Positions 1 through 64,000 of a DNA stretch of 64,000 bases are shown in pieces; positions within the stretch are counted from its first letter, which is position 1, and each line of letters begins with the position of its first letter. The notes under the pieces were generated by a model. It did not search any database. It was not told the DNA's origin and saw only the letters and a program-made list of their open reading frames with translations. Location of the stretch: NCBI GenBank assembly GCA_031414955.1, contig JANOQV010000123.1:1-64000 (forward strand), written 5' to 3'. The position numbers were made by a program, and so were the translations under genes. This DNA comes from Pedosphaera sp. (GTDB taxonomy: Bacteria > Verrucomicrobiota > Verrucomicrobiia > Limisphaerales > SIBH01).

Positions 1-58
1 CCACTTCCGCTTCGCTCTCCCGCAACAAAGGACACGGTCCGGCTTCCGAGTCTTTCAT
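1..58 (-). CDS. 5' end of a CDS running off the left edge (MKDSEAGPCPLLRESEAEV...), function unknown
   Basis: ATG at 58 on the minus strand with AGGAG 6 nt upstream; frame open to the window edge. Confidence 0.45.
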   Translation of the reverse strand, partial: MKDSEAGPCPLLRESEAEV

Positions 59-198
59 GTTCGCTCCTGGTGATGGGTTGGACTGACTCAGAGAGGAACC
101 GTTCACGCCCGCAGCCTAACGGTACTGTCAAGATGCGCCCGGTTACAAGGTTACAAGGTAGCGCTTGCGCCAGACTGGTCACCGGCTAAAATTGAGCC

Positions 199-390
199 GT
201 GAGTTACGAGCAGATCAAACGTGAAATTGCCTTGCTGGAAGAACAGCAGCAGGCCGATTTGATTTCCTACACTTTGCAGTTGCGATACGCGCATGACGAT
301 GGCTATCACCGCGAAGTCACCGACCGGCTCAACGATGCCGACAAAGCCCACTGGCTGACACCGGATGAGTTTGAACGCCGCCTCCATTGA
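199..390 (+). CDS. Small putative antitoxin (addiction-module component-like)
   Basis: 63 aa ORF ending WLTPDEFERRLH; stop overlaps the next ORF, typical type II TA layout. Confidence 0.55.
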   Translation: MSYEQIKREIALLEEQQQADLISYTLQLRYAHDDGYHREVTDRLNDADKAHWLTPDEFERRLH

Positions 391-650
391 CTTTTATGCG
401 GCCCTACGCGGTCTTCATCAATGAACAGGCGCTTGCCGCCGCACCACGTTCGGGAACGCCGCGTGAAGCCGTGATGAGATTTATCCGCTCCCTGGCGGAC
501 CACCCAAACACCGCCGGAGATTTTGAGGACAAGGACAACGCCAGCCGGATCGTGCAGGTAAAACTGATCGGTCGTTACGCCGTCACGTTTTGGGCCGATC
601 ACGCGGCTTCGGAAATAAAAGTCACCCACATAAAATCGGCGGATAAATGA
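387..650 (+). CDS. Putative RelE/ParE-superfamily toxin
   Basis: 87 aa; YAVFINEQA...FIRSLADHP...IGRYAVTFWADHAASEIKVTHI fits the RelE/ParE pattern; coupled to upstream small ORF. Confidence 0.55.
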   Translation: MTFMRPYAVFINEQALAAAPRSGTPREAVMRFIRSLADHPNTAGDFEDKDNASRIVQVKLIGRYAVTFWADHAASEIKVTHIKSADK

Positions 651-856
651 ATCCCCGGATCGGCGAGCCAATTCTAAAGCCTCTGCCACCGCTGCGATAG
701 CCTTCGGAGTTCGTGAGGCTTGTAGCGTCGGAACTTTACCGCGTAAGCTCCTGGCGGATCGCCGGGATACCCGACTCCACTGGCGGACCATGACGGGAGA
801 GTGACCCGCGCCGCTTTGTTCATGGCTCAATATCAAGAAGTGGGGACACCTCTCAT

Positions 857-2053
857 TCAATTGTTGTGCTGGCTTCTTGCTAGAAACCCTTGCAATGCCG
901 TCAGGCTGGCATTGACGGTGGAGTCTCCTCCAAGATTTGCGGCCTTCTCCAACGCCCGAATTGCCAACTGCGCGTCCGCAACGCCAGCCAGACCGTAGGC
1001 CGCCGCAATGCGTTGTGCCGGCGAAAGAGTTGAGTCCGTGATGTATTCAAGAAACAGTCCTGGCTGCGCCTGTTCCTTGTGCTGGAGGCTCCAAGCGTAA
1101 AGTCGTTCAGCAGTGTCCTTCAGCAACGCAGGTTCCTGAGACGATGCTTGCACAAACGCCTGAACTGTTCCCTGGTCACCATTCTGGCCCAAACGATCCA
1201 GGAACTGCACCGCGTTCTGTGGTGATCCGTCTTGAAAGGCTTTCACCGCCAATGTGGAAAGCATGTTGGGATGCGCCAACCCATCATACAATTCCCAAAG
1301 GGCCGCGTTGTGACCATTGGCTTGAGAAGCGAGATAAAGCCCGGCGGCGAAGTTTCCAATCTCCTCTTGGTCGGGAGCGATGCGGATGGCATTCCGCAGG
1401 GTGGCGCGCAAGTCCTCCGGGAGGGCGTCGCGCCAGGCGGCGTAACGACCGCTCCCAAGCAGCAGATCAAACATGGCTTCCGCACCCGCCAGACTGGTCG
1501 GAGATTGGAGGGATTTCTTAAGGGTGCCGACGAAGTTGGAGTCACCCGCACTGCTGGCCTTCAGAACTTGATCCAAAACAAACTCAACCGCGTCTTTCGA
1601 TCCGCTGCGCACCAATGCCTCCGCTGCGTAAACGCGCAATTGACCATTGGTGTTCTGATTCACCACGAGCTCCTTGAGCGGTTCGATGCAATCGTCACAA
1701 TTGTGCATCTCCTCCAAGACTGCCGCCACTGCCGCCGCCGGATCCTCCCCAGCGGCGGCTTTGGTCAAGGCCGCAACAATGTTCGCGCCGGAAAGCTGAC
1801 GGATCGATTCGCCGGGCGGGGCGACTTCAGTCGTCGGCTCGAGTTGTTCCGGGTGTTTCTCACCTGCCGAGTCCTCGGTTGCGGACGCCTCCTCCGCAAG
1901 CGGGCGATTTGACTGTGAATCGGTTTCAACTCGAAGCACGACTTTTTCGGTCGGCATCGTTTGCGAATCGGTCAATGCTCCCTGCTTCAGAAAGCAAATC
2001 ACCGCGCTCGCCATTATTATCGAAACCAAGACAAGAACAGGTGCAGTTTTCAT
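857..2053 (-). CDS. Membrane-anchored or exported alpha-helical (HEAT/ARM-like) hypothetical protein
   Basis: N-terminal hydrophobic segment (MKTAPVLVLVSIIMASAVICFL), acidic linker, HEAT-like motifs (LRVYAAEAL, QRIAAAYGLA); directly downstream of the M23 gene. Confidence 0.65.
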   Translation of the reverse strand: MKTAPVLVLVSIIMASAVICFLKQGALTDSQTMPTEKVVLRVETDSQSNRPLAEEASATEDSAGEKHPEQLEPTTEVAPPGESIRQLSGANIVAALTKAAAGEDPAAAVAAVLEEMHNCDDCIEPLKELVVNQNTNGQLRVYAAEALVRSGSKDAVEFVLDQVLKASSAGDSNFVGTLKKSLQSPTSLAGAEAMFDLLLGSGRYAAWRDALPEDLRATLRNAIRIAPDQEEIGNFAAGLYLASQANGHNAALWELYDGLAHPNMLSTLAVKAFQDGSPQNAVQFLDRLGQNGDQGTVQAFVQASSQEPALLKDTAERLYAWSLQHKEQAQPGLFLEYITDSTLSPAQRIAAAYGLAGVADAQLAIRALEKAANLGGDSTVNASLTALQGFLARSQHNN

Positions 2054-2079
2054 ATCGTTGCCCAGATTGCAGTTGAGAT

Positions 2080-4569
2080 TTACCAACGCACTTGGAGCGT
2101 GAAGTCCGGAATCACATCAACGTTGCCGTACGCCCTCACCTTGACGAAGTAGGTGCCCGCCTCCAGCCGGGACAGCGTGACCCGTGAAAACAGCCCGTTG
2201 CCGTGGTCGTCATCGTAGCCGCCGGAGACTTGCGCCGTCGAATCTGGGCCATAGATCCACAACTCTGTATCTCCACTCGACCCATCGGTTTCAATGACCA
2301 CGTTGTTCGCACCCTGACTGCCCACGGTGAACTTGGCCCAATCCTGATTGCCTGATGGCCTGATGGAATGGCTCTGCGTCTGCCCGTTCGCAATTACCTT
2401 TGCCGTACCCGCCGTGTTGTCGATTTCGAAGGCGTCCACCATCGGTGCGATGATGTAATCCGCACAGTTGGCACTTACGACTGCGATCTTGGACGGCAGA
2501 TAAACGTATTGCACACGCTGACCGTTAAACTCGACATGCTGGAGCACGTCGTTTAGCCGCTGTTCGTAGTGCAGGTGAGCTGCCTCCGAATCACCCGTAT
2601 TCCCTAAATTCCCAATTTGCTGGCCCTTCAAGACGGGTTCTCCCGGGGTGAGACCAGAAGGGATACTGAACTCCACCATGTGACCGTACCGCGTGATCCA
2701 TCCTCCACCATGGTCGATAACGACATACGTTCCCAACGTCCCGCCGTCGTACTGACGCATATATTTAACGACCCCATCAGCACTCGCCAGCACTGGTTGA
2801 CCAAGGCCGCGGTCATTCGATGTATTCGGGGCGCGCTTGTTGATGTCCAGCGCCCTATCGAAAGCCCCGTGACCCGAGTAGGTGTAAACGAACCACGTCT
2901 CACCACACGCGAACGGCAACTGGAACGAAGGACGGCTGGCATCGTTGTCGACAATGTTCACCGTGGCGCTGTTCGGCGAGCCAATGGTGTAGCTGCCACT
3001 TGTTAGAGTGAGCACCACGGTTTCCGTGGCTTCCACCGCCGTATCGTTGATTGGGGTGATGGTGCGTGTCGCCGAACTGGATCCCGCCGGAATGCTCACC
3101 GACGCGCCAATGCTGGAATAATCGCTGCCGTTAATTGCCATACCCCCAATGGTGTAATTGACCGTCAGCGAACTAGCCGTGCTGCCGGTACGGGTGAGCG
3201 TGAACCTGCCTGTGCCGGGACCGCTCTCCGAGGCGCTGGAGTCACTGGCGCTGATGCTCACTATCGGCACCGGGCTGGAATCGTTATCCGCAATGTTCAC
3301 CGTGGCGCTGCTGGGCGAGCCGATGGTGTAGCTGCCGCTGGTTAGAGTGAGCACCACGGTTTCCGTGGCTTCCACTGCCGTGTCGTTGATCGGGGTGATG
3401 GTGCGTGTCGCCGAACTGGATCCCGCCGGGATGCTCACCGAGGTGCCAATACTGGAATAATCGCTGCCGCTAATTGCCGTACCGCCGATGCTGTAATTGA
3501 CCAACAACGAACTGGCCGTGCTGCCGGTGCGGGTGAGCGTGAACGTGCCTGTGCCCGGCCCGCTCTCCGAGGCGCTGGAATCGCTGGCGCTGATGGTCAC
3601 CGTCGGCCCGACAACGCCCGTCGTGCTGAAAGAGGCCGCGCCGCTCATGGCCCAACCGACGGAGTTGCGAGCCCAGGCTCGAAACTGATAGCTCGTATTA
3701 GGTGAAAGCCCGCTCAGGTCATAATAAAAATCGCCGCCGGACACGGTCACATTTGCCGTAAAGTTGATCCAGCTTCCCGCTGGCCCCCATTCCAAGCGCC
3801 GTTCGAGAATCGTTGCGCCGCCGTCGCTCTGCACCCGGCCCCACAGCCGCGCTGAACTGGCACTAATCGAACTGGCCGGTTGAGCGGTCACCGTGGGCAC
3901 TTGAACTGATGCCCCCGCCCGCGTGATCGTCCGCGAAACCACGGAACTGTACGTGCCAAGCGCGTTGCGCGAGCGCACGTCCACGACGTTTTGGCCCACC
4001 GCCAAGTTCGGCACCGTGAAACTCCAAGACGTCGTTCCCGAGGCGTTGTTCCAGCTTCCGCCGCTCACACGCCATTGCACCGCTGCCACCGTGCTGCCCG
4101 GTGCCGACGCGGAACCGGAGAACGCATAGCTCGTTGTCCCGTTCCCAACCGCCACGTTCCCCGAAGGCACGCTGATCGATACAGCCGGCGTACCGACAAC
4201 GCCCGTCGTCGTGAAGGAACCTGCTCCACTCATGGCCCACCCCGCAGAACTGCGAGCCCAAGCTCGGAATTGGTACCGCGTGGTCGGAGAAAGACCGCTC
4301 AAGCCGTAGTAGAAGTCGTTGCCTGAGACCGTCACGCTTGCGGTGAAGTCAGTCCATGTTCCGTAGATTCCCCACTCCAAGCGCCGTTCAAGAATGGCCC
4401 CACCACCATCATCCAGTATTCGGCCCCAAATCCGCGCCGATGTCGGGGTAATAAGTGTGGCAGGTTGAGTGGTGACAGTCGGCACAGCCGCACTCGCCGA
4501 CATGAGCGATAATACGGCAAGCAGCATGACTACCAGAGTGGAAACACCGTGATTGATTTTTGTTTTCAT
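2080..4569 (-). CDS. Secreted multidomain protein: 2x fibronectin III, Ig-like, 2x Calx-beta, M23 peptidase, C-terminal PPC-like domain
   Basis: Signal peptide from MKTKINHG; FN3 motifs (LSPTTRYQFRAWA); Calx-beta (VSIPAGSSSATRTITPINDTAVEATETVVLTL) twice; M23 motifs H...D, YGHM, GNTGDSEAAHLHYE. Confidence 0.85.
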   Translation of the reverse strand: MKTKINHGVSTLVVMLLAVLSLMSASAAVPTVTTQPATLITPTSARIWGRILDDGGGAILERRLEWGIYGTWTDFTASVTVSGNDFYYGLSGLSPTTRYQFRAWARSSAGWAMSGAGSFTTTGVVGTPAVSISVPSGNVAVGNGTTSYAFSGSASAPGSTVAAVQWRVSGGSWNNASGTTSWSFTVPNLAVGQNVVDVRSRNALGTYSSVVSRTITRAGASVQVPTVTAQPASSISASSARLWGRVQSDGGATILERRLEWGPAGSWINFTANVTVSGGDFYYDLSGLSPNTSYQFRAWARNSVGWAMSGAASFSTTGVVGPTVTISASDSSASESGPGTGTFTLTRTGSTASSLLVNYSIGGTAISGSDYSSIGTSVSIPAGSSSATRTITPINDTAVEATETVVLTLTSGSYTIGSPSSATVNIADNDSSPVPIVSISASDSSASESGPGTGRFTLTRTGSTASSLTVNYTIGGMAINGSDYSSIGASVSIPAGSSSATRTITPINDTAVEATETVVLTLTSGSYTIGSPNSATVNIVDNDASRPSFQLPFACGETWFVYTYSGHGAFDRALDINKRAPNTSNDRGLGQPVLASADGVVKYMRQYDGGTLGTYVVIDHGGGWITRYGHMVEFSIPSGLTPGEPVLKGQQIGNLGNTGDSEAAHLHYEQRLNDVLQHVEFNGQRVQYVYLPSKIAVVSANCADYIIAPMVDAFEIDNTAGTAKVIANGQTQSHSIRPSGNQDWAKFTVGSQGANNVVIETDGSSGDTELWIYGPDSTAQVSGGYDDDHGNGLFSRVTLSRLEAGTYFVKVRAYGNVDVIPDFTLQVRW
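2940..3600 (-). repeat. Tandem intragenic duplication of a Calx-beta domain (2 units of about 340 bp)
   Basis: Near-identical DNA at ~2940-3260 and ~3280-3600. Confidence 0.85.
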
Positions 4570-4576
4570 ACCGCAT

Positions 4577-4604
4577 TCAGAGGGAAGCAGGACGAGGGGT
4601 TGCA
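4577..4604 (-). promoter_or_regulatory. Putative ECF promoter, module 1 type (TGCAACC-N14-CCTCTGA), upstream of the M23 gene
   Basis: Same two boxes and 14-nt spacing as 8393-8420; AAC-containing -35 typical of ECF promoters; 7 nt separate it from the ATG. Confidence 0.7.
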
Positions 4605-4771
4605 AAAATTTTGGATTTTCTCGGCGCTGATGCAGGCTTGCTGTTGTGGGCGTGGAAGTCCTCCGTGGTGCCGTGCTTGCTGTCCCGGAGCGAACAGGCG
4701 GCCTGCGTCCACACGGAATTCTTGCAGGTCGATCACCTGAGCGGAGGAAGACGACGATGATCGAAAGAAAG

Positions 4772-7700
4772 CTACTCGCGGACGTATTTGCGGAGGATGC
4801 GGAGGTAAGGTGTGTCCGCACTCGCGCTCGCACGCCGCACGCCGCGCAACCGCTCCCGCACTGCGAGCCAGTCCGTCGCTTTGAGAGTTTCCAATTCTCC
4901 GTCCGGGTTCAGCCGCATCTGGGCCATGTAGCGGAGAAAATCCGGGAACCAGTCGGGCGGCGGGCCGGCGCCGGGCGGGAGCACGTCCCACACGCGCGCG
5001 GTCTTGTCGAGCGACGCTGTAACGATGCGCGTGCCATCCGGGCTGAACTGTGCGGTGTTCACAGAACCGTCATGTCCGGCGAGTGTCGCAACCATCTTGC
5101 CAGTGTCCGCATCCCACACACACGCGGTCGCATCGCCCGACGTAGTGACAACGCGTATGCCGTCAGGGCTGAACTGCGCACTCATCACCACTCCCGCATT
5201 GAGCAGGCGTCTGAAAATGTCACCAAACTCTATGTCCGGGCTGAGCAGCTCGCGCCCCATTCGTTCATGTCCAGCGAGCGTCGCCAGCGTTTTGCCCGTG
5301 GCTGCGTCCCACACGCGCGAGGTGTTGTCGACCGACGCCGTGACGATTCGCGTACCATCCCGGCTAAACTGTGCGCTCAACACCTCTCCCTCATGGTCGG
5401 CGAAGGTCGCCAGCACCTTGCTCGTGGTCGCGTCCCACACGCGCGCCGTCTTATCGTCAGACGCCGTGACGATGCGCGTGCCATCCGGGCTGAACTGCGC
5501 GCTATTCACGTCGTTCTGATGCCCTGCGAGCGTGGCGAGGGGCTGGCCGGTTGCGGCGTCCCACACCCGCGCGGTCTTGTCGTTGGAGGCGGTGACGATG
5601 CGCGTACCGTCCGGGCTGAACTGCGCGCTAAACAACTTTCCCTCATGGCCAGCGAGCACCAGGAGCGCCTTGCCCGAGACTGCGTCACACACCCGCGCGG
5701 TTTTGTCGGACGACGCTGTGATGATGCGAGTGCTGTCCGCGCTGAATTGTGCGCTCATCACCTCTCCCTTATGCCCTGCGAGCGTCACCAGCACCCCACC
5801 CGTGGCAGCATTCCACACACGCGCGGTTTTGTCATGCGACGCCGTGGCGATGCGCGTACCATCCGAGCTGAACTGCGCGCTATTCACCCTTCCCTCATGG
5901 CCGGCGAGCGCCAGAAGCGCCTTGCCCGAGGCTGCGTCCCACACCCGCGCGGTTTTGTCGAACGACGCTGTGATGACGCGTGTGCTGTCCGCGCTGAATT
6001 GAGCGCTCATCACCGCTCCCTCATGCCCGGCAAGCGTCGCCAGCACCTTACCCGAGGCCGCGTCCCACACCCGCGCGGTTTTGTCGGACGACGTTGTGAC
6101 GATGCGCGTGCCGTCCGGGCTTAACTGCGCGCCAACCGTTTCCTCAAGTCCGGAGAGCGTTGCCAGCATTTTGCCGGTGGCTACATCCCAAACGCGCATA
6201 GCCTTATCCTCCGACTCCGTGACGACGCGCGTGCCATCCAGGCTGAAATACGCGCCCCTCACTTGCTCGTGTCCGGAGACCATCGCCAGCATGTTGCCCG
6301 TAGCGGCATCCCACGCGCGCACGGTCCACACGCGCGCGGTCTTGTCGCTCGACGCTGTGACGATGCGCGAGCCGTCCAGGCTGAACTGTGCGCTGGTCAC
6401 CTGGTCCTCATGTCCAGCAAGCGTCGCCAGCGTTTTGCCCGTGACTGCGTCCCACACGCGCGCGGTCTTGTCCTCCGACGCCGTGACGACGCGCGTGCTG
6501 TCAGGGCTAAACTCCGCGCTATGCACCTCTCCCTCATGTCCGGCGAGCGTCGCCAGCATCTTGCCGGTGGCTGCGTCCCACACGCGCACTGAGTTGCCCT
6601 CCGACATCTCCGACATCGTGACGATGCGCAAGCCATCCGGGCTGAACTGTGCGCGAATCACCGCTTCCTCATGTCCGATGAACGTCGCCAGCATTTTGCC
6701 CGTGACTGCGTCCCACACGCGCGCAGTCTTGTCGCCCGACGCCGTGACGATGCGCATACCGTCCGGGCTGAACTGCGCTCTAATCACCGCTTCCTCATGT
6801 CCGGCGAGCGTCGCCAGCATCTTGCCGGTGGCTACGTCCCACACGCACGCGGTCTTGTCGAACGACGCCGTGACGGCGCGCGCACCATCCGGGCTGAACT
6901 GCGCGTCCGTCACCCATCCCTCATGTCCGGTGAGAATTGCGGTTGGCAACACATGGTTCCAGACACCTAAAGCGGCGACACACTTTTCCGCAGCCAGCGG
7001 GGACGATGGGTCATACTCGCAAGCGCGAGCCAGGTGCGCGAAAGCCGCCCGTTCTTGCCCGGATCGAAGTTTCTCTTCAGCAACGAGGCGATCCGAACGA
7101 GCCGCCTCGACGAGCATCGCATCCGCGCTTTGTCGCGCTGCTTGCTCTCGGAAGAACAGGTAGGTTGCGCCGCCTAAGCCCAGCACGAGGGATAGCGAAA
7201 CCGCCGCGACGGCACTAAACGCCAACTTGTGTCGGCGAACCAGTTTCTGGAAGCGGTACAGATTGCCGGGCGGACGGGCCAGGACTGGTTCATTGTTCAG
7301 ATGGCGTTGAAGGTCGGCCGCAAATCCGGTGGCGGTGCCGTAGCGGCGCGCGCGATCTTTTTCCAGCGCCTTCATCACAATCCAGTCGAGGTCGCCGCGC
7401 AGGAGCTTTGGCAGTCTGGCTCGCTCGGTTTGACGGCGATGCGCCACCGTTGTCTGTTCCTGTTCTGTCAGAGTCGCCAGCCGCGCGGAAGGACGGGGCG
7501 GTTCCTTCTCGCGGATGATGCGGAGGATTTCATCGCGCGCTGAACCGTTCGCATCGAACGGCGGCTGGCCAGTCAGCAGTTCGTAAAGCAGCACGCCGAG
7601 GCTGTAGATGTCGCTGCGCGTGTCAACGTCGCGTCTGTCCCGGCCGGCTTGTTCCGGGCTCACGTAAGCAGGCGTGCCTATGAACTGGTGCAACTCCGTT

Positions 7701-8350
7701 AATGCCGTCGCATCACTCAATCGTCCTTCGGTCGCCTTGGCGATGCCGAAATCAATCACCTTGGGCACCGGCACGCCGTCTTGCAGGGTGACGAGGATGT
7801 TCGAGGGCTTGATGTCGCGATGGATGATGCCCTTCTGGTGCGCGTGCTGAATGGCCTGGCAGACTTTGACGAACAGATCGAGCCGTTCCCTGGTGGGCAG
7901 ATTGTTCCGGTCGCAATAGTCGGTGATCCAGGTGCCGCAGACCAGTTCCATCACAAAGTAAGGACGGCCTGTCTCCGTCGCACCTGCATCGAACACCCTG
8001 GCAATGTTGGGATGGTCCATCATTGCCAGCGCCTGCCGCTCGGCCTCGAAGCGAGCGATGACCTGCCGCGTGTCCATGCCGAGCTTGATGACCTTGAGGG
8101 CAATGCGACGGCGGACGGGTTCGGTTTGCTCCGCCATCCAAACGGCGCCCATGCCGCCTGTGCCGATTTGCTCAAGCAGCTTGTAACGGCCTATGTGGTC
8201 GCCGGGTTTCTCGGCCAGAATGGCGTCAGCACTCCCGGCGGACAGGGCAGGCGCTCCCCACAAGGCGCACACCTGACATCCCCCGGGCAGATCAGCGGGA
8301 TCAGCGGGCAACGGCGCCCCGCATTCGGCGCATGGTCGCATGTTAAGCAT
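4772..8350 (-). CDS. Hanks-type Ser/Thr protein kinase with N-terminal Zn ribbon, one TM helix and 15 C-terminal WD40 repeats
   Basis: [36 protein letters not shown]...[33 protein letters not shown]...WD repeats. Confidence 0.95.
4985..6930 (-). repeat. Array of 15 highly similar WD40-coding repeats (about 126 bp unit)
   Basis: Recurrent DNA (e.g. gcgtcccacacgcgcgcggtcttgtc, ccgggctgaactgcgc) and peptide [24 protein letters not shown]. Confidence 0.9.
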
Positions 8351-8392
8351 CGGCGGTTCCTGCTATGGCCAGTATCTACTCACCGTTTCATA

Positions 8393-8420
8393 TCAGAGGA
8401 AAAGCAAACCAAAGGTTGCA
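8393..8420 (-). promoter_or_regulatory. Putative ECF promoter, module 1 type (TGCAACC-N14-CCTCTGA), upstream of the WD40 kinase
   Basis: Matches 4577-4604 in both boxes and spacing with a different spacer; lies between the ECF and kinase genes. Confidence 0.7.
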
Positions 8421-8486
8421 CGGAAAGACAAACTACCAATGACCCGCAAACTGGAGACGACTCGCATGTCTCCATGCCCGGCCCGA

Positions 8487-9260
8487 TCAGGCCCGCCGAT
8501 TAGTGCCCCACCGGCTCAGGAGTTCGTGCAAATAGCAGAATTCTTCATCAATCTCCGCAGGGCTCACAGTGAGGGCCACCTCCTCCGTTATCAGTTCTCG
8601 AAAGCGCTTGCGCAGCCGAGAAACGTCTGCCTTTACCGTGCCTTCCGGACAGCCCAGTCGGTCGGCCAATTCGGCGTACGGCGGAGCGCTCGTCTTTCCC
8701 TCCAGACTCGGCCTGAGTTCTTGGTACAGCTCGGACTTGCCGCTCGGGCAATACTCCTCCCTCAATCTTCGCCCGGCCCGTTCGAAAAGTTCTTGCGCGC
8801 AGTGAAGGGCGTAGACCTGCTCGGGATCCAAGTCATTCGCTGGCTCGTGCTGATAACGATCCTCAGCGGTCGTGTCATCGAGCGAAACAAGGGTCTTGCC
8901 GCCGCCCCGTTTGAGAGCGCCCGCCCTGGCCTTCTCTTCGAGTAGGAAATTCTTGAGCGACGTCAACAGGAAGGTTCTGAATTTACCCTTCTCGCGCTGG
9001 ACTTGGGAGAGGGAGTTTAATCTCAGGAGGCGCCCAAAGAATTCTTGCGTCAGATCCTTGGCCGTTGCGTGGTCCTTCCCCTCCCGGTGTCGCAGAAAGG
9101 CGTAAAGTGGGTACCAGTAGGTCTGGCACAACTGCTCCAGCGCGGCCTGACCAGCGGGCGACTCGTTCGCCGCTGCTGCCAACACAACCGTCCAGTGGGT
9201 GGTAGCAAACCGTTGCGCGTTCCCAAGTGGCGTCTCCCCAGTCTGGTCGTCTGGTAACAT
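8487..9260 (-). CDS. ECF-type RNA polymerase sigma-70 factor (kinase-associated PVC type)
   Basis: FATTHWTVVLAA, LCQTYWYPLYAF, GKFRTFLLTSLKNFL, region 4 HTH YAELADRLGCPEGTVKADVSRLRKRF. Confidence 0.92.
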   Translation of the reverse strand: MLPDDQTGETPLGNAQRFATTHWTVVLAAAANESPAGQAALEQLCQTYWYPLYAFLRHREGKDHATAKDLTQEFFGRLLRLNSLSQVQREKGKFRTFLLTSLKNFLLEEKARAGALKRGGGKTLVSLDDTTAEDRYQHEPANDLDPEQVYALHCAQELFERAGRRLREEYCPSGKSELYQELRPSLEGKTSAPPYAELADRLGCPEGTVKADVSRLRKRFRELITEEVALTVSPAEIDEEFCYLHELLSRWGTNRRA

Positions 9261-9314
9261 GAAGTTAGAGTTCTTTCCAGGCTGCGGTGCCCTGCATCAC
9301 AAATGCCACCGCGC

Positions 9315-10751
9315 TCACTTCGCGCCCGTGCCGAGCAGGACGGCGGGAATGGTGCGGGCCAGGATCTTGAAATCGAGCCACAGGGACCAGTTGTCGATGT
9401 ATTCGAGGTCGAGCCGCACCCAGTCGCGGAAGTCGCGCACCTCATTGCGTCCGCTCACCTGCCAAATACAGGTCAAGCCCGGTTTCATGCTCAGGCGGCG
9501 GCGGTGGGCCAGATCGTCGAAGCGTTCGACTTCATCCACGGGCAGAGGCCGCGGCCCGACCAGGCTCATCTCGCCCTTGAGCACGTTCCAAAGCTGGGGC
9601 CATTCGTCGAGGCTCTTGCGGCGCAGGAAGCGTCCGACCGGGGTGACACGGGGATCGTTCGTGACCTTGAAGACGGGCCCGGTCATTTCGTTGTATTGCT
9701 CCAGCTCTTTCCGTTGCTGCTCGGCGTCGCAGACCATGGTGCGAAACTTGAGCATGGTGAATGGCTCGCCGTGCAGGCCGGCCCGCTTCTGGCGGAAAAG
9801 CACCGGTCCCGGCGAACTGCGCTTGATGAAGATGGCGACGAGGATAAATCCCAGGAACGAGAAAATTAGGAGCACGATGGCCCCAACAATATCAACCAGG
9901 CGTTTGATCACGCTCTGCCAGGAAACGTCGGGTGCAGACTGGAAGACGAGCACGGGCCGGCCATGCAGTTCATCGAACATCATGCGCGAGATGTTGGTCT
10001 TGAAGAAGTCGGCGATCAGCCAGGCTTCCATGCCTTCCAGTTCGCAGGCTTGGATGGCCTTTTCGATTTCGCCGAAATAAGTGTGCTGGGCGTTGATGAT
10101 GATGCCGGTGGCGGAGTGTTCGTGCAGGAGCTTGATCAGGTGCTCCACCGAGGAACTGTTCAAATCAAGCTCCTGGATAATTTCAATGCCATCCTCCGGG
10201 TGCCCCGCGAAGTCGGAGCGCATCTGCTGCGTGTCGGCGGCGGATCCGATGAGGACATACTTCCGGCGGAACTGGGAACTGTTCAGGCCGCGCTTGTAAT
10301 AGGCCCGCAGGATTTCCTCGCTCAGGAAGACCAGGACGCAGCTAAAAACTCCGAAGAGAATGATCACCCCGCGAGCCAGCATGGTCTTGTAGAAGAAGGT
10401 GCAAAGAATCACCCCAATGGTGGTGAAGACCGCGCCCTTGAAGAGCCGCCAGGCGGTGTCGCGGCGGCGGGCAATGAGCGGGCGGTCGTAATAGCCCTGG
10501 GATTCAAGAATCAGGGGCACGGCCGGGATCAAGATCACATAGAGCCATTGGAATTCGGAAAACGGCTCGATGCCACGATCCGGATTGAAACTTTCCCAGC
10601 CGAGTTTCTGGTAGAAATAGCTGCCCAAACCCAGGATGTCATGGTCCCACTGCGTTCGGAACCAGTGGGCCAGCCAGAGCGCGAGGGCGAACAGCCCGGT
10701 GTCTTTGAGCTGGTTGAGTTGGGTCCGCAGTTGGCGATGACGACGCAACAT
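9315..10751 (-). CDS. Polyprenyl glycosylphosphotransferase (WcaJ-like priming sugar transferase of EPS synthesis)
   Basis: N-terminal TMs; KRLVDIV, KFRTM, DPRVTPVGRFLRRKSLDEWPQLWNVLKGEMSLVGPRP, KPGLTCIWQVSGR. Confidence 0.93.
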   Translation of the reverse strand: MLRRHRQLRTQLNQLKDTGLFALALWLAHWFRTQWDHDILGLGSYFYQKLGWESFNPDRGIEPFSEFQWLYVILIPAVPLILESQGYYDRPLIARRRDTAWRLFKGAVFTTIGVILCTFFYKTMLARGVIILFGVFSCVLVFLSEEILRAYYKRGLNSSQFRRKYVLIGSAADTQQMRSDFAGHPEDGIEIIQELDLNSSSVEHLIKLLHEHSATGIIINAQHTYFGEIEKAIQACELEGMEAWLIADFFKTNISRMMFDELHGRPVLVFQSAPDVSWQSVIKRLVDIVGAIVLLIFSFLGFILVAIFIKRSSPGPVLFRQKRAGLHGEPFTMLKFRTMVCDAEQQRKELEQYNEMTGPVFKVTNDPRVTPVGRFLRRKSLDEWPQLWNVLKGEMSLVGPRPLPVDEVERFDDLAHRRRLSMKPGLTCIWQVSGRNEVRDFRDWVRLDLEYIDNWSLWLDFKILARTIPAVLLGTGAK

Positions 10752-10826
10752 AATCAATCAAGCCGGACGCCAGGGGCGGTTGCTTGCGGACGGAAAGGAT
10801 GTTCAAAGCGCCAGGTCATAGCGGGA

Positions 10827-11609
10827 TCAATCGGCTGGCGCGCGCGCGCTCTGAATGGGCGGGCCGGCGGTGAGCTGGAAATCCGGCACCGAGGCGGCAA
10901 TGAAATCCTTCAGCCGCTCATAGGTCTCGTCTTCTGCCCCGGACGCGCACTCCGAGTAACAGATGACATAGGCCCAGCGTTGCAACACGCCGCTCTTGAC
11001 CAAATCCCGCGCCATCCACCACCAGCGCTGTCCGTGATCCGCCGTCAACTGGCCGTCCGCGACGAACCAGTAGATGAACACTCCGGCCACCGTGACGTCG
11101 TGGCCGGATGCATCCTTTTGCACCCGGGACAATTTGATCCTGGTCACCGGCAAGTCGTACGGATGAGGGCGTGGGATCCGAATTCGATCCTTCTCGGAAA
11201 GCTGGGGCGTGAAACCCGTGGCCGGGAGGCACGCCTCGGGCGGATGAATGCTCGACCGGTCTGAACCCATCAACACCACCTGATAATCAATCCAGGCCTC
11301 ATCCCCACGCCGGTAAAAGCGCCGGCCATAGGTCGTGTCCCCGGGCAGGTTGAGGAGAACCTCGCGAGTCATGGGACCTGGGCGGGAGGAATAATCAAGC
11401 ACACGCTCGGGCAGAAACACGCTCCGGTTGGTGTAGATCACGGGCGGGTTGGTGGGCGCCCTGGAATCCACGCTGTAGAGCGGTTCATCCACGACGCGCA
11501 ACCCGGGGCGACCCAACCGCTGGCTGCGCCCCTTATTTTTCAGAAAGGCCGACGTCACGCCCATCAGCGCGAGCGCGATCACCCCAACCAGGAGCGCCCG
11601 CCGGTTCAC
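10827..11609 (-). CDS. Exosortase-associated EpsI-family protein
   Basis: N-terminal TM, SIHPPEACLPATG and YWFV motifs; overlaps the exosortase stop. Confidence 0.8.
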   Translation of the reverse strand: MNRRALLVGVIALALMGVTSAFLKNKGRSQRLGRPGLRVVDEPLYSVDSRAPTNPPVIYTNRSVFLPERVLDYSSRPGPMTREVLLNLPGDTTYGRRFYRRGDEAWIDYQVVLMGSDRSSIHPPEACLPATGFTPQLSEKDRIRIPRPHPYDLPVTRIKLSRVQKDASGHDVTVAGVFIYWFVADGQLTADHGQRWWWMARDLVKSGVLQRWAYVICYSECASGAEDETYERLKDFIAASVPDFQLTAGPPIQSARAPAD

Positions 11610-12562
11610 GGGGTCACCTCCGGCCCAGACGGTGGCTCATCCCGCAACCATCGCCCCATCAAGACCAGGCCGATCATCACCGGAATGTACGGCACCAGGC
11701 TGAACAGCCAGTGTTCGTGAACATAATCGCCCGTGGCTTGGCCGTAGTTCTCCGCCGCGATCACGATGGTCATCAGACGCAACGAATTCCCCATCACCGC
11801 CAGCGGGATGGCCAGGCCGATAAGCAGCACCCGTTTCCAAGTCCAGGTAAAGCTGATGAAGGCAAAAATACAGGCCAGGGCCAGCATGGTGGTGAGACTG
11901 CGCAACCCGCTGCACGCCACCTCCACATTGTATTGGTAGCGCCCCGCCGGATCGAGGATGCGCGTGCCCTGCTGGATGACATCGATGCCCATCACATGGC
12001 TGACGGCCACGGTGATGGAGGTCGCGAGATGACGCAGGGGGAGCGTGATTCGCTCCGCGTAATTATTGAACGGCATGGTGAACGCGAAGAGGAAGTAGGG
12101 GAAAAAAGTGGCCTTCATCCAGACTGGTCCCCAAAGCAGCCCGGTGAGCGCGTATAGCCCGACGAAGAACGCGACCAGCGAAACGCGCTGCTGCTGCACC
12201 ATGTAGCCGAGAACATGGAGCAAGAGTGCGAACAGGATCAGAAGCAGTCCCGGCCACCAAATGTCCTTGCGCACCTCCATCAAGGCGGCGCGTTTCCACC
12301 ACATTAAAGCGAGCACGACGACGGGAATAAATTTACCGATGCTCTCGTCCGGGGCGAAATGGTAAAGCTGCCCGAGCCATTCAAAAATGGAAGGCGTGGC
12401 GACATGCCCTCCGTAGCCAAGCACGCCGCTGCCCACGTAATGAAACAGGGCCAACCACGCCCCGAGCAGCACCAGGAAAAGCCCTTTGTGCGGCAACCGC
12501 CCGCCAAAGGCGCGCAGCTCGGCCACGAACCCCATCGTTCCATTATTCTTTTCCACCGACAT
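11606..12562 (-). CDS. Exosortase (exosortase/archaeosortase family)
   Basis: Multi-TM protein with the catalytic-triad motifs VEVACSGLRSL (Cys), GNSLR (Arg), YVHEH (His). Confidence 0.9.
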   Translation of the reverse strand: MSVEKNNGTMGFVAELRAFGGRLPHKGLFLVLLGAWLALFHYVGSGVLGYGGHVATPSIFEWLGQLYHFAPDESIGKFIPVVVLALMWWKRAALMEVRKDIWWPGLLLILFALLLHVLGYMVQQQRVSLVAFFVGLYALTGLLWGPVWMKATFFPYFLFAFTMPFNNYAERITLPLRHLATSITVAVSHVMGIDVIQQGTRILDPAGRYQYNVEVACSGLRSLTTMLALACIFAFISFTWTWKRVLLIGLAIPLAVMGNSLRLMTIVIAAENYGQATGDYVHEHWLFSLVPYIPVMIGLVLMGRWLRDEPPSGPEVTP

Positions 12563-12817
12563 GTGCTTCTCTGATCCCATTCCGGCCCGCCCGTTCAAAT
12601 AAAAATCCCCGGCCCAGCCCTCCGGCCGGCCGGGCCGAACCCGGTTCACCACCACCTGCGCGCTCCGATTTATAAGTCGCTGCGCGCTTGGGCTAAAAAA
12701 CCTTACCGCGAATGCCCTGGCTCTGTCCCCCGGTCTTTGGCTTACACGACGGAACCACCCGCCCCCGGGCATTCGCACTGGAACGCGGACGATCCGGGCC
12801 TGACTCGCGACACTCCA

Positions 12818-14188
12818 TCAAAGGAGAATTCCGGCAATGGCAGCGTTGAGCAACGTGGCCACGAATCCAACGAACAAGGCGCGCAATCCCAGCCGGGCCA
12901 AATCCCCGCGCCGCTCCGGGGCCATGGCCCCGATGCCGCCAAGCTGGATGCCGACCGAGGCGAAGTTCGCAAAACCCGTCAGGGCGAAAGTCGCGAGCAA
13001 ATAGGAACGATCCGCCATGTAGCCGACGTTGGCCTTCCAGCCCTTCATAACGAGGTAAGCGTAGTGTTCATTGATGGCGAGCTTCGCGCCCAGCAGGCTG
13101 CCCACCTTGGAAATGTCGTTCAACTCCACCCCCATGAGGAAGGCCGCCGGGGAGAACATCCAGCCGAAGATTTTCTGCAAGGACAGATCTTTGGAGATGA
13201 TTCCAAGCAGGGCATCGAACATGGCCACGAAGGCGATAAACACAATCAGCATGGCCGCCACGTTGAGCGCCAACCGCAGGCCGTCGGAGGTGCCGGAGGC
13301 GGCGGCATCGATCCCGTTGGCGTGCGGAGACTTTTCGCTTTGCGTCCGCACCGTGCCGGCGGTTTCCGGCTGCGCCCGCTCCGGCATGAAGAGCTTGGCG
13401 AGATAGAGACTGCACGGACAGGCCATGATGCACGTCGTCAGCACGGCGACCGGATCCGCGCCGTAGTTGATGTAGACGACCATCATGCCGCCCGAGATGT
13501 GCGCGAAGCCGCTGGTCATGAGCGCGAAGAGTTCCGAACTGGTCATGCGCGGAAGGTAAGGCTTCACGATGAGCGGGGCCTCGGTCTGGCCCATGAACAC
13601 ATTCGCCGACACCGAGAGCGTCTCGGCCCCGCTCGTGCCCATGAGATGCACCATCAGGCGGGCCATCAGCCGGACGATGCGCTGCAAGATTCCATAGTGG
13701 TAAAGCACGGTGAAGAAAGCCGAGAGGAACAGAATCGGCGGCAGCGCCTTGAAGGCGAAGATGAAGATGAATTCCTTGCCGGGGTTGAGCGCCAGGTCAC
13801 CAGGACGCGCGAGATTGCCAAAGACAAACTCGGCGCCCACGTCCGAGAAATCGATGAAACTGACCACCACGGCTTTCACATGCTCGAACCCGGCCTTGAC
13901 GATGGGCACCTTCAGCACCAACACCGCGAGCACAAGCTGGAGCACGATGCCCCAGCCGATGGTGCGCCAGTTGACCGCGCGCAGATTGGTGGAAAACATC
14001 GCCACCAGTCCGAAGAAGCAAAAAAACCCGGCAATCGCCTGACCGCGCAGGCCGATGACCTCTCGCGCGGCAAAGGCCGCGAGGCCAACCATCACCATGG
14101 CCGCGCCAATCGCCAGACGCCACAGGAAGGGCGTCGGGACCAGGCCGGGGGCCGAAGGTGAACTTGTTTGGAACTGCACGCGCCGCAC
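12818..14188 (-). CDS. Concentrative nucleoside transporter (CNT/NupC family)
   Basis: VNWRTIGWGIVLQ, ANVFMGQTEAPL, MTSGFAHISGG, ATFALTGFANFASVGIQLGG; exact start uncertain. Confidence 0.92.
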   Translation of the reverse strand: MRRVQFQTSSPSAPGLVPTPFLWRLAIGAAMVMVGLAAFAAREVIGLRGQAIAGFFCFFGLVAMFSTNLRAVNWRTIGWGIVLQLVLAVLVLKVPIVKAGFEHVKAVVVSFIDFSDVGAEFVFGNLARPGDLALNPGKEFIFIFAFKALPPILFLSAFFTVLYHYGILQRIVRLMARLMVHLMGTSGAETLSVSANVFMGQTEAPLIVKPYLPRMTSSELFALMTSGFAHISGGMMVVYINYGADPVAVLTTCIMACPCSLYLAKLFMPERAQPETAGTVRTQSEKSPHANGIDAAASGTSDGLRLALNVAAMLIVFIAFVAMFDALLGIISKDLSLQKIFGWMFSPAAFLMGVELNDISKVGSLLGAKLAINEHYAYLVMKGWKANVGYMADRSYLLATFALTGFANFASVGIQLGGIGAMAPERRGDLARLGLRALFVGFVATLLNAAIAGILL

Positions 14189-14262
14189 CGTAATTATCTC
14201 CGCCGCGCGAGTCGAGCCGGGAGAAAGGTCTCTTTGTGCTTTGGGGCCGGGTGTTTTAGAAA

Positions 14263-15741
14263 GTGCCCCTCGTGTTGCCCAAGAAACATTTCTACCTGGC
14301 CATCGACCTCGGCGCGGAAAGCGGGCGCGTCATGCTCGGCACGCTCACCGACGACAGAATCTCGCTGGCGGAAGTGCATCGCTTCCCGAACCACCTCCGG
14401 CGCGCAGGCGCGTCGCTGCACTGGGACATCCCCGCCCTCTTCCAAGAAGTAAAGTCCGGCCTGCGTCAGGCCGGGGCTTTGAAGCTGCCCATCGCCAGCG
14501 TGAGCACGGACTCGTGGGGCATCGATTATGTGCTGCTTGATGAAGCCGGCGAGATCATGCCGCCCGCGTTCCACTACCGCGACCCGCGCACCGCCCGCGG
14601 CGTCCAGCGAGTACGCTCAATGGTTCCGTGGCCCGAGGTCTTCGCCGAAACCGGCATCCAGTTCATGCCGCTCAACACGATTTATCAACTTGCGGCTGAA
14701 GATCCGACCCGGCTCAGTAGCGCACGACAACTGCTCCCCATGGCCGACGCTTTCAACTACTTCCTCAGTGGCGTGCCCCGCGCCGAAGAATCCCTGGCCA
14801 GCACCACCCAGCTCTACAATCCGCGCACCCGCGATTGGTCGCCCAAGTTGCTTTCGGTCCTTGGATTCCCGCGAGCGGTTTTTCCTCCCATCGTCCCGTC
14901 CGGATCGAAACTTGGCACCGTCCGTCCGGAGTTGGCGCGGGAACTTGGATTGTCGCCGCTCGAAGTCATCGCCACTTGCTCGCACGACACTGGCGCGGCC
15001 GTCGCGGCAGCACCCGGGGACGGCGACGACTGGGCCTATCTCAGTTCCGGCACCTGGTCGCTGCTGGGTGCGGAGTTGCGCACCCCGCTGCTCACCGACC
15101 GTTGCCGCGATTTCAACTTCACCAACGAGATCGGCCACGGCGGGACGGTGCGACTGTTGAAGAATCTCGTCGGCCTTTGGATCGTGCAGGAATGCCGACG
15201 CGAATGGGGCCGACAGGGGCACGAGTACGATTACGCCACGCTGATGAGCCTGGCCGAAGCCGCGCCCGCTTTCACTGCACTCATCAACTCCGACGAGGCG
15301 CGCTTCCTCGCGCCCGGAAACATGCCCCAGAAGATTGCCGCCTACTGTCACGAGACAAACCAGCCTGCGCCCACGACCCCCGGGGCGACGGTGCGGTGCA
15401 TCCTGGAAAGCCTTGCGCTCGCGTACCGCCGCACGTTGGCCCAACTCGAGGAACTGGTCGGTCACTCGATCAGCCGCCTGCACCTCGTGGGCGGCGGCAG
15501 CCAGAGCGCCTTGCTGAACCAGTTCACCGCCAACGCCCTCGGCATCCCGGTGCTGGCCGGACCGGTCGAAGCCACCGCGCTGGGTAACGTGCTGCTCCAG
15601 GCCATCAGCCTTGGCCATCTGCCCTCGCTCGCCGCAGCGCGCGAGTTGGTGAGAAACTCTTTCCCAATCATCCGCTTCGACCCGCGCAATCGGACAGAGT
15701 GGGACCAGGCCGCGCAGAAAATCCCGACCAAAATTGAGTGA
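14263..15741 (+). CDS. rhaB: Rhamnulokinase / FGGY-family carbohydrate kinase
   Basis: AIDLGAESGR, DSWGIDY, HYRDPRT, TGIQFMPLNTIYQL, SHDTG, YLSSGTWSL, FTNE, GGGSQS. Confidence 0.85.
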   Translation: MPLVLPKKHFYLAIDLGAESGRVMLGTLTDDRISLAEVHRFPNHLRRAGASLHWDIPALFQEVKSGLRQAGALKLPIASVSTDSWGIDYVLLDEAGEIMPPAFHYRDPRTARGVQRVRSMVPWPEVFAETGIQFMPLNTIYQLAAEDPTRLSSARQLLPMADAFNYFLSGVPRAEESLASTTQLYNPRTRDWSPKLLSVLGFPRAVFPPIVPSGSKLGTVRPELARELGLSPLEVIATCSHDTGAAVAAAPGDGDDWAYLSSGTWSLLGAELRTPLLTDRCRDFNFTNEIGHGGTVRLLKNLVGLWIVQECRREWGRQGHEYDYATLMSLAEAAPAFTALINSDEARFLAPGNMPQKIAAYCHETNQPAPTTPGATVRCILESLALAYRRTLAQLEELVGHSISRLHLVGGGSQSALLNQFTANALGIPVLAGPVEATALGNVLLQAISLGHLPSLAAARELVRNSFPIIRFDPRNRTEWDQAAQKIPTKIE

Positions 15742-15772
15742 TCTGCCCAGAAGCAGAACGGGGCGAATCAAC

Positions 15773-16930
15773 CTAGAAGGCGCGTTCGAGAATTTCGCGC
15801 AACTGAGCCGGCGTCAGTTCCACCGGATTGCCCTTCATGCTGCTCGACTCGATCGCCATGTCGGCGAGCAGGTCGAAGTCGGCTTGCTGAACTCCGAGCG
15901 CCCCCAATCGTTGCACCTTCAAGTCACGGCCCAGGCCGCGGAGCCAGGGCAGGCTGTCGGCGGCGCGGGCCGTGGCCACACCCGTCAGGAGCCGGGCCAG
16001 GTCATTGAAGCGACGCAAAAGTTCCAGCGCCTTCTGTTCTTGAGCAGCGCGGATGTTCATCTCCAGCACTTCGGGCAGCAGCGCGGCGCAGACGGCCCCG
16101 TGCGGAGCTGAGTAGAGGCCACCGACAGGCCCGGCCAAACCATGCACCGCGCCCAAACCAGCATTGGCCAGGGCCAGACCTCCGCACAGGCTGGCCAGCG
16201 CCATGTCGCTGCGGGCGGCGGCGTCCACACCGTTCTCGAAGGCGCGCTTCAACGAGCGCGCCGCGCGCGGCAACGACTCGCGGCAGAGCGCATCGGACAC
16301 CGGATTGGCGCGCTTGGAAACGAAGGCCTCGATCAACTGCGTGAGGGCATCCAACCCGGTGCTGGCCGTGAGGGCGGGCGGCAGGCCGTGGGTGAGTTCC
16401 GGGTCCACCAGCGCGAGCGAGGGCAGCATCGCTGGACTGCGCAGGCTCACCTTGACCCGATGCTCCGGCGAATGGAGCACGGCATTGCGGGTCACTTCCG
16501 CCCCAGTGCCAGCCGTGGTTGGCACCGCCATTAAGGGCAGACTTGGCTCCGTCAATGGCTGCGCCTGTCCAATCACCTCCAGGTAGTCGAGGAGATCGCG
16601 CTGATTGTTCACCAGCGCGGCGATGGCCTTGCCGGCATCCAGGACACTGCCGCCACCGAAGGCGAGCACCCACTGAACCTGGCTCGCGCGCGCGCTTTCC
16701 GCTCCCGCCTTGACCAAATCAATCGTCGGCTCGCCACGGACCGCGAGGTGGTTGACCACGAAGCCCTGCTGGCGCAAGGGTGCCACATGACGCAGCCAGC
16801 GGACGGGATCGTGGCCGGTCACGACGAAAACGCGTTTCCCAAACGGTTGAGCCAGAACCGGCAGTTCAGCGATCCGACCACTCCCGAAAACAATCCGGGC
16901 CGCGGTGGCAAATTCAAAGGGAGTCACCAT
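15773..16930 (-). CDS. Iron-containing alcohol dehydrogenase
   Basis: [46 protein letters not shown]. Confidence 0.92.
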
Positions 16931-17229
16931 CCGGCCTCCTCGGGAAAGACGTGGTCATATTTCACGCTGCGGCGTGGCTCGACCATCATGTCAGCCACGG
17001 TGTCGCGCCACGCCTGGTAATGGGCGGTTTCCTTGTGCGCGGCGGGAGCCTGCTCATCGCGGTAAACCTCCACCAGCGTGAAGCGCGCCGGTTCGTCCCG
17101 CTCCTGCACCACATCAAACCGGGCGATGCCAGGTTCCAGGCGGCTCTGCCGGGCATTCTCAAGCGTGGCCCGAAGGAACGCCTCTGTGAAACCGGGCTTT
17201 ATGTGAACGTGAACATGAACGACGAGCAT
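16924..17229 (-). CDS. Antibiotic-biosynthesis-monooxygenase-family protein (LsrG-like)
   Basis: [13 protein letters not shown]...[12 protein letters not shown]...[18 protein letters not shown]; overlaps the ADH start. Confidence 0.85.
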
Positions 17230-17493
17230 GATGCATTTCCCAATCTCTGTTTTTAACTGGCGCATGAAATGCCGGAATCGGGCCTGACATGCAACCACCA
17301 TTCCATCTCCGCCCCATCCACCAACGCCGGGCACGAAACCGGAAAAACAGGCGGCCTCCGGTGTGGGCGCAGCTTGCGGGAACTCCAGCCTGTCCTGGGA
17401 CAAAACAGTTTGAGATTTGTGCTCAGGAAGCCGACCGCACAGGCCGATAAACCTATCAGCGTGGTTTGGGTTTTTTTCCACGCTGCCAGAAGC

Positions 17494-17527
17494 AAGCCCG
17501 TCCCGCCCTGGGGCGGGCTTTTTGTTT
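17494..17527 (+). terminator. Intrinsic terminator-like hairpin upstream of cobA-hemD
   Basis: aagcccgtccc-gccct-ggggcgggctt followed by tttgttt. Confidence 0.6.
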
Positions 17528-17640
17528 CCATTCAGCGGCCACGCATCACAATCCAGCGCACCAGACCCGACCTGCTCGGCCCGGCTTCGTCTGGCATTTG
17601 GAGTTTGGTGTTTTGCAGCTCCCGGCTACCCTCGTCGCCG

Positions 17641-19167
17641 ATGAAAAAAGGCACGGTTTATTTGGTGGGTGCAGGACCTGGCGAGGCGGGGTTGCTGACC
17701 ATGCGCGGCGCGGAATTGCTCGGGCGCGCGGACGTGGTCGTCTTTGACGGCCTGGTCAATCGCGAACTCTTGCGCCTCGCCCCCAAGACGGCTGAGTTCA
17801 TCTTTGGTGGCAAACGGCCCAAGGAACTCGCCCGGCCCCAGGAGGAATTGAACGCGTTGCTCATCACCAAGGCCCGCGAAGGCAAGACCGTGGTTCGCTT
17901 GAAGGGCGGCGATCCTTACGTCTTCGGTCGCGGCGGCGAAGAGGCCGAGGAACTCGTGGCGGCCAAGGTTCCCTTCGAGGTGGTGCCCGGGGTTTCCTCG
18001 GTCATGGCTGCGCCGAACTACGCCGGCATTCCGCTCACCCACCGCGATCATTGCTCCAGCTTCACCGTCATCACCGGCCACGAAGATCCCGACAAGGAAG
18101 ATACGGCGCTCGATTGGCACCAAATCGCCAAGGCCCCCGGCACCAAAGTGGTGCTGATGGGTGTGACCCGCATGAAAGCCATCGCCCAATCCCTCCAGGA
18201 CGCGGGCCTGCCCGGCGACACGCCGGTGGCCATGGTGCGCTGGGGCACGACCGGCCGGCAGCAATCCATCGAGGGCACGCTGGCCACCATCGCCGAGGTC
18301 ATCGCGGCCAAGGGCTTCAAGCCGCCAGCCCTCGCGGTCATTGGCAGCGTGGTGAAGCTGCGCGGCAAGTTGAACTGGTTCGAGCGCCGGCCGCTCTTCG
18401 GCCAACGCATCGTCGTCACGCGCAGTCGCGGTCAAGCCAGCCAGTTGGCGCAACAATTCACCGAACGCGGCGCGGAGGTGCTGGAAATTCCCACCATCCG
18501 CCTGGAGGCGCCGGACGACCGCCTGGCTCTGGCCGAATGCATGGCCGGCCTGGGCGAATACGACTGGGTAATCTTCACCAGTCCCAACGGCGTCACCCAG
18601 TTCTTCGAGTATTTCTTCAAGAGCTTCGACGACGTGCGGGCGTTGGGCGCATTGCGCTTCGCGGCGGTCGGCCCGGCCACGGCGGCGAAGTTGAAAGAGT
18701 TGCACCTCAAGGTGGACCTGGTGCCGGAGGAGTCTGTCAGCAACAAGATCGCCGCCGCCTTCAAGGCTTATCAGGACATTGAGAATGTCCGCATCCTCCT
18801 GCTCCGCGCCCAGGTCGCCAACCCTGAATTGGCCGGCGCACTGGAGGAACATGGCGCCATTGTGGACGATGTGGCGGTTTACAAAACCGTCCCGGAGACC
18901 GACGACATCACGGGGACCGCCGCGCGACTTTTGGAGGAAGGCGCGGATTGGATCACTTTTACCAGTGCCTCGACGGTGCAGAATTTCCAAGCGCGTTATC
19001 CGCTGCCCGCCCTGCTGAAAAAGTTTCCCCGGCTTCGCACCGCCTCCATCGGTCCGGAAACCAGCAAAGCGCTCCGCCAGTTGGGACTGGAGCCAACAGT
19101 CGAAGCCAGGATCCACACCATCGAAGGCTTGGCCAAAGCAGTGGAAACGGCCCCGGCTCGTTCGTAG
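17641..19167 (+). CDS. cobA: Bifunctional uroporphyrinogen-III C-methyltransferase / uroporphyrinogen-III synthase (CobA-HemD)
   Basis: VYLVGAGPG, VVRLKGGDPYVFGRGGEE, then HemD-like RIVVTR, IFTSPNGV, FTSASTV, SIGPET. Confidence 0.93.
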   Translation: MKKGTVYLVGAGPGEAGLLTMRGAELLGRADVVVFDGLVNRELLRLAPKTAEFIFGGKRPKELARPQEELNALLITKAREGKTVVRLKGGDPYVFGRGGEEAEELVAAKVPFEVVPGVSSVMAAPNYAGIPLTHRDHCSSFTVITGHEDPDKEDTALDWHQIAKAPGTKVVLMGVTRMKAIAQSLQDAGLPGDTPVAMVRWGTTGRQQSIEGTLATIAEVIAAKGFKPPALAVIGSVVKLRGKLNWFERRPLFGQRIVVTRSRGQASQLAQQFTERGAEVLEIPTIRLEAPDDRLALAECMAGLGEYDWVIFTSPNGVTQFFEYFFKSFDDVRALGALRFAAVGPATAAKLKELHLKVDLVPEESVSNKIAAAFKAYQDIENVRILLLRAQVANPELAGALEEHGAIVDDVAVYKTVPETDDITGTAARLLEEGADWITFTSASTVQNFQARYPLPALLKKFPRLRTASIGPETSKALRQLGLEPTVEARIHTIEGLAKAVETAPARS

Positions 19168-19300
19168 CGCAGAACCTCCGGGCGCAAGAGGGGCGGGGCC
19201 GGGCGAGCCACCTTTCGTCCGCGCGCTGCGGCGAAGAATAAACCTTCGCCCGCGCCTCCAAAGAAAGGTCCACAGAAGGCGGTTGGCCCGCCGGCAGGAG

Positions 19301-20152
19301 TTACGACTTGATGTCGCGCAACTGAAAGGCGGTGCCGGCGATGACGAGACAGGTGGCGTTGAAGCCGGCGAGCACGATCAGAGACCCGGCGATGCGCGCC
19401 CAGTCGATCGGCTGACCGTAAACCGAGACCCACGCACGGAAGTGATGCAGCAGCATGTAGGGCCGGTATTCGGCGAGCGCCGGAATGCTTTCGAGGACCA
19501 GGTTCAGCAGCAGAAATGACAGCGCGAGCACGGTGGCGGCAGCGGGCTTCATGTTGAAGCAGCCGAAGGTGAACGCAATCGTCATCATGGTGCTGGCATT
19601 GATGGCGAGAAACAGATGCGAGACCGCATAAAGTTTTAGCCCCTGGGCCGCGGTCAGGATGCTGAAGATGTGTTCCGGGTCGGGGATAAACACAAACATG
19701 CCGCGCCAGGGGAACCACAGCCGGGCGAAGATCAGCGCCATCAGCCCCAGAGCCACAACCTGCACCGCCGAGAACACCACGCCGGAAAGCCATTTCACGA
19801 GCAACAGCCGCACGCGCGACACGGGCCGGCACAAGATCATGCGCAGCGTGCCATCCTCGGCTTCCTTGGCCACGAGGTCGCCGCCGATCAGGCCGGTGTA
19901 GAGCGGCATGAGCAGCAGAACCTGGGGAAAGAGCATGATGAGCGCGACGCTCAGCGCGGAGACGTAATCCTCGACGAGGTAGCCATTGTTCGAAAGCATC
20001 CGGTCGTAGAACGAGCGCCAGCCCTTGCCGAACTGGAACATGAGCAGCATCGCGTTCTGCGCCACGAGGAACACGCCCAGGCCGATGTAAGTGCGCTTTT
20101 TGGCGAAGAGCTTCCACAGCTCGTTGCGAAATTGGAGAAGGAACATTTTCAA
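19301..20152 (-). CDS. ABC-2-type transporter permease
   Basis: Six-TM pattern with GDLVAKEAEDGTLRMILCRPVSRVRLLLVK. Confidence 0.85.
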   Translation of the reverse strand: MKMFLLQFRNELWKLFAKKRTYIGLGVFLVAQNAMLLMFQFGKGWRSFYDRMLSNNGYLVEDYVSALSVALIMLFPQVLLLMPLYTGLIGGDLVAKEAEDGTLRMILCRPVSRVRLLLVKWLSGVVFSAVQVVALGLMALIFARLWFPWRGMFVFIPDPEHIFSILTAAQGLKLYAVSHLFLAINASTMMTIAFTFGCFNMKPAAATVLALSFLLLNLVLESIPALAEYRPYMLLHHFRAWVSVYGQPIDWARIAGSLIVLAGFNATCLVIAGTAFQLRDIKS

Positions 20153-20158
20153 TGGACG

Positions 20159-21385
20159 CTAGGGTTGGGCCGGGCCGCCCTCGCGGGTGACGGTGACGCG
20201 ACGCACATAAATTTCCGCCGGGTTGATTTCCAGGCGAAAGTCCGCGTCGCCATTCTGCCCGTTGCGGAACACGGCGTTGGTGAGATGAAACGTGGCCGTG
20301 CCCCACGAGCCAATCTCGGGCACTCGCGCGAAATCCGTGGTCGGCCCGAACTTCACCACCGGCGCGCTCTCCGGCAGCACGCTGACGTAATGATGGACCG
20401 CGTCATTTTTCACGCCGTCGAATTGCAGCCGCCAGTGGGTGCGTTTCTGGACGAAGTATTCCACGTCCACGCGCGCGTTGTTCAATCGGTCGCGCTTGAA
20501 GCTCGGGCTGAGGGCGAAGTAGAGGAAGCCAAACGTCTTGCTCTCCCGCCGCATGAGCCGGCAGGTCACACCGTCGAGGTTCTCGATCTGCGTGCGGCCG
20601 TCCGACTCGTCGAAGTGGTGGCGCAATCCATCCTCCGGTTTCTCCTGCCCAAGCGCGATGGTGACTTGATTGCTGGTGGAAAAATCCACCGGCCAGGCTT
20701 CACCCTTCACGGCTTCACGCGTCACCGTCACACGGCGCACGTACAACACGGGCGTCTTGGCGTAGAGACGAAAGTCCGCCTGACCATTCTGCCGGTTGCC
20801 GAACAGTCCATCGCCCCGCGTGTGGAACACCGCTTGTTGCCAGACATTCGTACCGGCAAAACGCACCGGGCGCAGCGCTTCCCGGTATCTCGGGCTGGCC
20901 ACGTCTTCGGCGTCGAGTGCGTCGTAATGGATGCCGAAGCTGCCCGGTTCCGGCGCGAGATACTCAACCTCAAACTGCGCGCCCCGAAGGTCGGGCTGTT
21001 TGTACGACGTATGGATCTGGAAATAAAAAAAGCTCACGCTGCGCCCCTCCTCCAGTCGGAGCGCGTGAGCGGACACGCCGCCCACGGCCTCAACGCCAGT
21101 GACCCCATCGCGCTGATCATCGACCTGCCTGAGACCGTGCGCAACTTCCCGGTCGCCCAGGAGCATCATGACTGAATTCGACGATCCGAAATCTTCCCCG
21201 GCGCCAAAGTCCGCCGCGCGCGACTCCGCCGTGCTGGCGGCTGGGTCAAGCGCGCGATGGCGGCGCGCGCGGAGGAAAAGGGTGAGCAAGATCGCCACGA
21301 TGATGGTCAGCCCGGCAGCCACGGACAGCAGGACCGTGAGCATGGACTTCGACGGCTGCGCTTGAGGATGTCGGTCGTTGCTCAT
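20159..21385 (-). CDS. Single-TM protein with two tandem beta-rich domains, function unknown
   Basis: N-terminal TM; internal repeat GLRQVDDQRDG/GLRHHFDESDG and FGNRQNGQADFRL/FRNGQNGDADFRL. Confidence 0.7.
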   Translation of the reverse strand: MSNDRHPQAQPSKSMLTVLLSVAAGLTIIVAILLTLFLRARRHRALDPAASTAESRAADFGAGEDFGSSNSVMMLLGDREVAHGLRQVDDQRDGVTGVEAVGGVSAHALRLEEGRSVSFFYFQIHTSYKQPDLRGAQFEVEYLAPEPGSFGIHYDALDAEDVASPRYREALRPVRFAGTNVWQQAVFHTRGDGLFGNRQNGQADFRLYAKTPVLYVRRVTVTREAVKGEAWPVDFSTSNQVTIALGQEKPEDGLRHHFDESDGRTQIENLDGVTCRLMRRESKTFGFLYFALSPSFKRDRLNNARVDVEYFVQKRTHWRLQFDGVKNDAVHHYVSVLPESAPVVKFGPTTDFARVPEIGSWGTATFHLTNAVFRNGQNGDADFRLEINPAEIYVRRVTVTREGGPAQP

Positions 21386-21490
21386 GTTGTGAGGAATCCT
21401 CGCCCGGCGGGCAGCGATTGATTTCTCGTTGATGGCGCGAGGCTAACCAGCTTCGACCGAAGCCTGCAACCGACATTCGCGCTCGGGTGC

Positions 21491-21652
21491 GATTGAAAGT
21501 GGCGGGCAGCGAAGTCAACGAGCCGGAGTGCGCCCGTCCCCGGGTGCAGCAATGTCCGCCCGCGCGAAGAGTTTGGAATTTGCCGACACCCTGCTGCGTT
21601 CCAGCTTGCTGCGCCCGAGGACGGGCGCACTCCGTGCCCGCCACTTTCAATC
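21491..21652. repeat. Long intergenic inverted repeat (REP/REPIN-like)
   Basis: GATTGAAAGTGGCGGGCA...CGGAGTGCGCCCGTCCCCGGGTGCAGCAA pairs with TTGCTGCGCCCGAGGACGGGCGCACTCCG-TGCCCGCCACTTTCAATC. Confidence 0.85.
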
Positions 21653-21683
21653 CAACCCTCGCGCTCCTCCAAGTCGACGGGTA

Positions 21684-21868
21684 CAGGGCAGACGCATCAA
21701 AATGTTTGGTTCCACGGGCTAAAACCCAAAATCCAAATCCCAAATAAGCTCTCAATTCCAAACTCCCATGGGAGTGCGAACGCCTGGTTTTGGAATTGGG
21801 GCCGTTGGAATTTATTTGGGTTTTGGATTTTCGTGCGAAACACCGCGAAATTAGATGCGTCCGCCCTG
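21684..21868. mobile_element. MITE-like non-coding element (185 bp)
   Basis: 15-bp terminal inverted repeats CAGGGCAGACGCATC / GATGCGTCCGCCCTG (1 mismatch); flanking 10-mers TCGACGGGTA and TTGACGGGTG (8/10) resemble a target-site duplication. Confidence 0.6.
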
Positions 21869-21924
21869 TTGACGGGTGCATCTCCCCTTGCGCTCAACAC
21901 GCTCCGCCAGAACGTTCGGCGCGG

Positions 21925-22227
21925 ATGGCCCGGCGCAACTCACAGGATCAGGTGAACTCCGTTCGCGAAAAACTCGGCCTGGATCGGCTGCGCCCATTTC
22001 CGCGCAAGATCGTGGTCGGCATCGTCGGCGGGCTTTGCTTCATGGCGGGCGTGGTCATGATTTTCACGCCCGGCCCCGCCGTGGTCTTCATTCCGCTGGG
22101 CATCCTGCTGCTGGCCACGGAATTTCCCTGGGCCGAGAGGTGGTTTCACCGGATGAAAGACACGATCCACAAAGCCCGCGCCCGCTGGCGTCTGCGCCGC
22201 CGCCGCCGCGCCCAGGCTCGATCCTGA
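21925..22227 (+). CDS. Small membrane protein, PGPGW family
   Basis: Two TMs around FTPGPAVV, LLATEFPWA, Arg-rich C-terminus. Confidence 0.8.
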   Translation: MARRNSQDQVNSVREKLGLDRLRPFPRKIVVGIVGGLCFMAGVVMIFTPGPAVVFIPLGILLLATEFPWAERWFHRMKDTIHKARARWRLRRRRRAQARS

Positions 22228-22283
22228 AGCGCCGGTTGTTCGTCACCCTTGATTTCCGCGCCGTGACCGCTTGAACTCCCGTC

Positions 22284-23204
22284 GTGCAACATCCGCTCAC
22301 CGGAATCATTCCGCCGCTCGTCACGCCGCTCGAGGATCGGGACACTCTTGATCGCGCCGGCCTGGAGCGCGTCATCGAGCACGTCATCAATGGCGGAGTG
22401 CATGGCCTGTTCCTGCTTGGCACGACTGGCGAAGGACCAAGCCTCAGCTATCGCCTCCGGCGCGAACTGATTGCCGCGGCCGGCAAGCAGGTCAAAGATC
22501 GGTTGCCCGTGCTCGTGGGCATCACGGACACCTCGTTCGTCGAGTCCGTGAACATGGCGCGCCATGCCGCCGAAGCGGGAGCTGAGGCCGTGGTGCTCGC
22601 GCCGCCCTATTACATGCCGGAAGGACAGCCAGAGTTGCGGGAGTATCTGGAACACTTGTTGCCTGAACTGCCCTTGCCGCTTTTTCTCTACAACATGCCG
22701 CCGCTGACCAAGGTGCCGTTCGAGTTGGAGACGGTGCGGTGGGCGATGGATCAACCGCGCATCCTGGGCATGAAGGACAGCTCGGGGAACATGATCTACT
22801 TCAACCAGGTCCGTGAACTTCTGCCGCACCGGCCCGACTGGTCGCTGCTGGTCGGCCCCGAGGAACTGCTCGCCGAGACGGTGCTGCTCGGAGCGAACGG
22901 CGGGGTGAGCGGCGGAGCGAACATTTTCCCGAAGTTGTATGTGGAGCTTTTCGCCGCCGCGCAACGCGGCGATCTCCAACGCGCCCGTGAGTTGCACGCG
23001 CTGGTCATGCAAGTGGCCGGACGGCTCTACCACATCGGCCGACACGCCTCGGCGGTGCTCAAAGGAATCAAGGGCGCACTGTCATGCCTGGGCCTCTGCG
23101 GCGACTTCATGGCCGAGCCGTTCCATCGTTTCCGTGAGCCGGAGCGGAAACTGATCGGGCACGCGGTGATGGAATTGAGCGAATCTATCCGCAAGGCCTT
23201 GTAG
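22284..23204 (+). CDS. Dihydrodipicolinate synthase-family aldolase
   Basis: GIIPPLVTP, LGTTGEG, PPYY, LYNMP, GMKDSSG. Confidence 0.9.
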   Translation: MQHPLTGIIPPLVTPLEDRDTLDRAGLERVIEHVINGGVHGLFLLGTTGEGPSLSYRLRRELIAAAGKQVKDRLPVLVGITDTSFVESVNMARHAAEAGAEAVVLAPPYYMPEGQPELREYLEHLLPELPLPLFLYNMPPLTKVPFELETVRWAMDQPRILGMKDSSGNMIYFNQVRELLPHRPDWSLLVGPEELLAETVLLGANGGVSGGANIFPKLYVELFAAAQRGDLQRARELHALVMQVAGRLYHIGRHASAVLKGIKGALSCLGLCGDFMAEPFHRFREPERKLIGHAVMELSESIRKAL

Positions 23205-23232
23205 CGGCGTCTCGGCCGAGCGCCGCGACCAA

Positions 23233-25695
23233 TCATTCACGGACCGTCGCCTGGAGCGCGCGTTTGAACTGCTCCACGATTTTTTCTTGCGCCGCGTTCA
23301 CTTCGGCATCGGTCAGCGTCTTCTCCGCGCTGCGATAGGTGAAGGCGTAAGCCATGCTCTTCTGTCCCTCGGGCACATTCTGGCCGCGGAAGACGTCGAA
23401 GAGTTCCACGCCCTCCAGATGCGGCGGTTTGACCTGCCGGACAGTGCCCAGCACGGCGTCGTGCGTGGTGGCTTCTGGCACAAGCATGGCTACGTCGCGG
23501 CGGATGCTCGGGAACAGCGGCAACGACTTGAAGGATTTCGACGGATTCCGCCGCGCCAGGAGATGATCGAGGCTCAACTCGGCGAGGAAAACTTTGTCGC
23601 GCAAGTCATAGCGCTTGGCCAGCGCAGGGGAAAGCTGGCCGATTTCGCCCAGAGTCAGTTTGCCGCCCAGGGCAATCGTGGCGGAATCCAGAAAAAGCGG
23701 CGTCGGTTCCGCGCGGCGCACATAACTCAGCCCGCGCAGTCCAAACTGCTCGAGGAACTCCTCGACCAACCCCTTGAGGTCGGAGAGGTCAAACTTGGCC
23801 TCCCGTTCCGCGCCGCTCCAGAACGACGGGCGGCGCTGACCCACGAGGGCGAGGGCGAGGCGGCGCTCTTCCACCATTCCGTTGGCGTCCGACCGGCTTC
23901 CTTTCGCCGACGGGCCGCTGGCCGCACTTTCAAACACGCGTCCAATCTCGAACAACGCCACGTCGTAGTTCTTGCGCGCGATGTTGTGCCGCAGCGCGTC
24001 GAGCAAACCGGGCAGCAACGAGGGCCGCAGCACATTCATGTCGCTGCTCAAGGGATTGGCCAGCGCCACAACCGAACCGGAGGCGAGCCTGGCCGCTGAG
24101 TCAGAGATGAGCGTCTGCCCTTGCGCCTCATTCAAGCCCAACCCTGTGAGCAACCGGCGCGCTTCGGCGATCTCGTCGTAAATCGCATCGAATTCGTTCG
24201 CACCAATCGCACCGCGCGGCGGCGTGCTGGGAATTTTGTCCACCCCATGCAACCGCGCGACCTCCTCGATAAGATCGACTTCGCGCTTCAAGTCCACGCG
24301 GAAGGTCGGGATGGCGAAGGTCATCGGCGCCGTGGTCGTCAGCCCAAGCGACGTGAGATGGCGCGTAATGACTTCGTTGCTCAACTCTATGCCGAGCAGT
24401 TGCGAAACTTTCTCAGGGCGCAACGTGATGGTCTTCGGCTCCACCTGTTTCGGATAAACATCCACGACGCCCTCGGCCAGTTGCCCGCCGGCGGTTTCGA
24501 GAATCAACTGGCACGCGCGGCGGCTCGCGAAGTCCACACCCCAGTTCGGATCGCATCCACGCTCGAAGCGATACGACGAGTCCGTCCGCAAGCCGAGCGT
24601 CTTGCTCGTGCGCCGGATGTTCGTCGGGTTGAAATACGCCGACTCGATCAGCACATCCACGGTGCGCTCGTTAATGCCAGTGTTCTCTCCGCCCATGACG
24701 CCCGCGAGCGCGATGCCCTTCTGTTCGTCGGCGATGAGCAACTGGTCGTTCGCCAAAGTGCGTTCCACCGCGTCGAGCGTCTTGAATTTTTCCCCGGCGT
24801 TCGCGCGCCGTACGACGATAGTCGGCTGGCCGTTCGCGCCTTTGGCAATGAGGTGATAGTCAAACGCGTGCAACGGCTGCCCGCTCTCCAGCATCACAAA
24901 ATTCGTCACGTCCACCACGTTGCTGATGCTCCGCAGCCCGACCTTCTCCAACGCCGCGCGCAACCAGTCAGGACTCGGCCCCACCTTCACTCCGCGAATC
25001 ACCCGGGCCGTGTAACGCGGACAAAGATCCGCATCCTCCACCCGAACCGCGACGAGTTCACCCGTCTTCCCACTGATGACTGAAGACTGATGACTGATTA
25101 CCTCCGGTAGCTTGAGAGGATTCCCCGTCAGCGCCGCAATCTCCCGCGCGATGCCGATGACGCTGTTCCAGTCCGGCCGGTTCGGCGTAATCTCCAAATC
25201 GTAAACCACATCGCTGCCGCTGCGCCCGAGATACTCCGCGAACGGCTGGCCGACCTTCGCATCTGGCTTGAGGATGAGCAGGCCATCAACTTGATCAGGC
25301 AGCGCGAGTTCGGCAGGCGAACACATCATGCCGTGCGACTCGACGTTGCGAATTTTCCCGACCTTGATGGTGAACGGCTCCTTGTCGCCCGGCTTAATCG
25401 GCAGCGCCGCGCCCGGCAAAATGAGCGGCACCTTGTCGCCGGCCTGGAAATTCTGCGCGCCGCAAACAATCTGGCGTTCGCCGGTGCCGTCGTTCACACG
25501 ACAGACGGAAAGTTTGTCCGCATTCGGATGTTTGTCGCGCGTGATGACCTGCGCCACGACGATGCCGGCGAATTCACCACCGACCTTGGTGACGCCCTCG
25601 ACTTCGAGACCGAGCATGGTGAGCCGCTCGGTGAGTTCCTCCGGCGACCAGTCGAAATCCACGTATTGCTTGAGCCAGTTGAGTGTGACTTTCAT
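23233..25695 (-). CDS. pheT: Phenylalanine-tRNA ligase beta subunit
   Basis: MKVTLNWLKQYV, HPNADKL, EITPNRPD, GQPLHAFD, RFERG, EVDLIEEVAR, FDX-ACB C-terminus. Confidence 0.97.
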   Translation of the reverse strand: MKVTLNWLKQYVDFDWSPEELTERLTMLGLEVEGVTKVGGEFAGIVVAQVITRDKHPNADKLSVCRVNDGTGERQIVCGAQNFQAGDKVPLILPGAALPIKPGDKEPFTIKVGKIRNVESHGMMCSPAELALPDQVDGLLILKPDAKVGQPFAEYLGRSGSDVVYDLEITPNRPDWNSVIGIAREIAALTGNPLKLPEVISHQSSVISGKTGELVAVRVEDADLCPRYTARVIRGVKVGPSPDWLRAALEKVGLRSISNVVDVTNFVMLESGQPLHAFDYHLIAKGANGQPTIVVRRANAGEKFKTLDAVERTLANDQLLIADEQKGIALAGVMGGENTGINERTVDVLIESAYFNPTNIRRTSKTLGLRTDSSYRFERGCDPNWGVDFASRRACQLILETAGGQLAEGVVDVYPKQVEPKTITLRPEKVSQLLGIELSNEVITRHLTSLGLTTTAPMTFAIPTFRVDLKREVDLIEEVARLHGVDKIPSTPPRGAIGANEFDAIYDEIAEARRLLTGLGLNEAQGQTLISDSAARLASGSVVALANPLSSDMNVLRPSLLPGLLDALRHNIARKNYDVALFEIGRVFESAASGPSAKGSRSDANGMVEERRLALALVGQRRPSFWSGAEREAKFDLSDLKGLVEEFLEQFGLRGLSYVRRAEPTPLFLDSATIALGGKLTLGEIGQLSPALAKRYDLRDKVFLAELSLDHLLARRNPSKSFKSLPLFPSIRRDVAMLVPEATTHDAVLGTVRQVKPPHLEGVELFDVFRGQNVPEGQKSMAYAFTYRSAEKTLTDAEVNAAQEKIVEQFKRALQATVRE

Positions 25696-25703
25696 TTGGA
25701 AAA

Positions 25704-26420
25704 TTAGTCTGTGTAGCCGGGCAGATGGTGTTTGGCCCAGTGCTTGAGCGCGCGATGCTCGTTGGACTGCAATCGGGCAACGGCTGGAGCCAGACGCCGA
25801 TCCAATCGCGTATCGTCCTCGAAAAAATCCATCTGTGCGGTCTTGGTCGCCCGCGCTCGCGCCACCCATCGGCTCGCGCGCAATGTCGCCGGGTTTTCAG
25901 CTTGCCGGCAAAATTCGCACTTCAAAAATTCCGTCAGCAACTGGTGATGCAGCTTGTCCTGCCCACGATCTTTGATTCGCAGCAATGCCGTCTTCTCAGT
26001 GAACAGGACGGAGGCTTCCACCACGTTGAAGGAGAATTCCGCCAACTGAACCAAGCGTGCCGTTTGAGCCACCATTTGCGGATCGATTCGCAGCCCGGTT
26101 TCCAGAAAATCCACTTCGAGTCCCGCGTAGTGAAACGTGTGAGTTGTTTTGTCGAAATCTGTCTCGAGCAAGTCAGCGGCTTCATTGATGTCCAGGCCCA
26201 TGAAGTCCACGTCCTTGCTCAACCATTCGTCCTTTTGGGCCGGAGTCCAAGCGGGCAGAGGAAAGTCTGCGTCGTTCCATTGGCGCAATGTCTCCCGGTA
26301 AAACCACGCGGCCCCACCGCCGATCAGGACGACCGATTCAAGAAAACCGGGGAACGCCTCGTGCAATTGCTTGAGCGCGAGACGAACCTTTTCCCAATCG
26401 TAGATCTTAGGCAGCGCCAT
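25704..26420 (-). CDS. Putative nucleotidyltransferase toxin (AbiEii/MenT-like superfamily)
   Basis: VLIGGGAAW, SKDVDF (DxD), later EK...RGQDKLH; starts immediately after the small upstream ORF. Confidence 0.6.
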   Translation of the reverse strand: MALPKIYDWEKVRLALKQLHEAFPGFLESVVLIGGGAAWFYRETLRQWNDADFPLPAWTPAQKDEWLSKDVDFMGLDINEAADLLETDFDKTTHTFHYAGLEVDFLETGLRIDPQMVAQTARLVQLAEFSFNVVEASVLFTEKTALLRIKDRGQDKLHHQLLTEFLKCEFCRQAENPATLRASRWVARARATKTAQMDFFEDDTRLDRRLAPAVARLQSNEHRALKHWAKHHLPGYTD

Positions 26421-26421
26421 C

Positions 26422-26616
26422 TCAGTCAATCTTCATTACGTCGGGCGCCTGCTCGACGATGGTGAACGGCCCGAGGTCTCGCGCCATGCGCTCCAGTTCC
26501 TCGGCGGTGTAGCGATGGCCCGGCTGCTTCTTCCAAAGCTGCTTTCGCTCGTAATGCGCCGCGCGCGCAGCTTCCTTGGCCGCGTCTTCGCTCAGATTGT
26601 GCTCCGGGCTATTCAT
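26422..26616 (-). CDS. Small hypothetical protein, candidate antitoxin (paralogue of 26673-26876)
   Basis: ERKQLWKKQPGHRYTAEELERMARDLGPFTI; stop lies 1 nt before the NTase ATG. Confidence 0.65.
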   Translation of the reverse strand: MNSPEHNLSEDAAKEAARAAHYERKQLWKKQPGHRYTAEELERMARDLGPFTIVEQAPDVMKID

Positions 26617-26672
26617 CGTGTGAATCGTAGGCGGTTCGCCGGCCAATTGCCAGCACGCGACTACTGCTCCCG

Positions 26673-26876
26673 TCAGGCGATGTACATCACCTTCCTGCGG
26701 CGCCTGTGGATGGTGAACGGGCCAAAGTTTTCCGCCATGAGCTTAAACTCCTCCGGCGTGTAGCGGTGGCCGGGGAGTTCCTTCCACTTCTGCTTCCGCT
26801 CGGATGAGGCGGCGCGCTCGGCCTCGGCCGCTTCGGCCTCCGGCGTCTTGGACATTTTGATGTGGTCAGGGCGCAT
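26673..26876 (-). CDS. Small hypothetical protein (paralogue of 26422-26616)
   Basis: ERKQKWKELPGHRYTPEEFKLMAENFGPFTI. Confidence 0.65.
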   Translation of the reverse strand: MRPDHIKMSKTPEAEAAEAERAASSERKQKWKELPGHRYTPEEFKLMAENFGPFTIHRRRRKVMYIA

Positions 26877-26881
26877 GAGTT

Positions 26882-27085
26882 TCAGAGCGGCAGCGGTTGC
26901 CCATAAACGCGTTGGAAAAGTTGTTGCCGGAGCTGGTCAGCGGACAACCCTTCAGGCAGCGACGCCAAGATCATCTCGCGCGCGGCGTCGAACATCAGCG
27001 CGCCCATGACGAAGCGTTCTTCAGCCGGGCGGGCCATCAGCTTTTGCCGGACGAGTTCGGCGATTTCTGGCGAGGTGTCAGTCAT
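26882..27085 (-). CDS. Small helical protein, MenA1-like candidate antitoxin
   Basis: MTDTSPEIAELVRQKLMARPAEERFVMGALMFDAAREMILASL; overlaps the upstream NTase stop by 8 nt. Confidence 0.65.
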   Translation of the reverse strand: MTDTSPEIAELVRQKLMARPAEERFVMGALMFDAAREMILASLPEGLSADQLRQQLFQRVYGQPLPL

Positions 27086-27620
27086 GCGCGATTTCCGGCC
27101 AGAGCGTATCCAAGCCGAGCAGTGTCGTCCAACGCTCGATGTAGGCCCGGTCATAGCCGGTGGAGACGAGGTTCTTCACGTCCCGAAGCTGCTGTTCGGA
27201 GCGGGAGTCCTTCGCCCAAAACAGCTTGGAGAGAATGAGGTCTTCCTTGCTGACGATCCACGTTTCGAAGTCGCGGATTTTGATGCGCTGGCGGCGGTCG
27301 AACTCGGCGCGGCGATACTCGTTCTGCTTGCGCACGATGCAGTCCACTTTGATGACGCTCTCCTGATGAATCAGGTTGAACAGCGACTCGTGCGCGATGG
27401 AACTGTCCACGGCCTCGCGGGAAACGTAGTAGTCGGGACTGAACAGGCGGACAATGCGGTCGGTGTCGCCGGCTTGCAGCGCAATCACCAGATCAATGTC
27501 GCGGGTCATGCGCGGCTGGGCGTAATAGTTCATGGCCATCGAACCCGTGAGCATGTAGGCAAGGCCCGCAGAATCGAGCCGCGCAGATACGTCGCGCACA
27601 ATATCGAGTTCGTTTTGCAT
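27078..27620 (-). CDS. Nucleotidyltransferase, MenT1-like (AbiEii/DUF6036-type)
   Basis: YMLTGSMAMNYYAQPRMTRDIDLVI; KEDLILSKL...RSEQQLRDV. Confidence 0.75.
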   Translation of the reverse strand: MQNELDIVRDVSARLDSAGLAYMLTGSMAMNYYAQPRMTRDIDLVIALQAGDTDRIVRLFSPDYYVSREAVDSSIAHESLFNLIHQESVIKVDCIVRKQNEYRRAEFDRRQRIKIRDFETWIVSKEDLILSKLFWAKDSRSEQQLRDVKNLVSTGYDRAYIERWTTLLGLDTLWPEIAHD

Positions 27621-27645
27621 GGGGCGATGAGGACGATCCTCAACT

Positions 27646-28650
27646 TCAGAACTGCCTCAGGAACCGCACGTCATTCTCGTAGAACAGCCGGATGTCGTTG
27701 ATGCCGTAGCGGAGCATGGCGATGCGCTCTATGCCGAAGCCGAAGGCCCAGCCGCTCCACACTTCGGGATCGTAGCCGACGTTCTCGAAAACCTGCGGAT
27801 GCACCATGCCGCAGCCGGCGATCTCCAGCCAGTCCTTGCCCAGCTTCTTCACGAGCGAGTTGGTAAAATCAATTTCCAGGCTCGGCTCGGTGTAGCTGAA
27901 GTAGTGCGGACGGAAACGCAACTTCACGTCGTCGCCGAGCACTTGTTTGAAGACAAATTCCACGGTGCCCTTGAGGTCGCCGACGGTCACGTTCTTGTCC
28001 ACGTAGAGTCCCTCGATCTGCTGGAAGGCCGGGTTGTGCGTGGCGTCCGCGTTGTCGCGACGATAGACGCGGCCCGGCGCGATGATGCGGATGGGCGGCG
28101 GCTGTGATTGCATCACGCGAATCTGCACGGACGACGTGTGCGTGCGGAGGAGCGGACGGCCCGGCACATCCACGTAGAACGTGTCCTGCGTGTCGCGCGC
28201 GGGATGGTCGGCAGGCGTGTTCAAAGAGTCGAAGCAATGATACTCGTCCTCGATCTCGGGCCCGTCCGCGACCACGAAACCAATCTTGCGGAAGGCGCGC
28301 ACGATGTCATCGGTGACTTGCGTGAGCGGATGCAATTTGCCAAGCGCGCGGCGGCGACCCGGCAGCGTGAAGTCCGTCGGCTCCGTGGGCAGCGCGGCTT
28401 TCAGTTCCAGTTCCTCGCGGCGCGCGGTGAGCGTGGCTTCGAGTTCGACCTTGGCGGCATTGATGAGTTTGCCCGCGACTGGCTTCTCTTCTTTCGAGAG
28501 TGTGCCGAGCTGTTTCATCAGCGCGGTGAACTTGCCGTTCGGCCCGATCCACGCGCCCTTGGTTTGTTCCAGCGCGGGCGCGTCGGCGGCGGCTTTCAGT
28601 TCCGCGAGCGCGGCCTGTTTCAGCGGTTCAATTTCGTCGAGCAAAGGCAT
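27646..28650 (-). CDS. pheS: Phenylalanine-tRNA ligase alpha subunit
   Basis: HPARDTQDTFY, LRTHTSSVQIR, GRVYRRD, RFRPHYFSYTEPS, GCGMVHP, GWAFGFGIER. Confidence 0.97.
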   Translation of the reverse strand: MPLLDEIEPLKQAALAELKAAADAPALEQTKGAWIGPNGKFTALMKQLGTLSKEEKPVAGKLINAAKVELEATLTARREELELKAALPTEPTDFTLPGRRRALGKLHPLTQVTDDIVRAFRKIGFVVADGPEIEDEYHCFDSLNTPADHPARDTQDTFYVDVPGRPLLRTHTSSVQIRVMQSQPPPIRIIAPGRVYRRDNADATHNPAFQQIEGLYVDKNVTVGDLKGTVEFVFKQVLGDDVKLRFRPHYFSYTEPSLEIDFTNSLVKKLGKDWLEIAGCGMVHPQVFENVGYDPEVWSGWAFGFGIERIAMLRYGINDIRLFYENDVRFLRQF

Positions 28651-28962
28651 AAGTCGGGGCACTTTTTAGCCGCGCCACCTTGTGAATGACACGAAGAAAG
28701 TTCCGTCACGGGCGCCGCATTGTAATGGAGCAGGGAAGAAAGCAATGCTCGGAGACGTGACGACCGAGCAATCGTCCGGCGGCTGTTGAGCGCGAGTGGC
28801 GGCGGCGGACGGAATTGTTCACAACTTGCGAGTGCGCATGGTTTCAGGCTTCTCCCCTGCGGCAAATCCGGCGGACGATTATGGGGAGGAGCGCGATCAC
28901 GGACGGCTGGTTGAATTTTCATAACATTGCTCAGTATAGGGACGCAGGATGTCGCCCCAGCC

Positions 28963-31900
28963 TCAAGGCAGCCGCAGCCGGTAAAAGCGCGAGGGCGGCA
29001 CGGTGACGGGGAGTACGGTGTAGGAGATGTTGGTCGGGGTGATGGTGATGCCATTGGTCACCGCCTGCCAGATGATGGGCGCTTCGAGACTGGCGGTGCA
29101 TTCCAACGGGAGATTCACCGCACCGGTGGACCAGTAAAGGGTCGCGATGGTGCCATCCAGGCTAGATTCAAGTCGCACCTCCTGAATCGTGAGGGTGCCG
29201 AGGTTGGTGGTGATGGTGTAGTGGCCGAGCCGGGTGTCCGGGTCCGCGAGCGCAGGGGCAATCAGGTACGTGCCCGGCGGGCTGGCGGGCGTGGTGGGCG
29301 TGCCGAAGGTGGCGGTGATGTTGTCCAGGTTCAGCAGTCCGATGAGGGCACCGGTGAACGCGGGATTGGCCTCACCGTACGGGCGGTTGGTGTTGTTGGC
29401 CGTGACAGTGAGCGGCGCTTTGGTGACGGTCAGCTCGAAGGTGTTGGTGCCGCTGCGGGGCGGCACGCCGTTGTCCGTGGCGATGACGCTCACGAGGAAG
29501 AGGCCCGCCGCCTCATTGGTGCCGCTGAAGGTGCGCGAGGCCGCATCGAAGCCCACGCCTGGAGGCTGGTTCGTGGCGGTGTAAGTGAGGCTCTGGCCCG
29601 CGTCAGGGTCCGTGAACACATCCGGCGCGAAGGTGAATTGAAAGGCCGCGCCGTAAGCACCGGCTTGCGCTGGAATCGCGTTGGCGACGGACGGGGCGGA
29701 GTTGGCGCTCAATCCCGTTCCAGTGAGCGCGATGTCGAAGGGGTTCTTCGCGCCGCTGACGTTGTTCGCGAGGTGGAGGGCTGCATTGCGGGGACCGACT
29801 CCACTCGGCGTGAAGGTCACGGTGAACGTGGTCGTGCTGCCGGGCGTCACGGTCGTGCTGCCGAGGGCGCTGAAGGTGAAGTCGCCAGGGTTTGCGCCGT
29901 CTGTGCCGATGGCCAGCGAGGTCAAATCCGCCGTGCCGGTGTTCGTGATGGTGAAGGTCCGGGCCGCGCTGCCGCTGGTCACGGTCACGGGGCCGAAGTC
30001 CACGCTGCTCACGCCATCGGTCAAGGCGCTGGTTTGCGCGACGGCAAGGTCGGGCGCGGCTGCGGCCGCCGGTTCATCCGAGCCGATGTTCGGCGTCGTC
30101 GCGCTGCGAAGTTCTGCATCGTAGTCAGTCGTGATTCCGGCGATGGGGTTGCCGGTGGCGTTGACCAGGGGATTGCCGCCGGGGACGAGGTGCAGGTCGC
30201 CGGTCGCGGCGCTGACGAACATGTTGGTGGAAAAATTCCCGCCGGGATTGCTGGCTTGCGAACTGGCGTCGCCGCTGATGCTGGCCTGCCAGGTCGAAAA
30301 GTTCACGGGAATGGTCGTACCGGGGGTGGCGCTGAAGTCCATGAAGTTACCGGGCGTCGCGCCGGCCCCGGTGCCGGCATAGACATTGTCGTTCGCGGTG
30401 TAGCTGCCGCCACTGGCTTCCCGGCCGGCGGCGAAATGGCTGCCGGTGCCACCCGTGCGGAAGTTGAGGAAGATGTTGTTACGCGAGGTGTGGGTGGAGG
30501 CATCGTACCGCTGGCTGGCCCACGAGTTATTCCCGCCGCTGGCGGTGCCGCCGATGACGATGGTGTTGTAGAACACATTGACCACACTGCCGGCGTTTCC
30601 AACGTCGCGCAGACCGTAGATCGTCGCGTTGTTGGCAGTCGCAGCGGAGATTTGGTTGTTCACCACGTCAAGCGTCGAGCCAGCGATGCCGGATGCGCTG
30701 ATGCCAGTGACGATCGTCCCGGCACTGGCCGTGTTGATCGTGATACGGTTGCGCGAGATTGTCGTGGTGCTGGAACCGTAATAATCGATGCCGGTGATGC
30801 TCGCCGAGCCGGTCGTGAGCAAGTCGTGGATGGAGTTGTCCGAGATGGCGTTTGTTCCGCTGGCACGCATTGTTATGCCATAGAGGCTGAAGGTTTGTGT
30901 GGCCGTTTCGTAGATGTTGTTGCCGGAAACCGTCCACGAATCATTGCCCGTCGATTCGATGAAGACGCCGTGCGATTTGAAATTGAACAGTTCGTTGTTC
31001 GCGATCGTGTTGCTCGAGTTCGCCACGGCCGCCGAGCTGCCGGTGGAGCCGATCAAGGTGGACGCGAACAACTGCGACGCACCAGGGGTGGAGACCTGGT
31101 TATCGGTGATGAGATTGTGGTCGTTGCCGGTCACCGCGCCGGTGCTGAGACCGATGACGCCGAGTGCGTAGTTCGGCGCATGGCCGTTCACGAGGCAACT
31201 GCGCACGGTGTTATGGCACGCGTCGTTGAGCAAAAGGAGGGTGCTGGCCGAGGTGAGGTCATTCCAGTTGTAAAAGGTCAAATATCGGCCGGTGCCGCCA
31301 AAACGCCCGTCGATGGTCACGCGATCCGCGCCGTTGAGCCGGATCAAGCCGCCATCCAATGGGCCGGAGATGGTTTTCATGGTGGCACTGTCGGGGTGAA
31401 TCGTAAGGGTGTAGTTGCCCGCGCCTTCCTCCAGCCATTGGTTCAAGCCGTTGAGGCCGGCCTCAGTCAAATCGCTGGTGATGCTGATGACGAGATGGTC
31501 CGCGACCACGGAACCATTGATGGCGGCGAACAATCCGCCGGCCCCGGTCAGGCTGGGGTAATCACCGCCGGTGCCCACAGTCTTCGTGCCGCTGAGGGTG
31601 TGGAAGATGCTGTAGCTGTTCGTGGCTCCGTGCGCGTTCACGTTCGGCACGGGCGGATTCGAGGCAGCGGCGGCTCCGGCGGGGCTGGAGACGAGATTGT
31701 CCACCGCGTCCTGCGCGACGACAAAGTATTGGATGGTGTCGCCAGCGGTGACGCCGCCGCCGTTGAGGAGCGAGTAATCAATGGTGAAGCTAAACGGGCT
31801 GCTGCCATTGGCGGCGGGGACGAACTTCCAGCCGTTGTCGGCGGCAGTGTTGCCCACGAAGGCATCGGCATCGGTGGATTTCTTGAAGTAAAAGCGCGGC

Positions 31901-34530
31901 GCGCTCGCACCGCCCGCCACGCCCGCGTTGTCCGTGATGGTGGCGAAGCCCGTCAACGTGCGGTTGCCCACCGTGTCGGGGGTCAGCAGCGGGTAGCTGA
32001 TGGCGGGCGCGAAGAAATCTCCCGTCAAGGTGAAATTTCCGGCATCCGCGCCGATGTCAGCGGGCGTGAGGGCGCTGCGCGTCTGGCCGTCGAAATCATC
32101 CGTGACCGCCACGAGCACGAGTCCTCCGCTTTCCGCCGGATTGCTCGCCTGCAAGTGCTGGTCGCCCGTCGTGGCATCGCCGGTGGCATTCACGAACAGC
32201 GGGTCCACCGCCGCGCTCGTGACATCCTGTCCGGTCGCGGCCTGCCATGCGGCGAGCGTGGCGTGGTCGGCGCTGTTGTAGAGGCCGAGCACGCCGCCGG
32301 TGCCGCTGACGTGGAAGATGTTGCCGCCCGCCGTCAGCCCGGCGGGGTTCACGGTCGTGCCGCCATAGCTGACGGCGTAGTGCTTGCCGGTGCCGCCGCT
32401 GTTGCTGCGGGCGTTGACAAAAATGTTGTTCTGGTAAGCGCGGGCATTGGCCGTGCCGGTGCTGGTGAAGGCAAAGGTGCTGGCCGCGCCCGAAGTCTGC
32501 GTGCCGCCGACATAGACGGAGTTGTGGTAGAAGTTCCGTCCACTGTCGGTGCCGGCGTCCTGGATGCCGCGCACGATGGATGCGCCCGCCGTGGGGTTCC
32601 CGAGCGCGTCGAGGCCGACGCGCACCATGTTGTTCTGCGCGGTGAAGGTTCCGGAGGCGAACTGTATTCCATTCACCGCCGCCGATGCGCTGGTGGAGGA
32701 AACCGCCAGGCTGTGGACCAGATTTCGCGCGATGACGTTCGCATCACCGATCGTTCCCGCGAAGTAAATCCCAGTCACCGATACCGCCGCCGAAGCCGCC
32801 GTGTTGGCGAGCGAATGCACAACGTTTTGGGACACGATCTGTCCCGCCGACGTGGAGGACTGACTGATGCCGAGCACCGCTTGTGAGGACGAGCCAACGG
32901 CGTTGGCGCTCGGCGTCGAAAGGTTGCGGACGGTGTTGCCGGTGATGATGTTCGCTCCCGCAGAGGTGACAATCCCGTGAACCCGCCCGCCGGCGGTGCC
33001 GACGTAGTTGTTGTTGAGATTGGCCACTGTGTTGCCCGTGATGCTCGCGCTGGTGGTGCTGGTGCTGAGAATGCCGACGACTTGCGGGCCGCCGCCGCCG
33101 GTGGCTGGAGTGGCGGCGTTGAGGCTGTTGGCGGTCGTCGTGCTGCCGACGATGTTGCCGGAGATGGTGTTCGTTCCGGCAGTGACTCGAATGCCGGTGA
33201 TCGAAGAAGAAATGGTGGTGGCCGTGCCGTTCACCGTGATGGAGCCGATGACGTTGTTGACAATGGCGACCGTGCCCAAGCTTGTCGAAACGATGCCGTA
33301 GGTGGTGCTACCGCTGCCAGGAGTCGAGGTCGTGACGGAGACAGAACCCGTGCCGGTGCCGCTGCCGATGGCGTTGCTTGAAGCCGTGCCGATGTTCACC
33401 GTACCCGCCTGCACATAAATTCCGTTCCATGCACCGGGCAGCGCACCGGTGGTGGAACTCGTCCAGACGATGTTCTGAATGGTGTTCCCCTGCAGGCTGC
33501 TCGGCGCGGAGTTGCTGATATTGAGTTGGAGGCCGACGAAACGGTACGCCGCCGCCGTGCCGGTCGTCGTCCAGGCCGTGCCGCCCGCGCTGGCCGCGCT
33601 GCCGCCAATGAAGTTGCCCGTGACCGTGAAGTTCTCGCCGGACGGGTTGTTGAGGTAGATGGCCCGGACACTCGCCGCCACCGCTGCGCGGCTGGCGGTT
33701 TGATAAAAGCTGTTGCCCGTGAGCGTCCAGCCGGTGTTGCCGCCGTCGAGCCGCACGCCCGCCGCATCCAGCGCGGTGGCGGCGTAGAAATTGAAGACGT
33801 TGCAACTGGAGACGGTGTTGCCGCTGTTGTTCTGCGCCGCCGTGGTGGTGGTACCGAGCGCGTAAAGGCCGTGGGCCGGCGTGCTCGCGCCGTCGCCGAT
33901 GTCGCAATGGTCAAGGGTGTTCCCATCGTTGCCGTTCGCGCCCGTGGTGGTGCTGAAGACGACCACGCCGCTCGTGACGTTAGTGTTCACGCCCCGCAGC
34001 GCGAGGTAGCGGACGGTGTTGCCGCTGGCCTCGTTGATGAACCGCAGCGCCACGCCGGCGACGTGATTGTTCGCGATGCTCAACTCCGAAACCGCTCCCA
34101 CCCCGCCGGGCCGTCCGTCCAGCGTGAGGAACTGCGCGCCCCGCAAATCCACCGTGGCCGCCGTGGTGTCCGCGCTGGAGAGGGAGAGTCCGGTCGCGCC
34201 GAGTTCCGGTCGCAGCGTAACGGTGTTGGCGGCGGTCGTCCCCAGGCTGGCGAAGACCAGCGGAAACGTCTCGACGCTGCCGAGGTAGCCGGCCTGGAGT
34301 TCCAGCACCAGCGCGCCCCCGAGCGTCTGCGCCTGGATGTCCACGATGGCCGCGCCGATGCTGGCGTAGTCGCCAGTGGGTCCGATGGTCTTGGTGCCGG
34401 AAAGCGGGGCGGCGGCGGCGGTGTGCGCGAGGAGGAACGCCAGCGCGGTCAACGCCAGCCGGAGAATCGGGACGGCTTGAGGGCGTGAGCGGGTTTTTGA
34501 CGGTTGGCCAAGGTGTTTTTCATAATGCAC
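28963..34530 (-). CDS. Very large secreted surface protein: two beta-helix-like regions, ASH/choice-of-anchor-D Ig, He_PIG-like Ig, MBG-like domain, C-terminal FYR domain
   Basis: Signal peptide (LRLALTALAFLLAHTAAA); duplicated LSGTKT(I/V)G..GDY.S starts; FTITNTGTADL; NSAPSVANAIP; TKAPLTVTANN; ends SRFYRLRLP; start ambiguous. Confidence 0.85.
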   Translation of the reverse strand: MHYEKHLGQPSKTRSRPQAVPILRLALTALAFLLAHTAAAAPLSGTKTIGPTGDYASIGAAIVDIQAQTLGGALVLELQAGYLGSVETFPLVFASLGTTAANTVTLRPELGATGLSLSSADTTAATVDLRGAQFLTLDGRPGGVGAVSELSIANNHVAGVALRFINEASGNTVRYLALRGVNTNVTSGVVVFSTTTGANGNDGNTLDHCDIGDGASTPAHGLYALGTTTTAAQNNSGNTVSSCNVFNFYAATALDAAGVRLDGGNTGWTLTGNSFYQTASRAAVAASVRAIYLNNPSGENFTVTGNFIGGSAASAGGTAWTTTGTAAAYRFVGLQLNISNSAPSSLQGNTIQNIVWTSSTTGALPGAWNGIYVQAGTVNIGTASSNAIGSGTGTGSVSVTTSTPGSGSTTYGIVSTSLGTVAIVNNVIGSITVNGTATTISSSITGIRVTAGTNTISGNIVGSTTTANSLNAATPATGGGGPQVVGILSTSTTSASITGNTVANLNNNYVGTAGGRVHGIVTSAGANIITGNTVRNLSTPSANAVGSSSQAVLGISQSSTSAGQIVSQNVVHSLANTAASAAVSVTGIYFAGTIGDANVIARNLVHSLAVSSTSASAAVNGIQFASGTFTAQNNMVRVGLDALGNPTAGASIVRGIQDAGTDSGRNFYHNSVYVGGTQTSGAASTFAFTSTGTANARAYQNNIFVNARSNSGGTGKHYAVSYGGTTVNPAGLTAGGNIFHVSGTGGVLGLYNSADHATLAAWQAATGQDVTSAAVDPLFVNATGDATTGDQHLQASNPAESGGLVLVAVTDDFDGQTRSALTPADIGADAGNFTLTGDFFAPAISYPLLTPDTVGNRTLTGFATITDNAGVAGGASAPRFYFKKSTDADAFVGNTAADNGWKFVPAANGSSPFSFTIDYSLLNGGGVTAGDTIQYFVVAQDAVDNLVSSPAGAAAASNPPVPNVNAHGATNSYSIFHTLSGTKTVGTGGDYPSLTGAGGLFAAINGSVVADHLVISITSDLTEAGLNGLNQWLEEGAGNYTLTIHPDSATMKTISGPLDGGLIRLNGADRVTIDGRFGGTGRYLTFYNWNDLTSASTLLLLNDACHNTVRSCLVNGHAPNYALGVIGLSTGAVTGNDHNLITDNQVSTPGASQLFASTLIGSTGSSAAVANSSNTIANNELFNFKSHGVFIESTGNDSWTVSGNNIYETATQTFSLYGITMRASGTNAISDNSIHDLLTTGSASITGIDYYGSSTTTISRNRITINTASAGTIVTGISASGIAGSTLDVVNNQISAATANNATIYGLRDVGNAGSVVNVFYNTIVIGGTASGGNNSWASQRYDASTHTSRNNIFLNFRTGGTGSHFAAGREASGGSYTANDNVYAGTGAGATPGNFMDFSATPGTTIPVNFSTWQASISGDASSQASNPGGNFSTNMFVSAATGDLHLVPGGNPLVNATGNPIAGITTDYDAELRSATTPNIGSDEPAAAAAPDLAVAQTSALTDGVSSVDFGPVTVTSGSAARTFTITNTGTADLTSLAIGTDGANPGDFTFSALGSTTVTPGSTTTFTVTFTPSGVGPRNAALHLANNVSGAKNPFDIALTGTGLSANSAPSVANAIPAQAGAYGAAFQFTFAPDVFTDPDAGQSLTYTATNQPPGVGFDAASRTFSGTNEAAGLFLVSVIATDNGVPPRSGTNTFELTVTKAPLTVTANNTNRPYGEANPAFTGALIGLLNLDNITATFGTPTTPASPPGTYLIAPALADPDTRLGHYTITTNLGTLTIQEVRLESSLDGTIATLYWSTGAVNLPLECTASLEAPIIWQAVTNGITITPTNISYTVLPVTVPPSRFYRLRLP

Positions 34531-34606
34531 ATCGTGTGTTTGTTGAGTGATCCCCGGCTGAAAGGGCTGGCGGCGGTCGCGACCAATTCCCTTCAACAGA
34601 GCGGCA

Positions 34607-34653
34607 CTCACCCCTTCCCAAAGATTTTTTGGCGGAAGGTTACAGAGTTAATT
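34607..34653 (-). promoter_or_regulatory. 47-bp repeat copy 1 containing a putative module 2 ECF promoter (TGTAACC-N14-CTTTGGGAA)
   Basis: Near-identical to 41014-41060 and 36742-36780; upstream of the large surface-protein gene. Confidence 0.75.
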
Positions 34654-35327
34654 GGCCAGCCGGAAAAGTGGCGGTTCCAGCGCCGCACGCCGGACACGGT
34701 AAGCCACACGCCGCCAAAAATTCCCAGCGCCCAGATCGTGGGTTCGGGTACGGCGGTGATCTCCAGTTCCCAACTGACCAGCGTGTTGGCGTCTCCACCT
34801 GACACGTCGGCCACGAACAGGGTCCACGTCCCGTTCGGGTCCAAACCGTTGAAGGCGCTCAGGAACGCGCTGCGCGAACTCAGGTCCGTGACCGTGGCCG
34901 GGTTCACGTTGCGCGCGTCGGGCTGATAGGTGCCGGCCAGTGGCGCGCCGCTGTTGCCGCCGTAGTTGTGGATGTCGCCGGCGGCGCTGTCGTCCAGCCA
35001 CACGTTGAAGCCCGCGTCGCCGTAGCCAAAACTATTTCCGCCCGTGCGCCCCGCGCGGTTGAGCAGCACGCTGAATCCGCTGGAGTGCGAGAGATAAACG
35101 TAGAGGTCGCCGTTGTAGCCGCCGGAGAAGTTCAGCCGCACGTTCACGTCGGTGATCACGCTCTCGTGGACGCCCAGTCCGCTGATCGTCTGCGCGTTTT
35201 GATAGCCGTTCACGTTGCCATCGGGGATGAGCGCGTTGAGGCCGTTGAACTGGTAGTGGAGCAGCGCGGCCTGCGCACTCGCGCCAAGCAACAGGCCCGC
35301 ACCGAGCAGAATAATTTTTAGTTTCAT
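34608..35327 (-). CDS. PEP-CTERM sorting-domain protein with a proprotein-convertase P-domain-like fold
   Basis: Signal MKLKIILLGAGLLLGASAQA; ITDVNVRLNFSGGYNGDL, FNGLDPNGTWTLFVAD; VPEP + TM + RR. Confidence 0.88.
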   Translation of the reverse strand: MKLKIILLGAGLLLGASAQAALLHYQFNGLNALIPDGNVNGYQNAQTISGLGVHESVITDVNVRLNFSGGYNGDLYVYLSHSSGFSVLLNRAGRTGGNSFGYGDAGFNVWLDDSAAGDIHNYGGNSGAPLAGTYQPDARNVNPATVTDLSSRSAFLSAFNGLDPNGTWTLFVADVSGGDANTLVSWELEITAVPEPTIWALGIFGGVWLTVSGVRRWNRHFSGWPINSVTFRQKIFGKG

Positions 35328-35359
35328 GGCGATAATTTCTTTCGGTTCATGCCCGCAGT

Positions 35360-35740
35360 TCAGTGCTGCACGCTGCGGTAGTAGGCGCTGCCATTGGGCG
35401 CGCTGTTGTCGGTGAAGCTGAACGCGCCCACCGCGTCGGGCATGAGCGCGCTGCCGTTCAAGGTGGTCCAGCGCGGGCAAATCCAGGAAGCTGCTGAAGG
35501 CAATCGGCGTGGTGATGCCGTGCCGGCGTAGGCTGCCAGCGCGGGCGGACGATCAGGAAAGGCCGAACACAGCCACTGGATTTCCTCCGCCGTGAAGCCG
35601 ACGGCAATCATGCCCGCCATGACCGAGCCGACGGATTTACCGGCGACGTGCGTGAACCAGACATTGTTCGCGTGCAGGAAACTCAGCGCGCCGACGTAGG
35701 CCGCGCCCAGCGCCCCGCCACCCTCGAAGACGCCGTCCAC
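35360..35740 (-). pseudogene. Chimeric remnant: patatin-like phospholipase N-terminal fragment joined to the C-terminal tail of a secreted protein
   Basis: DGVFEGGGALGAAYVGAL and AGKSVG (patatin Gly-rich loop and GxSxG) but no DGG motif; ends FSFTDNSAPNGSAYYRSVQH. Confidence 0.65.
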
Positions 35741-35905
35741 TAATGTGGACGGCGTCTGGGGAAGGAATTAGAAGGTGCGATTACGAAGTGCCTTGGCCTT
35801 CAGATTAGGCAGGGAGCCAATACGTTTGGTTCGGGCCAGGCGGCCGGGGTAGTTGGGAACATTGGACATAATGTCCGCGAGTTGAATTGAAACTTGAGGC
35901 GATGA

Positions 35906-36703
35906 TCAGAATTTCAAATTGCCGTGGCCCGCGACGAGAAGTTGCGAGGACACCACGCTGTCGTTCGGAATCAGCTCGGCCCCGTCCGGCACTTGCATCG
36001 CCACTTCGCGCGTCGCAAACGGATCGCGAAAGGTCGGGGCGGGGACGCGCATCTTGATGGTCTTGTAACGAACCTTCAGCCGGGGCGGATACACGACCAC
36101 CCAGAATGGGATCGAAGCCTCGTAGGCTTTACGAGCGGCGTCCTTGACCTTTTGCCCGCCCAGCCAGTTGTGGAGGAAGAATGTCTTCGTCGGTTCCGGC
36201 ATCGCGTTCAGACGGCGCGCGCCGACCGAGGCCTGGGCCCCGATGGCCAGCCAGTCGTCGTTCACCGTCGAGGCGTCGCAGTTGCACATGTACACGAGGC
36301 GCAGGTTGAACTGTTTCACGCCTTGCGCTCGCGCGTCCTTCAACAGATCGCGAATGGTTCCGGTGTTCGCGCCGCGCTGGCCGGTGAGGTTCGGACCGGA
36401 CTTGAGCACCAGCTTCTCCGGGGAGCCGTGGCCTAGCGCCACGAGATCGATGGTGCGGCCCTTGCGGGTCTCGTCGATGAGGCGTTCGAGCAACTTGGCC
36501 CGCGTGCAAGCGTTGTCGGTGAGATAATGCACAATGTCATAATGGTTCCCCGCCAGCAGCGAGGTTTTGAGGTCTTCAAAGGTTTCCGCCAGTCCGTCCA
36601 CGAGACCTTGCGCCGCCTGGCGCAGCGGGCCGGGCAGGCTGTCATCGAAGGGGGTGTTGCCGCTGTTTTCCTGCAGGACGATCAGACTTTTGTTGGTGGC
36701 CAT
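35906..36703 (-). CDS. Hypothetical protein, possible caspase-hemoglobinase-fold cysteine peptidase
   Basis: IDLVALGHGS and LRLVYMCNC motifs; A-rich leader before ATG; no signal peptide. Confidence 0.6.
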   Translation of the reverse strand: MATNKSLIVLQENSGNTPFDDSLPGPLRQAAQGLVDGLAETFEDLKTSLLAGNHYDIVHYLTDNACTRAKLLERLIDETRKGRTIDLVALGHGSPEKLVLKSGPNLTGQRGANTGTIRDLLKDARAQGVKQFNLRLVYMCNCDASTVNDDWLAIGAQASVGARRLNAMPEPTKTFFLHNWLGGQKVKDAARKAYEASIPFWVVVYPPRLKVRYKTIKMRVPAPTFRDPFATREVAMQVPDGAELIPNDSVVSSQLLVAGHGNLKF

Positions 36704-36741
36704 AAGTTTTTTTTATTTGCTGTTGTTTCGAGAGCTTGGCT

Positions 36742-36780
36742 CTCACCCCTTCCCACAGATTTTTTAGCGGAAGGTTACAG
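36742..36780 (-). promoter_or_regulatory. Repeat copy 2 containing a putative module 2 ECF promoter (TGTAACC-N14-CTGTGGGAA)
   Basis: ctcaccccttcccacagattttttagcggaaggttacag; 38 nt upstream of the ATG at 36703. Confidence 0.75.
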
Positions 36781-37143
36781 GGCAGCAGCGTGGATGGGGC
36801 GGGCGCGGCAAGATACCGGCTGACGGCAGGCGAAGAGACGTCCGGTATCGTCCACTGTGATCATGGTAAAAATTCCGTCACAAGAACCGCGGCGCTTGAT
36901 CTGCCCTGCTCCCGCAGGGAGAAAGGACAAATCTTTTGACGAAGAAAATAGCGGCCGAGAAATAACCACGAAGAAACCAAAGCCTCTTTACGGACAAGAC
37001 ACTCGATCCTGTCCGCTGCCAATCTGTAATCTCCTCAAATCGGATACGCGGACGCCGCCTTGGCCATTGAGGCGCCAACGTCGTTCCCGTCCTGTCGAAT
37101 CTGTAGCCAGCGGGTTTCAGGTCGTCTGCCAGCGTTTGAAAGA

Positions 37144-40100
37144 TCAATTGCCCGTAATCGAACCGACATAGCTCAACACCCGCCATTCGCCATTACCGAC
37201 AAACTGGAGTTCGATGGCGCAGTCGGCGTCGCCGGTGAGATAGCCCGATGTTCCTGTTGTCGTCCGGGCGGTCGAGGTGTAAATCCTGCCTCCGAACGAT
37301 ACGGCCACCAGTCTGGTTCCGTCGGCGGACGACGCCACGGAGGACCATTCCTCATAGATGTTGTGCGGAATCCAACTCACCCCGGAATCCGTCGAAGTAT
37401 AGATGTCCCAATCGTAGTTCACGGCGGCCAGCTTGCTTCCATCGGCCGAGGAGGAGACAGACCACCACAACAGGGCCGAGGCGCGCGGGGTTGACAGGGT
37501 CGCTCCGAAATCTGTCGAGGTATAAATATAATCACCATATGCCACGACGACCACTTTGCTCCCGTTCGCCGAAGCAGCCACGGATCGCCAAGGCGCGGTA
37601 TAGCTGTGATAGACCCAACTCTGTCCTGAATTCTGTGATCTGGTGACCTCGCCGCTCTCCGCTACCGCAACCAGTCTCTTCCCATCGGCGGACGAGGCGA
37701 TGGATAACCAGCCTCGGGATAGTGTGGCCTGGGGTTCCCAACTCACGCCGGAGTTGGTCGAGGTGTAGATTACATCGCCGTAGGCCGCCGCCGCCAGTTT
37801 AGCACCGTCCGCCGAAGAGGCGACGGATCGCCAATCCGAGATGATCCCTCGCAAGGTCCAATTCACTCCAGAATCCGTGGAGGTATAGATATGGCCGAGA
37901 CTCTGTGTCGCGACCAGCTTGGTGCCGTCCGCTGAGGAAGCGACGGAAGACCAGTCGCCGACGCTCGCGCGCGCCGCCCAAGTCACACCGTAGTCGGTCG
38001 AGGTGTAAATCTGGCCTGCCAGGACGACGGCCACCAGTTTGGCACCATCCGCAGAGGAGGCGACGGCATTCCAATTCCGGTTGTTCTCCCGGCCCGTCCA
38101 TGTGTCAAAGCTCGCGCCGGGCAGGGGCGTGAGCAGAACCGATTGTCCGGCGTTTTGGACGACCTTCCAGCCGCCCAGACCGGCCCCGGACACGCGCACC
38201 ACAGCGCCGACGGTCGGAGACGCCGGAAGGGTGATGGTGACCTGGGCTGCGTTCGTCGCCACATAACCGCTGTTGGCGACAGCCTGCTGGTTGGTGCCCG
38301 CCACGGCCTGCCATCTCAAGGTGCCAGCACCTTGAAAGGCCGTCGCCGTCACCGTGCCGGCGACATCAACGGCGGCAGCCGTGAGTGTCCCCGCGACATC
38401 AAGATCGCTGGCCGTGATCGTGCCGGCGACATCCAGGGCACTGGCCGGATTATTTTTGTTGATGCCCACCCCGCCCGCCGCGCGGATGAGGAACTGATCG
38501 TTGGTGGTGGAGTTGAAGTCCGCCGCCTGCGAATCCGACCAGACAAAAGCACCCTGGTGTTTCGCCTTGGCCTGGCGTCCGGCGGCGAAACTGTAATCAG
38601 CGAGGGCGGCCGCGCCGGTGCCGAGTTCCACCCGGGTGGCACTAACATCAAACAGCCCCGCGCTTTCCACCACCACACTGCCCACCACATGGAGCGCGGC
38701 CACGGGCCGGGTCGTGCCAATGCCCACCCAGCCGCTGCTGATCAGGCTCGCGGCGTTCGTGCTGAAGCCCAGGATGGTGAAAGCGTTGTCCCCACTGGCG
38801 GTGACGACGAGGTTGGTTCCGGCAAAAGCCACGCCGTAGGCTCCGTTCAAGAATGCCGCCCCACCCAGGCCGTCTTTTACCGTGGTCAACAGGATCGGGG
38901 CGGCGGGGTTGCTGATGTCCACGAGGGTCACGGTATGACCGACGAAGGACGCAATCGCCAGCCGGTTGCCGGAAATGGCGACCGAATAAGGCCCGTTCAA
39001 TGAATACCCGCCGACTCCATTTCGAAGCTCCGCTAATTTCACCGGACTGGCGGGATTGGTGACATCGACCAGAACAACGAGATCGCCAGTCAAGGCGGTC
39101 ACGACCAGCAGATTGCCCGAGAAGGCCACCGCATTGACGTTGAGGAGGTTGTAGCCACCCACGCCGTGTTTGATCTGACTGAGGATCACTGGGATGGATG
39201 GGACGGACACATCCACCAAGGTCACGGCGTTGTCCGTGTAGGCGCCGATGGCCAGCAGGTTGCCGGACAGGGCCACGCTCCGCACTCCCGCGAGCTCGGT
39301 GAAACCGTTGAAACCGTCCTTCATGAAACCGCGCAGCACTGGCACCGCCGGGTTTGAAATGTCCGCCAGCGTCACCGCGCCGTCATTCACCGCGCCCATC
39401 GCCAGTATGTTTCCCGAGACCGCCACGGCCCGGACCCCGTTGAGTTGATCCCATCCGCCCACGCCATCGCGCAACTCGGCCAGCAGCGCCGGGCTGCTCG
39501 GATTCGTTGCGGAGATAAAAGTAACGGCATCGTCATTGATCGCGGCGACGACCAGTGTGGAACCAGCCCAGGCCACCGCTGTGGCTCCGGCGAGCGCGGT
39601 GAAACCGCCGACGCCATCGCGAACTTGGGACACCAGCACCGGGGCCAGCGGATTGGTGATGTTCACCAGCGTCACGCCATTGTCGTCCGCCGCCGGGATG
39701 GCCAGCAGCGTGCCGGACAGCGCCGGCTGCCCGGCGTAATTCAAGTTGGTGTAGGCACCCGTCTCGTCCTGAACTTGGAACAACACGGTGGCCGATAGCA
39801 GCGGCGTGCTGGCCGTGATGTGCAAAGCCGTCTCGGGCGCGTTGGTGCCGATGCCGACGAGGCCGTTGGTGTTGACCTGCACCGCGTTGGCCGGCGAACC
39901 ATCCGAAGCCCCCAACTGACTCACCGCGCCGGGCGCGATCATCGCGCTGGTGATGCTTCCCGTCGCGATGTTGGCCGGGGCAATCGTCCCGGCGATGCCC
40001 GTTGCGTTAACGCCTCCGGCGAAGATGGCGTAGGGCGTGGAGGTCAGTTCCGTGCGAGGTGTGAGCGGGGTGTAGGCTCCCGCCCCGTTGGTTCGCACCA

Positions 40101-40392
40101 GGAGATCCAGCCAACGTGCGGGTCCGGTGAACACGCTGCTGCCGAAGTCCAGCCGGATGGTGAACAAACCGTTCGTGACCGGCACGGCGGCGAAGCTCTG
40201 AAACGGCCCTTGCGGCAAGCCCAACGTCACGGCGTCATACACGCGAAACTGAAAATCGTAGAGACCGGTGGCCGGGGCGGTGTTGTCATCCAGTCGGCCT
40301 TCGTAGGTGAAGGCCGTGCCTTGGGCCACGGCCCGGCCGAGACCGGAGGCGAGCGCCAGCACAGTGAGGAGGGAGAGTAATTTTGTTCTCAT
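37144..40392 (-). CDS. Large secreted protein with LVIVD-like repeats and a C-terminal BNR/Asp-box beta-propeller
   Basis: Signal MRTKLLSLLTVLALASG then QGTAFTYEGRL; VTLVDVSNP-type repeats; VGIGT motifs; repeated WxSVASSADGxKL...IYTSTDSGVxW. Confidence 0.85.
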   Translation of the reverse strand: MRTKLLSLLTVLALASGLGRAVAQGTAFTYEGRLDDNTAPATGLYDFQFRVYDAVTLGLPQGPFQSFAAVPVTNGLFTIRLDFGSSVFTGPARWLDLLVRTNGAGAYTPLTPRTELTSTPYAIFAGGVNATGIAGTIAPANIATGSITSAMIAPGAVSQLGASDGSPANAVQVNTNGLVGIGTNAPETALHITASTPLLSATVLFQVQDETGAYTNLNYAGQPALSGTLLAIPAADDNGVTLVNITNPLAPVLVSQVRDGVGGFTALAGATAVAWAGSTLVVAAINDDAVTFISATNPSSPALLAELRDGVGGWDQLNGVRAVAVSGNILAMGAVNDGAVTLADISNPAVPVLRGFMKDGFNGFTELAGVRSVALSGNLLAIGAYTDNAVTLVDVSVPSIPVILSQIKHGVGGYNLLNVNAVAFSGNLLVVTALTGDLVVLVDVTNPASPVKLAELRNGVGGYSLNGPYSVAISGNRLAIASFVGHTVTLVDISNPAAPILLTTVKDGLGGAAFLNGAYGVAFAGTNLVVTASGDNAFTILGFSTNAASLISSGWVGIGTTRPVAALHVVGSVVVESAGLFDVSATRVELGTGAAALADYSFAAGRQAKAKHQGAFVWSDSQAADFNSTTNDQFLIRAAGGVGINKNNPASALDVAGTITASDLDVAGTLTAAAVDVAGTVTATAFQGAGTLRWQAVAGTNQQAVANSGYVATNAAQVTITLPASPTVGAVVRVSGAGLGGWKVVQNAGQSVLLTPLPGASFDTWTGRENNRNWNAVASSADGAKLVAVVLAGQIYTSTDYGVTWAARASVGDWSSVASSADGTKLVATQSLGHIYTSTDSGVNWTLRGIISDWRSVASSADGAKLAAAAYGDVIYTSTNSGVSWEPQATLSRGWLSIASSADGKRLVAVAESGEVTRSQNSGQSWVYHSYTAPWRSVAASANGSKVVVVAYGDYIYTSTDFGATLSTPRASALLWWSVSSSADGSKLAAVNYDWDIYTSTDSGVSWIPHNIYEEWSSVASSADGTRLVAVSFGGRIYTSTARTTTGTSGYLTGDADCAIELQFVGNGEWRVLSYVGSITGN

Positions 40393-40482
40393 GGTTTGTT
40401 GATTGGATTGGGAATGAAACTGCGGTGCTGATCGGTGACTGGGGAAAACGCGGGCCTGCCGTTGCTGCTTTTGTTTCATGAT

Positions 40483-40971
40483 CTATCGTCGGAATTTCAC
40501 GACCCTCTTGGCCGGGATTTGCATCCCAGCATTCGCTCCGCCCTTCACCCCGAGGAGTGAGTTGGTGTTGGCGAACGGCATGATGATGAAGAGGCTCGCA
40601 CCATTGGTCTGGTGAGGATACGTGGCGACCGTCCAGACCACGGGCACCGTGTCGAGGGATTCCGTCTCTTCCAGAACAAAATCCCCGGCGGCCAGCGGCC
40701 ACGAAATCCGTACGCCCGATTCCAGCCGCTCGATGCTCAACGGCGGGGCCAGCCGTGGCGACGTAATGTCGAACACGGCCCGGAATCCGGTGGCGAGCGA
40801 AAAGCTACCGCCTCGGACGGTGGCCGCCTGTGTCTGGCCCGCCGTGCCCCGGACGCGATAAAGGCCGCCCGTGCTCGTGCCGCCACCACTGGCGATCACA
40901 TGCCCGACTAGGGCGGGTTGCGCCGCGCCGAACAGCGGCGTAAGGAGGAGAGTCATCAGCCAGAGCTTCAT
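40483..40971 (-). CDS. Small secreted protein
   Basis: Signal MKLWLMTLLLTPLFGAA; VIASGGGTSTGGLYRVRGTAGQ; VRISWP...FVLEETESL. Confidence 0.75.
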   Translation of the reverse strand: MKLWLMTLLLTPLFGAAQPALVGHVIASGGGTSTGGLYRVRGTAGQTQAATVRGGSFSLATGFRAVFDITSPRLAPPLSIERLESGVRISWPLAAGDFVLEETESLDTVPVVWTVATYPHQTNGASLFIIMPFANTNSLLGVKGGANAGMQIPAKRVVKFRR

Positions 40972-41013
40972 TTCTGTTTCTTTCTTAAGTTGTTTTGCCC
41001 ATCGAGATCGCGT

Positions 41014-41060
41014 CTCACCCCTTACCAACGATTTTTTGGCGGAAGGTTACAGAGTTAATT
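41014..41060 (-). promoter_or_regulatory. 47-bp repeat copy 3 containing a putative module 2 ECF promoter (TGTAACC-N14-CGTTGGTAA)
   Basis: Differs from 34607-34653 at only 2 positions; upstream of the 40971/40392 gene pair. Confidence 0.75.
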
Positions 41061-41133
41061 CAGCCCCTGTCCGCCCGCCTTCCTCCTTTCCCATCTCGGT
41101 GCGGATGTGAAAGGCTCGCCGCACTTCACGCGC

Positions 41134-42612
41134 ATGAAATCCGTCATCAAGAATGCGAACGGCCCGGTCACGAGAAAACCGCGCCTCCTCGTCGGCGTCT
41201 GTTCCTGCCACGGCCATGCGCCGCTGCGAGCGGCGGCGCGAGCGACGTGGGCGGGACAGGTGGCGGAGCGCATCCGGGTCGTGTTCTTCGTGGGCGACGG
41301 TTCGGAATCCGAAGCGCCGGACGTGTGGGTGCTGCGCTGCCCGGACGACTACGAGGCCCTGCCTTTGAAAACGCAGACGTTCCTGCGGCGCGCGTTGGGC
41401 GAGGATGATTGGGACTACGTTTTCAAGTGCGATGACGACACCTACGTGATGCTGGACCGGCTGGCGGGACTGGCCGGACTGGGCGAATTCGTGGGCAGCG
41501 CGGACACGGCCGGAGCGGGATTCGCCAGCGGCGGCGGCGGGTACCTGCTTTCCCGAAACGCCGCCCGCGCTGTAGTCGAAGCGCCGGTGCCAGCACCCGG
41601 TGCGGAGGATGTGTGGGTGAGCCGGCTCTTGCAACAGGCCGGCTTCAAGCTCGTCGCATCACCGGCGCTGCAAATGAATCATGCGGTGTTGCCGAACCGG
41701 GAGAACAGCATCGTCACGGCCCACTGGTGTTCGGAGGAACTCCTGCGCCTCATCCACCGCGCCCTCGCCGATCCCGGCGCGCTCCGCGCGGCGCACACGT
41801 TTCACGCGACTCACGCGGCGTGGCACGGCCCGGTCACGCTGCTCGAAGGCGGTTATTTCTTCGGCGGGAGTTTCCGTCCCGACGGCCGGTGGGAATTCGA
41901 GGTCGGAGAAACCTGGCTGCGCTTGCAATGGTTTCACTGGCCGGAAGATCGCCTGGTCTTCACGCCGCTGGGATTCGTGAACGCGACGCTGCGCCTGGAT
42001 CGAGTGCCGATGGAAGCGGCGGCGGGAAATGGACCTCAGAAAAAAGTCGCGCGTGATCCACTCGCCCCCAGCGCGGAGAAACTGCATCTCGGCGCGGGGG
42101 GCAACCCCCTGCCCGGCTGGAGCAACCACGATCTCGACATGGATTTGCGCCAACCGCTGCCATTGCCCGATGCGTCCGTCCGCTTCCTGTTTGCGGAGCA
42201 TGTGGTCGAACACGTCACGCCGCGCGAGGCCTGGCGTTTCTTCAAGGAAGTGCGGCGCGTGCTGAAGCCAGGCGGAGTGCTGCGCCTCGCGGTGCCGTGC
42301 GTGGACTTGATCGCGGAACGGTACGACGAGGCTTACGCGGATTTTCTCCGGCGCGTCACGGGCGGGGATGGCTCGAAGGAGAACGCAATGGATTCGATCA
42401 TCAGCAACTGGGGGCATCAAGCCGTGTGGACGGTGCCTGCGCTCCGGGCCGTCCTCCACGCCCTGGGACTGAAGACCACGGAAGGCCAGTCCGGCGTTTC
42501 CGCCCACCCGGAATTGCACGGCATCGACGGTCACGCCCGCGCCATCGGCGCGCACGCCAACTGGGTGGAAACCGGAATCGTGGAGGCGGTGAAACCCGCA
42601 CTCCCAATTTGA
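41134..42612 (+). CDS. Fusion: GT31/fringe-like glycosyltransferase + class I SAM-dependent methyltransferase
   Basis: RATW, DDYEALPLKT, FKCDDDTYV, GGGGYLLS, EDVWV; then LHLGAG, AEHVVEH, RVLKPGGVLRLAVP. Confidence 0.8.
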   Translation: MKSVIKNANGPVTRKPRLLVGVCSCHGHAPLRAAARATWAGQVAERIRVVFFVGDGSESEAPDVWVLRCPDDYEALPLKTQTFLRRALGEDDWDYVFKCDDDTYVMLDRLAGLAGLGEFVGSADTAGAGFASGGGGYLLSRNAARAVVEAPVPAPGAEDVWVSRLLQQAGFKLVASPALQMNHAVLPNRENSIVTAHWCSEELLRLIHRALADPGALRAAHTFHATHAAWHGPVTLLEGGYFFGGSFRPDGRWEFEVGETWLRLQWFHWPEDRLVFTPLGFVNATLRLDRVPMEAAAGNGPQKKVARDPLAPSAEKLHLGAGGNPLPGWSNHDLDMDLRQPLPLPDASVRFLFAEHVVEHVTPREAWRFFKEVRRVLKPGGVLRLAVPCVDLIAERYDEAYADFLRRVTGGDGSKENAMDSIISNWGHQAVWTVPALRAVLHALGLKTTEGQSGVSAHPELHGIDGHARAIGAHANWVETGIVEAVKPALPI

Positions 42613-42677
42613 AACCGGGCCACTGCCGACCAACGCTGCCGACGGGCCAAGTCAAAACCGAACGGTTCGCTTCCTGT

Positions 42678-43124
42678 TCAAATCCCGGTCCCGCCGAGTT
42701 GAGCATTCGGGTTCGGTAAGGGGATCAGCGCAGCCATAGGCCGGTCGTCCAATCCTTCAATGGAGTAGGAGGACGAGATGAATGAGGTCAAATTGCCAGG
42801 GGACATCGTCATAACAGGATCGGCCAGGCCCAACCGTGCCGCCATGCCGGCTGTGATCGCAGGTTTGTCACTATGGCCCTCGATGTTTCCGCAGACGAAT
42901 CCAAGCTGCACGCTGTAAAGCTGGGCCGTGTCCAGGAGGCACTTCTGATGGATGTGCAAGGAATTGATGAGTTGGTCACGGCCTGTCTCCAAAGCCGTGA
43001 TCGCAGATTTGATGTGATGCTCTTTCACTTCCCCAGGAAAGGGCACGCGGAATTTTTTACGATTTTCGAGCAACGTGATCAGGTATTGGATCCGTCCGAT
43101 CATTTCTACGGCTTTTTCATTCAT
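42678..43124 (-). CDS. Hypothetical protein (visibly lower GC than its flanks)
   Basis: 148 aa ATG-initiated ORF; no recognisable motif. Confidence 0.5.
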   Translation of the reverse strand: MNEKAVEMIGRIQYLITLLENRKKFRVPFPGEVKEHHIKSAITALETGRDQLINSLHIHQKCLLDTAQLYSVQLGFVCGNIEGHSDKPAITAGMAARLGLADPVMTMSPGNLTSFISSSYSIEGLDDRPMAALIPLPNPNAQLGGTGI

Positions 43125-43255
43125 AAGTACGAGTCTCCTGCGGGGTGTGGTTTGTTTTTGTTTCTGCGGTTTGGTAGCAATTTGATCCGGGTGGCCTCAA
43201 GCGAAATGTCCCGCCGGAACGCGGCGCGCGACCGCCGGGCGGGTGGCCTCACACG

Positions 43256-44365
43256 ATGAACATTTATTTTTTCGGCTGGCCCAGTGAACTGGGCGGGGCG
43301 GGCACCAAGCTCGCGCATCTGCTGCGCCTGTTGCGCGGCGAGTTCGAGATCACGGTGGTGCCCACCGTGGAAAAGGAAGCCGCCGACACGCGCTGGCAGC
43401 AGCGGATCGAGGCGCTGGGTGCGCGCTGGATGCGCTTCGAGCAACTGCCGCCGCAGCTCGAAGGGTGGGGCGTCCTGCTCTGCAATCATCTCATGATCAG
43501 ACCCGGGACGCTGGGCGAACTGCGCCGGCGCGGGTTGCGCCTGGCCTGGTCGAATGAAATGATGTGGACCACGCGCGAGGAACTCGGCCCGCTGGCCTTC
43601 GGACAGTTTGACGCCGTGCTCTACGTCTCGCCGGAACAACGCACCGCGCTGGAGCCGCAATACCTCCACATGCTCACCGGCCTCCGTCCGCCCGCGCCGG
43701 AGCGCGTGGACGAACGCGCGACCGAAGGCTGGCTGGCGGGCCGACGCGTGCGCTGGGTGATGACGGGCAACTACATTGACCCGGCGGAATTCCCGTTCCA
43801 CGAGCGGCCACGCGGCACGCCGCCGCGTCCTTTGGTCGTGGGCCGACTCTCGCGCGCGGACGCGGACAAGTTCCCCGAAAAATTTCCCGAGAGCTACGCA
43901 GGGCTGGGGCTGAAGGACGCGCGCTTTCGCGTGATGGGCTGGGGCGGGAAGATCGCGGAGCAGTGGCCGCGCAAACGCTTCGACGGGCGCTGGGAACTGC
44001 TGCCGCCCTGCGCCGAGCCGACCGCCGCCTTCCTGCAATCGCTCGACCTCTTCGTGTATGAACTCGGCGCGAGCTGCTGCGAAAGCTGGGGCCGCGCCGT
44101 GGTGGAGGCGATGCTGACCGGGGCGGTGCCGCTGGTGCCGGCGGATCGCAGGCACCATCTCCACGCGCTCGTGCCGCATGGCCAAGCAGGGTTCCACTGC
44201 GCGACGCGCGCGGAGTTCGGACACTACGCCCGACGGCTGGAAGCCGACGACGCGCTGCGGCTCAAGATGTCCCGGCAGGCGCGGGCGTGGGCGGAAAAGA
44301 AGTTGTGCAACACGGAAGAACATCGCGAGCGGTGGCGGCGGTTGTTTCATGGCGGCGCGGGTTGA
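43256..44365 (+). CDS. Glycosyltransferase (GT-B, family 4-like)
   Basis: GGAG, VVGRLSR, FLQSLDLFVY, ESWGRAVVEAMLTG (E-x7-E). Confidence 0.85.
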   Translation: MNIYFFGWPSELGGAGTKLAHLLRLLRGEFEITVVPTVEKEAADTRWQQRIEALGARWMRFEQLPPQLEGWGVLLCNHLMIRPGTLGELRRRGLRLAWSNEMMWTTREELGPLAFGQFDAVLYVSPEQRTALEPQYLHMLTGLRPPAPERVDERATEGWLAGRRVRWVMTGNYIDPAEFPFHERPRGTPPRPLVVGRLSRADADKFPEKFPESYAGLGLKDARFRVMGWGGKIAEQWPRKRFDGRWELLPPCAEPTAAFLQSLDLFVYELGASCCESWGRAVVEAMLTGAVPLVPADRRHHLHALVPHGQAGFHCATRAEFGHYARRLEADDALRLKMSRQARAWAEKKLCNTEEHRERWRRLFHGGAG

Positions 44366-47259
44366 GTTCCCTCCAGTTGCGCCAGGCGCTGCCCGAGTTT
44401 CTTCCGCGTTTTGTCCTCGGCTGGCACGCTGGCCGCGCGGACGGGAAGCTGCTCCAGCGCCTCGCGCAGCAGCGCCACGGCTTCGGCGGTGAAAGGCGTG
44501 TCCGGGTCAGCGTGGCGAACGACGAGCAGGCTGAGATCGGCCGCCAAGAGACGAAATTTGTAATCGCCCTGGGCGATGTGGCGATGCGTGCGGAGCCAGC
44601 GCAAAAGATCACGCGCGGTCGCCAGCGCCTCCGCATGTTTCCCGCCTGCGTCCCGGGACTGGCCGAGGTGGAAAAAGGTGATGGGGATATAAACCCAGAA
44701 GTTGGCCTGGTCCGGCACTTCCGCGAAGATGGCCAGCCGCAACTCCAGTGCGGCCTGAAGGTCCGGCTCCATTTTTTCCAGCTCCCGCTGTTTCGCGTAG
44801 TAGTAGTTCGCCGCAGAGGTGTGGAGACTGGCCCGCGCCCACCGCCACCAGCCGTTGGTGCCCGGCAAGGAATCAATCGCCTGGCGCAAATACTTGTACT
44901 CGGCATCGCCTCGCTCCACCCGGCGCGTGTGCCGGGCGATTCTGGCGTAGGCATTGACCAGGAGTTGATAACGATGCGGCGTGTCCGGAAACGCGGCCAC
45001 GGACGCCAGTTGGTTCGTCAAGTCGCGCTCGTAGGTGACGCGGGCCAGATTCGTCTGCCCTTGGTGGTCGAACCAGTCGCCCTGCGCGGCCATCGAGTTT
45101 TGCAACTGTTCGGTCCAGTCCACACGCTCCGGCTCCTGGGCCGCGAGCCGCATGAAAATGTCGCAGGAGGACTGGAGCCACGGGCCGGGACGCGCATCGT
45201 CCGGCGTCACGTCGGACACCAGAATCGCGGAGGACCGCAGCAATTCACCGTGATGCTGCTGCCAGGTGACGTTCGCCGGATCGCGTGCGGCCAGGCGTCC
45301 GGTCAGTTCGAGACCCCGTTCCGAGTGGCGCACGGCCTCGGCGCGCAAGGCGGCTGCGGCGACGGTATTGGTCCGGGCGGTCGTGCTGGCGCGGGCCTTG
45401 ATCACTTCGGCCAGCCGGGCCTGGGCGACGCCCAGCTCGTTCTGCCACTGCGGCGCTTCGGGGAACCGGGCCACGAGCTTTTCGTGAATGACGAGGTATT
45501 CCCGGAACGCGCCCTCCGCGCGCTCGCGCTGGTCCTGCTTCTGCCAAATGCGCCCCAGATTGTAGTGGGCGAAGCCGTTCAGGCTTTGCCATTCGGCGGT
45601 GGCCTCCGGCCGGACGGCCAGTTCCGCCGCGAGGCGCGCGCCCGCCTCGTAGTTGGTCTGCTGCATGTCGTGCAGATCAAATTCCCACGCCACGTCGCCC
45701 AGTCCGAAATGCGCGCGGGCCAGTTGCGCGGCGAACGCCCCATTCGCAGGCTCGCCGCGCAGCGTCTCGGTCGTGAAGGCGACGAGTTCACCGCCCACGC
45801 GCAGCGCGCCTTGCACATCATGCGTGTCGCGCAAGACATCGCGCAGCGCGGCGAGCGTGTCCGCCCGGTTGGTGCGCCAGCCCAGCGTGGTGGTCGGATC
45901 GCGCGACCGGCCCAGAACTTCCAGTGCTTCCTGCACGATGCCCCGCGCCCGTTTCAAGTCGCCCGTGTCCCGGGCCGCGCCCGCCTCCTTCACGAGAAAA
46001 ATGGAATGAAGCGTCTGAAATCCCGCATCCGACCGGAGCCGGGACTGTTCCTCGAAATACGGCCGCAGTTTCGCCAGCACCTGCGCCGTGAGCGGACTGC
46101 GGCCCACCTCGGCGAGTTGCGGGGTGAGGGATTCGAGCATGTAACGGATGTTCTGCTCGGTTCGGTCGCGGGCGGAGCGCACATTGCGCAGCGCGATTCG
46201 CTGCGCCACCAGGCCGACGGCCAGCAGCGCGGCCAGCAGCACCGACAGGCTCGCGACCACCGGATTGCGCCGCGCCCAGCGCCAGGCGCGTTCCGCCGCC
46301 CCAGCGGGCCGGGCCTGGATGGGTTTGTGTTCGAGGAAGCGTTCGATTTCGTCGGCTACTTCGCGGGCGGTGCCGTAGCGGCGCGCGGGTTCTTTGGCCA
46401 GGCATTTTAGGCAGATGATTTCCAGATCGCGCGGCACGGCGGGATTCAATGCACGGGGCGGAGTTGGCTCCGAGTGCAGCACCGAGAGCAGGGCCTGCTC
46501 AATCGTCGCGGCTTGGAAGGGAGGTTTTCCCGTGAGCAGAAAATAGAGAATCGTCCCCAGCCCATAGACATCGCTGGCGATGGTCGCTTCACCGCGCTGC
46601 GGATCAAGCTGCTCGGGCGACATGAAGCTGGGCGTGCCCATGATTCGTCCGGCCACGGTGGCGTCGCGCGGATCGCCGAGCAGTTTGGCGAGACCGAAAT
46701 CCGTCACGCGCGCCTGGCTGGTATCGTCGAGCAGCACGTTGGCCGGCTTGAGGTCGCGGTGCAGCACGCCGCGCTGGTGGGCGTGATGGACGGCGATGGC
46801 GATCTGCCGGGTCCAATGCGCGGATTCGGTCACGGAAGGCGGCTGAAGTTTCACGCGGCGGGCCAAGTCCGGGCCAGACACATACTCCATGCTCAGGAAA
46901 GGCTGGCCGTCGTGCTCGCCCACTTCATGAATCGCGACGATGCCCGGGTGGTTGAGACCGGCCGCAGCCTCCGCCTCGGTGCGAAAGCGCCGCACGCTTT
47001 CGGGACCAGCCACGCCCGGCAGGAGCATCTTCAACGCGACGATGCGGTGCAGGCTGATCTGCCGCGCGCGGAAGACCACGCCCATGCCGCCGCGCGCGAT
47101 TTCCTCCAACAGTTCATAATCGGCGCAACCGCGCTCCAGCATGGTGATCTGCGCCGCCGCCAGGCCCAAGTGAAGAAGACAACTCGGGCACGCGCCCTCC
47201 GGCACGCCGGGGGGCTTGGTCTTTCCACACTCAGGGCAAAGTTGTTTCGACATCTCCAC
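44347..47259 (-). CDS. Hanks-type Ser/Thr protein kinase with N-terminal Zn ribbon, TM helix and TPR-like C-terminus
   Basis: CPEC...CPSC; ARGGMGVV, ALK, HRDLKPAN, DFG, GTPSFMSPEQ; TM after WARRNP; helical repeats. Confidence 0.93.
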   Translation of the reverse strand: MEMSKQLCPECGKTKPPGVPEGACPSCLLHLGLAAAQITMLERGCADYELLEEIARGGMGVVFRARQISLHRIVALKMLLPGVAGPESVRRFRTEAEAAAGLNHPGIVAIHEVGEHDGQPFLSMEYVSGPDLARRVKLQPPSVTESAHWTRQIAIAVHHAHQRGVLHRDLKPANVLLDDTSQARVTDFGLAKLLGDPRDATVAGRIMGTPSFMSPEQLDPQRGEATIASDVYGLGTILYFLLTGKPPFQAATIEQALLSVLHSEPTPPRALNPAVPRDLEIICLKCLAKEPARRYGTAREVADEIERFLEHKPIQARPAGAAERAWRWARRNPVVASLSVLLAALLAVGLVAQRIALRNVRSARDRTEQNIRYMLESLTPQLAEVGRSPLTAQVLAKLRPYFEEQSRLRSDAGFQTLHSIFLVKEAGAARDTGDLKRARGIVQEALEVLGRSRDPTTTLGWRTNRADTLAALRDVLRDTHDVQGALRVGGELVAFTTETLRGEPANGAFAAQLARAHFGLGDVAWEFDLHDMQQTNYEAGARLAAELAVRPEATAEWQSLNGFAHYNLGRIWQKQDQRERAEGAFREYLVIHEKLVARFPEAPQWQNELGVAQARLAEVIKARASTTARTNTVAAAALRAEAVRHSERGLELTGRLAARDPANVTWQQHHGELLRSSAILVSDVTPDDARPGPWLQSSCDIFMRLAAQEPERVDWTEQLQNSMAAQGDWFDHQGQTNLARVTYERDLTNQLASVAAFPDTPHRYQLLVNAYARIARHTRRVERGDAEYKYLRQAIDSLPGTNGWWRWARASLHTSAANYYYAKQRELEKMEPDLQAALELRLAIFAEVPDQANFWVYIPITFFHLGQSRDAGGKHAEALATARDLLRWLRTHRHIAQGDYKFRLLAADLSLLVVRHADPDTPFTAEAVALLREALEQLPVRAASVPAEDKTRKKLGQRLAQLEGTQPAPP

Positions 47260-47263
47260 AATG

Positions 47264-47293
47264 TTCCCAACGAAAAATTGCGCCGAGGTTACA
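47264..47293 (-). promoter_or_regulatory. Putative module 2 ECF promoter (TGTAACC-N14-CGTTGGGAA) upstream of the TPR kinase
   Basis: Same boxes and spacing as the three island repeats but a divergent spacer. Confidence 0.7.
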
Positions 47294-47402
47294 GTTGGAG
47301 TTCAAGCTTCAGCTCGTTCCCCACCGCCCGCCGGTGCTCGCAGCCTCGCACTTCTCCGTTCGTGCCAACTCGGACGGAGCAAGCTGAAGCTTGGACTCCA
47401 AC
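47294..47402. repeat. REP-like inverted repeat between the ECF and kinase genes
   Basis: GTTGGAGTTCAAGCTTCAGCTCGTTCC ... GGAGCAAGCTGAAGCTTGGACTCCAAC. Confidence 0.8.
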
Positions 47403-47404
47403 GG

Positions 47405-48136
47405 TCACCGGCCCACCACGCTGATCAAGTAACGCAACTCGTCATCCACCTCCGCCGGACTGCTCACGGTGCGGGCGATTGCCTGGCGCAGCAATTCGCC
47501 GTAGCGTTGCCGCAGGCGATGCACCGCCACCTTCACCGCGCCTTCACTCATCCCGCAGCGCGTCGCGACCTCCGCGTAGGCGGGGCCGGAGCGGTCGCCT
47601 TGGAGCGAGCCGCGCAGTTGGTCGAACAGTTCGCGCTTGCCGGACTCGGTGTGTTCTTCCCGCAGCCGTTCCGTAACGTGTTCGAGCAGGGTGAACGCCC
47701 ACCGCTTCTCGAACAGTGATTCGGGCGTTTCCCCGTCCGGCGCGTCGAGCGCGAAACGAGCTTCACCTTCCTCGGCATCCAGCGAGAGCAGCCGCTGCCC
47801 GCCGCCGCGCTTCTGGGCCTGTCCGCGCTGCCATTCGTTGCCCAGAAAATTCTCGAGCGACTTGAGCAGGAAGGAACGGAACCGTCCGCCGTCGGGCCGC
47901 ACACCCGAGAGCGCGCTCTTGCTCACGAGGCGGGTGAAAAAATCCTGGATGACGTCCTCGGCCTCGACTGGCAAGAGACCGCGCCGCCGGGCGAAGGCGT
48001 AGAGCGGATGCCAGTAGGCGAGGTAAAGATCGGCGAAGGCCGTGTTGTCGGAAGGGGCGTCCGGTCGCGCGGCTTCCAGAACCAGAGTCCAGTGCGTCGT
48101 CTGAAAAACGGCCAGCGCCGTGCGTCCTGAGTTCAT
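47405..48136 (-). CDS. ECF-type RNA polymerase sigma-70 factor (kinase-associated PVC type), paralogue of 8487-9260
   Basis: FQTTHWTLVL, YWHPLYAF, EAEDVIQDFF, GRFRSFLL, YAEVATRCGMSEGAVKVAVHRLRQRY. Confidence 0.92.
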   Translation of the reverse strand: MNSGRTALAVFQTTHWTLVLEAARPDAPSDNTAFADLYLAYWHPLYAFARRRGLLPVEAEDVIQDFFTRLVSKSALSGVRPDGGRFRSFLLKSLENFLGNEWQRGQAQKRGGGQRLLSLDAEEGEARFALDAPDGETPESLFEKRWAFTLLEHVTERLREEHTESGKRELFDQLRGSLQGDRSGPAYAEVATRCGMSEGAVKVAVHRLRQRYGELLRQAIARTVSSPAEVDDELRYLISVVGR

Positions 48137-48223
48137 AGGGATGGAAGCCGGCGCGGTGATAATCAAAATCGCAGGTCAACGCAAGGTTGGCCCGCATCAG
48201 GCCGTCCAGCCGGGCCGGGTGGG

Positions 48224-48260
48224 AAAACAAAACGGGCGGCCCATGGAGTGGCCGCCCGTT
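48224..48260 (-). terminator. Intrinsic terminator after rplT
   Basis: aacgggcggcc/ggccgcccgtt stem followed by a T-rich tract on the minus strand. Confidence 0.75.
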
Positions 48261-48277
48261 GTCGTAAAGTGACGTGA

Positions 48278-48661
48278 CTAGGCCTTGGCCAGCGTGGCCG
48301 CAGGCTTGGCGCTCAACGCTTTCTTGGCGATTTCCACGAGCGTCGCAAAAGCCGGCGCGTCCTGCGCCGCGAGGTCGGACAAAATTTTGCGATCAATTTC
48401 GCACTGCGCGGCCTTGAGACCTTCCATGAAGCGGCTGTAGGTCAGGCCCACTTCGCGGACGGCGGCGTTGATGCGTGCCTGCCAGAGGTAGCGGAAGGTA
48501 CGCTTGCGCGTCTTGCGGTCGCGGTAGGCATACTGTCGGCCGTGGTCGAGCGCGTCAGAAGCGTAACGGTAAAGCTTGGAGCGCCTGAGGCGGAAGCCTT
48601 TGGCGGCCACGATCATTCTGTTCCGGCGTTTGCGGGAAGCTGCAGCGTTGGTTACTCGCAT
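48278..48661 (-). CDS. rplT: 50S ribosomal protein L20
   Basis: AKGF, YAYRDRKTRKRTFRYLWQARINAA, IDRKILSDLA. Confidence 0.97.
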   Translation of the reverse strand: MRVTNAAASRKRRNRMIVAAKGFRLRRSKLYRYASDALDHGRQYAYRDRKTRKRTFRYLWQARINAAVREVGLTYSRFMEGLKAAQCEIDRKILSDLAAQDAPAFATLVEIAKKALSAKPAATLAKA

Positions 48662-48689
48662 AAAATCTTAGGGTATGGGGTCTGTGGAA

Positions 48690-48899
48690 TTAGCGCGTGA
48701 AGGGGAGATTCTGCTTGATGCGATAGACATCCGTTTTGTCGGTCACGACGGTGCCGCCCAGCCCGCGACGGCGTTTGGAGTTCTTGGTTTGCAGCAAGTG
48801 ACGCTTGCCCGCGCGGGAGCGCATGACTTTGCCCGTGGCAGTGATTTTGAACCGCTTAGCCACGGCCTTCCTGGTTTTAATTCCCTTTGGACGACGCAT
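48690..48899 (-). CDS. rpmI: 50S ribosomal protein L35
   Basis: KTRKAVAKRFKITATGKV...GKRHLL; directly upstream of rplT. Confidence 0.96.
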   Translation of the reverse strand: MRRPKGIKTRKAVAKRFKITATGKVMRSRAGKRHLLQTKNSKRRRGLGGTVVTDKTDVYRIKQNLPFTR

Positions 48900-48932
48900 A
48901 ATGATTTAGATTTCCCTCAAAAAAGAGCGCGC

Positions 48933-48961
48933 AATGTAGGAACCGAGCAACCGGGGTGCAA
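48933..48961 (-). promoter_or_regulatory. Sigma-70-type promoter for rpmI-rplT
   Basis: TTGCAC-N17-TACATT, 33 nt upstream of the rpmI ATG. Confidence 0.6.
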
Positions 48962-48990
48962 GAGATATTTCAGCCGCTCTGGGACTCCGC

Positions 48991-49560
48991 TCAAGTCTTT
49001 GGCTCACGCCAGAAGCGTTGCATCTCAAGGAAAGTGAACGAGGCCGACCATCCGAGCAGAACCCACCCATTCAGAGCCTCCATCGCAGCGATAAAGCGGA
49101 TGGGGCCGACCGGCACGATGTCGCCGTAACCAATGGTGGTGAAAGTAACGAAGGAGAAGTAAATGTGATCCAGCCACTGGTGGTGAATCCGGCCCTCCAA
49201 ATGACCGAACAGGGCGTGACCGTCGAGCACCCAGTAGCCGAAGGCGTAGATCCAAACTTCCACGACATGTGTCATCAGCAAACCAAGGATGAGCACCAAC
49301 ACCCGCATCCGGTGCAACTGCTGGAGCCGGTTAAGGAGCAGGGAAAGCTTGCGCAGCACTTCGTAGTGGAGAAGCACGCAAGCCACGACCAGCAGGACGG
49401 CAACGACGGCCACAATGAATTGTCCCGGCGGCACACCACTCTGGACGGCGGCCTCGGGCCGAACACCGTCGCGCACCGGTGCCGCCGCCAGAAGGCTGGA
49501 GGGACAAAGCAAGAGACCGGCGAACCCCAGCCGGATTTTTCTGGAAAACAGGTTTAGCAA
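48991..49560 (-). CDS. Potassium channel family protein (Ion_trans_2)
   Basis: Selectivity filter YFSFVTFTTIGYGDIVP; start uncertain. Confidence 0.85.
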   Translation of the reverse strand: MLNLFSRKIRLGFAGLLLCPSSLLAAAPVRDGVRPEAAVQSGVPPGQFIVAVVAVLLVVACVLLHYEVLRKLSLLLNRLQQLHRMRVLVLILGLLMTHVVEVWIYAFGYWVLDGHALFGHLEGRIHHQWLDHIYFSFVTFTTIGYGDIVPVGPIRFIAAMEALNGWVLLGWSASFTFLEMQRFWREPKT

Positions 49561-49693
49561 ACGCCGGGAAGGCTAGACTCTGATTCCAACCGGGACAACC
49601 CAGAAGGCACCGAACGATTCATGCACATCTGAGTTGGATGGCGGAAGAATGGGGGTTGCCGGTCAGACCGCTATTTGCGAACTTAAACGCTCA

Positions 49694-50044
49694 ATGAAAA
49701 ATATTCTCATCGGCACCTGGACCAAACTCCGGATGATTTGTTGCACGACTCTGGCGACGGGCGCGCTTTTCTGCGGTTGCAAGGAAAAACCCCTGGAGCC
49801 GCAGATGCCGCTTCCGCCCAAAACCGCCGCCGAGAAATCCAAGGAAGCCATCAAGGACGCCGCCGCCAAGACCGGGGATGTGGTCAAAGACACTGCGGCC
49901 AAAGCCGGCGACGCGATCAAGGACACGGCGGCCAAGGGCTGGGACGCGACCAAGGACGGCGCGGGCAAAGTGGGCGACGCGGCCAAAGACATCGGTGAGG
50001 ACCTCAAGCGCGGGGCGGAAAAGCTGGGCGACAAGTTTAAGTGA
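49694..50044 (+). CDS. Small lipoprotein with 11-aa amphipathic (LEA-like) repeats
   Basis: Lipobox-like ALFCGC; repeats KDAAAKTGDVV/KDTAAKAGDAI/KDTAAKGWDAT. Confidence 0.75.
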   Translation: MKNILIGTWTKLRMICCTTLATGALFCGCKEKPLEPQMPLPPKTAAEKSKEAIKDAAAKTGDVVKDTAAKAGDAIKDTAAKGWDATKDGAGKVGDAAKDIGEDLKRGAEKLGDKFK

Positions 50045-50051
50045 GGCCAGG

Positions 50052-51437
50052 TCAGCACCCGGTCGCGACGACTGCGTCCGACCATTTCCAAATCAACTTG
50101 CGACGCGTGGCCGGGATGACCTTGAACCGCTCGCCAATGCGCAGCCCTTCGACCCAGATGATTTCTCCAGTGGCGGTCGTGGCGAGCACAAGTTGGTGAC
50201 GGCGGACACGAGGAATTTTCAGGTTTACAAACAGATCCTGCAACTTCGCCGAATGGGGCAGCCCGATGGGTTGGAACCGATCCCCGTTCCGCCAATGACG
50301 CAATACTACCGTGTCCCCGATGGCGTCGGCATCAAGTTGCTCGCTCTGTAGCGCACGCCGCTTGGGGAGCCGGTGGCCTGAGACGATGCGCCAGCGGACA
50401 GCCAGCGAACCGAAGAACACCTCTCCCGGCTTCACACCCAGACCTAAAGTCCGGGCGGCGGGCAAAGTCGGTGGAACCGGTTTGCTCCGAGTCTCAATTC
50501 TCCCGGCCGGGCTTCGGCGGCAGTGCCCTCCATCCCGCACCGAGACCCACTCGCCAGCCCGGGTGCGCAACTGTTCAACCTGCTCAAATTGTGGAATCAC
50601 ACCAGACGCGAGCAGTTCGATTTGTACCACCCGGCGCTGCAAGGCAGTGGGCAACTCGTCAAAGCCCTTCAGCGGCCGTAGCGACTTGAGCCACTGGATG
50701 GCTTCCTGGGTGACAAACTCGCCTTCGTCGTGAATCAACCGCATGGAGCGCAACACCGCGCGGTCGATTTGGGGCTGATAATGATGGCGGAGCAGAGGCA
50801 ACAGTTCATTACGTACGAGGTTCCGTTGAATATCGTTCGAGCGATTGGTGGAGTCTTCGCGGAACGCAATCTTCTCGGTGCGCGCAAAGTCGGCGAGGGC
50901 CGCCTTGGTCTCGCCGAGCAGCGGGCGGAGCAGGACCAAGCCGGGGGAGACCGGCGACGGGGAACTCCATCCCATCCCGCCCAATCCTTGCGATCCCGCC
51001 CCGCGCAGCAGACGAAGGAAGAACAGTTCGACCTGGTCATCGGCGTGATGAGCGAGGGCGATTTTGCGCGAGCCGCACCCACGGGCGGTTCGAGCCAGGA
51101 AAGCATGACGCAACGCGCGAGCCGCCATCTCCACCGAGATCCCGCTGGTTCGAGCCGCTGGCCGCACCTCGCTGCGGGCGCAGTGGAAGGGCAGGCCCAA
51201 CTTTCTGGCCGCACGCCTGACGAAGCGTTCATCAGCATTTGATTCCACGCCCCGCAATTGGTGGTTGAAGTGAGCCACGGCCAATTTCCATCGGTGCGTT
51301 GCGCTCAACCAATGCAGGCAGTGCAACAGCACCATCGAATCAATCCCGCCTGAAACAGCGACCAGCAGGCAATCGCCTTTGCGCAACAGGCCATGGCTGG
51401 CGATGATGTTCTCGAACCGTCCGATGAACTCGTTCAC
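50052..51437 (-). CDS. tilS: tRNA(Ile)-lysidine synthase
   Basis: VAVSGGIDSMVLL, AHFNHQLRG, AHHADDQVE, RPLL, EDSTN, RNLVR; C-terminal GDRFQPIG. Confidence 0.93.
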   Translation of the reverse strand: MNEFIGRFENIIASHGLLRKGDCLLVAVSGGIDSMVLLHCLHWLSATHRWKLAVAHFNHQLRGVESNADERFVRRAARKLGLPFHCARSEVRPAARTSGISVEMAARALRHAFLARTARGCGSRKIALAHHADDQVELFFLRLLRGAGSQGLGGMGWSSPSPVSPGLVLLRPLLGETKAALADFARTEKIAFREDSTNRSNDIQRNLVRNELLPLLRHHYQPQIDRAVLRSMRLIHDEGEFVTQEAIQWLKSLRPLKGFDELPTALQRRVVQIELLASGVIPQFEQVEQLRTRAGEWVSVRDGGHCRRSPAGRIETRSKPVPPTLPAARTLGLGVKPGEVFFGSLAVRWRIVSGHRLPKRRALQSEQLDADAIGDTVVLRHWRNGDRFQPIGLPHSAKLQDLFVNLKIPRVRRHQLVLATTATGEIIWVEGLRIGERFKVIPATRRKLIWKWSDAVVATGC

Positions 51438-51679
51438 CCCGGAACAGTAGCGATCTTTTGGGGAAGAGAGCGAGCGCGTTCCCGACAACTGATTCGAGTG
51501 GGAACGGCCCGGACCGGACTCTTTTTTGCTGATTTCAGCAATCCCAAAACCGACCCCGCCCTCGCCCGATCCACCGGCTCGATCCACACGCCCGCGCCGA
51601 CGATCGCCCCTGGAGCACTCAACTCCCTGAACTATGAAACGAAGTCCCCCACAGGTTGAGGCCCGGGGTTCGCATCGCT

Positions 51680-54600
51680 TCATCGAGTCGCCGTCACCAA
51701 AAGCTTTCCATTTTTCCAGCCGTTGAGGAACGAGGATGCTTCCGTCAATTTCTCCTCCAAGCTCTGCACCTGGCTGACGGCGGCCGAAGCGGATTGCCAA
51801 GCTTCGTCACGTTCCTTCTCAGTACGAGCCAACTGGGACCTCAAGGGTTCGATGGCGGAGCGCGTTGTTTGCTCCAGTTCCGCCTCCCATTGCTGCCGAG
51901 CGGCCATCTGGCGGGCCTCCGCTTGCGCGGTGAACTGGGCGACCAAGTCCTGCTCACGCTGCTTGGCCTTGGTTTGGGCAGCATCGTCTTTTTGCTGCAG
52001 CTCCTTGCGATGGTGGGCTTCCAGTTCACGCAAGCTGGTCTCAGCTTCCTGTTCGCGGCGGCGAAACCCTTGCTCGGTCTGAGCCTGCGACTCGGCCCGG
52101 AGGGCATCCACCTTCGCCAGCCATTGTTGCTCACGCTGGCGCGATTGGGATTGGAGCACCTCCTCCTTCTCTTGCGCCTCGCGATCCAAACGGGTTTCGG
52201 TGGCGCGAACGCGCGACTCAGTCTGGCGCTCCCATTCTTCCTCACGGCTGCGCAAGACCGAAGCCGCCTGATTCTTCAATTCGGTTTCACGGGCGGCGGC
52301 CTTCAGGGCCATCTCCTGTTCTCGTTGTCTGAGCTTGGCCTGGGCGGCCAGTTCCTGCTGCTGCAATTCCTGCTCCAAGCGTGTGTCAGCCTCGCGCGAC
52401 TTGGTTTCGAGCTGCCGTTCCAGTTCCGACTCCTGGCGGCGCCATTGCTCCTCCATCTGTGTTTGGGCGCTTCTTAACCGAACTTCCGCCTGCGCCAGCA
52501 ACTGCTGCTCCCGCTGCGTGAGTCTGGTTTGGGCGGCTTCTTCCCGCTGCTGCACTTCTTGCTTCCAGCGTGCTTCCACCTCCCGGGCACGGGCGGCCCA
52601 CTGCTCTTCCAGTTCCGCTTCCCGGCGGCGGGCGTCCTGTTCCACCCTGGCCTTTTCCTCGGTCGAACGGGCCTCAAAGGAGAGAGCCAGTTCCTGTTCG
52701 CGTTGCTGCCCGCGGCGTTCCGAGTCCTCCTCACGCTGGCGCTGGGCCTTTTCAAACTCCAACTGCTGTTTCTCCAAACGGTGCTTTTCCTGACGGGCGG
52801 CCTTTTCCATTTCACGGGCCGCGTCCTCTTTGGTTTGGGACAACCGCACCGCATGGGAGTCAGCCTGATGCTTCAACTGGGACTCTGCCGTATCGCGGGC
52901 GTCCAAGGCTTCCTGCAGGTCATGAGCCAGCTTCGCGGAGCTTTCCACGGCGGCCAGTTCGGCATCGGCCACCTGGCGGCGGGCCTGAATCACCTGGGTT
53001 TTGCAGTCTTCAGACACGGTCATCAGCTTCTTGTGATGCTCATGGCTCAAGGCCGTGCGTTCCGATTCGCTGGCGACCCGCTGTTCGTCCAGCTCCTGGC
53101 GCAATTGGGTCAGGCGATCCGACCAGGCGCTTTGCCGCATCTGAATCTGGCGTTCGATCTCCGACTTCTGCAAATCGCGCAAGGCGTCTTTCTCGATGAT
53201 GGCACGGTTGAGCGAATCCGCCATGCCGGAGAGCTTCCCGACCCACTCGTCTTCCTTTTTCGACAGTGCGTCTTCATGCCGCTCGGCTCTCATCCTCATT
53301 TGATCCTGGTGCCCGGCCACAGCCACGGCGAGGGACTCGCGCGCAGCCTGCAACTCGGCGTCTTTCTGGGTCAGGGCTTGCTCCGCCGTGGCCTGCGCAG
53401 CCGACAGTGCCCGGTCGCGAAGGTCGACCTCGGCGCCGACCTCACGGGCCAGGCGCTCGGCGCGCAAAATCTTCTGGCGACCGGCGCGGGTGTAGAGCCA
53501 GTGCAAACGACGACCAAAGAAGCCGAGACGATAAGCGGGACGTTGTTGCTCAGGCTTGAAGAGGGTGGAAAAACCAATCTCCACCATCAGGGTGGGCAGG
53601 AAAGCGACGATGAAAGCCAGCACCGGGTAAACCCAGATCCGCACCATGCTGATTTGGTCGGTGAGCAAGTCGCCGCGCTGCTTGGCGCTGGCCGTGACGG
53701 AGACCGGACGCTCGCCAAACAGCCAGCCGCGCACGATTTCCACCGTGGTGGCGATGCGGTGGACCTGAGTGTCTTTGATGGACTCCACCCGGGCCTCATA
53801 AAACCCGTCCGCCTTCTTGCGGGCGGCATCCAGTTCCGCGCGAACGGCCTCCAACGGACGCTGGTTCTTGAGCGCGCCCTCTTCAATCTGCACGGTCGCC
53901 GCGTATTCCTGGTCAATTTTGGCTTCCTCGGCCTTGCCCTCTTTCACCAGCCCGGCCAGAGCGGCCAGGAATTCTTCGCGCTTGCGATCCGTTTCCTCGC
54001 GCTTGGTGCCCGAACGACGGCCAAATTCCTCGCGCAACCGACGCGCGTCGGCATCCACCTGGGCCACACCGTCACGGCGCTTGTTGCTGACCGCGATCAA
54101 TTCGGCTTCCTTCGCTTTGATCTGCCCTTCGATCTCCGCGACCAAAGTGGGTTTAAGAATCTTGTTCGACTCGCGCTCCGGCGGCACGCCGGGAGGCACA
54201 GGCTCAAACATGATCTTGCGCTTGAGAAAATTGGCACCGTCGTACTCCGCCTTGTCCTTGTCATAGGCGTTCTTCTTGTTGGTGTACTCGGCCAGCTTCG
54301 CCTTGTAGGCATTTTCCACGCGGGCCTCCTCGACATTCCAGGTGGTGGCGCGGGCCACTTCGGCTTCGCGCCGGACGCGCAGTTCAGCGATGGCCTTGGT
54401 GAGTTGCGCCGCGTCCGCGTCAAACTGCCTGATGATGGTGGTCTGGCGGGCTTCTGCATCCGACAATTCTTTCTTCTGATAATCCGTCAGAGTGATGGCG
54501 TCCTGGCGCGTGGCGTCATTGCGCTTGAGCGACTCCTCGAGTTCGGCCTTGGCCCGGGCTTGCTTCGCGGCCAGGTCAACCAGCTTGCGGTCGCGATCCG

Positions 54601-55135
54601 CTTTCTTTTCCTGAAGGACGGCTTTGACCGTGCCATCGTCCTTGGTCTGGTTCTCCAACTCGGCGTTGAGCTGGACGATTTTGATTTCTTCCGCCGCCGC
54701 CTGCTCGAGGATCTGGCTCGCCGGAGTCATGGCCGTGCCCATCTCATAGACCGCCATGTCCTTGACCAACTGGAAAGTCAGCACGCAAATCAGAGGCAGT
54801 CCCACCACCAGCATCACGCCTTTTTGCCAGCCGACCCGGGAGGCAGTCCAGATGGCCAGGGGCAGCTTGAGCAACTCGACCGCGAGAATGGTCGCGCCGA
54901 TCGGGCCGATGCCAAAGAATATGACCCCCATACCCTTGGGCACGCAGACCACCTGCTGATACTTCCACCCGGTCGCCAGAATGACGAATTCCACCAAGGT
55001 CGCCATGACGATCAAGGGCAGCGTCAGGTAGGAAATGCGTTTACTTTTCAATTGCTGCCACGGGGAAAATCCGTGGTCACGCTGGTTCACGGAACCAGGA
55101 GAATCCTGGGAACCTGTTGAGTGGGAACTTTTCAT
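51680..55135 (-). CDS. Large membrane protein with two long coiled-coil regions, function unknown
   Basis: Three N-terminal TMs, ~370 aa coiled coil, one further TM (VWYPVLAF-like segment WVYPVLAFIVAFLP), then ~600 aa E/Q/R-rich coiled coil. Confidence 0.8.
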   Translation of the reverse strand: MKSSHSTGSQDSPGSVNQRDHGFSPWQQLKSKRISYLTLPLIVMATLVEFVILATGWKYQQVVCVPKGMGVIFFGIGPIGATILAVELLKLPLAIWTASRVGWQKGVMLVVGLPLICVLTFQLVKDMAVYEMGTAMTPASQILEQAAAEEIKIVQLNAELENQTKDDGTVKAVLQEKKADRDRKLVDLAAKQARAKAELEESLKRNDATRQDAITLTDYQKKELSDAEARQTTIIRQFDADAAQLTKAIAELRVRREAEVARATTWNVEEARVENAYKAKLAEYTNKKNAYDKDKAEYDGANFLKRKIMFEPVPPGVPPERESNKILKPTLVAEIEGQIKAKEAELIAVSNKRRDGVAQVDADARRLREEFGRRSGTKREETDRKREEFLAALAGLVKEGKAEEAKIDQEYAATVQIEEGALKNQRPLEAVRAELDAARKKADGFYEARVESIKDTQVHRIATTVEIVRGWLFGERPVSVTASAKQRGDLLTDQISMVRIWVYPVLAFIVAFLPTLMVEIGFSTLFKPEQQRPAYRLGFFGRRLHWLYTRAGRQKILRAERLAREVGAEVDLRDRALSAAQATAEQALTQKDAELQAARESLAVAVAGHQDQMRMRAERHEDALSKKEDEWVGKLSGMADSLNRAIIEKDALRDLQKSEIERQIQMRQSAWSDRLTQLRQELDEQRVASESERTALSHEHHKKLMTVSEDCKTQVIQARRQVADAELAAVESSAKLAHDLQEALDARDTAESQLKHQADSHAVRLSQTKEDAAREMEKAARQEKHRLEKQQLEFEKAQRQREEDSERRGQQREQELALSFEARSTEEKARVEQDARRREAELEEQWAARAREVEARWKQEVQQREEAAQTRLTQREQQLLAQAEVRLRSAQTQMEEQWRRQESELERQLETKSREADTRLEQELQQQELAAQAKLRQREQEMALKAAARETELKNQAASVLRSREEEWERQTESRVRATETRLDREAQEKEEVLQSQSRQREQQWLAKVDALRAESQAQTEQGFRRREQEAETSLRELEAHHRKELQQKDDAAQTKAKQREQDLVAQFTAQAEARQMAARQQWEAELEQTTRSAIEPLRSQLARTEKERDEAWQSASAAVSQVQSLEEKLTEASSFLNGWKNGKLLVTATR

Positions 55136-55592
55136 AATTGAACCTTCATTGACGCTGACCATTGGCCGGGGCCTGTCGCAAGAGCCGACGACCGGCTCGG
55201 AAACGCAATTATGAGAAGAGGCCAAAGATGGGCCTCTGATCCGGGGCGGATCACTCGACGTTTCAAACTGGCGCGTCCATTAATCACGCACCGGCAAGGC
55301 AGCTTGTGTGCCAGTGCGCCGAACACAGTCAAAACCTGTCCCGCCAGACCCAACTCCCACGAGGATCGCCCTGTTTGCATGGATATTCAGGCCAGCCTGG
55401 AGGGGCAAGATTGGGCAGTCGTGTCAAAGATTCTGACACGTCGTTAAGCTTGGCCGAGGCGCGGCAGACCGGAGACAAACCGACGATTCTCACCAATCAT
55501 TCACCCGCCGACCTGGCTGAATGCCCTCAGTCCCGCCTCGAATGGACAAGGCTGCCCGCCGGAGGGCCGCAGGCTCGGATGGAGGGAGGTGA

Positions 55593-58340
55593 TTAGAGCA
55601 ACTGCGGGAAGACCTTGTTCGCGTCGTAGTGCAAATCCTTCATGGCCTTGGCCACGACGCTACGCTCGATCTGGCCCTTCTCGGCCAGCGCGAAGAGCGT
55701 GGCGATGACGGTGGACTCCGCGTCCACCTCGAAGAAGCGCCGCAATCGCTCGCGGGTGTCGCTGCGGCCAAAGCCGTCCGTGCCGAGCGTCATCAGCCCG
55801 CCGGGCACCCACGGGGCGATTTGTTCAGGGACGATGCGCAGACTGTCCGAGACGGCCACGAAGGAACCCTGCTCATTCGCCAGCACGGTCTCGAGGTAGG
55901 ATTTCTTCGGCGGCTCGGTGGGGTGCAGCATGTTCCAGCGGCGCGCGTTGATGGCTTCGTTGCGCAGCCGCTTGTAGCTGGTGGCGCTCCACACGTCGGC
56001 GCTCACGTCGTAGCGCTCGGCCAGGATTTGCTGCGCCTTCAAGGCGGAGTGGATGAGCGGGCCGCTGCCCAGAATCTGCGCCGGATGCTTCTTGCCTGCC
56101 GCGCCCCGGCGGAACTTGTAGAGACCATTGAGGATGCCCTCGGTCGCGCCCTCGGGCATGGCGGGCTGGGTGTAGTTCTCGTTGTAAAGCGTGAGGTAAT
56201 AAAACACCTCCTCGCCGTCCTGATACATGCGCTTCATGCCGTCGGCAATGATGACGGCGACTTCGTAGGCAAAGGCCGGATCGTAAGCGTAAATGGTTGG
56301 CACCGTGCTCGCGGCCAGCAGGCTGTGACCGTCCTGATGTTGCAAGCCTTCACCGTTGAGCGTGGTGCGGCCGTAAGTCGCGCCGCAGAGGAAGCCCTTG
56401 GCACGGATGTCCCCGGCCAGCCAGATCTGATCGCCGATGCGCTGGAAGCCGAACATCGAGTAGTAGATGAAGAACGGAATCATGTTCACGCCCACGCTGG
56501 CGTAGGCCGTGCCCGCGCTGATGAACGAAGCCATGGAGCCGGCTTCGGTGATGCCTTCTTCGAGAATCTGCCCGTCCTTGGACTCGACGTAGGGCGAAAT
56601 GGATTTCGTATCCACCGGATCGTAGAGCTGGCCCTTGGAGGAGTAGATGCCGAACTCGCGGAACATCGGGTCGATGCCAAAGGTGCGCGCCTCATCAGGG
56701 ATGATGGGCACGATGTTACGTCCGATGGTTTCGTTGCGCAGGAGTTTCCCGAACAGATCCACGAAGGCCATGGTGGTGGAAACGCTGCGCCCGCCCGAAC
56801 CTTTGAGCGCGCTCACGCCAAACTCCTCGACTGGGGGCGTGATGAGTCGCGGCGCTTTCACCGTGCGCTTGGGCAACGAGCCGCCCAGTTCCTTGCGGCG
56901 CTTGAGCAGATACTTGATCTCCGGGCTGTCCGGTGCCGGTTTGTAGAACGGCATGTCCGCGATCTCTTCGTCCGAGATCGGGATGTCGAAGCGCGCGCGA
57001 AATTCGCGCAGCTCCTTCTCGTTCATCTTCTTCTGCTGGTGCGAAATGTTGCGGCCCTCGCCCGCCTCGCCCAGACCGTAGCCTTTGACCGTCTTGGCCA
57101 GGATGACGGTGGGCTGCCCCTTGTGCTCCATCGCCGCCTTGTAGGCCGCATAGACTTTGCGCCCGTCGTGGCCGCCGCGCAGCATCTTGCGGAGCTGCTC
57201 GTCGCTCAAATGCACGACGCGCTTGGCCAACTCGGGATACTTGCCGAAGAAATGTTTCCGGATGTAGCTGCCGCTCTCAACGATGTACTTTTGGAAATCT
57301 CCATCCACGCATTCATCCATGCGACGCAGCAGCAGACCGTCGTGGTCGTTGGCGAAGAGGTCATCCCAGTCCGTGCCCCAGATGACCTTGATGACATTCC
57401 AGCCCGCGCCGCGGAAGGCGCCTTCGAGTTCCTGGATAATCTTGCCATTGCCGCGCACCGGGCCATCGAGGCGCTGGAGGTTGCAGTTCACCACCCAGAT
57501 CAAATTATCCAACCCCTCGCGTGAAGCCAGGGTGAGCGCGCCCAGCGTCTCGGGCTCGTCGCTCTCGCCGTCGCCGACGAAGGCCCAGACCTTCGGCTCA
57601 TTCTCCGTGGGGATGAAGCCGCGGGCCTGCAAGTAGCGGAGGAAACGCGCCTGGTAAATCGAGGTGATCGGCCCGAGGCCCATCGACACGGTGGGGAACT
57701 GCCAAAAGTCCGGCATCAAGTAGGGATGCGGATAACTGGAGAGTCCGCCGCCCTCAGCCAGCTCCTGGCGGAAGTTGACGAGCTGCTCCTTGGTCAGGCG
57801 GCCTTCGAGGAAGGCGCGCGCGTAATTGCCCGGCGTGGCGTGGCCTTGGAAGAAAATGAAATCGCCGATGCCCTTGTCGCCGCCGCGGAAGATGTGGTTC
57901 TGCGCCACCTCATAAAGCGTGGCGCTGGAAGCGAAGCTGGAGATGTGACCGCCCAGTCCGTCGTGATTGTGATTGGCGTTGACCACCATGGCCATGGCGT
58001 TCCAGCGGATGATGCTCTTGATGCGGCGCTCAATGTCGCGGTCGCCAGGGTAATCCGGCTGCTCGCCCACCGGGATGGTGTTGATGTACGGAGTGCTGAC
58101 CGGGCTGGGTACCTTGATTCCCGAGCGGCGCAACCGCTCCACCAGGCTCTGGAGAAAGAGCGGCGCGGCCTCCTCGCCCTGCGTGCGCAGCACGAACTCG
58201 AGCAGATCCTCGACCGCCTCAAGGTAGTGGCGCTCGCCGTGGCCGCCGCCGCGCAGCGACGCAAGCCCGCCTGCGGCGCGAGAGGTCGCGCGCGGAAAAT
58301 GTTTGGTGGATGAATTACCAACTTTCACTTTATCACTCAC
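55593..58340 (-). CDS. aceE: Pyruvate dehydrogenase E1 component, homodimeric type
   Basis: RWNAMAMV, GGHISSFAS, QFPTVSMGLGP, GDGESDEPE, NCNLQRLDGPV, PDEARTFG, GTDGFGRSD. Confidence 0.95.
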   Translation of the reverse strand: MSDKVKVGNSSTKHFPRATSRAAGGLASLRGGGHGERHYLEAVEDLLEFVLRTQGEEAAPLFLQSLVERLRRSGIKVPSPVSTPYINTIPVGEQPDYPGDRDIERRIKSIIRWNAMAMVVNANHNHDGLGGHISSFASSATLYEVAQNHIFRGGDKGIGDFIFFQGHATPGNYARAFLEGRLTKEQLVNFRQELAEGGGLSSYPHPYLMPDFWQFPTVSMGLGPITSIYQARFLRYLQARGFIPTENEPKVWAFVGDGESDEPETLGALTLASREGLDNLIWVVNCNLQRLDGPVRGNGKIIQELEGAFRGAGWNVIKVIWGTDWDDLFANDHDGLLLRRMDECVDGDFQKYIVESGSYIRKHFFGKYPELAKRVVHLSDEQLRKMLRGGHDGRKVYAAYKAAMEHKGQPTVILAKTVKGYGLGEAGEGRNISHQQKKMNEKELREFRARFDIPISDEEIADMPFYKPAPDSPEIKYLLKRRKELGGSLPKRTVKAPRLITPPVEEFGVSALKGSGGRSVSTTMAFVDLFGKLLRNETIGRNIVPIIPDEARTFGIDPMFREFGIYSSKGQLYDPVDTKSISPYVESKDGQILEEGITEAGSMASFISAGTAYASVGVNMIPFFIYYSMFGFQRIGDQIWLAGDIRAKGFLCGATYGRTTLNGEGLQHQDGHSLLAASTVPTIYAYDPAFAYEVAVIIADGMKRMYQDGEEVFYYLTLYNENYTQPAMPEGATEGILNGLYKFRRGAAGKKHPAQILGSGPLIHSALKAQQILAERYDVSADVWSATSYKRLRNEAINARRWNMLHPTEPPKKSYLETVLANEQGSFVAVSDSLRIVPEQIAPWVPGGLMTLGTDGFGRSDTRERLRRFFEVDAESTVIATLFALAEKGQIERSVVAKAMKDLHYDANKVFPQLL

Positions 58341-58356
58341 AAGTCGTTGAAACTAA

Positions 58357-59202
58357 ATGACCGCCAGTCCAAAACCAAGCGATGAAATCCAGGGCATGAA
58401 CTGGCTCGACCGCACGCTCGCGACGCCCGCCGAAAACCTGGCCTGCGACGAGGCATTGCTGGATCTCTGCGAAAACGAGGGCGTGGAAATACTGCGCTTC
58501 TGGGAGTCGCACCAGCCTTTTGTGGTGGTCGGTTACGGCAACCGCGTGGCGGCGGAGGTGAACGTCGAGGCCTGTCGGCGGCGCGGCGTGCCCATCCTGC
58601 GGCGGTGCAGCGGCGGCGGCACCGTGGTGCAGGGACCGGGATGTTTGAATTACAGTCTCACGCTGCGCATTCCGGAGAGCGGGCCGCTGACCACGGTGGC
58701 GGGCACAAATCAATTCGTGATGGAGCGGAACCGGTCAGCTCTGGAGGGACTTCTGGACCTGGCGGTGACAGTGCAAGGGCACACGGATCTGGCCTTCGCA
58801 GGAGTTGAGAGTTCAGCGCTGGGAGTGGCAGGCCACGAGCCTTGTCGAACCAACAACTCCCGACCTTCAACCCTCAACACCGGTCCGGCCTGGCTCAAGT
58901 TTTCCGGCAACGCCCAGCGCCGCCGCCGCCAGTCGCTCCTCTTCCACGGCACCATCCTCCACCAATTCGATCTTTCACTGATCGAGGCCTTGCTCCGGTT
59001 CCCCAGCGCCCAACCCGGTTATCGCGCGGATCGCAGTCACGCCAGTTTTGTCCGCAACATCCCTTCTGATCGCCAAGGCATCCAGGCCGCCTTGAGCGCA
59101 GCATGGCAGGTGAAGACCCCATTTGAGCCTGTGCCTGTCGAACGCATCGGGGTGCTCTGCGCCGCCCAATACGAAAACGAAGCGTGGACGTTGGGCCGGT
59201 GA
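58357..59202 (+). CDS. Lipoate-protein ligase family protein
   Basis: NLACDEALL, LRFWE, RRCSGGGTV, KFSGNAQ, HGTIL; divergent from aceE. Confidence 0.88.
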   Translation: MTASPKPSDEIQGMNWLDRTLATPAENLACDEALLDLCENEGVEILRFWESHQPFVVVGYGNRVAAEVNVEACRRRGVPILRRCSGGGTVVQGPGCLNYSLTLRIPESGPLTTVAGTNQFVMERNRSALEGLLDLAVTVQGHTDLAFAGVESSALGVAGHEPCRTNNSRPSTLNTGPAWLKFSGNAQRRRRQSLLFHGTILHQFDLSLIEALLRFPSAQPGYRADRSHASFVRNIPSDRQGIQAALSAAWQVKTPFEPVPVERIGVLCAAQYENEAWTLGR

Positions 59203-59264
59203 AATTAAAGCCGCTCGAACCGGCCGCCGGGCCTGAGGCAAGGAGACGGGCAAACTTCCCCGGT

Positions 59265-60215
59265 TCACTTCACCGCCGCCGCCGTCACGATCTCGGCCGT
59301 CAATTCGTCCGGCGTCCATTCGTTGCCGAGGAAGACTTTTTGCACCCGGCCGCGCGTATCAATGACCACGGTGCGCAGCGTGTGGTTGGGCAACCCGCCC
59401 GGCGTGTCACGGTAGAAGACCATGCCGAACTGCTCGGTGATGGCGTCGATGTTCCACATGTCGCTGGTGGCCAGTTGCCAGTGGTTGGTGTCCAGGTTGT
59501 AAGGCGTGGCGTACTTGGCGAGGCGCGCGGGCGTGTCCCACTCCGGGTCGAAGGAGAGGCCCAGCAGCGACCAGTTCTTCGGGCCATCGGCCATCGATTT
59601 CAACGAACTCTGCGTCTTCTGGAAATGCTGGAACATGCGCGGGCAGAAAGTGGGGAACGGGCAGCGGGTGAAGATGAAAGTGAAGGCCAGCGCCCGGCCT
59701 TTGTATTGCGCGAACGAGATGGGCTGGCCGAGGTGATTGGTGAATTTGTAATCGGGAATGGCCTCGCCAATGTTCAGCGGCTCGACGATGGGCGCGCGTC
59801 GGAAAGTCGCGGCGTTGGTCGAGGAGGGCGTGGGAAGATTCAGCACCTGGCCGGCATTGGTCGGGGTGGGCGGAGGGAGCTTGCGCACGTTCTCGATCCA
59901 GCCGTCATCGCTGGTCACAACCATGCGGAAGAGAAGCGCGTCGCCCGGCATCAAGCCGGCCAGTTCGCGCTTGTCTTTGACCTCAAAGTCCATGGTCATG
60001 GCGGCCATGTAGTTGGGAATTTCCTCGTGCGTGATCTCGGCCACGCGACCGTTGGGTTTGATCTCCTTGAGCAGCCCGCGCACTTCAAACACCTGGCGAT
60101 TGGTGTTGCTGACGGATGATTGCTTTTCCGTTGGTTTGATTTCGCAGCCGCAAACCAGGAACGACAAAACGGCGACCAGTGCGCCGGACCCAAGGTTAAT
60201 TCCAAACATAGACAT
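59265..60215 (-). CDS. SCO-family lipoprotein with an N-terminal CusF-like copper-binding domain
   Basis: Lipobox LVCGC; HEEIPNYMAAMTMDF; FTRCPFPTFCP (CxxxxxC variant); HTLRT. Confidence 0.85.
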   Translation of the reverse strand: MSMFGINLGSGALVAVLSFLVCGCEIKPTEKQSSVSNTNRQVFEVRGLLKEIKPNGRVAEITHEEIPNYMAAMTMDFEVKDKRELAGLMPGDALLFRMVVTSDDGWIENVRKLPPPTPTNAGQVLNLPTPSSTNAATFRRAPIVEPLNIGEAIPDYKFTNHLGQPISFAQYKGRALAFTFIFTRCPFPTFCPRMFQHFQKTQSSLKSMADGPKNWSLLGLSFDPEWDTPARLAKYATPYNLDTNHWQLATSDMWNIDAITEQFGMVFYRDTPGGLPNHTLRTVVIDTRGRVQKVFLGNEWTPDELTAEIVTAAAVK

Positions 60216-60295
60216 TCGGACGAAGACTGGAGTGCGGGCGTTCAAGAGCGCAAGCGTTCTTGCCACGCGCAGCGGCCCGGTGGTTAATTCGCGCC

Positions 60296-60733
60296 GTGCC
60301 CGAACCGCGTCCCAGCCAGAGCGCCGAGGATTACCTGGAGCGAATCCACGAGTTGATCCAGGAGAAGGGCTACGCCCGCGTGGTCGATATTGCCTCCTCG
60401 CTCAAAGTCCGCGAGGCCTCCGTGACCAGCATGGTGCAGAAACTCGATGAACTGGGCTTCGTGAACTACGTGAAATATCGCGGCCTCGTGCTCACCGACA
60501 AGGGGCGCGAAGTGGCCCGCGGTATTCGCAACCGCCACGAGACGCTCTCCCGTTTTTTTTCCCTGCTCGGCTTGAGCGCGGACATCCAGCAGCAGGACAT
60601 CGAGGGCATCGAACATCACCTCAGCCCGGCTACGGTGGAAGTGCTGGCCGACTTGGCAAAGTTTTTTGAGGACAATCCCTCGGTGCTGAAACACTTCGAC
60701 GAATCGCGCCGGAGGCCCGGCAAGGCTGCTTGA
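60296..60733 (+). CDS. mntR: DtxR/MntR-family metal-dependent transcriptional regulator
   Basis: SAEDYLERI, ARVVDIA, SVTSMVQKL, RHETLSRFF, DIEGIEHHLS. Confidence 0.88.
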   Translation: MPEPRPSQSAEDYLERIHELIQEKGYARVVDIASSLKVREASVTSMVQKLDELGFVNYVKYRGLVLTDKGREVARGIRNRHETLSRFFSLLGLSADIQQQDIEGIEHHLSPATVEVLADLAKFFEDNPSVLKHFDESRRRPGKAA

Positions 60734-61032
60734 AGCACACCCGCGCGCAGAACTGGGGCCGCATCTTCGACATCGGCTCCACCATCGGCGTTGGCTCCGC
60801 CACCCTGACCATGAGATTCAGCGGCTTCACCACCAACCTGGTGGTTTCCGTCTGTTACCGATTCCAACTCGTTGGAACCCCCGGCCTGACCTACAGCATC
60901 CAGACGGCCCCTCAAGTGACCGGTCCTTGGACGACCATCGGCAGCGTGGTGGCCTCGCCCAGCGGCATCATTGACTACGAAGACACCTTCAATCGTGGCC
61001 CGCAGGCCTTCTACCGCGCCGTGTCGCCGTAA
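60730..61032 (+). pseudogene. Probable remnant of a secreted protein (C-terminal FYR-type domain)
   Basis: TTG start, no signal peptide; GLTYSIQ...GPWTTI...QAFYRAVSP; followed by a terminator. Confidence 0.45.
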
Positions 61033-61052
61033 GAGCATCCGCGTTCCTTCCC

Positions 61053-61085
61053 GCCCGCCCCGCAGATCGCGGGGCGGGCTTTTTC
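61053..61085 (+). terminator. Intrinsic terminator
   Basis: gcccgccccgc-agatc-gcggggcgggc followed by ttttt. Confidence 0.75.
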
Positions 61086-61143
61086 TGCGGCAGCTCTCGG
61101 AAACCGGCTTCCCTGCCGGGCGTCCAGTCGTTAGCCTCCGGCC

Positions 61144-64000
61144 ATGTCCAGTTCATCGAGCACCCGTCTTGGCTTGTGGCTCTGCGTCGCCGCGGCCGCC
61201 TGGCCATTTGTGGTCAGGGCGGACGAGGTTGAATTCTTTGAGAAGCGCGTGCGGCCGGTGCTGGTCGAGCGCTGCTACGAATGCCACGGCGAGAAGAAGC
61301 AGAAAGGCGGATTGCGGCTCGACAGCGCGGCGGCGGTGACGAAGGGCGGCGACAGCGGCGCGGCGCTCGTGCCGGGTCAGCCGGAGAAGTCGTTGCTCAT
61401 CAAAGTCATTTCGTGGAGCGATCCCGACTTGCAGATGCCGCCGAAGAACAAACTGCCCGACGCGGAAATTGCCACGCTCACCGAGTGGGTGAAGATGGGT
61501 GCCCTGGACCCGCGCACGAATCTTCAATCTGAAATCTCGAATCTCAAATCCCCGCTGACCAACCACTGGGCCTACCAGCCGTTGAAGAAGTCCGGGCCGC
61601 CGGCCACGAAAGATTCCTCGTGGCCGCGCGCGGACATTGACCGTTTCATTCTGGCAAAACTGGACGCGGAACAGATTCGGCCCAACTCCGACGCCGATCG
61701 GGCCACGCTCTTGCGCCGCGCCTACTTTGACTTGATCGGCCTGCCGCCGCCGCCGGAGCAAATCGATGACTTCGCGAATGACAAGTCGCCCGACGCGTTC
61801 GCGCGCGTCGTGGATCGGTTGCTGGCGTCGCCGGAGTTCGGCGAGCGTTGGGGGCGGCACTGGCTCGATGTCGTGCGCTACGCCGAGTCGGTCACGTTGC
61901 GCGGTTTTGTTTTCAAGGAGGCGTGGCGCTATCGCGACTATGTCATCGAGTCGTTCAACGAGGATTTGCCGTTCGACCAATTCATCCGCGAGCAGATCGC
62001 GGGCGACTTGCTGGACTCGAAAAGCATTGCTGAGAAACGCCGCCGGATGATCGCCACCACCTTCCTCGCGCTCGGCAACACCAACCTCGAAGAGCAAGAC
62101 AAGGCGCAGCTCCGCATGGACATCGTGGACGAACAGCTCGACACCATTGGCAAGGCGTTCCTCGCCCAGACCATCGGCTGCGCACGTTGCCACGATCACA
62201 AGTTCGATCCCATTCCCACGCACGACTACTACGCGATGGCGGGCATTCTGCGGAGCACGAAGACGGTCACAAACGCGAACGTCTCCGGCTGGCAGGAACT
62301 GCCGCTGCCCGTCGAGCCGGAGCAGGAGAAAGTTTTCACCGCCCACGAGCGGCAGGTCGCCGCATTGCAGAAGGAGCTCAAGACCGCGAAGGACGCTGCG
62401 AAAGCGTTGGCGGGAAAAAATTCCGATCCGAAAGCGGGGCGCGATGTTCAGCCCGCCGTCGTCGCAGCCAGTGCGTTGCCCGGCCTCGTCGTGGACAGCG
62501 CGCAGGCCAAGGCCGTGGGCGCGTGGAAACATTCGCAGTTCTCCAAGCACTACATCGGCGACGGCTACGTGCATGACGACATGAACGGGAAGGGCGAGAA
62601 CACGCTGACCTTCCAGCCGGACTTGAAGAAAGCGGGCCGCTACGAAGTGCGCTTCGCCTATCAGCATGGCGACACGCGCGCGACGAATGTGCCGGTCACC
62701 GTCTTTCACGCGGACGGCGAGACGACGGTGCTCGTGAACGAGCGGGAAGCGCCGGTGCTCGACGGGCGTTTCGTGTCGCTCGGCCAGTTTCTTTTCGAGG
62801 GCAACGGCTTCGGCTACGCGCTCGTCTCGAACGAAGGCACTCATGGATATGTCACGGCGGATGCGGTGCAATTCCTGCCGACGGAGGTTGTGGAAATCGC
62901 CCCGCCCACTTCGGACGCCAAGAAAAAGCCGGGCAAGAAAGCCGACACGGTGAACGTCTCCGCTGAATTGAAATCGCTCGAAGCGAAGCTGAAACAACTT
63001 CAGGAGTCCGGGCCGAAGCGCCCGCTGGTCATGTCCGTGCGCGAGGAGGAAAAGATTGAGGACACGTTCGTCCATGTGCGCGGCAGCGTTCACAATCTTG
63101 GAGCGAAAGCGCCGCGCGGTTTCTTGCAAGTCGCGACGCTCGGCACGCCGCCCCTCGTGCCTGAGAAACAGAGCGGCCGCCGCGAGTTCGCCGACTGGAT
63201 CGCCAGCCCAGAAAACCCGCTCACCGCGCGTGTGCTCGTCAACCGCACCTGGCACTGGCTGTTCGGCGCGGGACTGGTTCGCACCACGGACAATTTCGGC
63301 ACGATGGGCGAGATCCCGTCGCATCCTGAACTGCTCGATCACCTCGCCGCGCAATTCATCGCGCACGGGTGGTCCGTAAAGACGCTCGTGCGAGAGATCA
63401 TGCTGTCGCGCACGTATCAGCTCGGCTCGCAGGTGGATGGCCTCGCGCTGCGAGGCCATGCGCTCGCAGCGCGAACGCTCCCACCTGATCCCGAGAACCG
63501 CCTGTTCTGGCGAGCGAACCGCCGTCGGCTCGACGCCGAGTGCCTTCGCGACACCATGCTTTCGGTCAGCGGACAGTTGAGCAGCGAGCGCGGCGGGCCG
63601 TCGTTCAAGGCCACGCAATCGGCGGACTACGGATTCAATTTCACCGAACCGCGCCGCAGCGTTTATGTGCCGGCTTTCCGCAACGCGTTGCCGGAAATTT
63701 TCGAGGCCTTCGACTTCGCTGACCCCAGCATGGTCGTGGGTGTGCGCAACGTCAGCACCGTCGCGCTGCAGGCGTTGTTCCTGATGAATCATCCGTTCGT
63801 GCGCGAGCAGGCGAAGCTCGCCGCGCAGCGGTTGCTGGCGGAAAAATTGCCGGACGATGACGCGCGCCTGAACCGCGCCTGCCGTCTCGCCCTGGGGCGT
63901 GCGCCAACCGATGGGGAAAAATCTGTGGCAAATAAATGTCTGGGCGGAGAGACCGACGTCCTCACGGCGTGGACAGATCTCTTTCACGCGCTTTTCGCCT
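61144..64000 (+). CDS. Planctomycete-type cytochrome c / DUF1549 / DUF1553 (PSD1) protein, truncated at the right edge
   Basis: Absent from the ORF track because it has no stop; translation MSSSSSTRL...FFEKRVRPVLVERCYECHG, HWAY, FGERWGRHWLDVVRYAES, CARCHDHKFDP, NPLTARVLVNR. Confidence 0.92.
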   Translation, partial: MSSSSSTRLGLWLCVAAAAWPFVVRADEVEFFEKRVRPVLVERCYECHGEKKQKGGLRLDSAAAVTKGGDSGAALVPGQPEKSLLIKVISWSDPDLQMPPKNKLPDAEIATLTEWVKMGALDPRTNLQSEISNLKSPLTNHWAYQPLKKSGPPATKDSSWPRADIDRFILAKLDAEQIRPNSDADRATLLRRAYFDLIGLPPPPEQIDDFANDKSPDAFARVVDRLLASPEFGERWGRHWLDVVRYAESVTLRGFVFKEAWRYRDYVIESFNEDLPFDQFIREQIAGDLLDSKSIAEKRRRMIATTFLALGNTNLEEQDKAQLRMDIVDEQLDTIGKAFLAQTIGCARCHDHKFDPIPTHDYYAMAGILRSTKTVTNANVSGWQELPLPVEPEQEKVFTAHERQVAALQKELKTAKDAAKALAGKNSDPKAGRDVQPAVVAASALPGLVVDSAQAKAVGAWKHSQFSKHYIGDGYVHDDMNGKGENTLTFQPDLKKAGRYEVRFAYQHGDTRATNVPVTVFHADGETTVLVNEREAPVLDGRFVSLGQFLFEGNGFGYALVSNEGTHGYVTADAVQFLPTEVVEIAPPTSDAKKKPGKKADTVNVSAELKSLEAKLKQLQESGPKRPLVMSVREEEKIEDTFVHVRGSVHNLGAKAPRGFLQVATLGTPPLVPEKQSGRREFADWIASPENPLTARVLVNRTWHWLFGAGLVRTTDNFGTMGEIPSHPELLDHLAAQFIAHGWSVKTLVREIMLSRTYQLGSQVDGLALRGHALAARTLPPDPENRLFWRANRRRLDAECLRDTMLSVSGQLSSERGGPSFKATQSADYGFNFTEPRRSVYVPAFRNALPEIFEAFDFADPSMVVGVRNVSTVALQALFLMNHPFVREQAKLAAQRLLAEKLPDDDARLNRACRLALGRAPTDGEKSVANKCLGGETDVLTAWTDLFHALFA

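Follow-up and report, generated by a model that had tools for sequence, protein, structure and literature searches.

The ECF-kinase locus and its surroundings

The window (the whole 64-kb stretch of DNA analysed) carries on its minus strand a gene for an ECF sigma factor of 243 aa (47405..48136) with an N-terminal FxTTxW[S/T] motif, ECF62-like, followed by a gene for a Hanks-type Ser/Thr kinase (44347..47253, minus strand; an alternative upstream GTG start at 47259 is possible). The sigma factor consists of sigma2 and sigma4 only (Pfam Sigma70_r2 and r4_2), scores as an ECF (group IV) with TIGR02937 (49.6 bits, cut-off 42.9) and resembles solved ECFs in profile and fold comparisons, the top fold matches being ECFs, all with E>0.001. 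No anti-sigma gene is adjacent to it. At its N-terminus the kinase carries a CxxC...CxxC zinc finger; a single membrane helix is predicted near residues 330-357, and the C-terminal part is helical and weakly TPR-like (best Pfam E 6e-4, below cut-off). Of the "TPR kinase" of the preliminary description, the kinase stands and the TPR part is reduced to this weak likeness.

Beyond two plus-strand sugar-modifying genes lie three candidate target units, all on the minus strand. The first comprises a 162-aa protein with a signal-peptide-like start (40483..40971) and a secreted-type protein of ~1,070-1,110 aa with LVIVD repeats and an uncertain start (37144..40479). The second begins with a 265-aa product (35906..36703) and probably includes a P-domain protein with a weak PEP-CTERM-like tail (34608..35327). 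The third is a surface-type protein of ~1,830 aa with Ig-like ASH and MBG_2 domains (28963..34452), its gene showing an apparent frameshift or non-ATG start at the 5' end. The 265-aa product had been read as a putative Cys peptidase; its His-Gly and Cys spacing may resemble a caspase-type dyad. This assignment is not upheld: no meaningful Pfam or NCBIfam match and, heuristically, no signal peptide was found for it, and its single-sequence structure model is unusable (pLDDT 39).

The whole block between rplT and pheS (28652..48223) is absent from contigs of related organisms, which join its two sides directly (joint 28651-48224; runs X3, X4 and X5 from two studies), so the block looks inserted. 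A terminator-like hairpin 3' of rplT (48231..48260, minus strand; consensus match only) sets the ribosomal operon apart from the ECF gene, and read-through into the ECF gene from rplT was rejected on this ground. Sigma70-type promoters in the block are no more frequent than expected (2 found vs 2.4).

Copies of a two-box site

An exact search of the window for TGTAACC-N14-CKKTGGKAA returned four copies, all on the minus strand (34615-34644, 36750-36779, 41022-41051 and 47264-47293), bearing out the preliminary report of this motif at four places with fixed spacing and sense orientation. No match occurred in 100 shuffles of the window, a generous control given that the pattern was built from the same four sites. 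The wider coordinates reported earlier for some copies delimit a shared 47-bp module and not the motif proper.

Before the kinase gene, the predicted ECF promoter (47264..47293, minus strand) has a -35 box TGTAAC, 16 nt, and a -10 box GTTGGGAA; it ends 10 nt before the kinase ATG, and with the predicted +1 at 47257-47259 the leader would be very short or absent. In the closest orthologues (L190-L193), too, this site stands before the kinase gene. The predicted promoter of unit 1 (41022..41051, minus strand; predicted +1 at 41016) lies inside the module 41014-41060, 50 nt from the gene start at 40971, and that of unit 2 (36750..36779, minus strand; predicted +1 at 36744) lies 46 nt from the start at 36703. 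For unit 3 the site (34615..34644, minus strand; predicted +1 at 34609) stands ~160 nt from where coding of the large gene is predicted to begin, in a module (34607-34653) overlapping the final codons of the PEP-CTERM-like gene.

The two modules are 95.7% identical over 47 bp, and both edges of the similarity are abrupt. The three copies before the target units, referred to here as the island copies, have spacers alike at 13-14/14 positions and share their flanks, whereas the spacer of the kinase site resembles theirs at only 4-5/14, confirming that the kinase copy keeps both boxes around a divergent spacer. We conclude that the three island copies are duplicates of one 47-bp module and that the kinase copy alone is independent. 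The window therefore has only two site types that are independent of each other: all four sites are real, and they do not amount to four independent observations.

Genome-wide there are six exact copies in 6.55 Mb. The two outside the window lie on another contig (C132) at a paralogous ECF-kinase locus, where they precede the paralogous kinase and a homologue of gene 40483-40971; the latter copy (C132:35232) is the homologous counterpart of site 41022-41051. The ECF on this contig, 87% identical to ECF 47405-48136, agrees with it in the key residues, and cross-talk between both loci is therefore expected. Among 60 relatives the exact-letter motif gave one match, apparently antisense within a gene and taken as chance; judged from these sequences, the exact letters are subfamily-specific.

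Duplication with abrupt edges, the overlap of one copy with a gene end and the apparent insertion of the block would also suit a short recombinogenic module, such as a cassette junction, in which perhaps not all island copies are working promoters of the ECF. We consider this highly improbable. The module core is 28-30/30 identical to the C132 copy in neighbouring DNA that is only ~80% identical, and in two other loci (L168 and L094) the downstream copies keep the boxes and differ in the spacer. Folding of six sites gave at most a weak hairpin or attC-like structure, which not all of them share, and downstream site matches in 426 kb around 60 family loci are sense in 58 cases and antisense in one.

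Site position and a residue-base code across the family

In the FxTTxW-type, ECF62-like family the site takes the form yGTAAC-N16-octamer between the ECF and zinc-finger kinase genes. The pattern G[CT]AAC-N20-G.A, first noticed by eye in ~30 of the loci counted afterwards, occurs in 42/89 ECF-kinase gaps of at least 40 nt and is absent in its strict form from the other 47, compared with 1/87 regions upstream of the ECF, 2/43 coupled pairs, 1/89 reverse complements and a shuffle mean of 1.4. Spacing peaks at N20, the runner-up N17 (20 gaps) being the same box read 3 nt earlier; a constant distance between the boxes and a -35 of AAC type are what an ECF promoter should show. Among held-out loci, a score of at least 12 was reached in 39/64 gaps vs 5 upstream regions and none reversed; metagenome gaps reached threshold in 14/45 cases (with loose kinase calling), Planctomycetota in 5/15 and Acidobacteriota in 1/6. 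This agrees with the earlier proposal, which placed the site before the kinase gene and not before the ECF gene. With the upstream count of 1/87 and a best upstream score of 1.2 for ECF 47405-48136, the ECF gene itself would be free of autoregulation, a trait that is common among ECFs without being obligatory.

The layout of ECF, site, zinc-finger kinase, site and secreted protein recurs across the order, and its kinase-site part also in Planctomycetota and Acidobacteriota. Homologues of the ECF in Planctomycetota are 38-52% identical; the closest named locus (74%) is from a Limisphaerales MAG, named loci are mostly from Verrucomicrobiota, and the family reaches 32-39 matches per genome in that phylum.

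A matrix built without this genome placed 21/31 of its top genome matches upstream of genes in sense orientation, vs 6.7% of random positions, and 15 of these 21 have a family ECF no more than 15 kb away, a zone that covers 8.4% of the genome. At one position not covered by the matrix, 64% of 123 sites show a pyrimidine-purine step (other flanking positions, 7-28%). It is start-site-like and serves as our predicted +1; transcription would begin 7 nt past the conserved A.

At least one downstream site is present in 40/60 loci. The -10 boxes of these sites agree with that of their own locus at 6.45/8 positions vs 4.27 when shuffled (p=1e-4), and spacers within a locus are also more alike than chance (5.15 vs 4.11 of 12), so local copying accounts for part of the match. 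As many as 40 of 50 predicted targets look secreted, against a background of 39%, which together with the sense orientation sustains the idea of a local battery of surface or secreted proteins. A locus-matched variant is present in the window itself: a second family ECF (8487..9260, minus strand), 47% identical to the first and carrying A203 and E100 at coding positions, is followed by a variant site TGCAAC...CTCTGATA (8391..8420, minus strand) before a second, WD40-bearing kinase (4772-8350) and by a matching one, TGCAAC...CTCTGAAT (4575..4604, minus strand), before a secreted M23/fn3/Calx-beta gene (2080-4569) whose ATG coincides with the predicted +1.

Each locus has its own letter variant, which follows five to seven ECF residues. 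Across 64 loci, V203 goes with T in 41/41 and S203 in 0/10; K/R202 with C in 55/56 and other residues in 0/8; N100 with T in 39/44 and D100 with C in 14/15; R96 with A in 12/13; and A79 with A in 27/31. The residue register was taken from an alignment to M. tuberculosis SigE, the RpoE numbering being partly assumed. In this register the covarying sigma4 and sigma2 residues appear to match the contact positions of RpoE (Arg171/-31, Ser172/-34, Asn84/-13 and Asn80/-11, among those described in PMC7776599). We suggest that sigma4 residues K202, V203 and H206 would read the -35 box, and sigma2 residues V79, S88, N96, N100 and Q103 the -10 box. On 12 held-out metagenome loci the code scored +42 vs -26 shuffled (p=2e-4). 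Well-supported branches supply 2-4 independent pairs per residue-base test, none significant alone; with all branches, p<0.02 was reached in 5/9 tests and missed in 4. Learned without this genome, the code is wrong at 3/9 positions of the window's kinase site.

Alternatively, the sites might serve some other, shared sigma factor as promoters, or bind another regulator; the GTAAC core common to most family loci would fit this, as would the 6/21 upstream genome matches far from any family ECF. We judge it extremely improbable: the site letters track the residues of the adjacent ECF, and when 22 ECFs from the genome were aligned, a residue set fitting the six sites was seen in ECF 47405-48136 and its paralogue on C132 alone. 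Position, sense orientation, covariation and held-out prediction all argue, as first proposed, for the adjacent ECF as the likely reader, and we regard the four sites with high confidence as promoters read by the neighbouring ECF 47405-48136; the two-box site is very likely the promoter of the whole ECF-kinase family.

Proposed control by the kinase and relation to known systems

We hold it to be quite likely that the four two-box sites are ECF-read promoters, with an ECF that the membrane kinase would switch on by phosphorylation; for kinase 44347-47253 as the activator of ECF 47405-48136, our confidence is moderate. The C-terminal domain of the kinase would sense an outside signal and the kinase would then activate the ECF, most likely by phosphorylation on the near-invariant N-terminal Thr14/Thr17, whereupon the ECF would raise expression of the kinase and the targets. 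Variation at a few coding residues may keep the 20-odd paralogous pairs per genome largely insulated. Among 176 family ECFs, 45 lack a neighbouring kinase and still retain Thr14 and Ser/Thr17, so these residues fail to single out kinase partners. Thr63 was rejected as a phospho-replacement for the acidic motif, its association being weak (Fisher p=0.026 over 176 ECFs, in which kin are not independent); M. tuberculosis SigE also has Thr at that position.

Ordinary ECF/anti-sigma operons work by negative feedback. By analogy, the kinase zinc finger could act as an anti-sigma, holding the ECF at the membrane until phosphorylation on signal frees it; ECF-driven kinase expression would then be negative feedback, a possible though unlikely arrangement. 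The missing anti-sigma neighbour would suit it, as would the zinc finger itself, which is present in 132/138 ECF-adjacent kinases of the family and, in this genome, in 15/16 ECF-adjacent kinases vs 10/35 others, with its four Cys invariant among 55 sequences. Region 2.2 of the ECF is acidic (E58-A59-E60-D61, the last being Asp in 171/176 family ECFs), so the ECF may bind polymerase unaided (PMC8999054). On the other hand, 10 zinc-finger kinases encoded in the genome lack a directly preceding ECF, the CxxC...CxxC arrangement differs from the anti-sigma zinc motif HX3CX2C (as given in the PMC7826278 supplement), and both characterised ECF-kinase pairs activate (as described in PMC8999054 and PMC13147305).

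In a speculative and rather doubtful extension, ECF, zinc-finger receptor kinase and copied promoter would form a mobile plug-in switch in which the kinase is both anti-sigma and release trigger, a five-to-seven-residue code keeping 20-40 switches per genome orthogonal, each driving a separate, shuffled assortment of secreted propeller/Ig proteins. If true, it would amount to a way of controlling sigma factors that has yet to be described, and to a natural collection of signal-gated promoters orthogonal to one another. The predicted promoter would link many secreted proteins of Verrucomicrobiota that lack annotation to their regulators, and the family would offer natural ECF-promoter pairs with a readable code. 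Kinase-linked ECF groups besides ECF43 are described in PMC8999054 as lacking a worked-out mechanism; the predicted promoter could be the missing read-out that tells whether the kinase activates or restrains sigma, and at which residue.

The locus resembles ECF62, judged from the group description, in its kinase at +1 with one membrane helix and an N-terminal zinc finger and in having no anti-sigma neighbour (PMC7826278). WD40 repeats, found in many ECF62 members (PMC7826278), are absent from kinase 44347-47253 and present in its paralogues, including kinase 4772-8350 and the C132 kinase. ECF62 is described from Planctomycetes only, whereas the loci here are mostly from Verrucomicrobiota, and unlike in that description (PMC7826278) a conserved predicted promoter lies here downstream of the ECF; the supplementary description gives no predicted promoter for ECF62, and in the openly readable papers none was found for the FxTTxW-type ECF62-like family.

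In EcfP/PknT of Vibrio parahaemolyticus and EcfK/PknS of Xanthomonas citri (ECF43) the ECF is likewise followed by a Hanks kinase that spans the membrane once and has a TPR-type outer domain; control is presumed to be by phosphorylation (as described in PMC8999054 and PMC13147305). ECF43 members, however, have Ser/Thr replacing the acidic DAED of region 2.2 and are activated by phospho-Thr there; the window ECF keeps E-A-E-D and lacks this ECF43 mark, so the EcfP route is inapplicable as described (PMC8999054). Further differences are its N- and C-terminal extensions, the zinc-finger kinase and the many paralogues per genome.

Small, closely linked regulons and specificity through equivalents of Arg171, Ser172, Phe175, Asn80 and Asn84 are features shared with the ECFs of Todor et al. 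2020 (PMC7776599). That study drew its promoters from the DNA preceding an ECF gene, the operon of the ECF or a divergently oriented gene. Published surveys examined DNA upstream of the ECF; a site downstream of the ECF suggests why upstream-only searches would overlook such promoters. Unlike in that study, the main site here follows the ECF gene and precedes that of the kinase, and paralogues of a single genome differ in the code.

A two-box site between ECF and kinase

The bipartite motif that the preliminary description placed at four minus-strand positions in the window is confirmed there: TGTAACC-N14-CKKTGGKAA occurs in four exact copies (34615-34644, 36750-36779, 41022-41051 and, before kinase 44347-47253, 47264-47293), all on the minus strand, while 0 of 100 shuffles contained any. 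All four sites thus exist, but they represent only two independent site types, since the three island copies, those before the target units, are one 47-bp module (95.7% identity), with spacers alike at 13-14 of 14 positions among themselves and at 4-5 of 14 with the kinase copy. Across the assembly as a whole (6.55 Mb in 313 contigs), six copies match exactly; these six were among the 12 matches of a less strict pattern, and a box-only pattern ignoring the spacer recovered the identical six. The two further copies lie on C132, a contig with a paralogous ECF-kinase locus, one before the kinase downstream of an 87%-identical ECF and the other before a homologue of the window's 162-aa gene.

The host probably belongs to the Verrucomicrobiota. 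The family of the window ECF (47405-48136, minus strand) is large, comprising 6,877 of 7,997 scored candidates; 56 of 61 genomes from the order yielded a match, the weakest matches being other ECFs. We compiled 185 unique ECF loci from the window genome and elsewhere, leaving out ten (eight duplicates of the window genome, one pattern hit and one distant hit). A kinase follows directly in 138, and 132 of these kinases carry a finger; in the window's kinase the finger is N-terminal and of CxxC...CxxC type, and the protein also has a single predicted membrane helix and a tail with weak TPR resemblance. ECF-kinase gaps were at least 40 nt long in 89 pairs and shorter in 43, six lacking a callable start. 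The pattern G[CT]AAC-N20-G.A was found in 42 of the 89 gaps, compared with 2/43 short-gap pairs, 1/89 reversed gaps and a mean of 1.4 in shuffled gaps. Of 87 regions preceding the ECF gene only one had it, which bears out the earlier claim that the site precedes the kinase gene and not the ECF gene. A matrix derived from 25 sites in genomes other than the window's (threshold 12) placed 39 of 64 gaps outside the training set at or above threshold, versus five upstream regions and no reversed gap.

The site consensus is yGTAAC, 16 nt and an octamer in which a G and an A are conserved. All four closest metagenome orthologues (L190-L193, 72-78%) have TGTAAC...(T/C)TTGGGAA before the kinase, and in L191 a site of this type recurs downstream. 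The site is missing from Prosthecobacter- and Chthoniobacterales-type pairs, most of which are coupled. Among 59 loci from other phyla (one unpublished locus left out), the best hit reads GT[A/G]AC in 14 of 15 Planctomycetota gaps, though only five reach threshold, as does one of six in Acidobacteriota; neither phylum showed a threshold-level site upstream of the ECF. At C37:17746 in the window genome a site follows an ECF and is succeeded by a short winged-helix-like reading frame, then the kinase.

Predicted local regulons and the block between rplT and pheS

Sixty loci with a kinase site contained 58 sense and one antisense sites in the 10 kb that follow the kinase (426 kb in all), with at least one at 40 loci; three comparison groups gave 2, 7 and 5 sense matches in 158, 258 and 305 kb. 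The first downstream site resembles its own locus more than shuffled loci in the -10 box (6.45/8 versus 4.27), the -35 box (5.33/6 versus 4.61) and the spacer (5.15/12 versus 4.11; p=1e-4 each), the spacer excess indicating that local copying contributes. Downstream sites are followed by 53 next genes, including three further kinases; by a rough heuristic, 40 of the remaining 50 appear to be secreted (background 39%), and 25 of the 35 scanned among them have Pfam matches, mostly to beta-propeller, Ig-like and phytase-like domains. In a genome-wide matrix scan, placement at gene starts was non-random: 21 of the 31 best matches were upstream-sense, with starts approximate from a purpose-made gene caller, and 15 of these 21 had a family ECF no more than 15 kb away. 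The first matrix gave 28/59 upstream-sense, compared with 0-7 when its columns were shuffled (five matrices). A separate variant, TGCAAC...CTCTGA, belongs to the second pair in the window (ECF 8487-9260 and WD40 kinase 4772-8350) and lies before both that kinase and secreted gene 2080-4569.

Elsewhere, family-type sites precede divergent or upstream neighbours of ECFs (C61:18977 and C171:40897 in the window genome; L043, L049 and L051 in others), several of these ECFs having no adjacent kinase. Zinc-finger kinases with strong sites occur near contig ends at C107:263 and C235:681, with no ECF found beside them within the assembly. At L052 (about 12100), L094 and L003/L110 sites are tandem or nested, the -10 region of one forming the next one's -35 box.

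In the window, rplT is followed by a terminator-like hairpin, the ECF, the kinase, two plus-strand genes, three target units and then pheS. The plus-strand genes, a galactosyltransferase-methyltransferase fusion (41260-42612) and a family-4-like glycosyltransferase (43256-44365), lie between the kinase and the first target and are missing from the C132 locus. The entire ECF-kinase-target block (28652-48223), in which no integrase was seen, interrupts the rplT-pheS junction. In three runs from two studies, related organisms have contigs that join 28651 to 48224 without these 19.6 kb; on one side, 22 of 124 letters in these contigs disagree with the window, which means that they do not represent its strain. 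Between pheS and pheT is an AbiEii-like nucleotidyltransferase gene (27078-27620, minus; weak Pfam match). At the 5' end of the large surface protein (34452-34532, minus), the plausible ATG (34523 or 34532) is out of frame with a signal-peptide-like stretch, possibly through a frameshift, an assembly error or a non-ATG start. A patatin-like fragment (35360-35740, minus) with an altered nucleophile region, fused to a short secreted-protein-type tail, looks like a remnant. Exosortase and EpsI-like genes (10827-12778, minus) could provide the route by which the PEP-CTERM-like protein 34608-35327 is sorted.

A probable residue-base code

Mutual information between ECF columns and site positions (64 loci) peaks at V203-position 3, K202-6 and 7, N100-23, N96-25, V79-26, S88-28 and Q103-22. 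On alignment to M. tuberculosis SigE, K202, V203 and H206 fall in the sigma4.2 helix and N96 and N100 in sigma2.4; the RpoE register used to place the contacts on the window ECF is in part our assumption. The peaks have the same offsets as the residue-base pairs of Todor et al., who tested Arg171/-31, Ser172/-34 and Asn84/-13,-12 and also name Asn80/-11 (PMC7776599).

On a tree built without the code columns, no test was significant on supported branches, where each had just 2-4 independent pairs and hardly any opposite ones; across all branches five of nine tests reached p<0.02, with no opposite pairs. The contrast index there was 0.25-1.00, whereas 70 mismatched controls averaged 0.13 and peaked at 0.44. 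The code scored +42.0 versus -26.4 shuffled on 12 new metagenome loci (p=2e-4) and +9.8 versus -8.9 on six loci from other phyla (p=0.007), and is wrong at three of nine positions of the kinase site in the window itself. Only the window and C132 ECFs, out of 22 aligned from the genome, have the matching residue set. Of 123 sites, 64% show a pyrimidine-purine step 7 nt past the conserved A, outside the matrix; this would put the kinase's +1 at 47257-47259 and those of the target units at 41016, 36744 and 34609.

The kinase and comparison with known systems

Layout, orientation and covariation are matters of observation, as is the lack of any site ahead of the ECF gene. Transcription from the sites would be by the ECF, and the role of the kinase is the least supported part of the mechanism. 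In EcfP, which lacks an acid in region 2.2, phospho-Thr stands in for it (PMC8999054), whereas the window ECF already has E-A-E-D there, so that the EcfP mechanism would not transfer directly; EcfK additionally requires a linker site (PMC13147305). In the N-terminal extension, Thr14 (174/176) and Ser/Thr17 (172/176) are the best candidate target residues; residues 1-13 are low-confidence in the structure model. We lean towards the predicted role of the kinase as activator of the ECF over the less probable alternative that its zinc finger acts as an anti-sigma.

The motif is real, and the case is stronger than sequence reading alone could make it. Very likely, on comparative grounds, the site is the promoter of this widespread, so far unstudied family of kinase-linked ECFs, and the code its residue code. 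Local ECF regulons and an ECF residue code are already known as concepts; a downstream kinase-feeding site, paralogue-level insulation and a ready assay were not found in print. The literature searched, in its accessible parts, yielded no published promoter for the family. Five taxon or group terms were absent from eight PMC7776599 supplements, which may use other identifiers. Todor et al. looked for promoters in the DNA preceding the ECF, the operon that contains it or divergent genes (PMC7776599). According to PMC7826278, ECF subgroups without self-regulation show no motif, and ECF62, which shares the window family's gene context, has no conserved predicted promoter. ECF62 is described there as restricted to Planctomycetes, whereas the closest named locus to the window's (74%) belongs to a Limisphaerales MAG.
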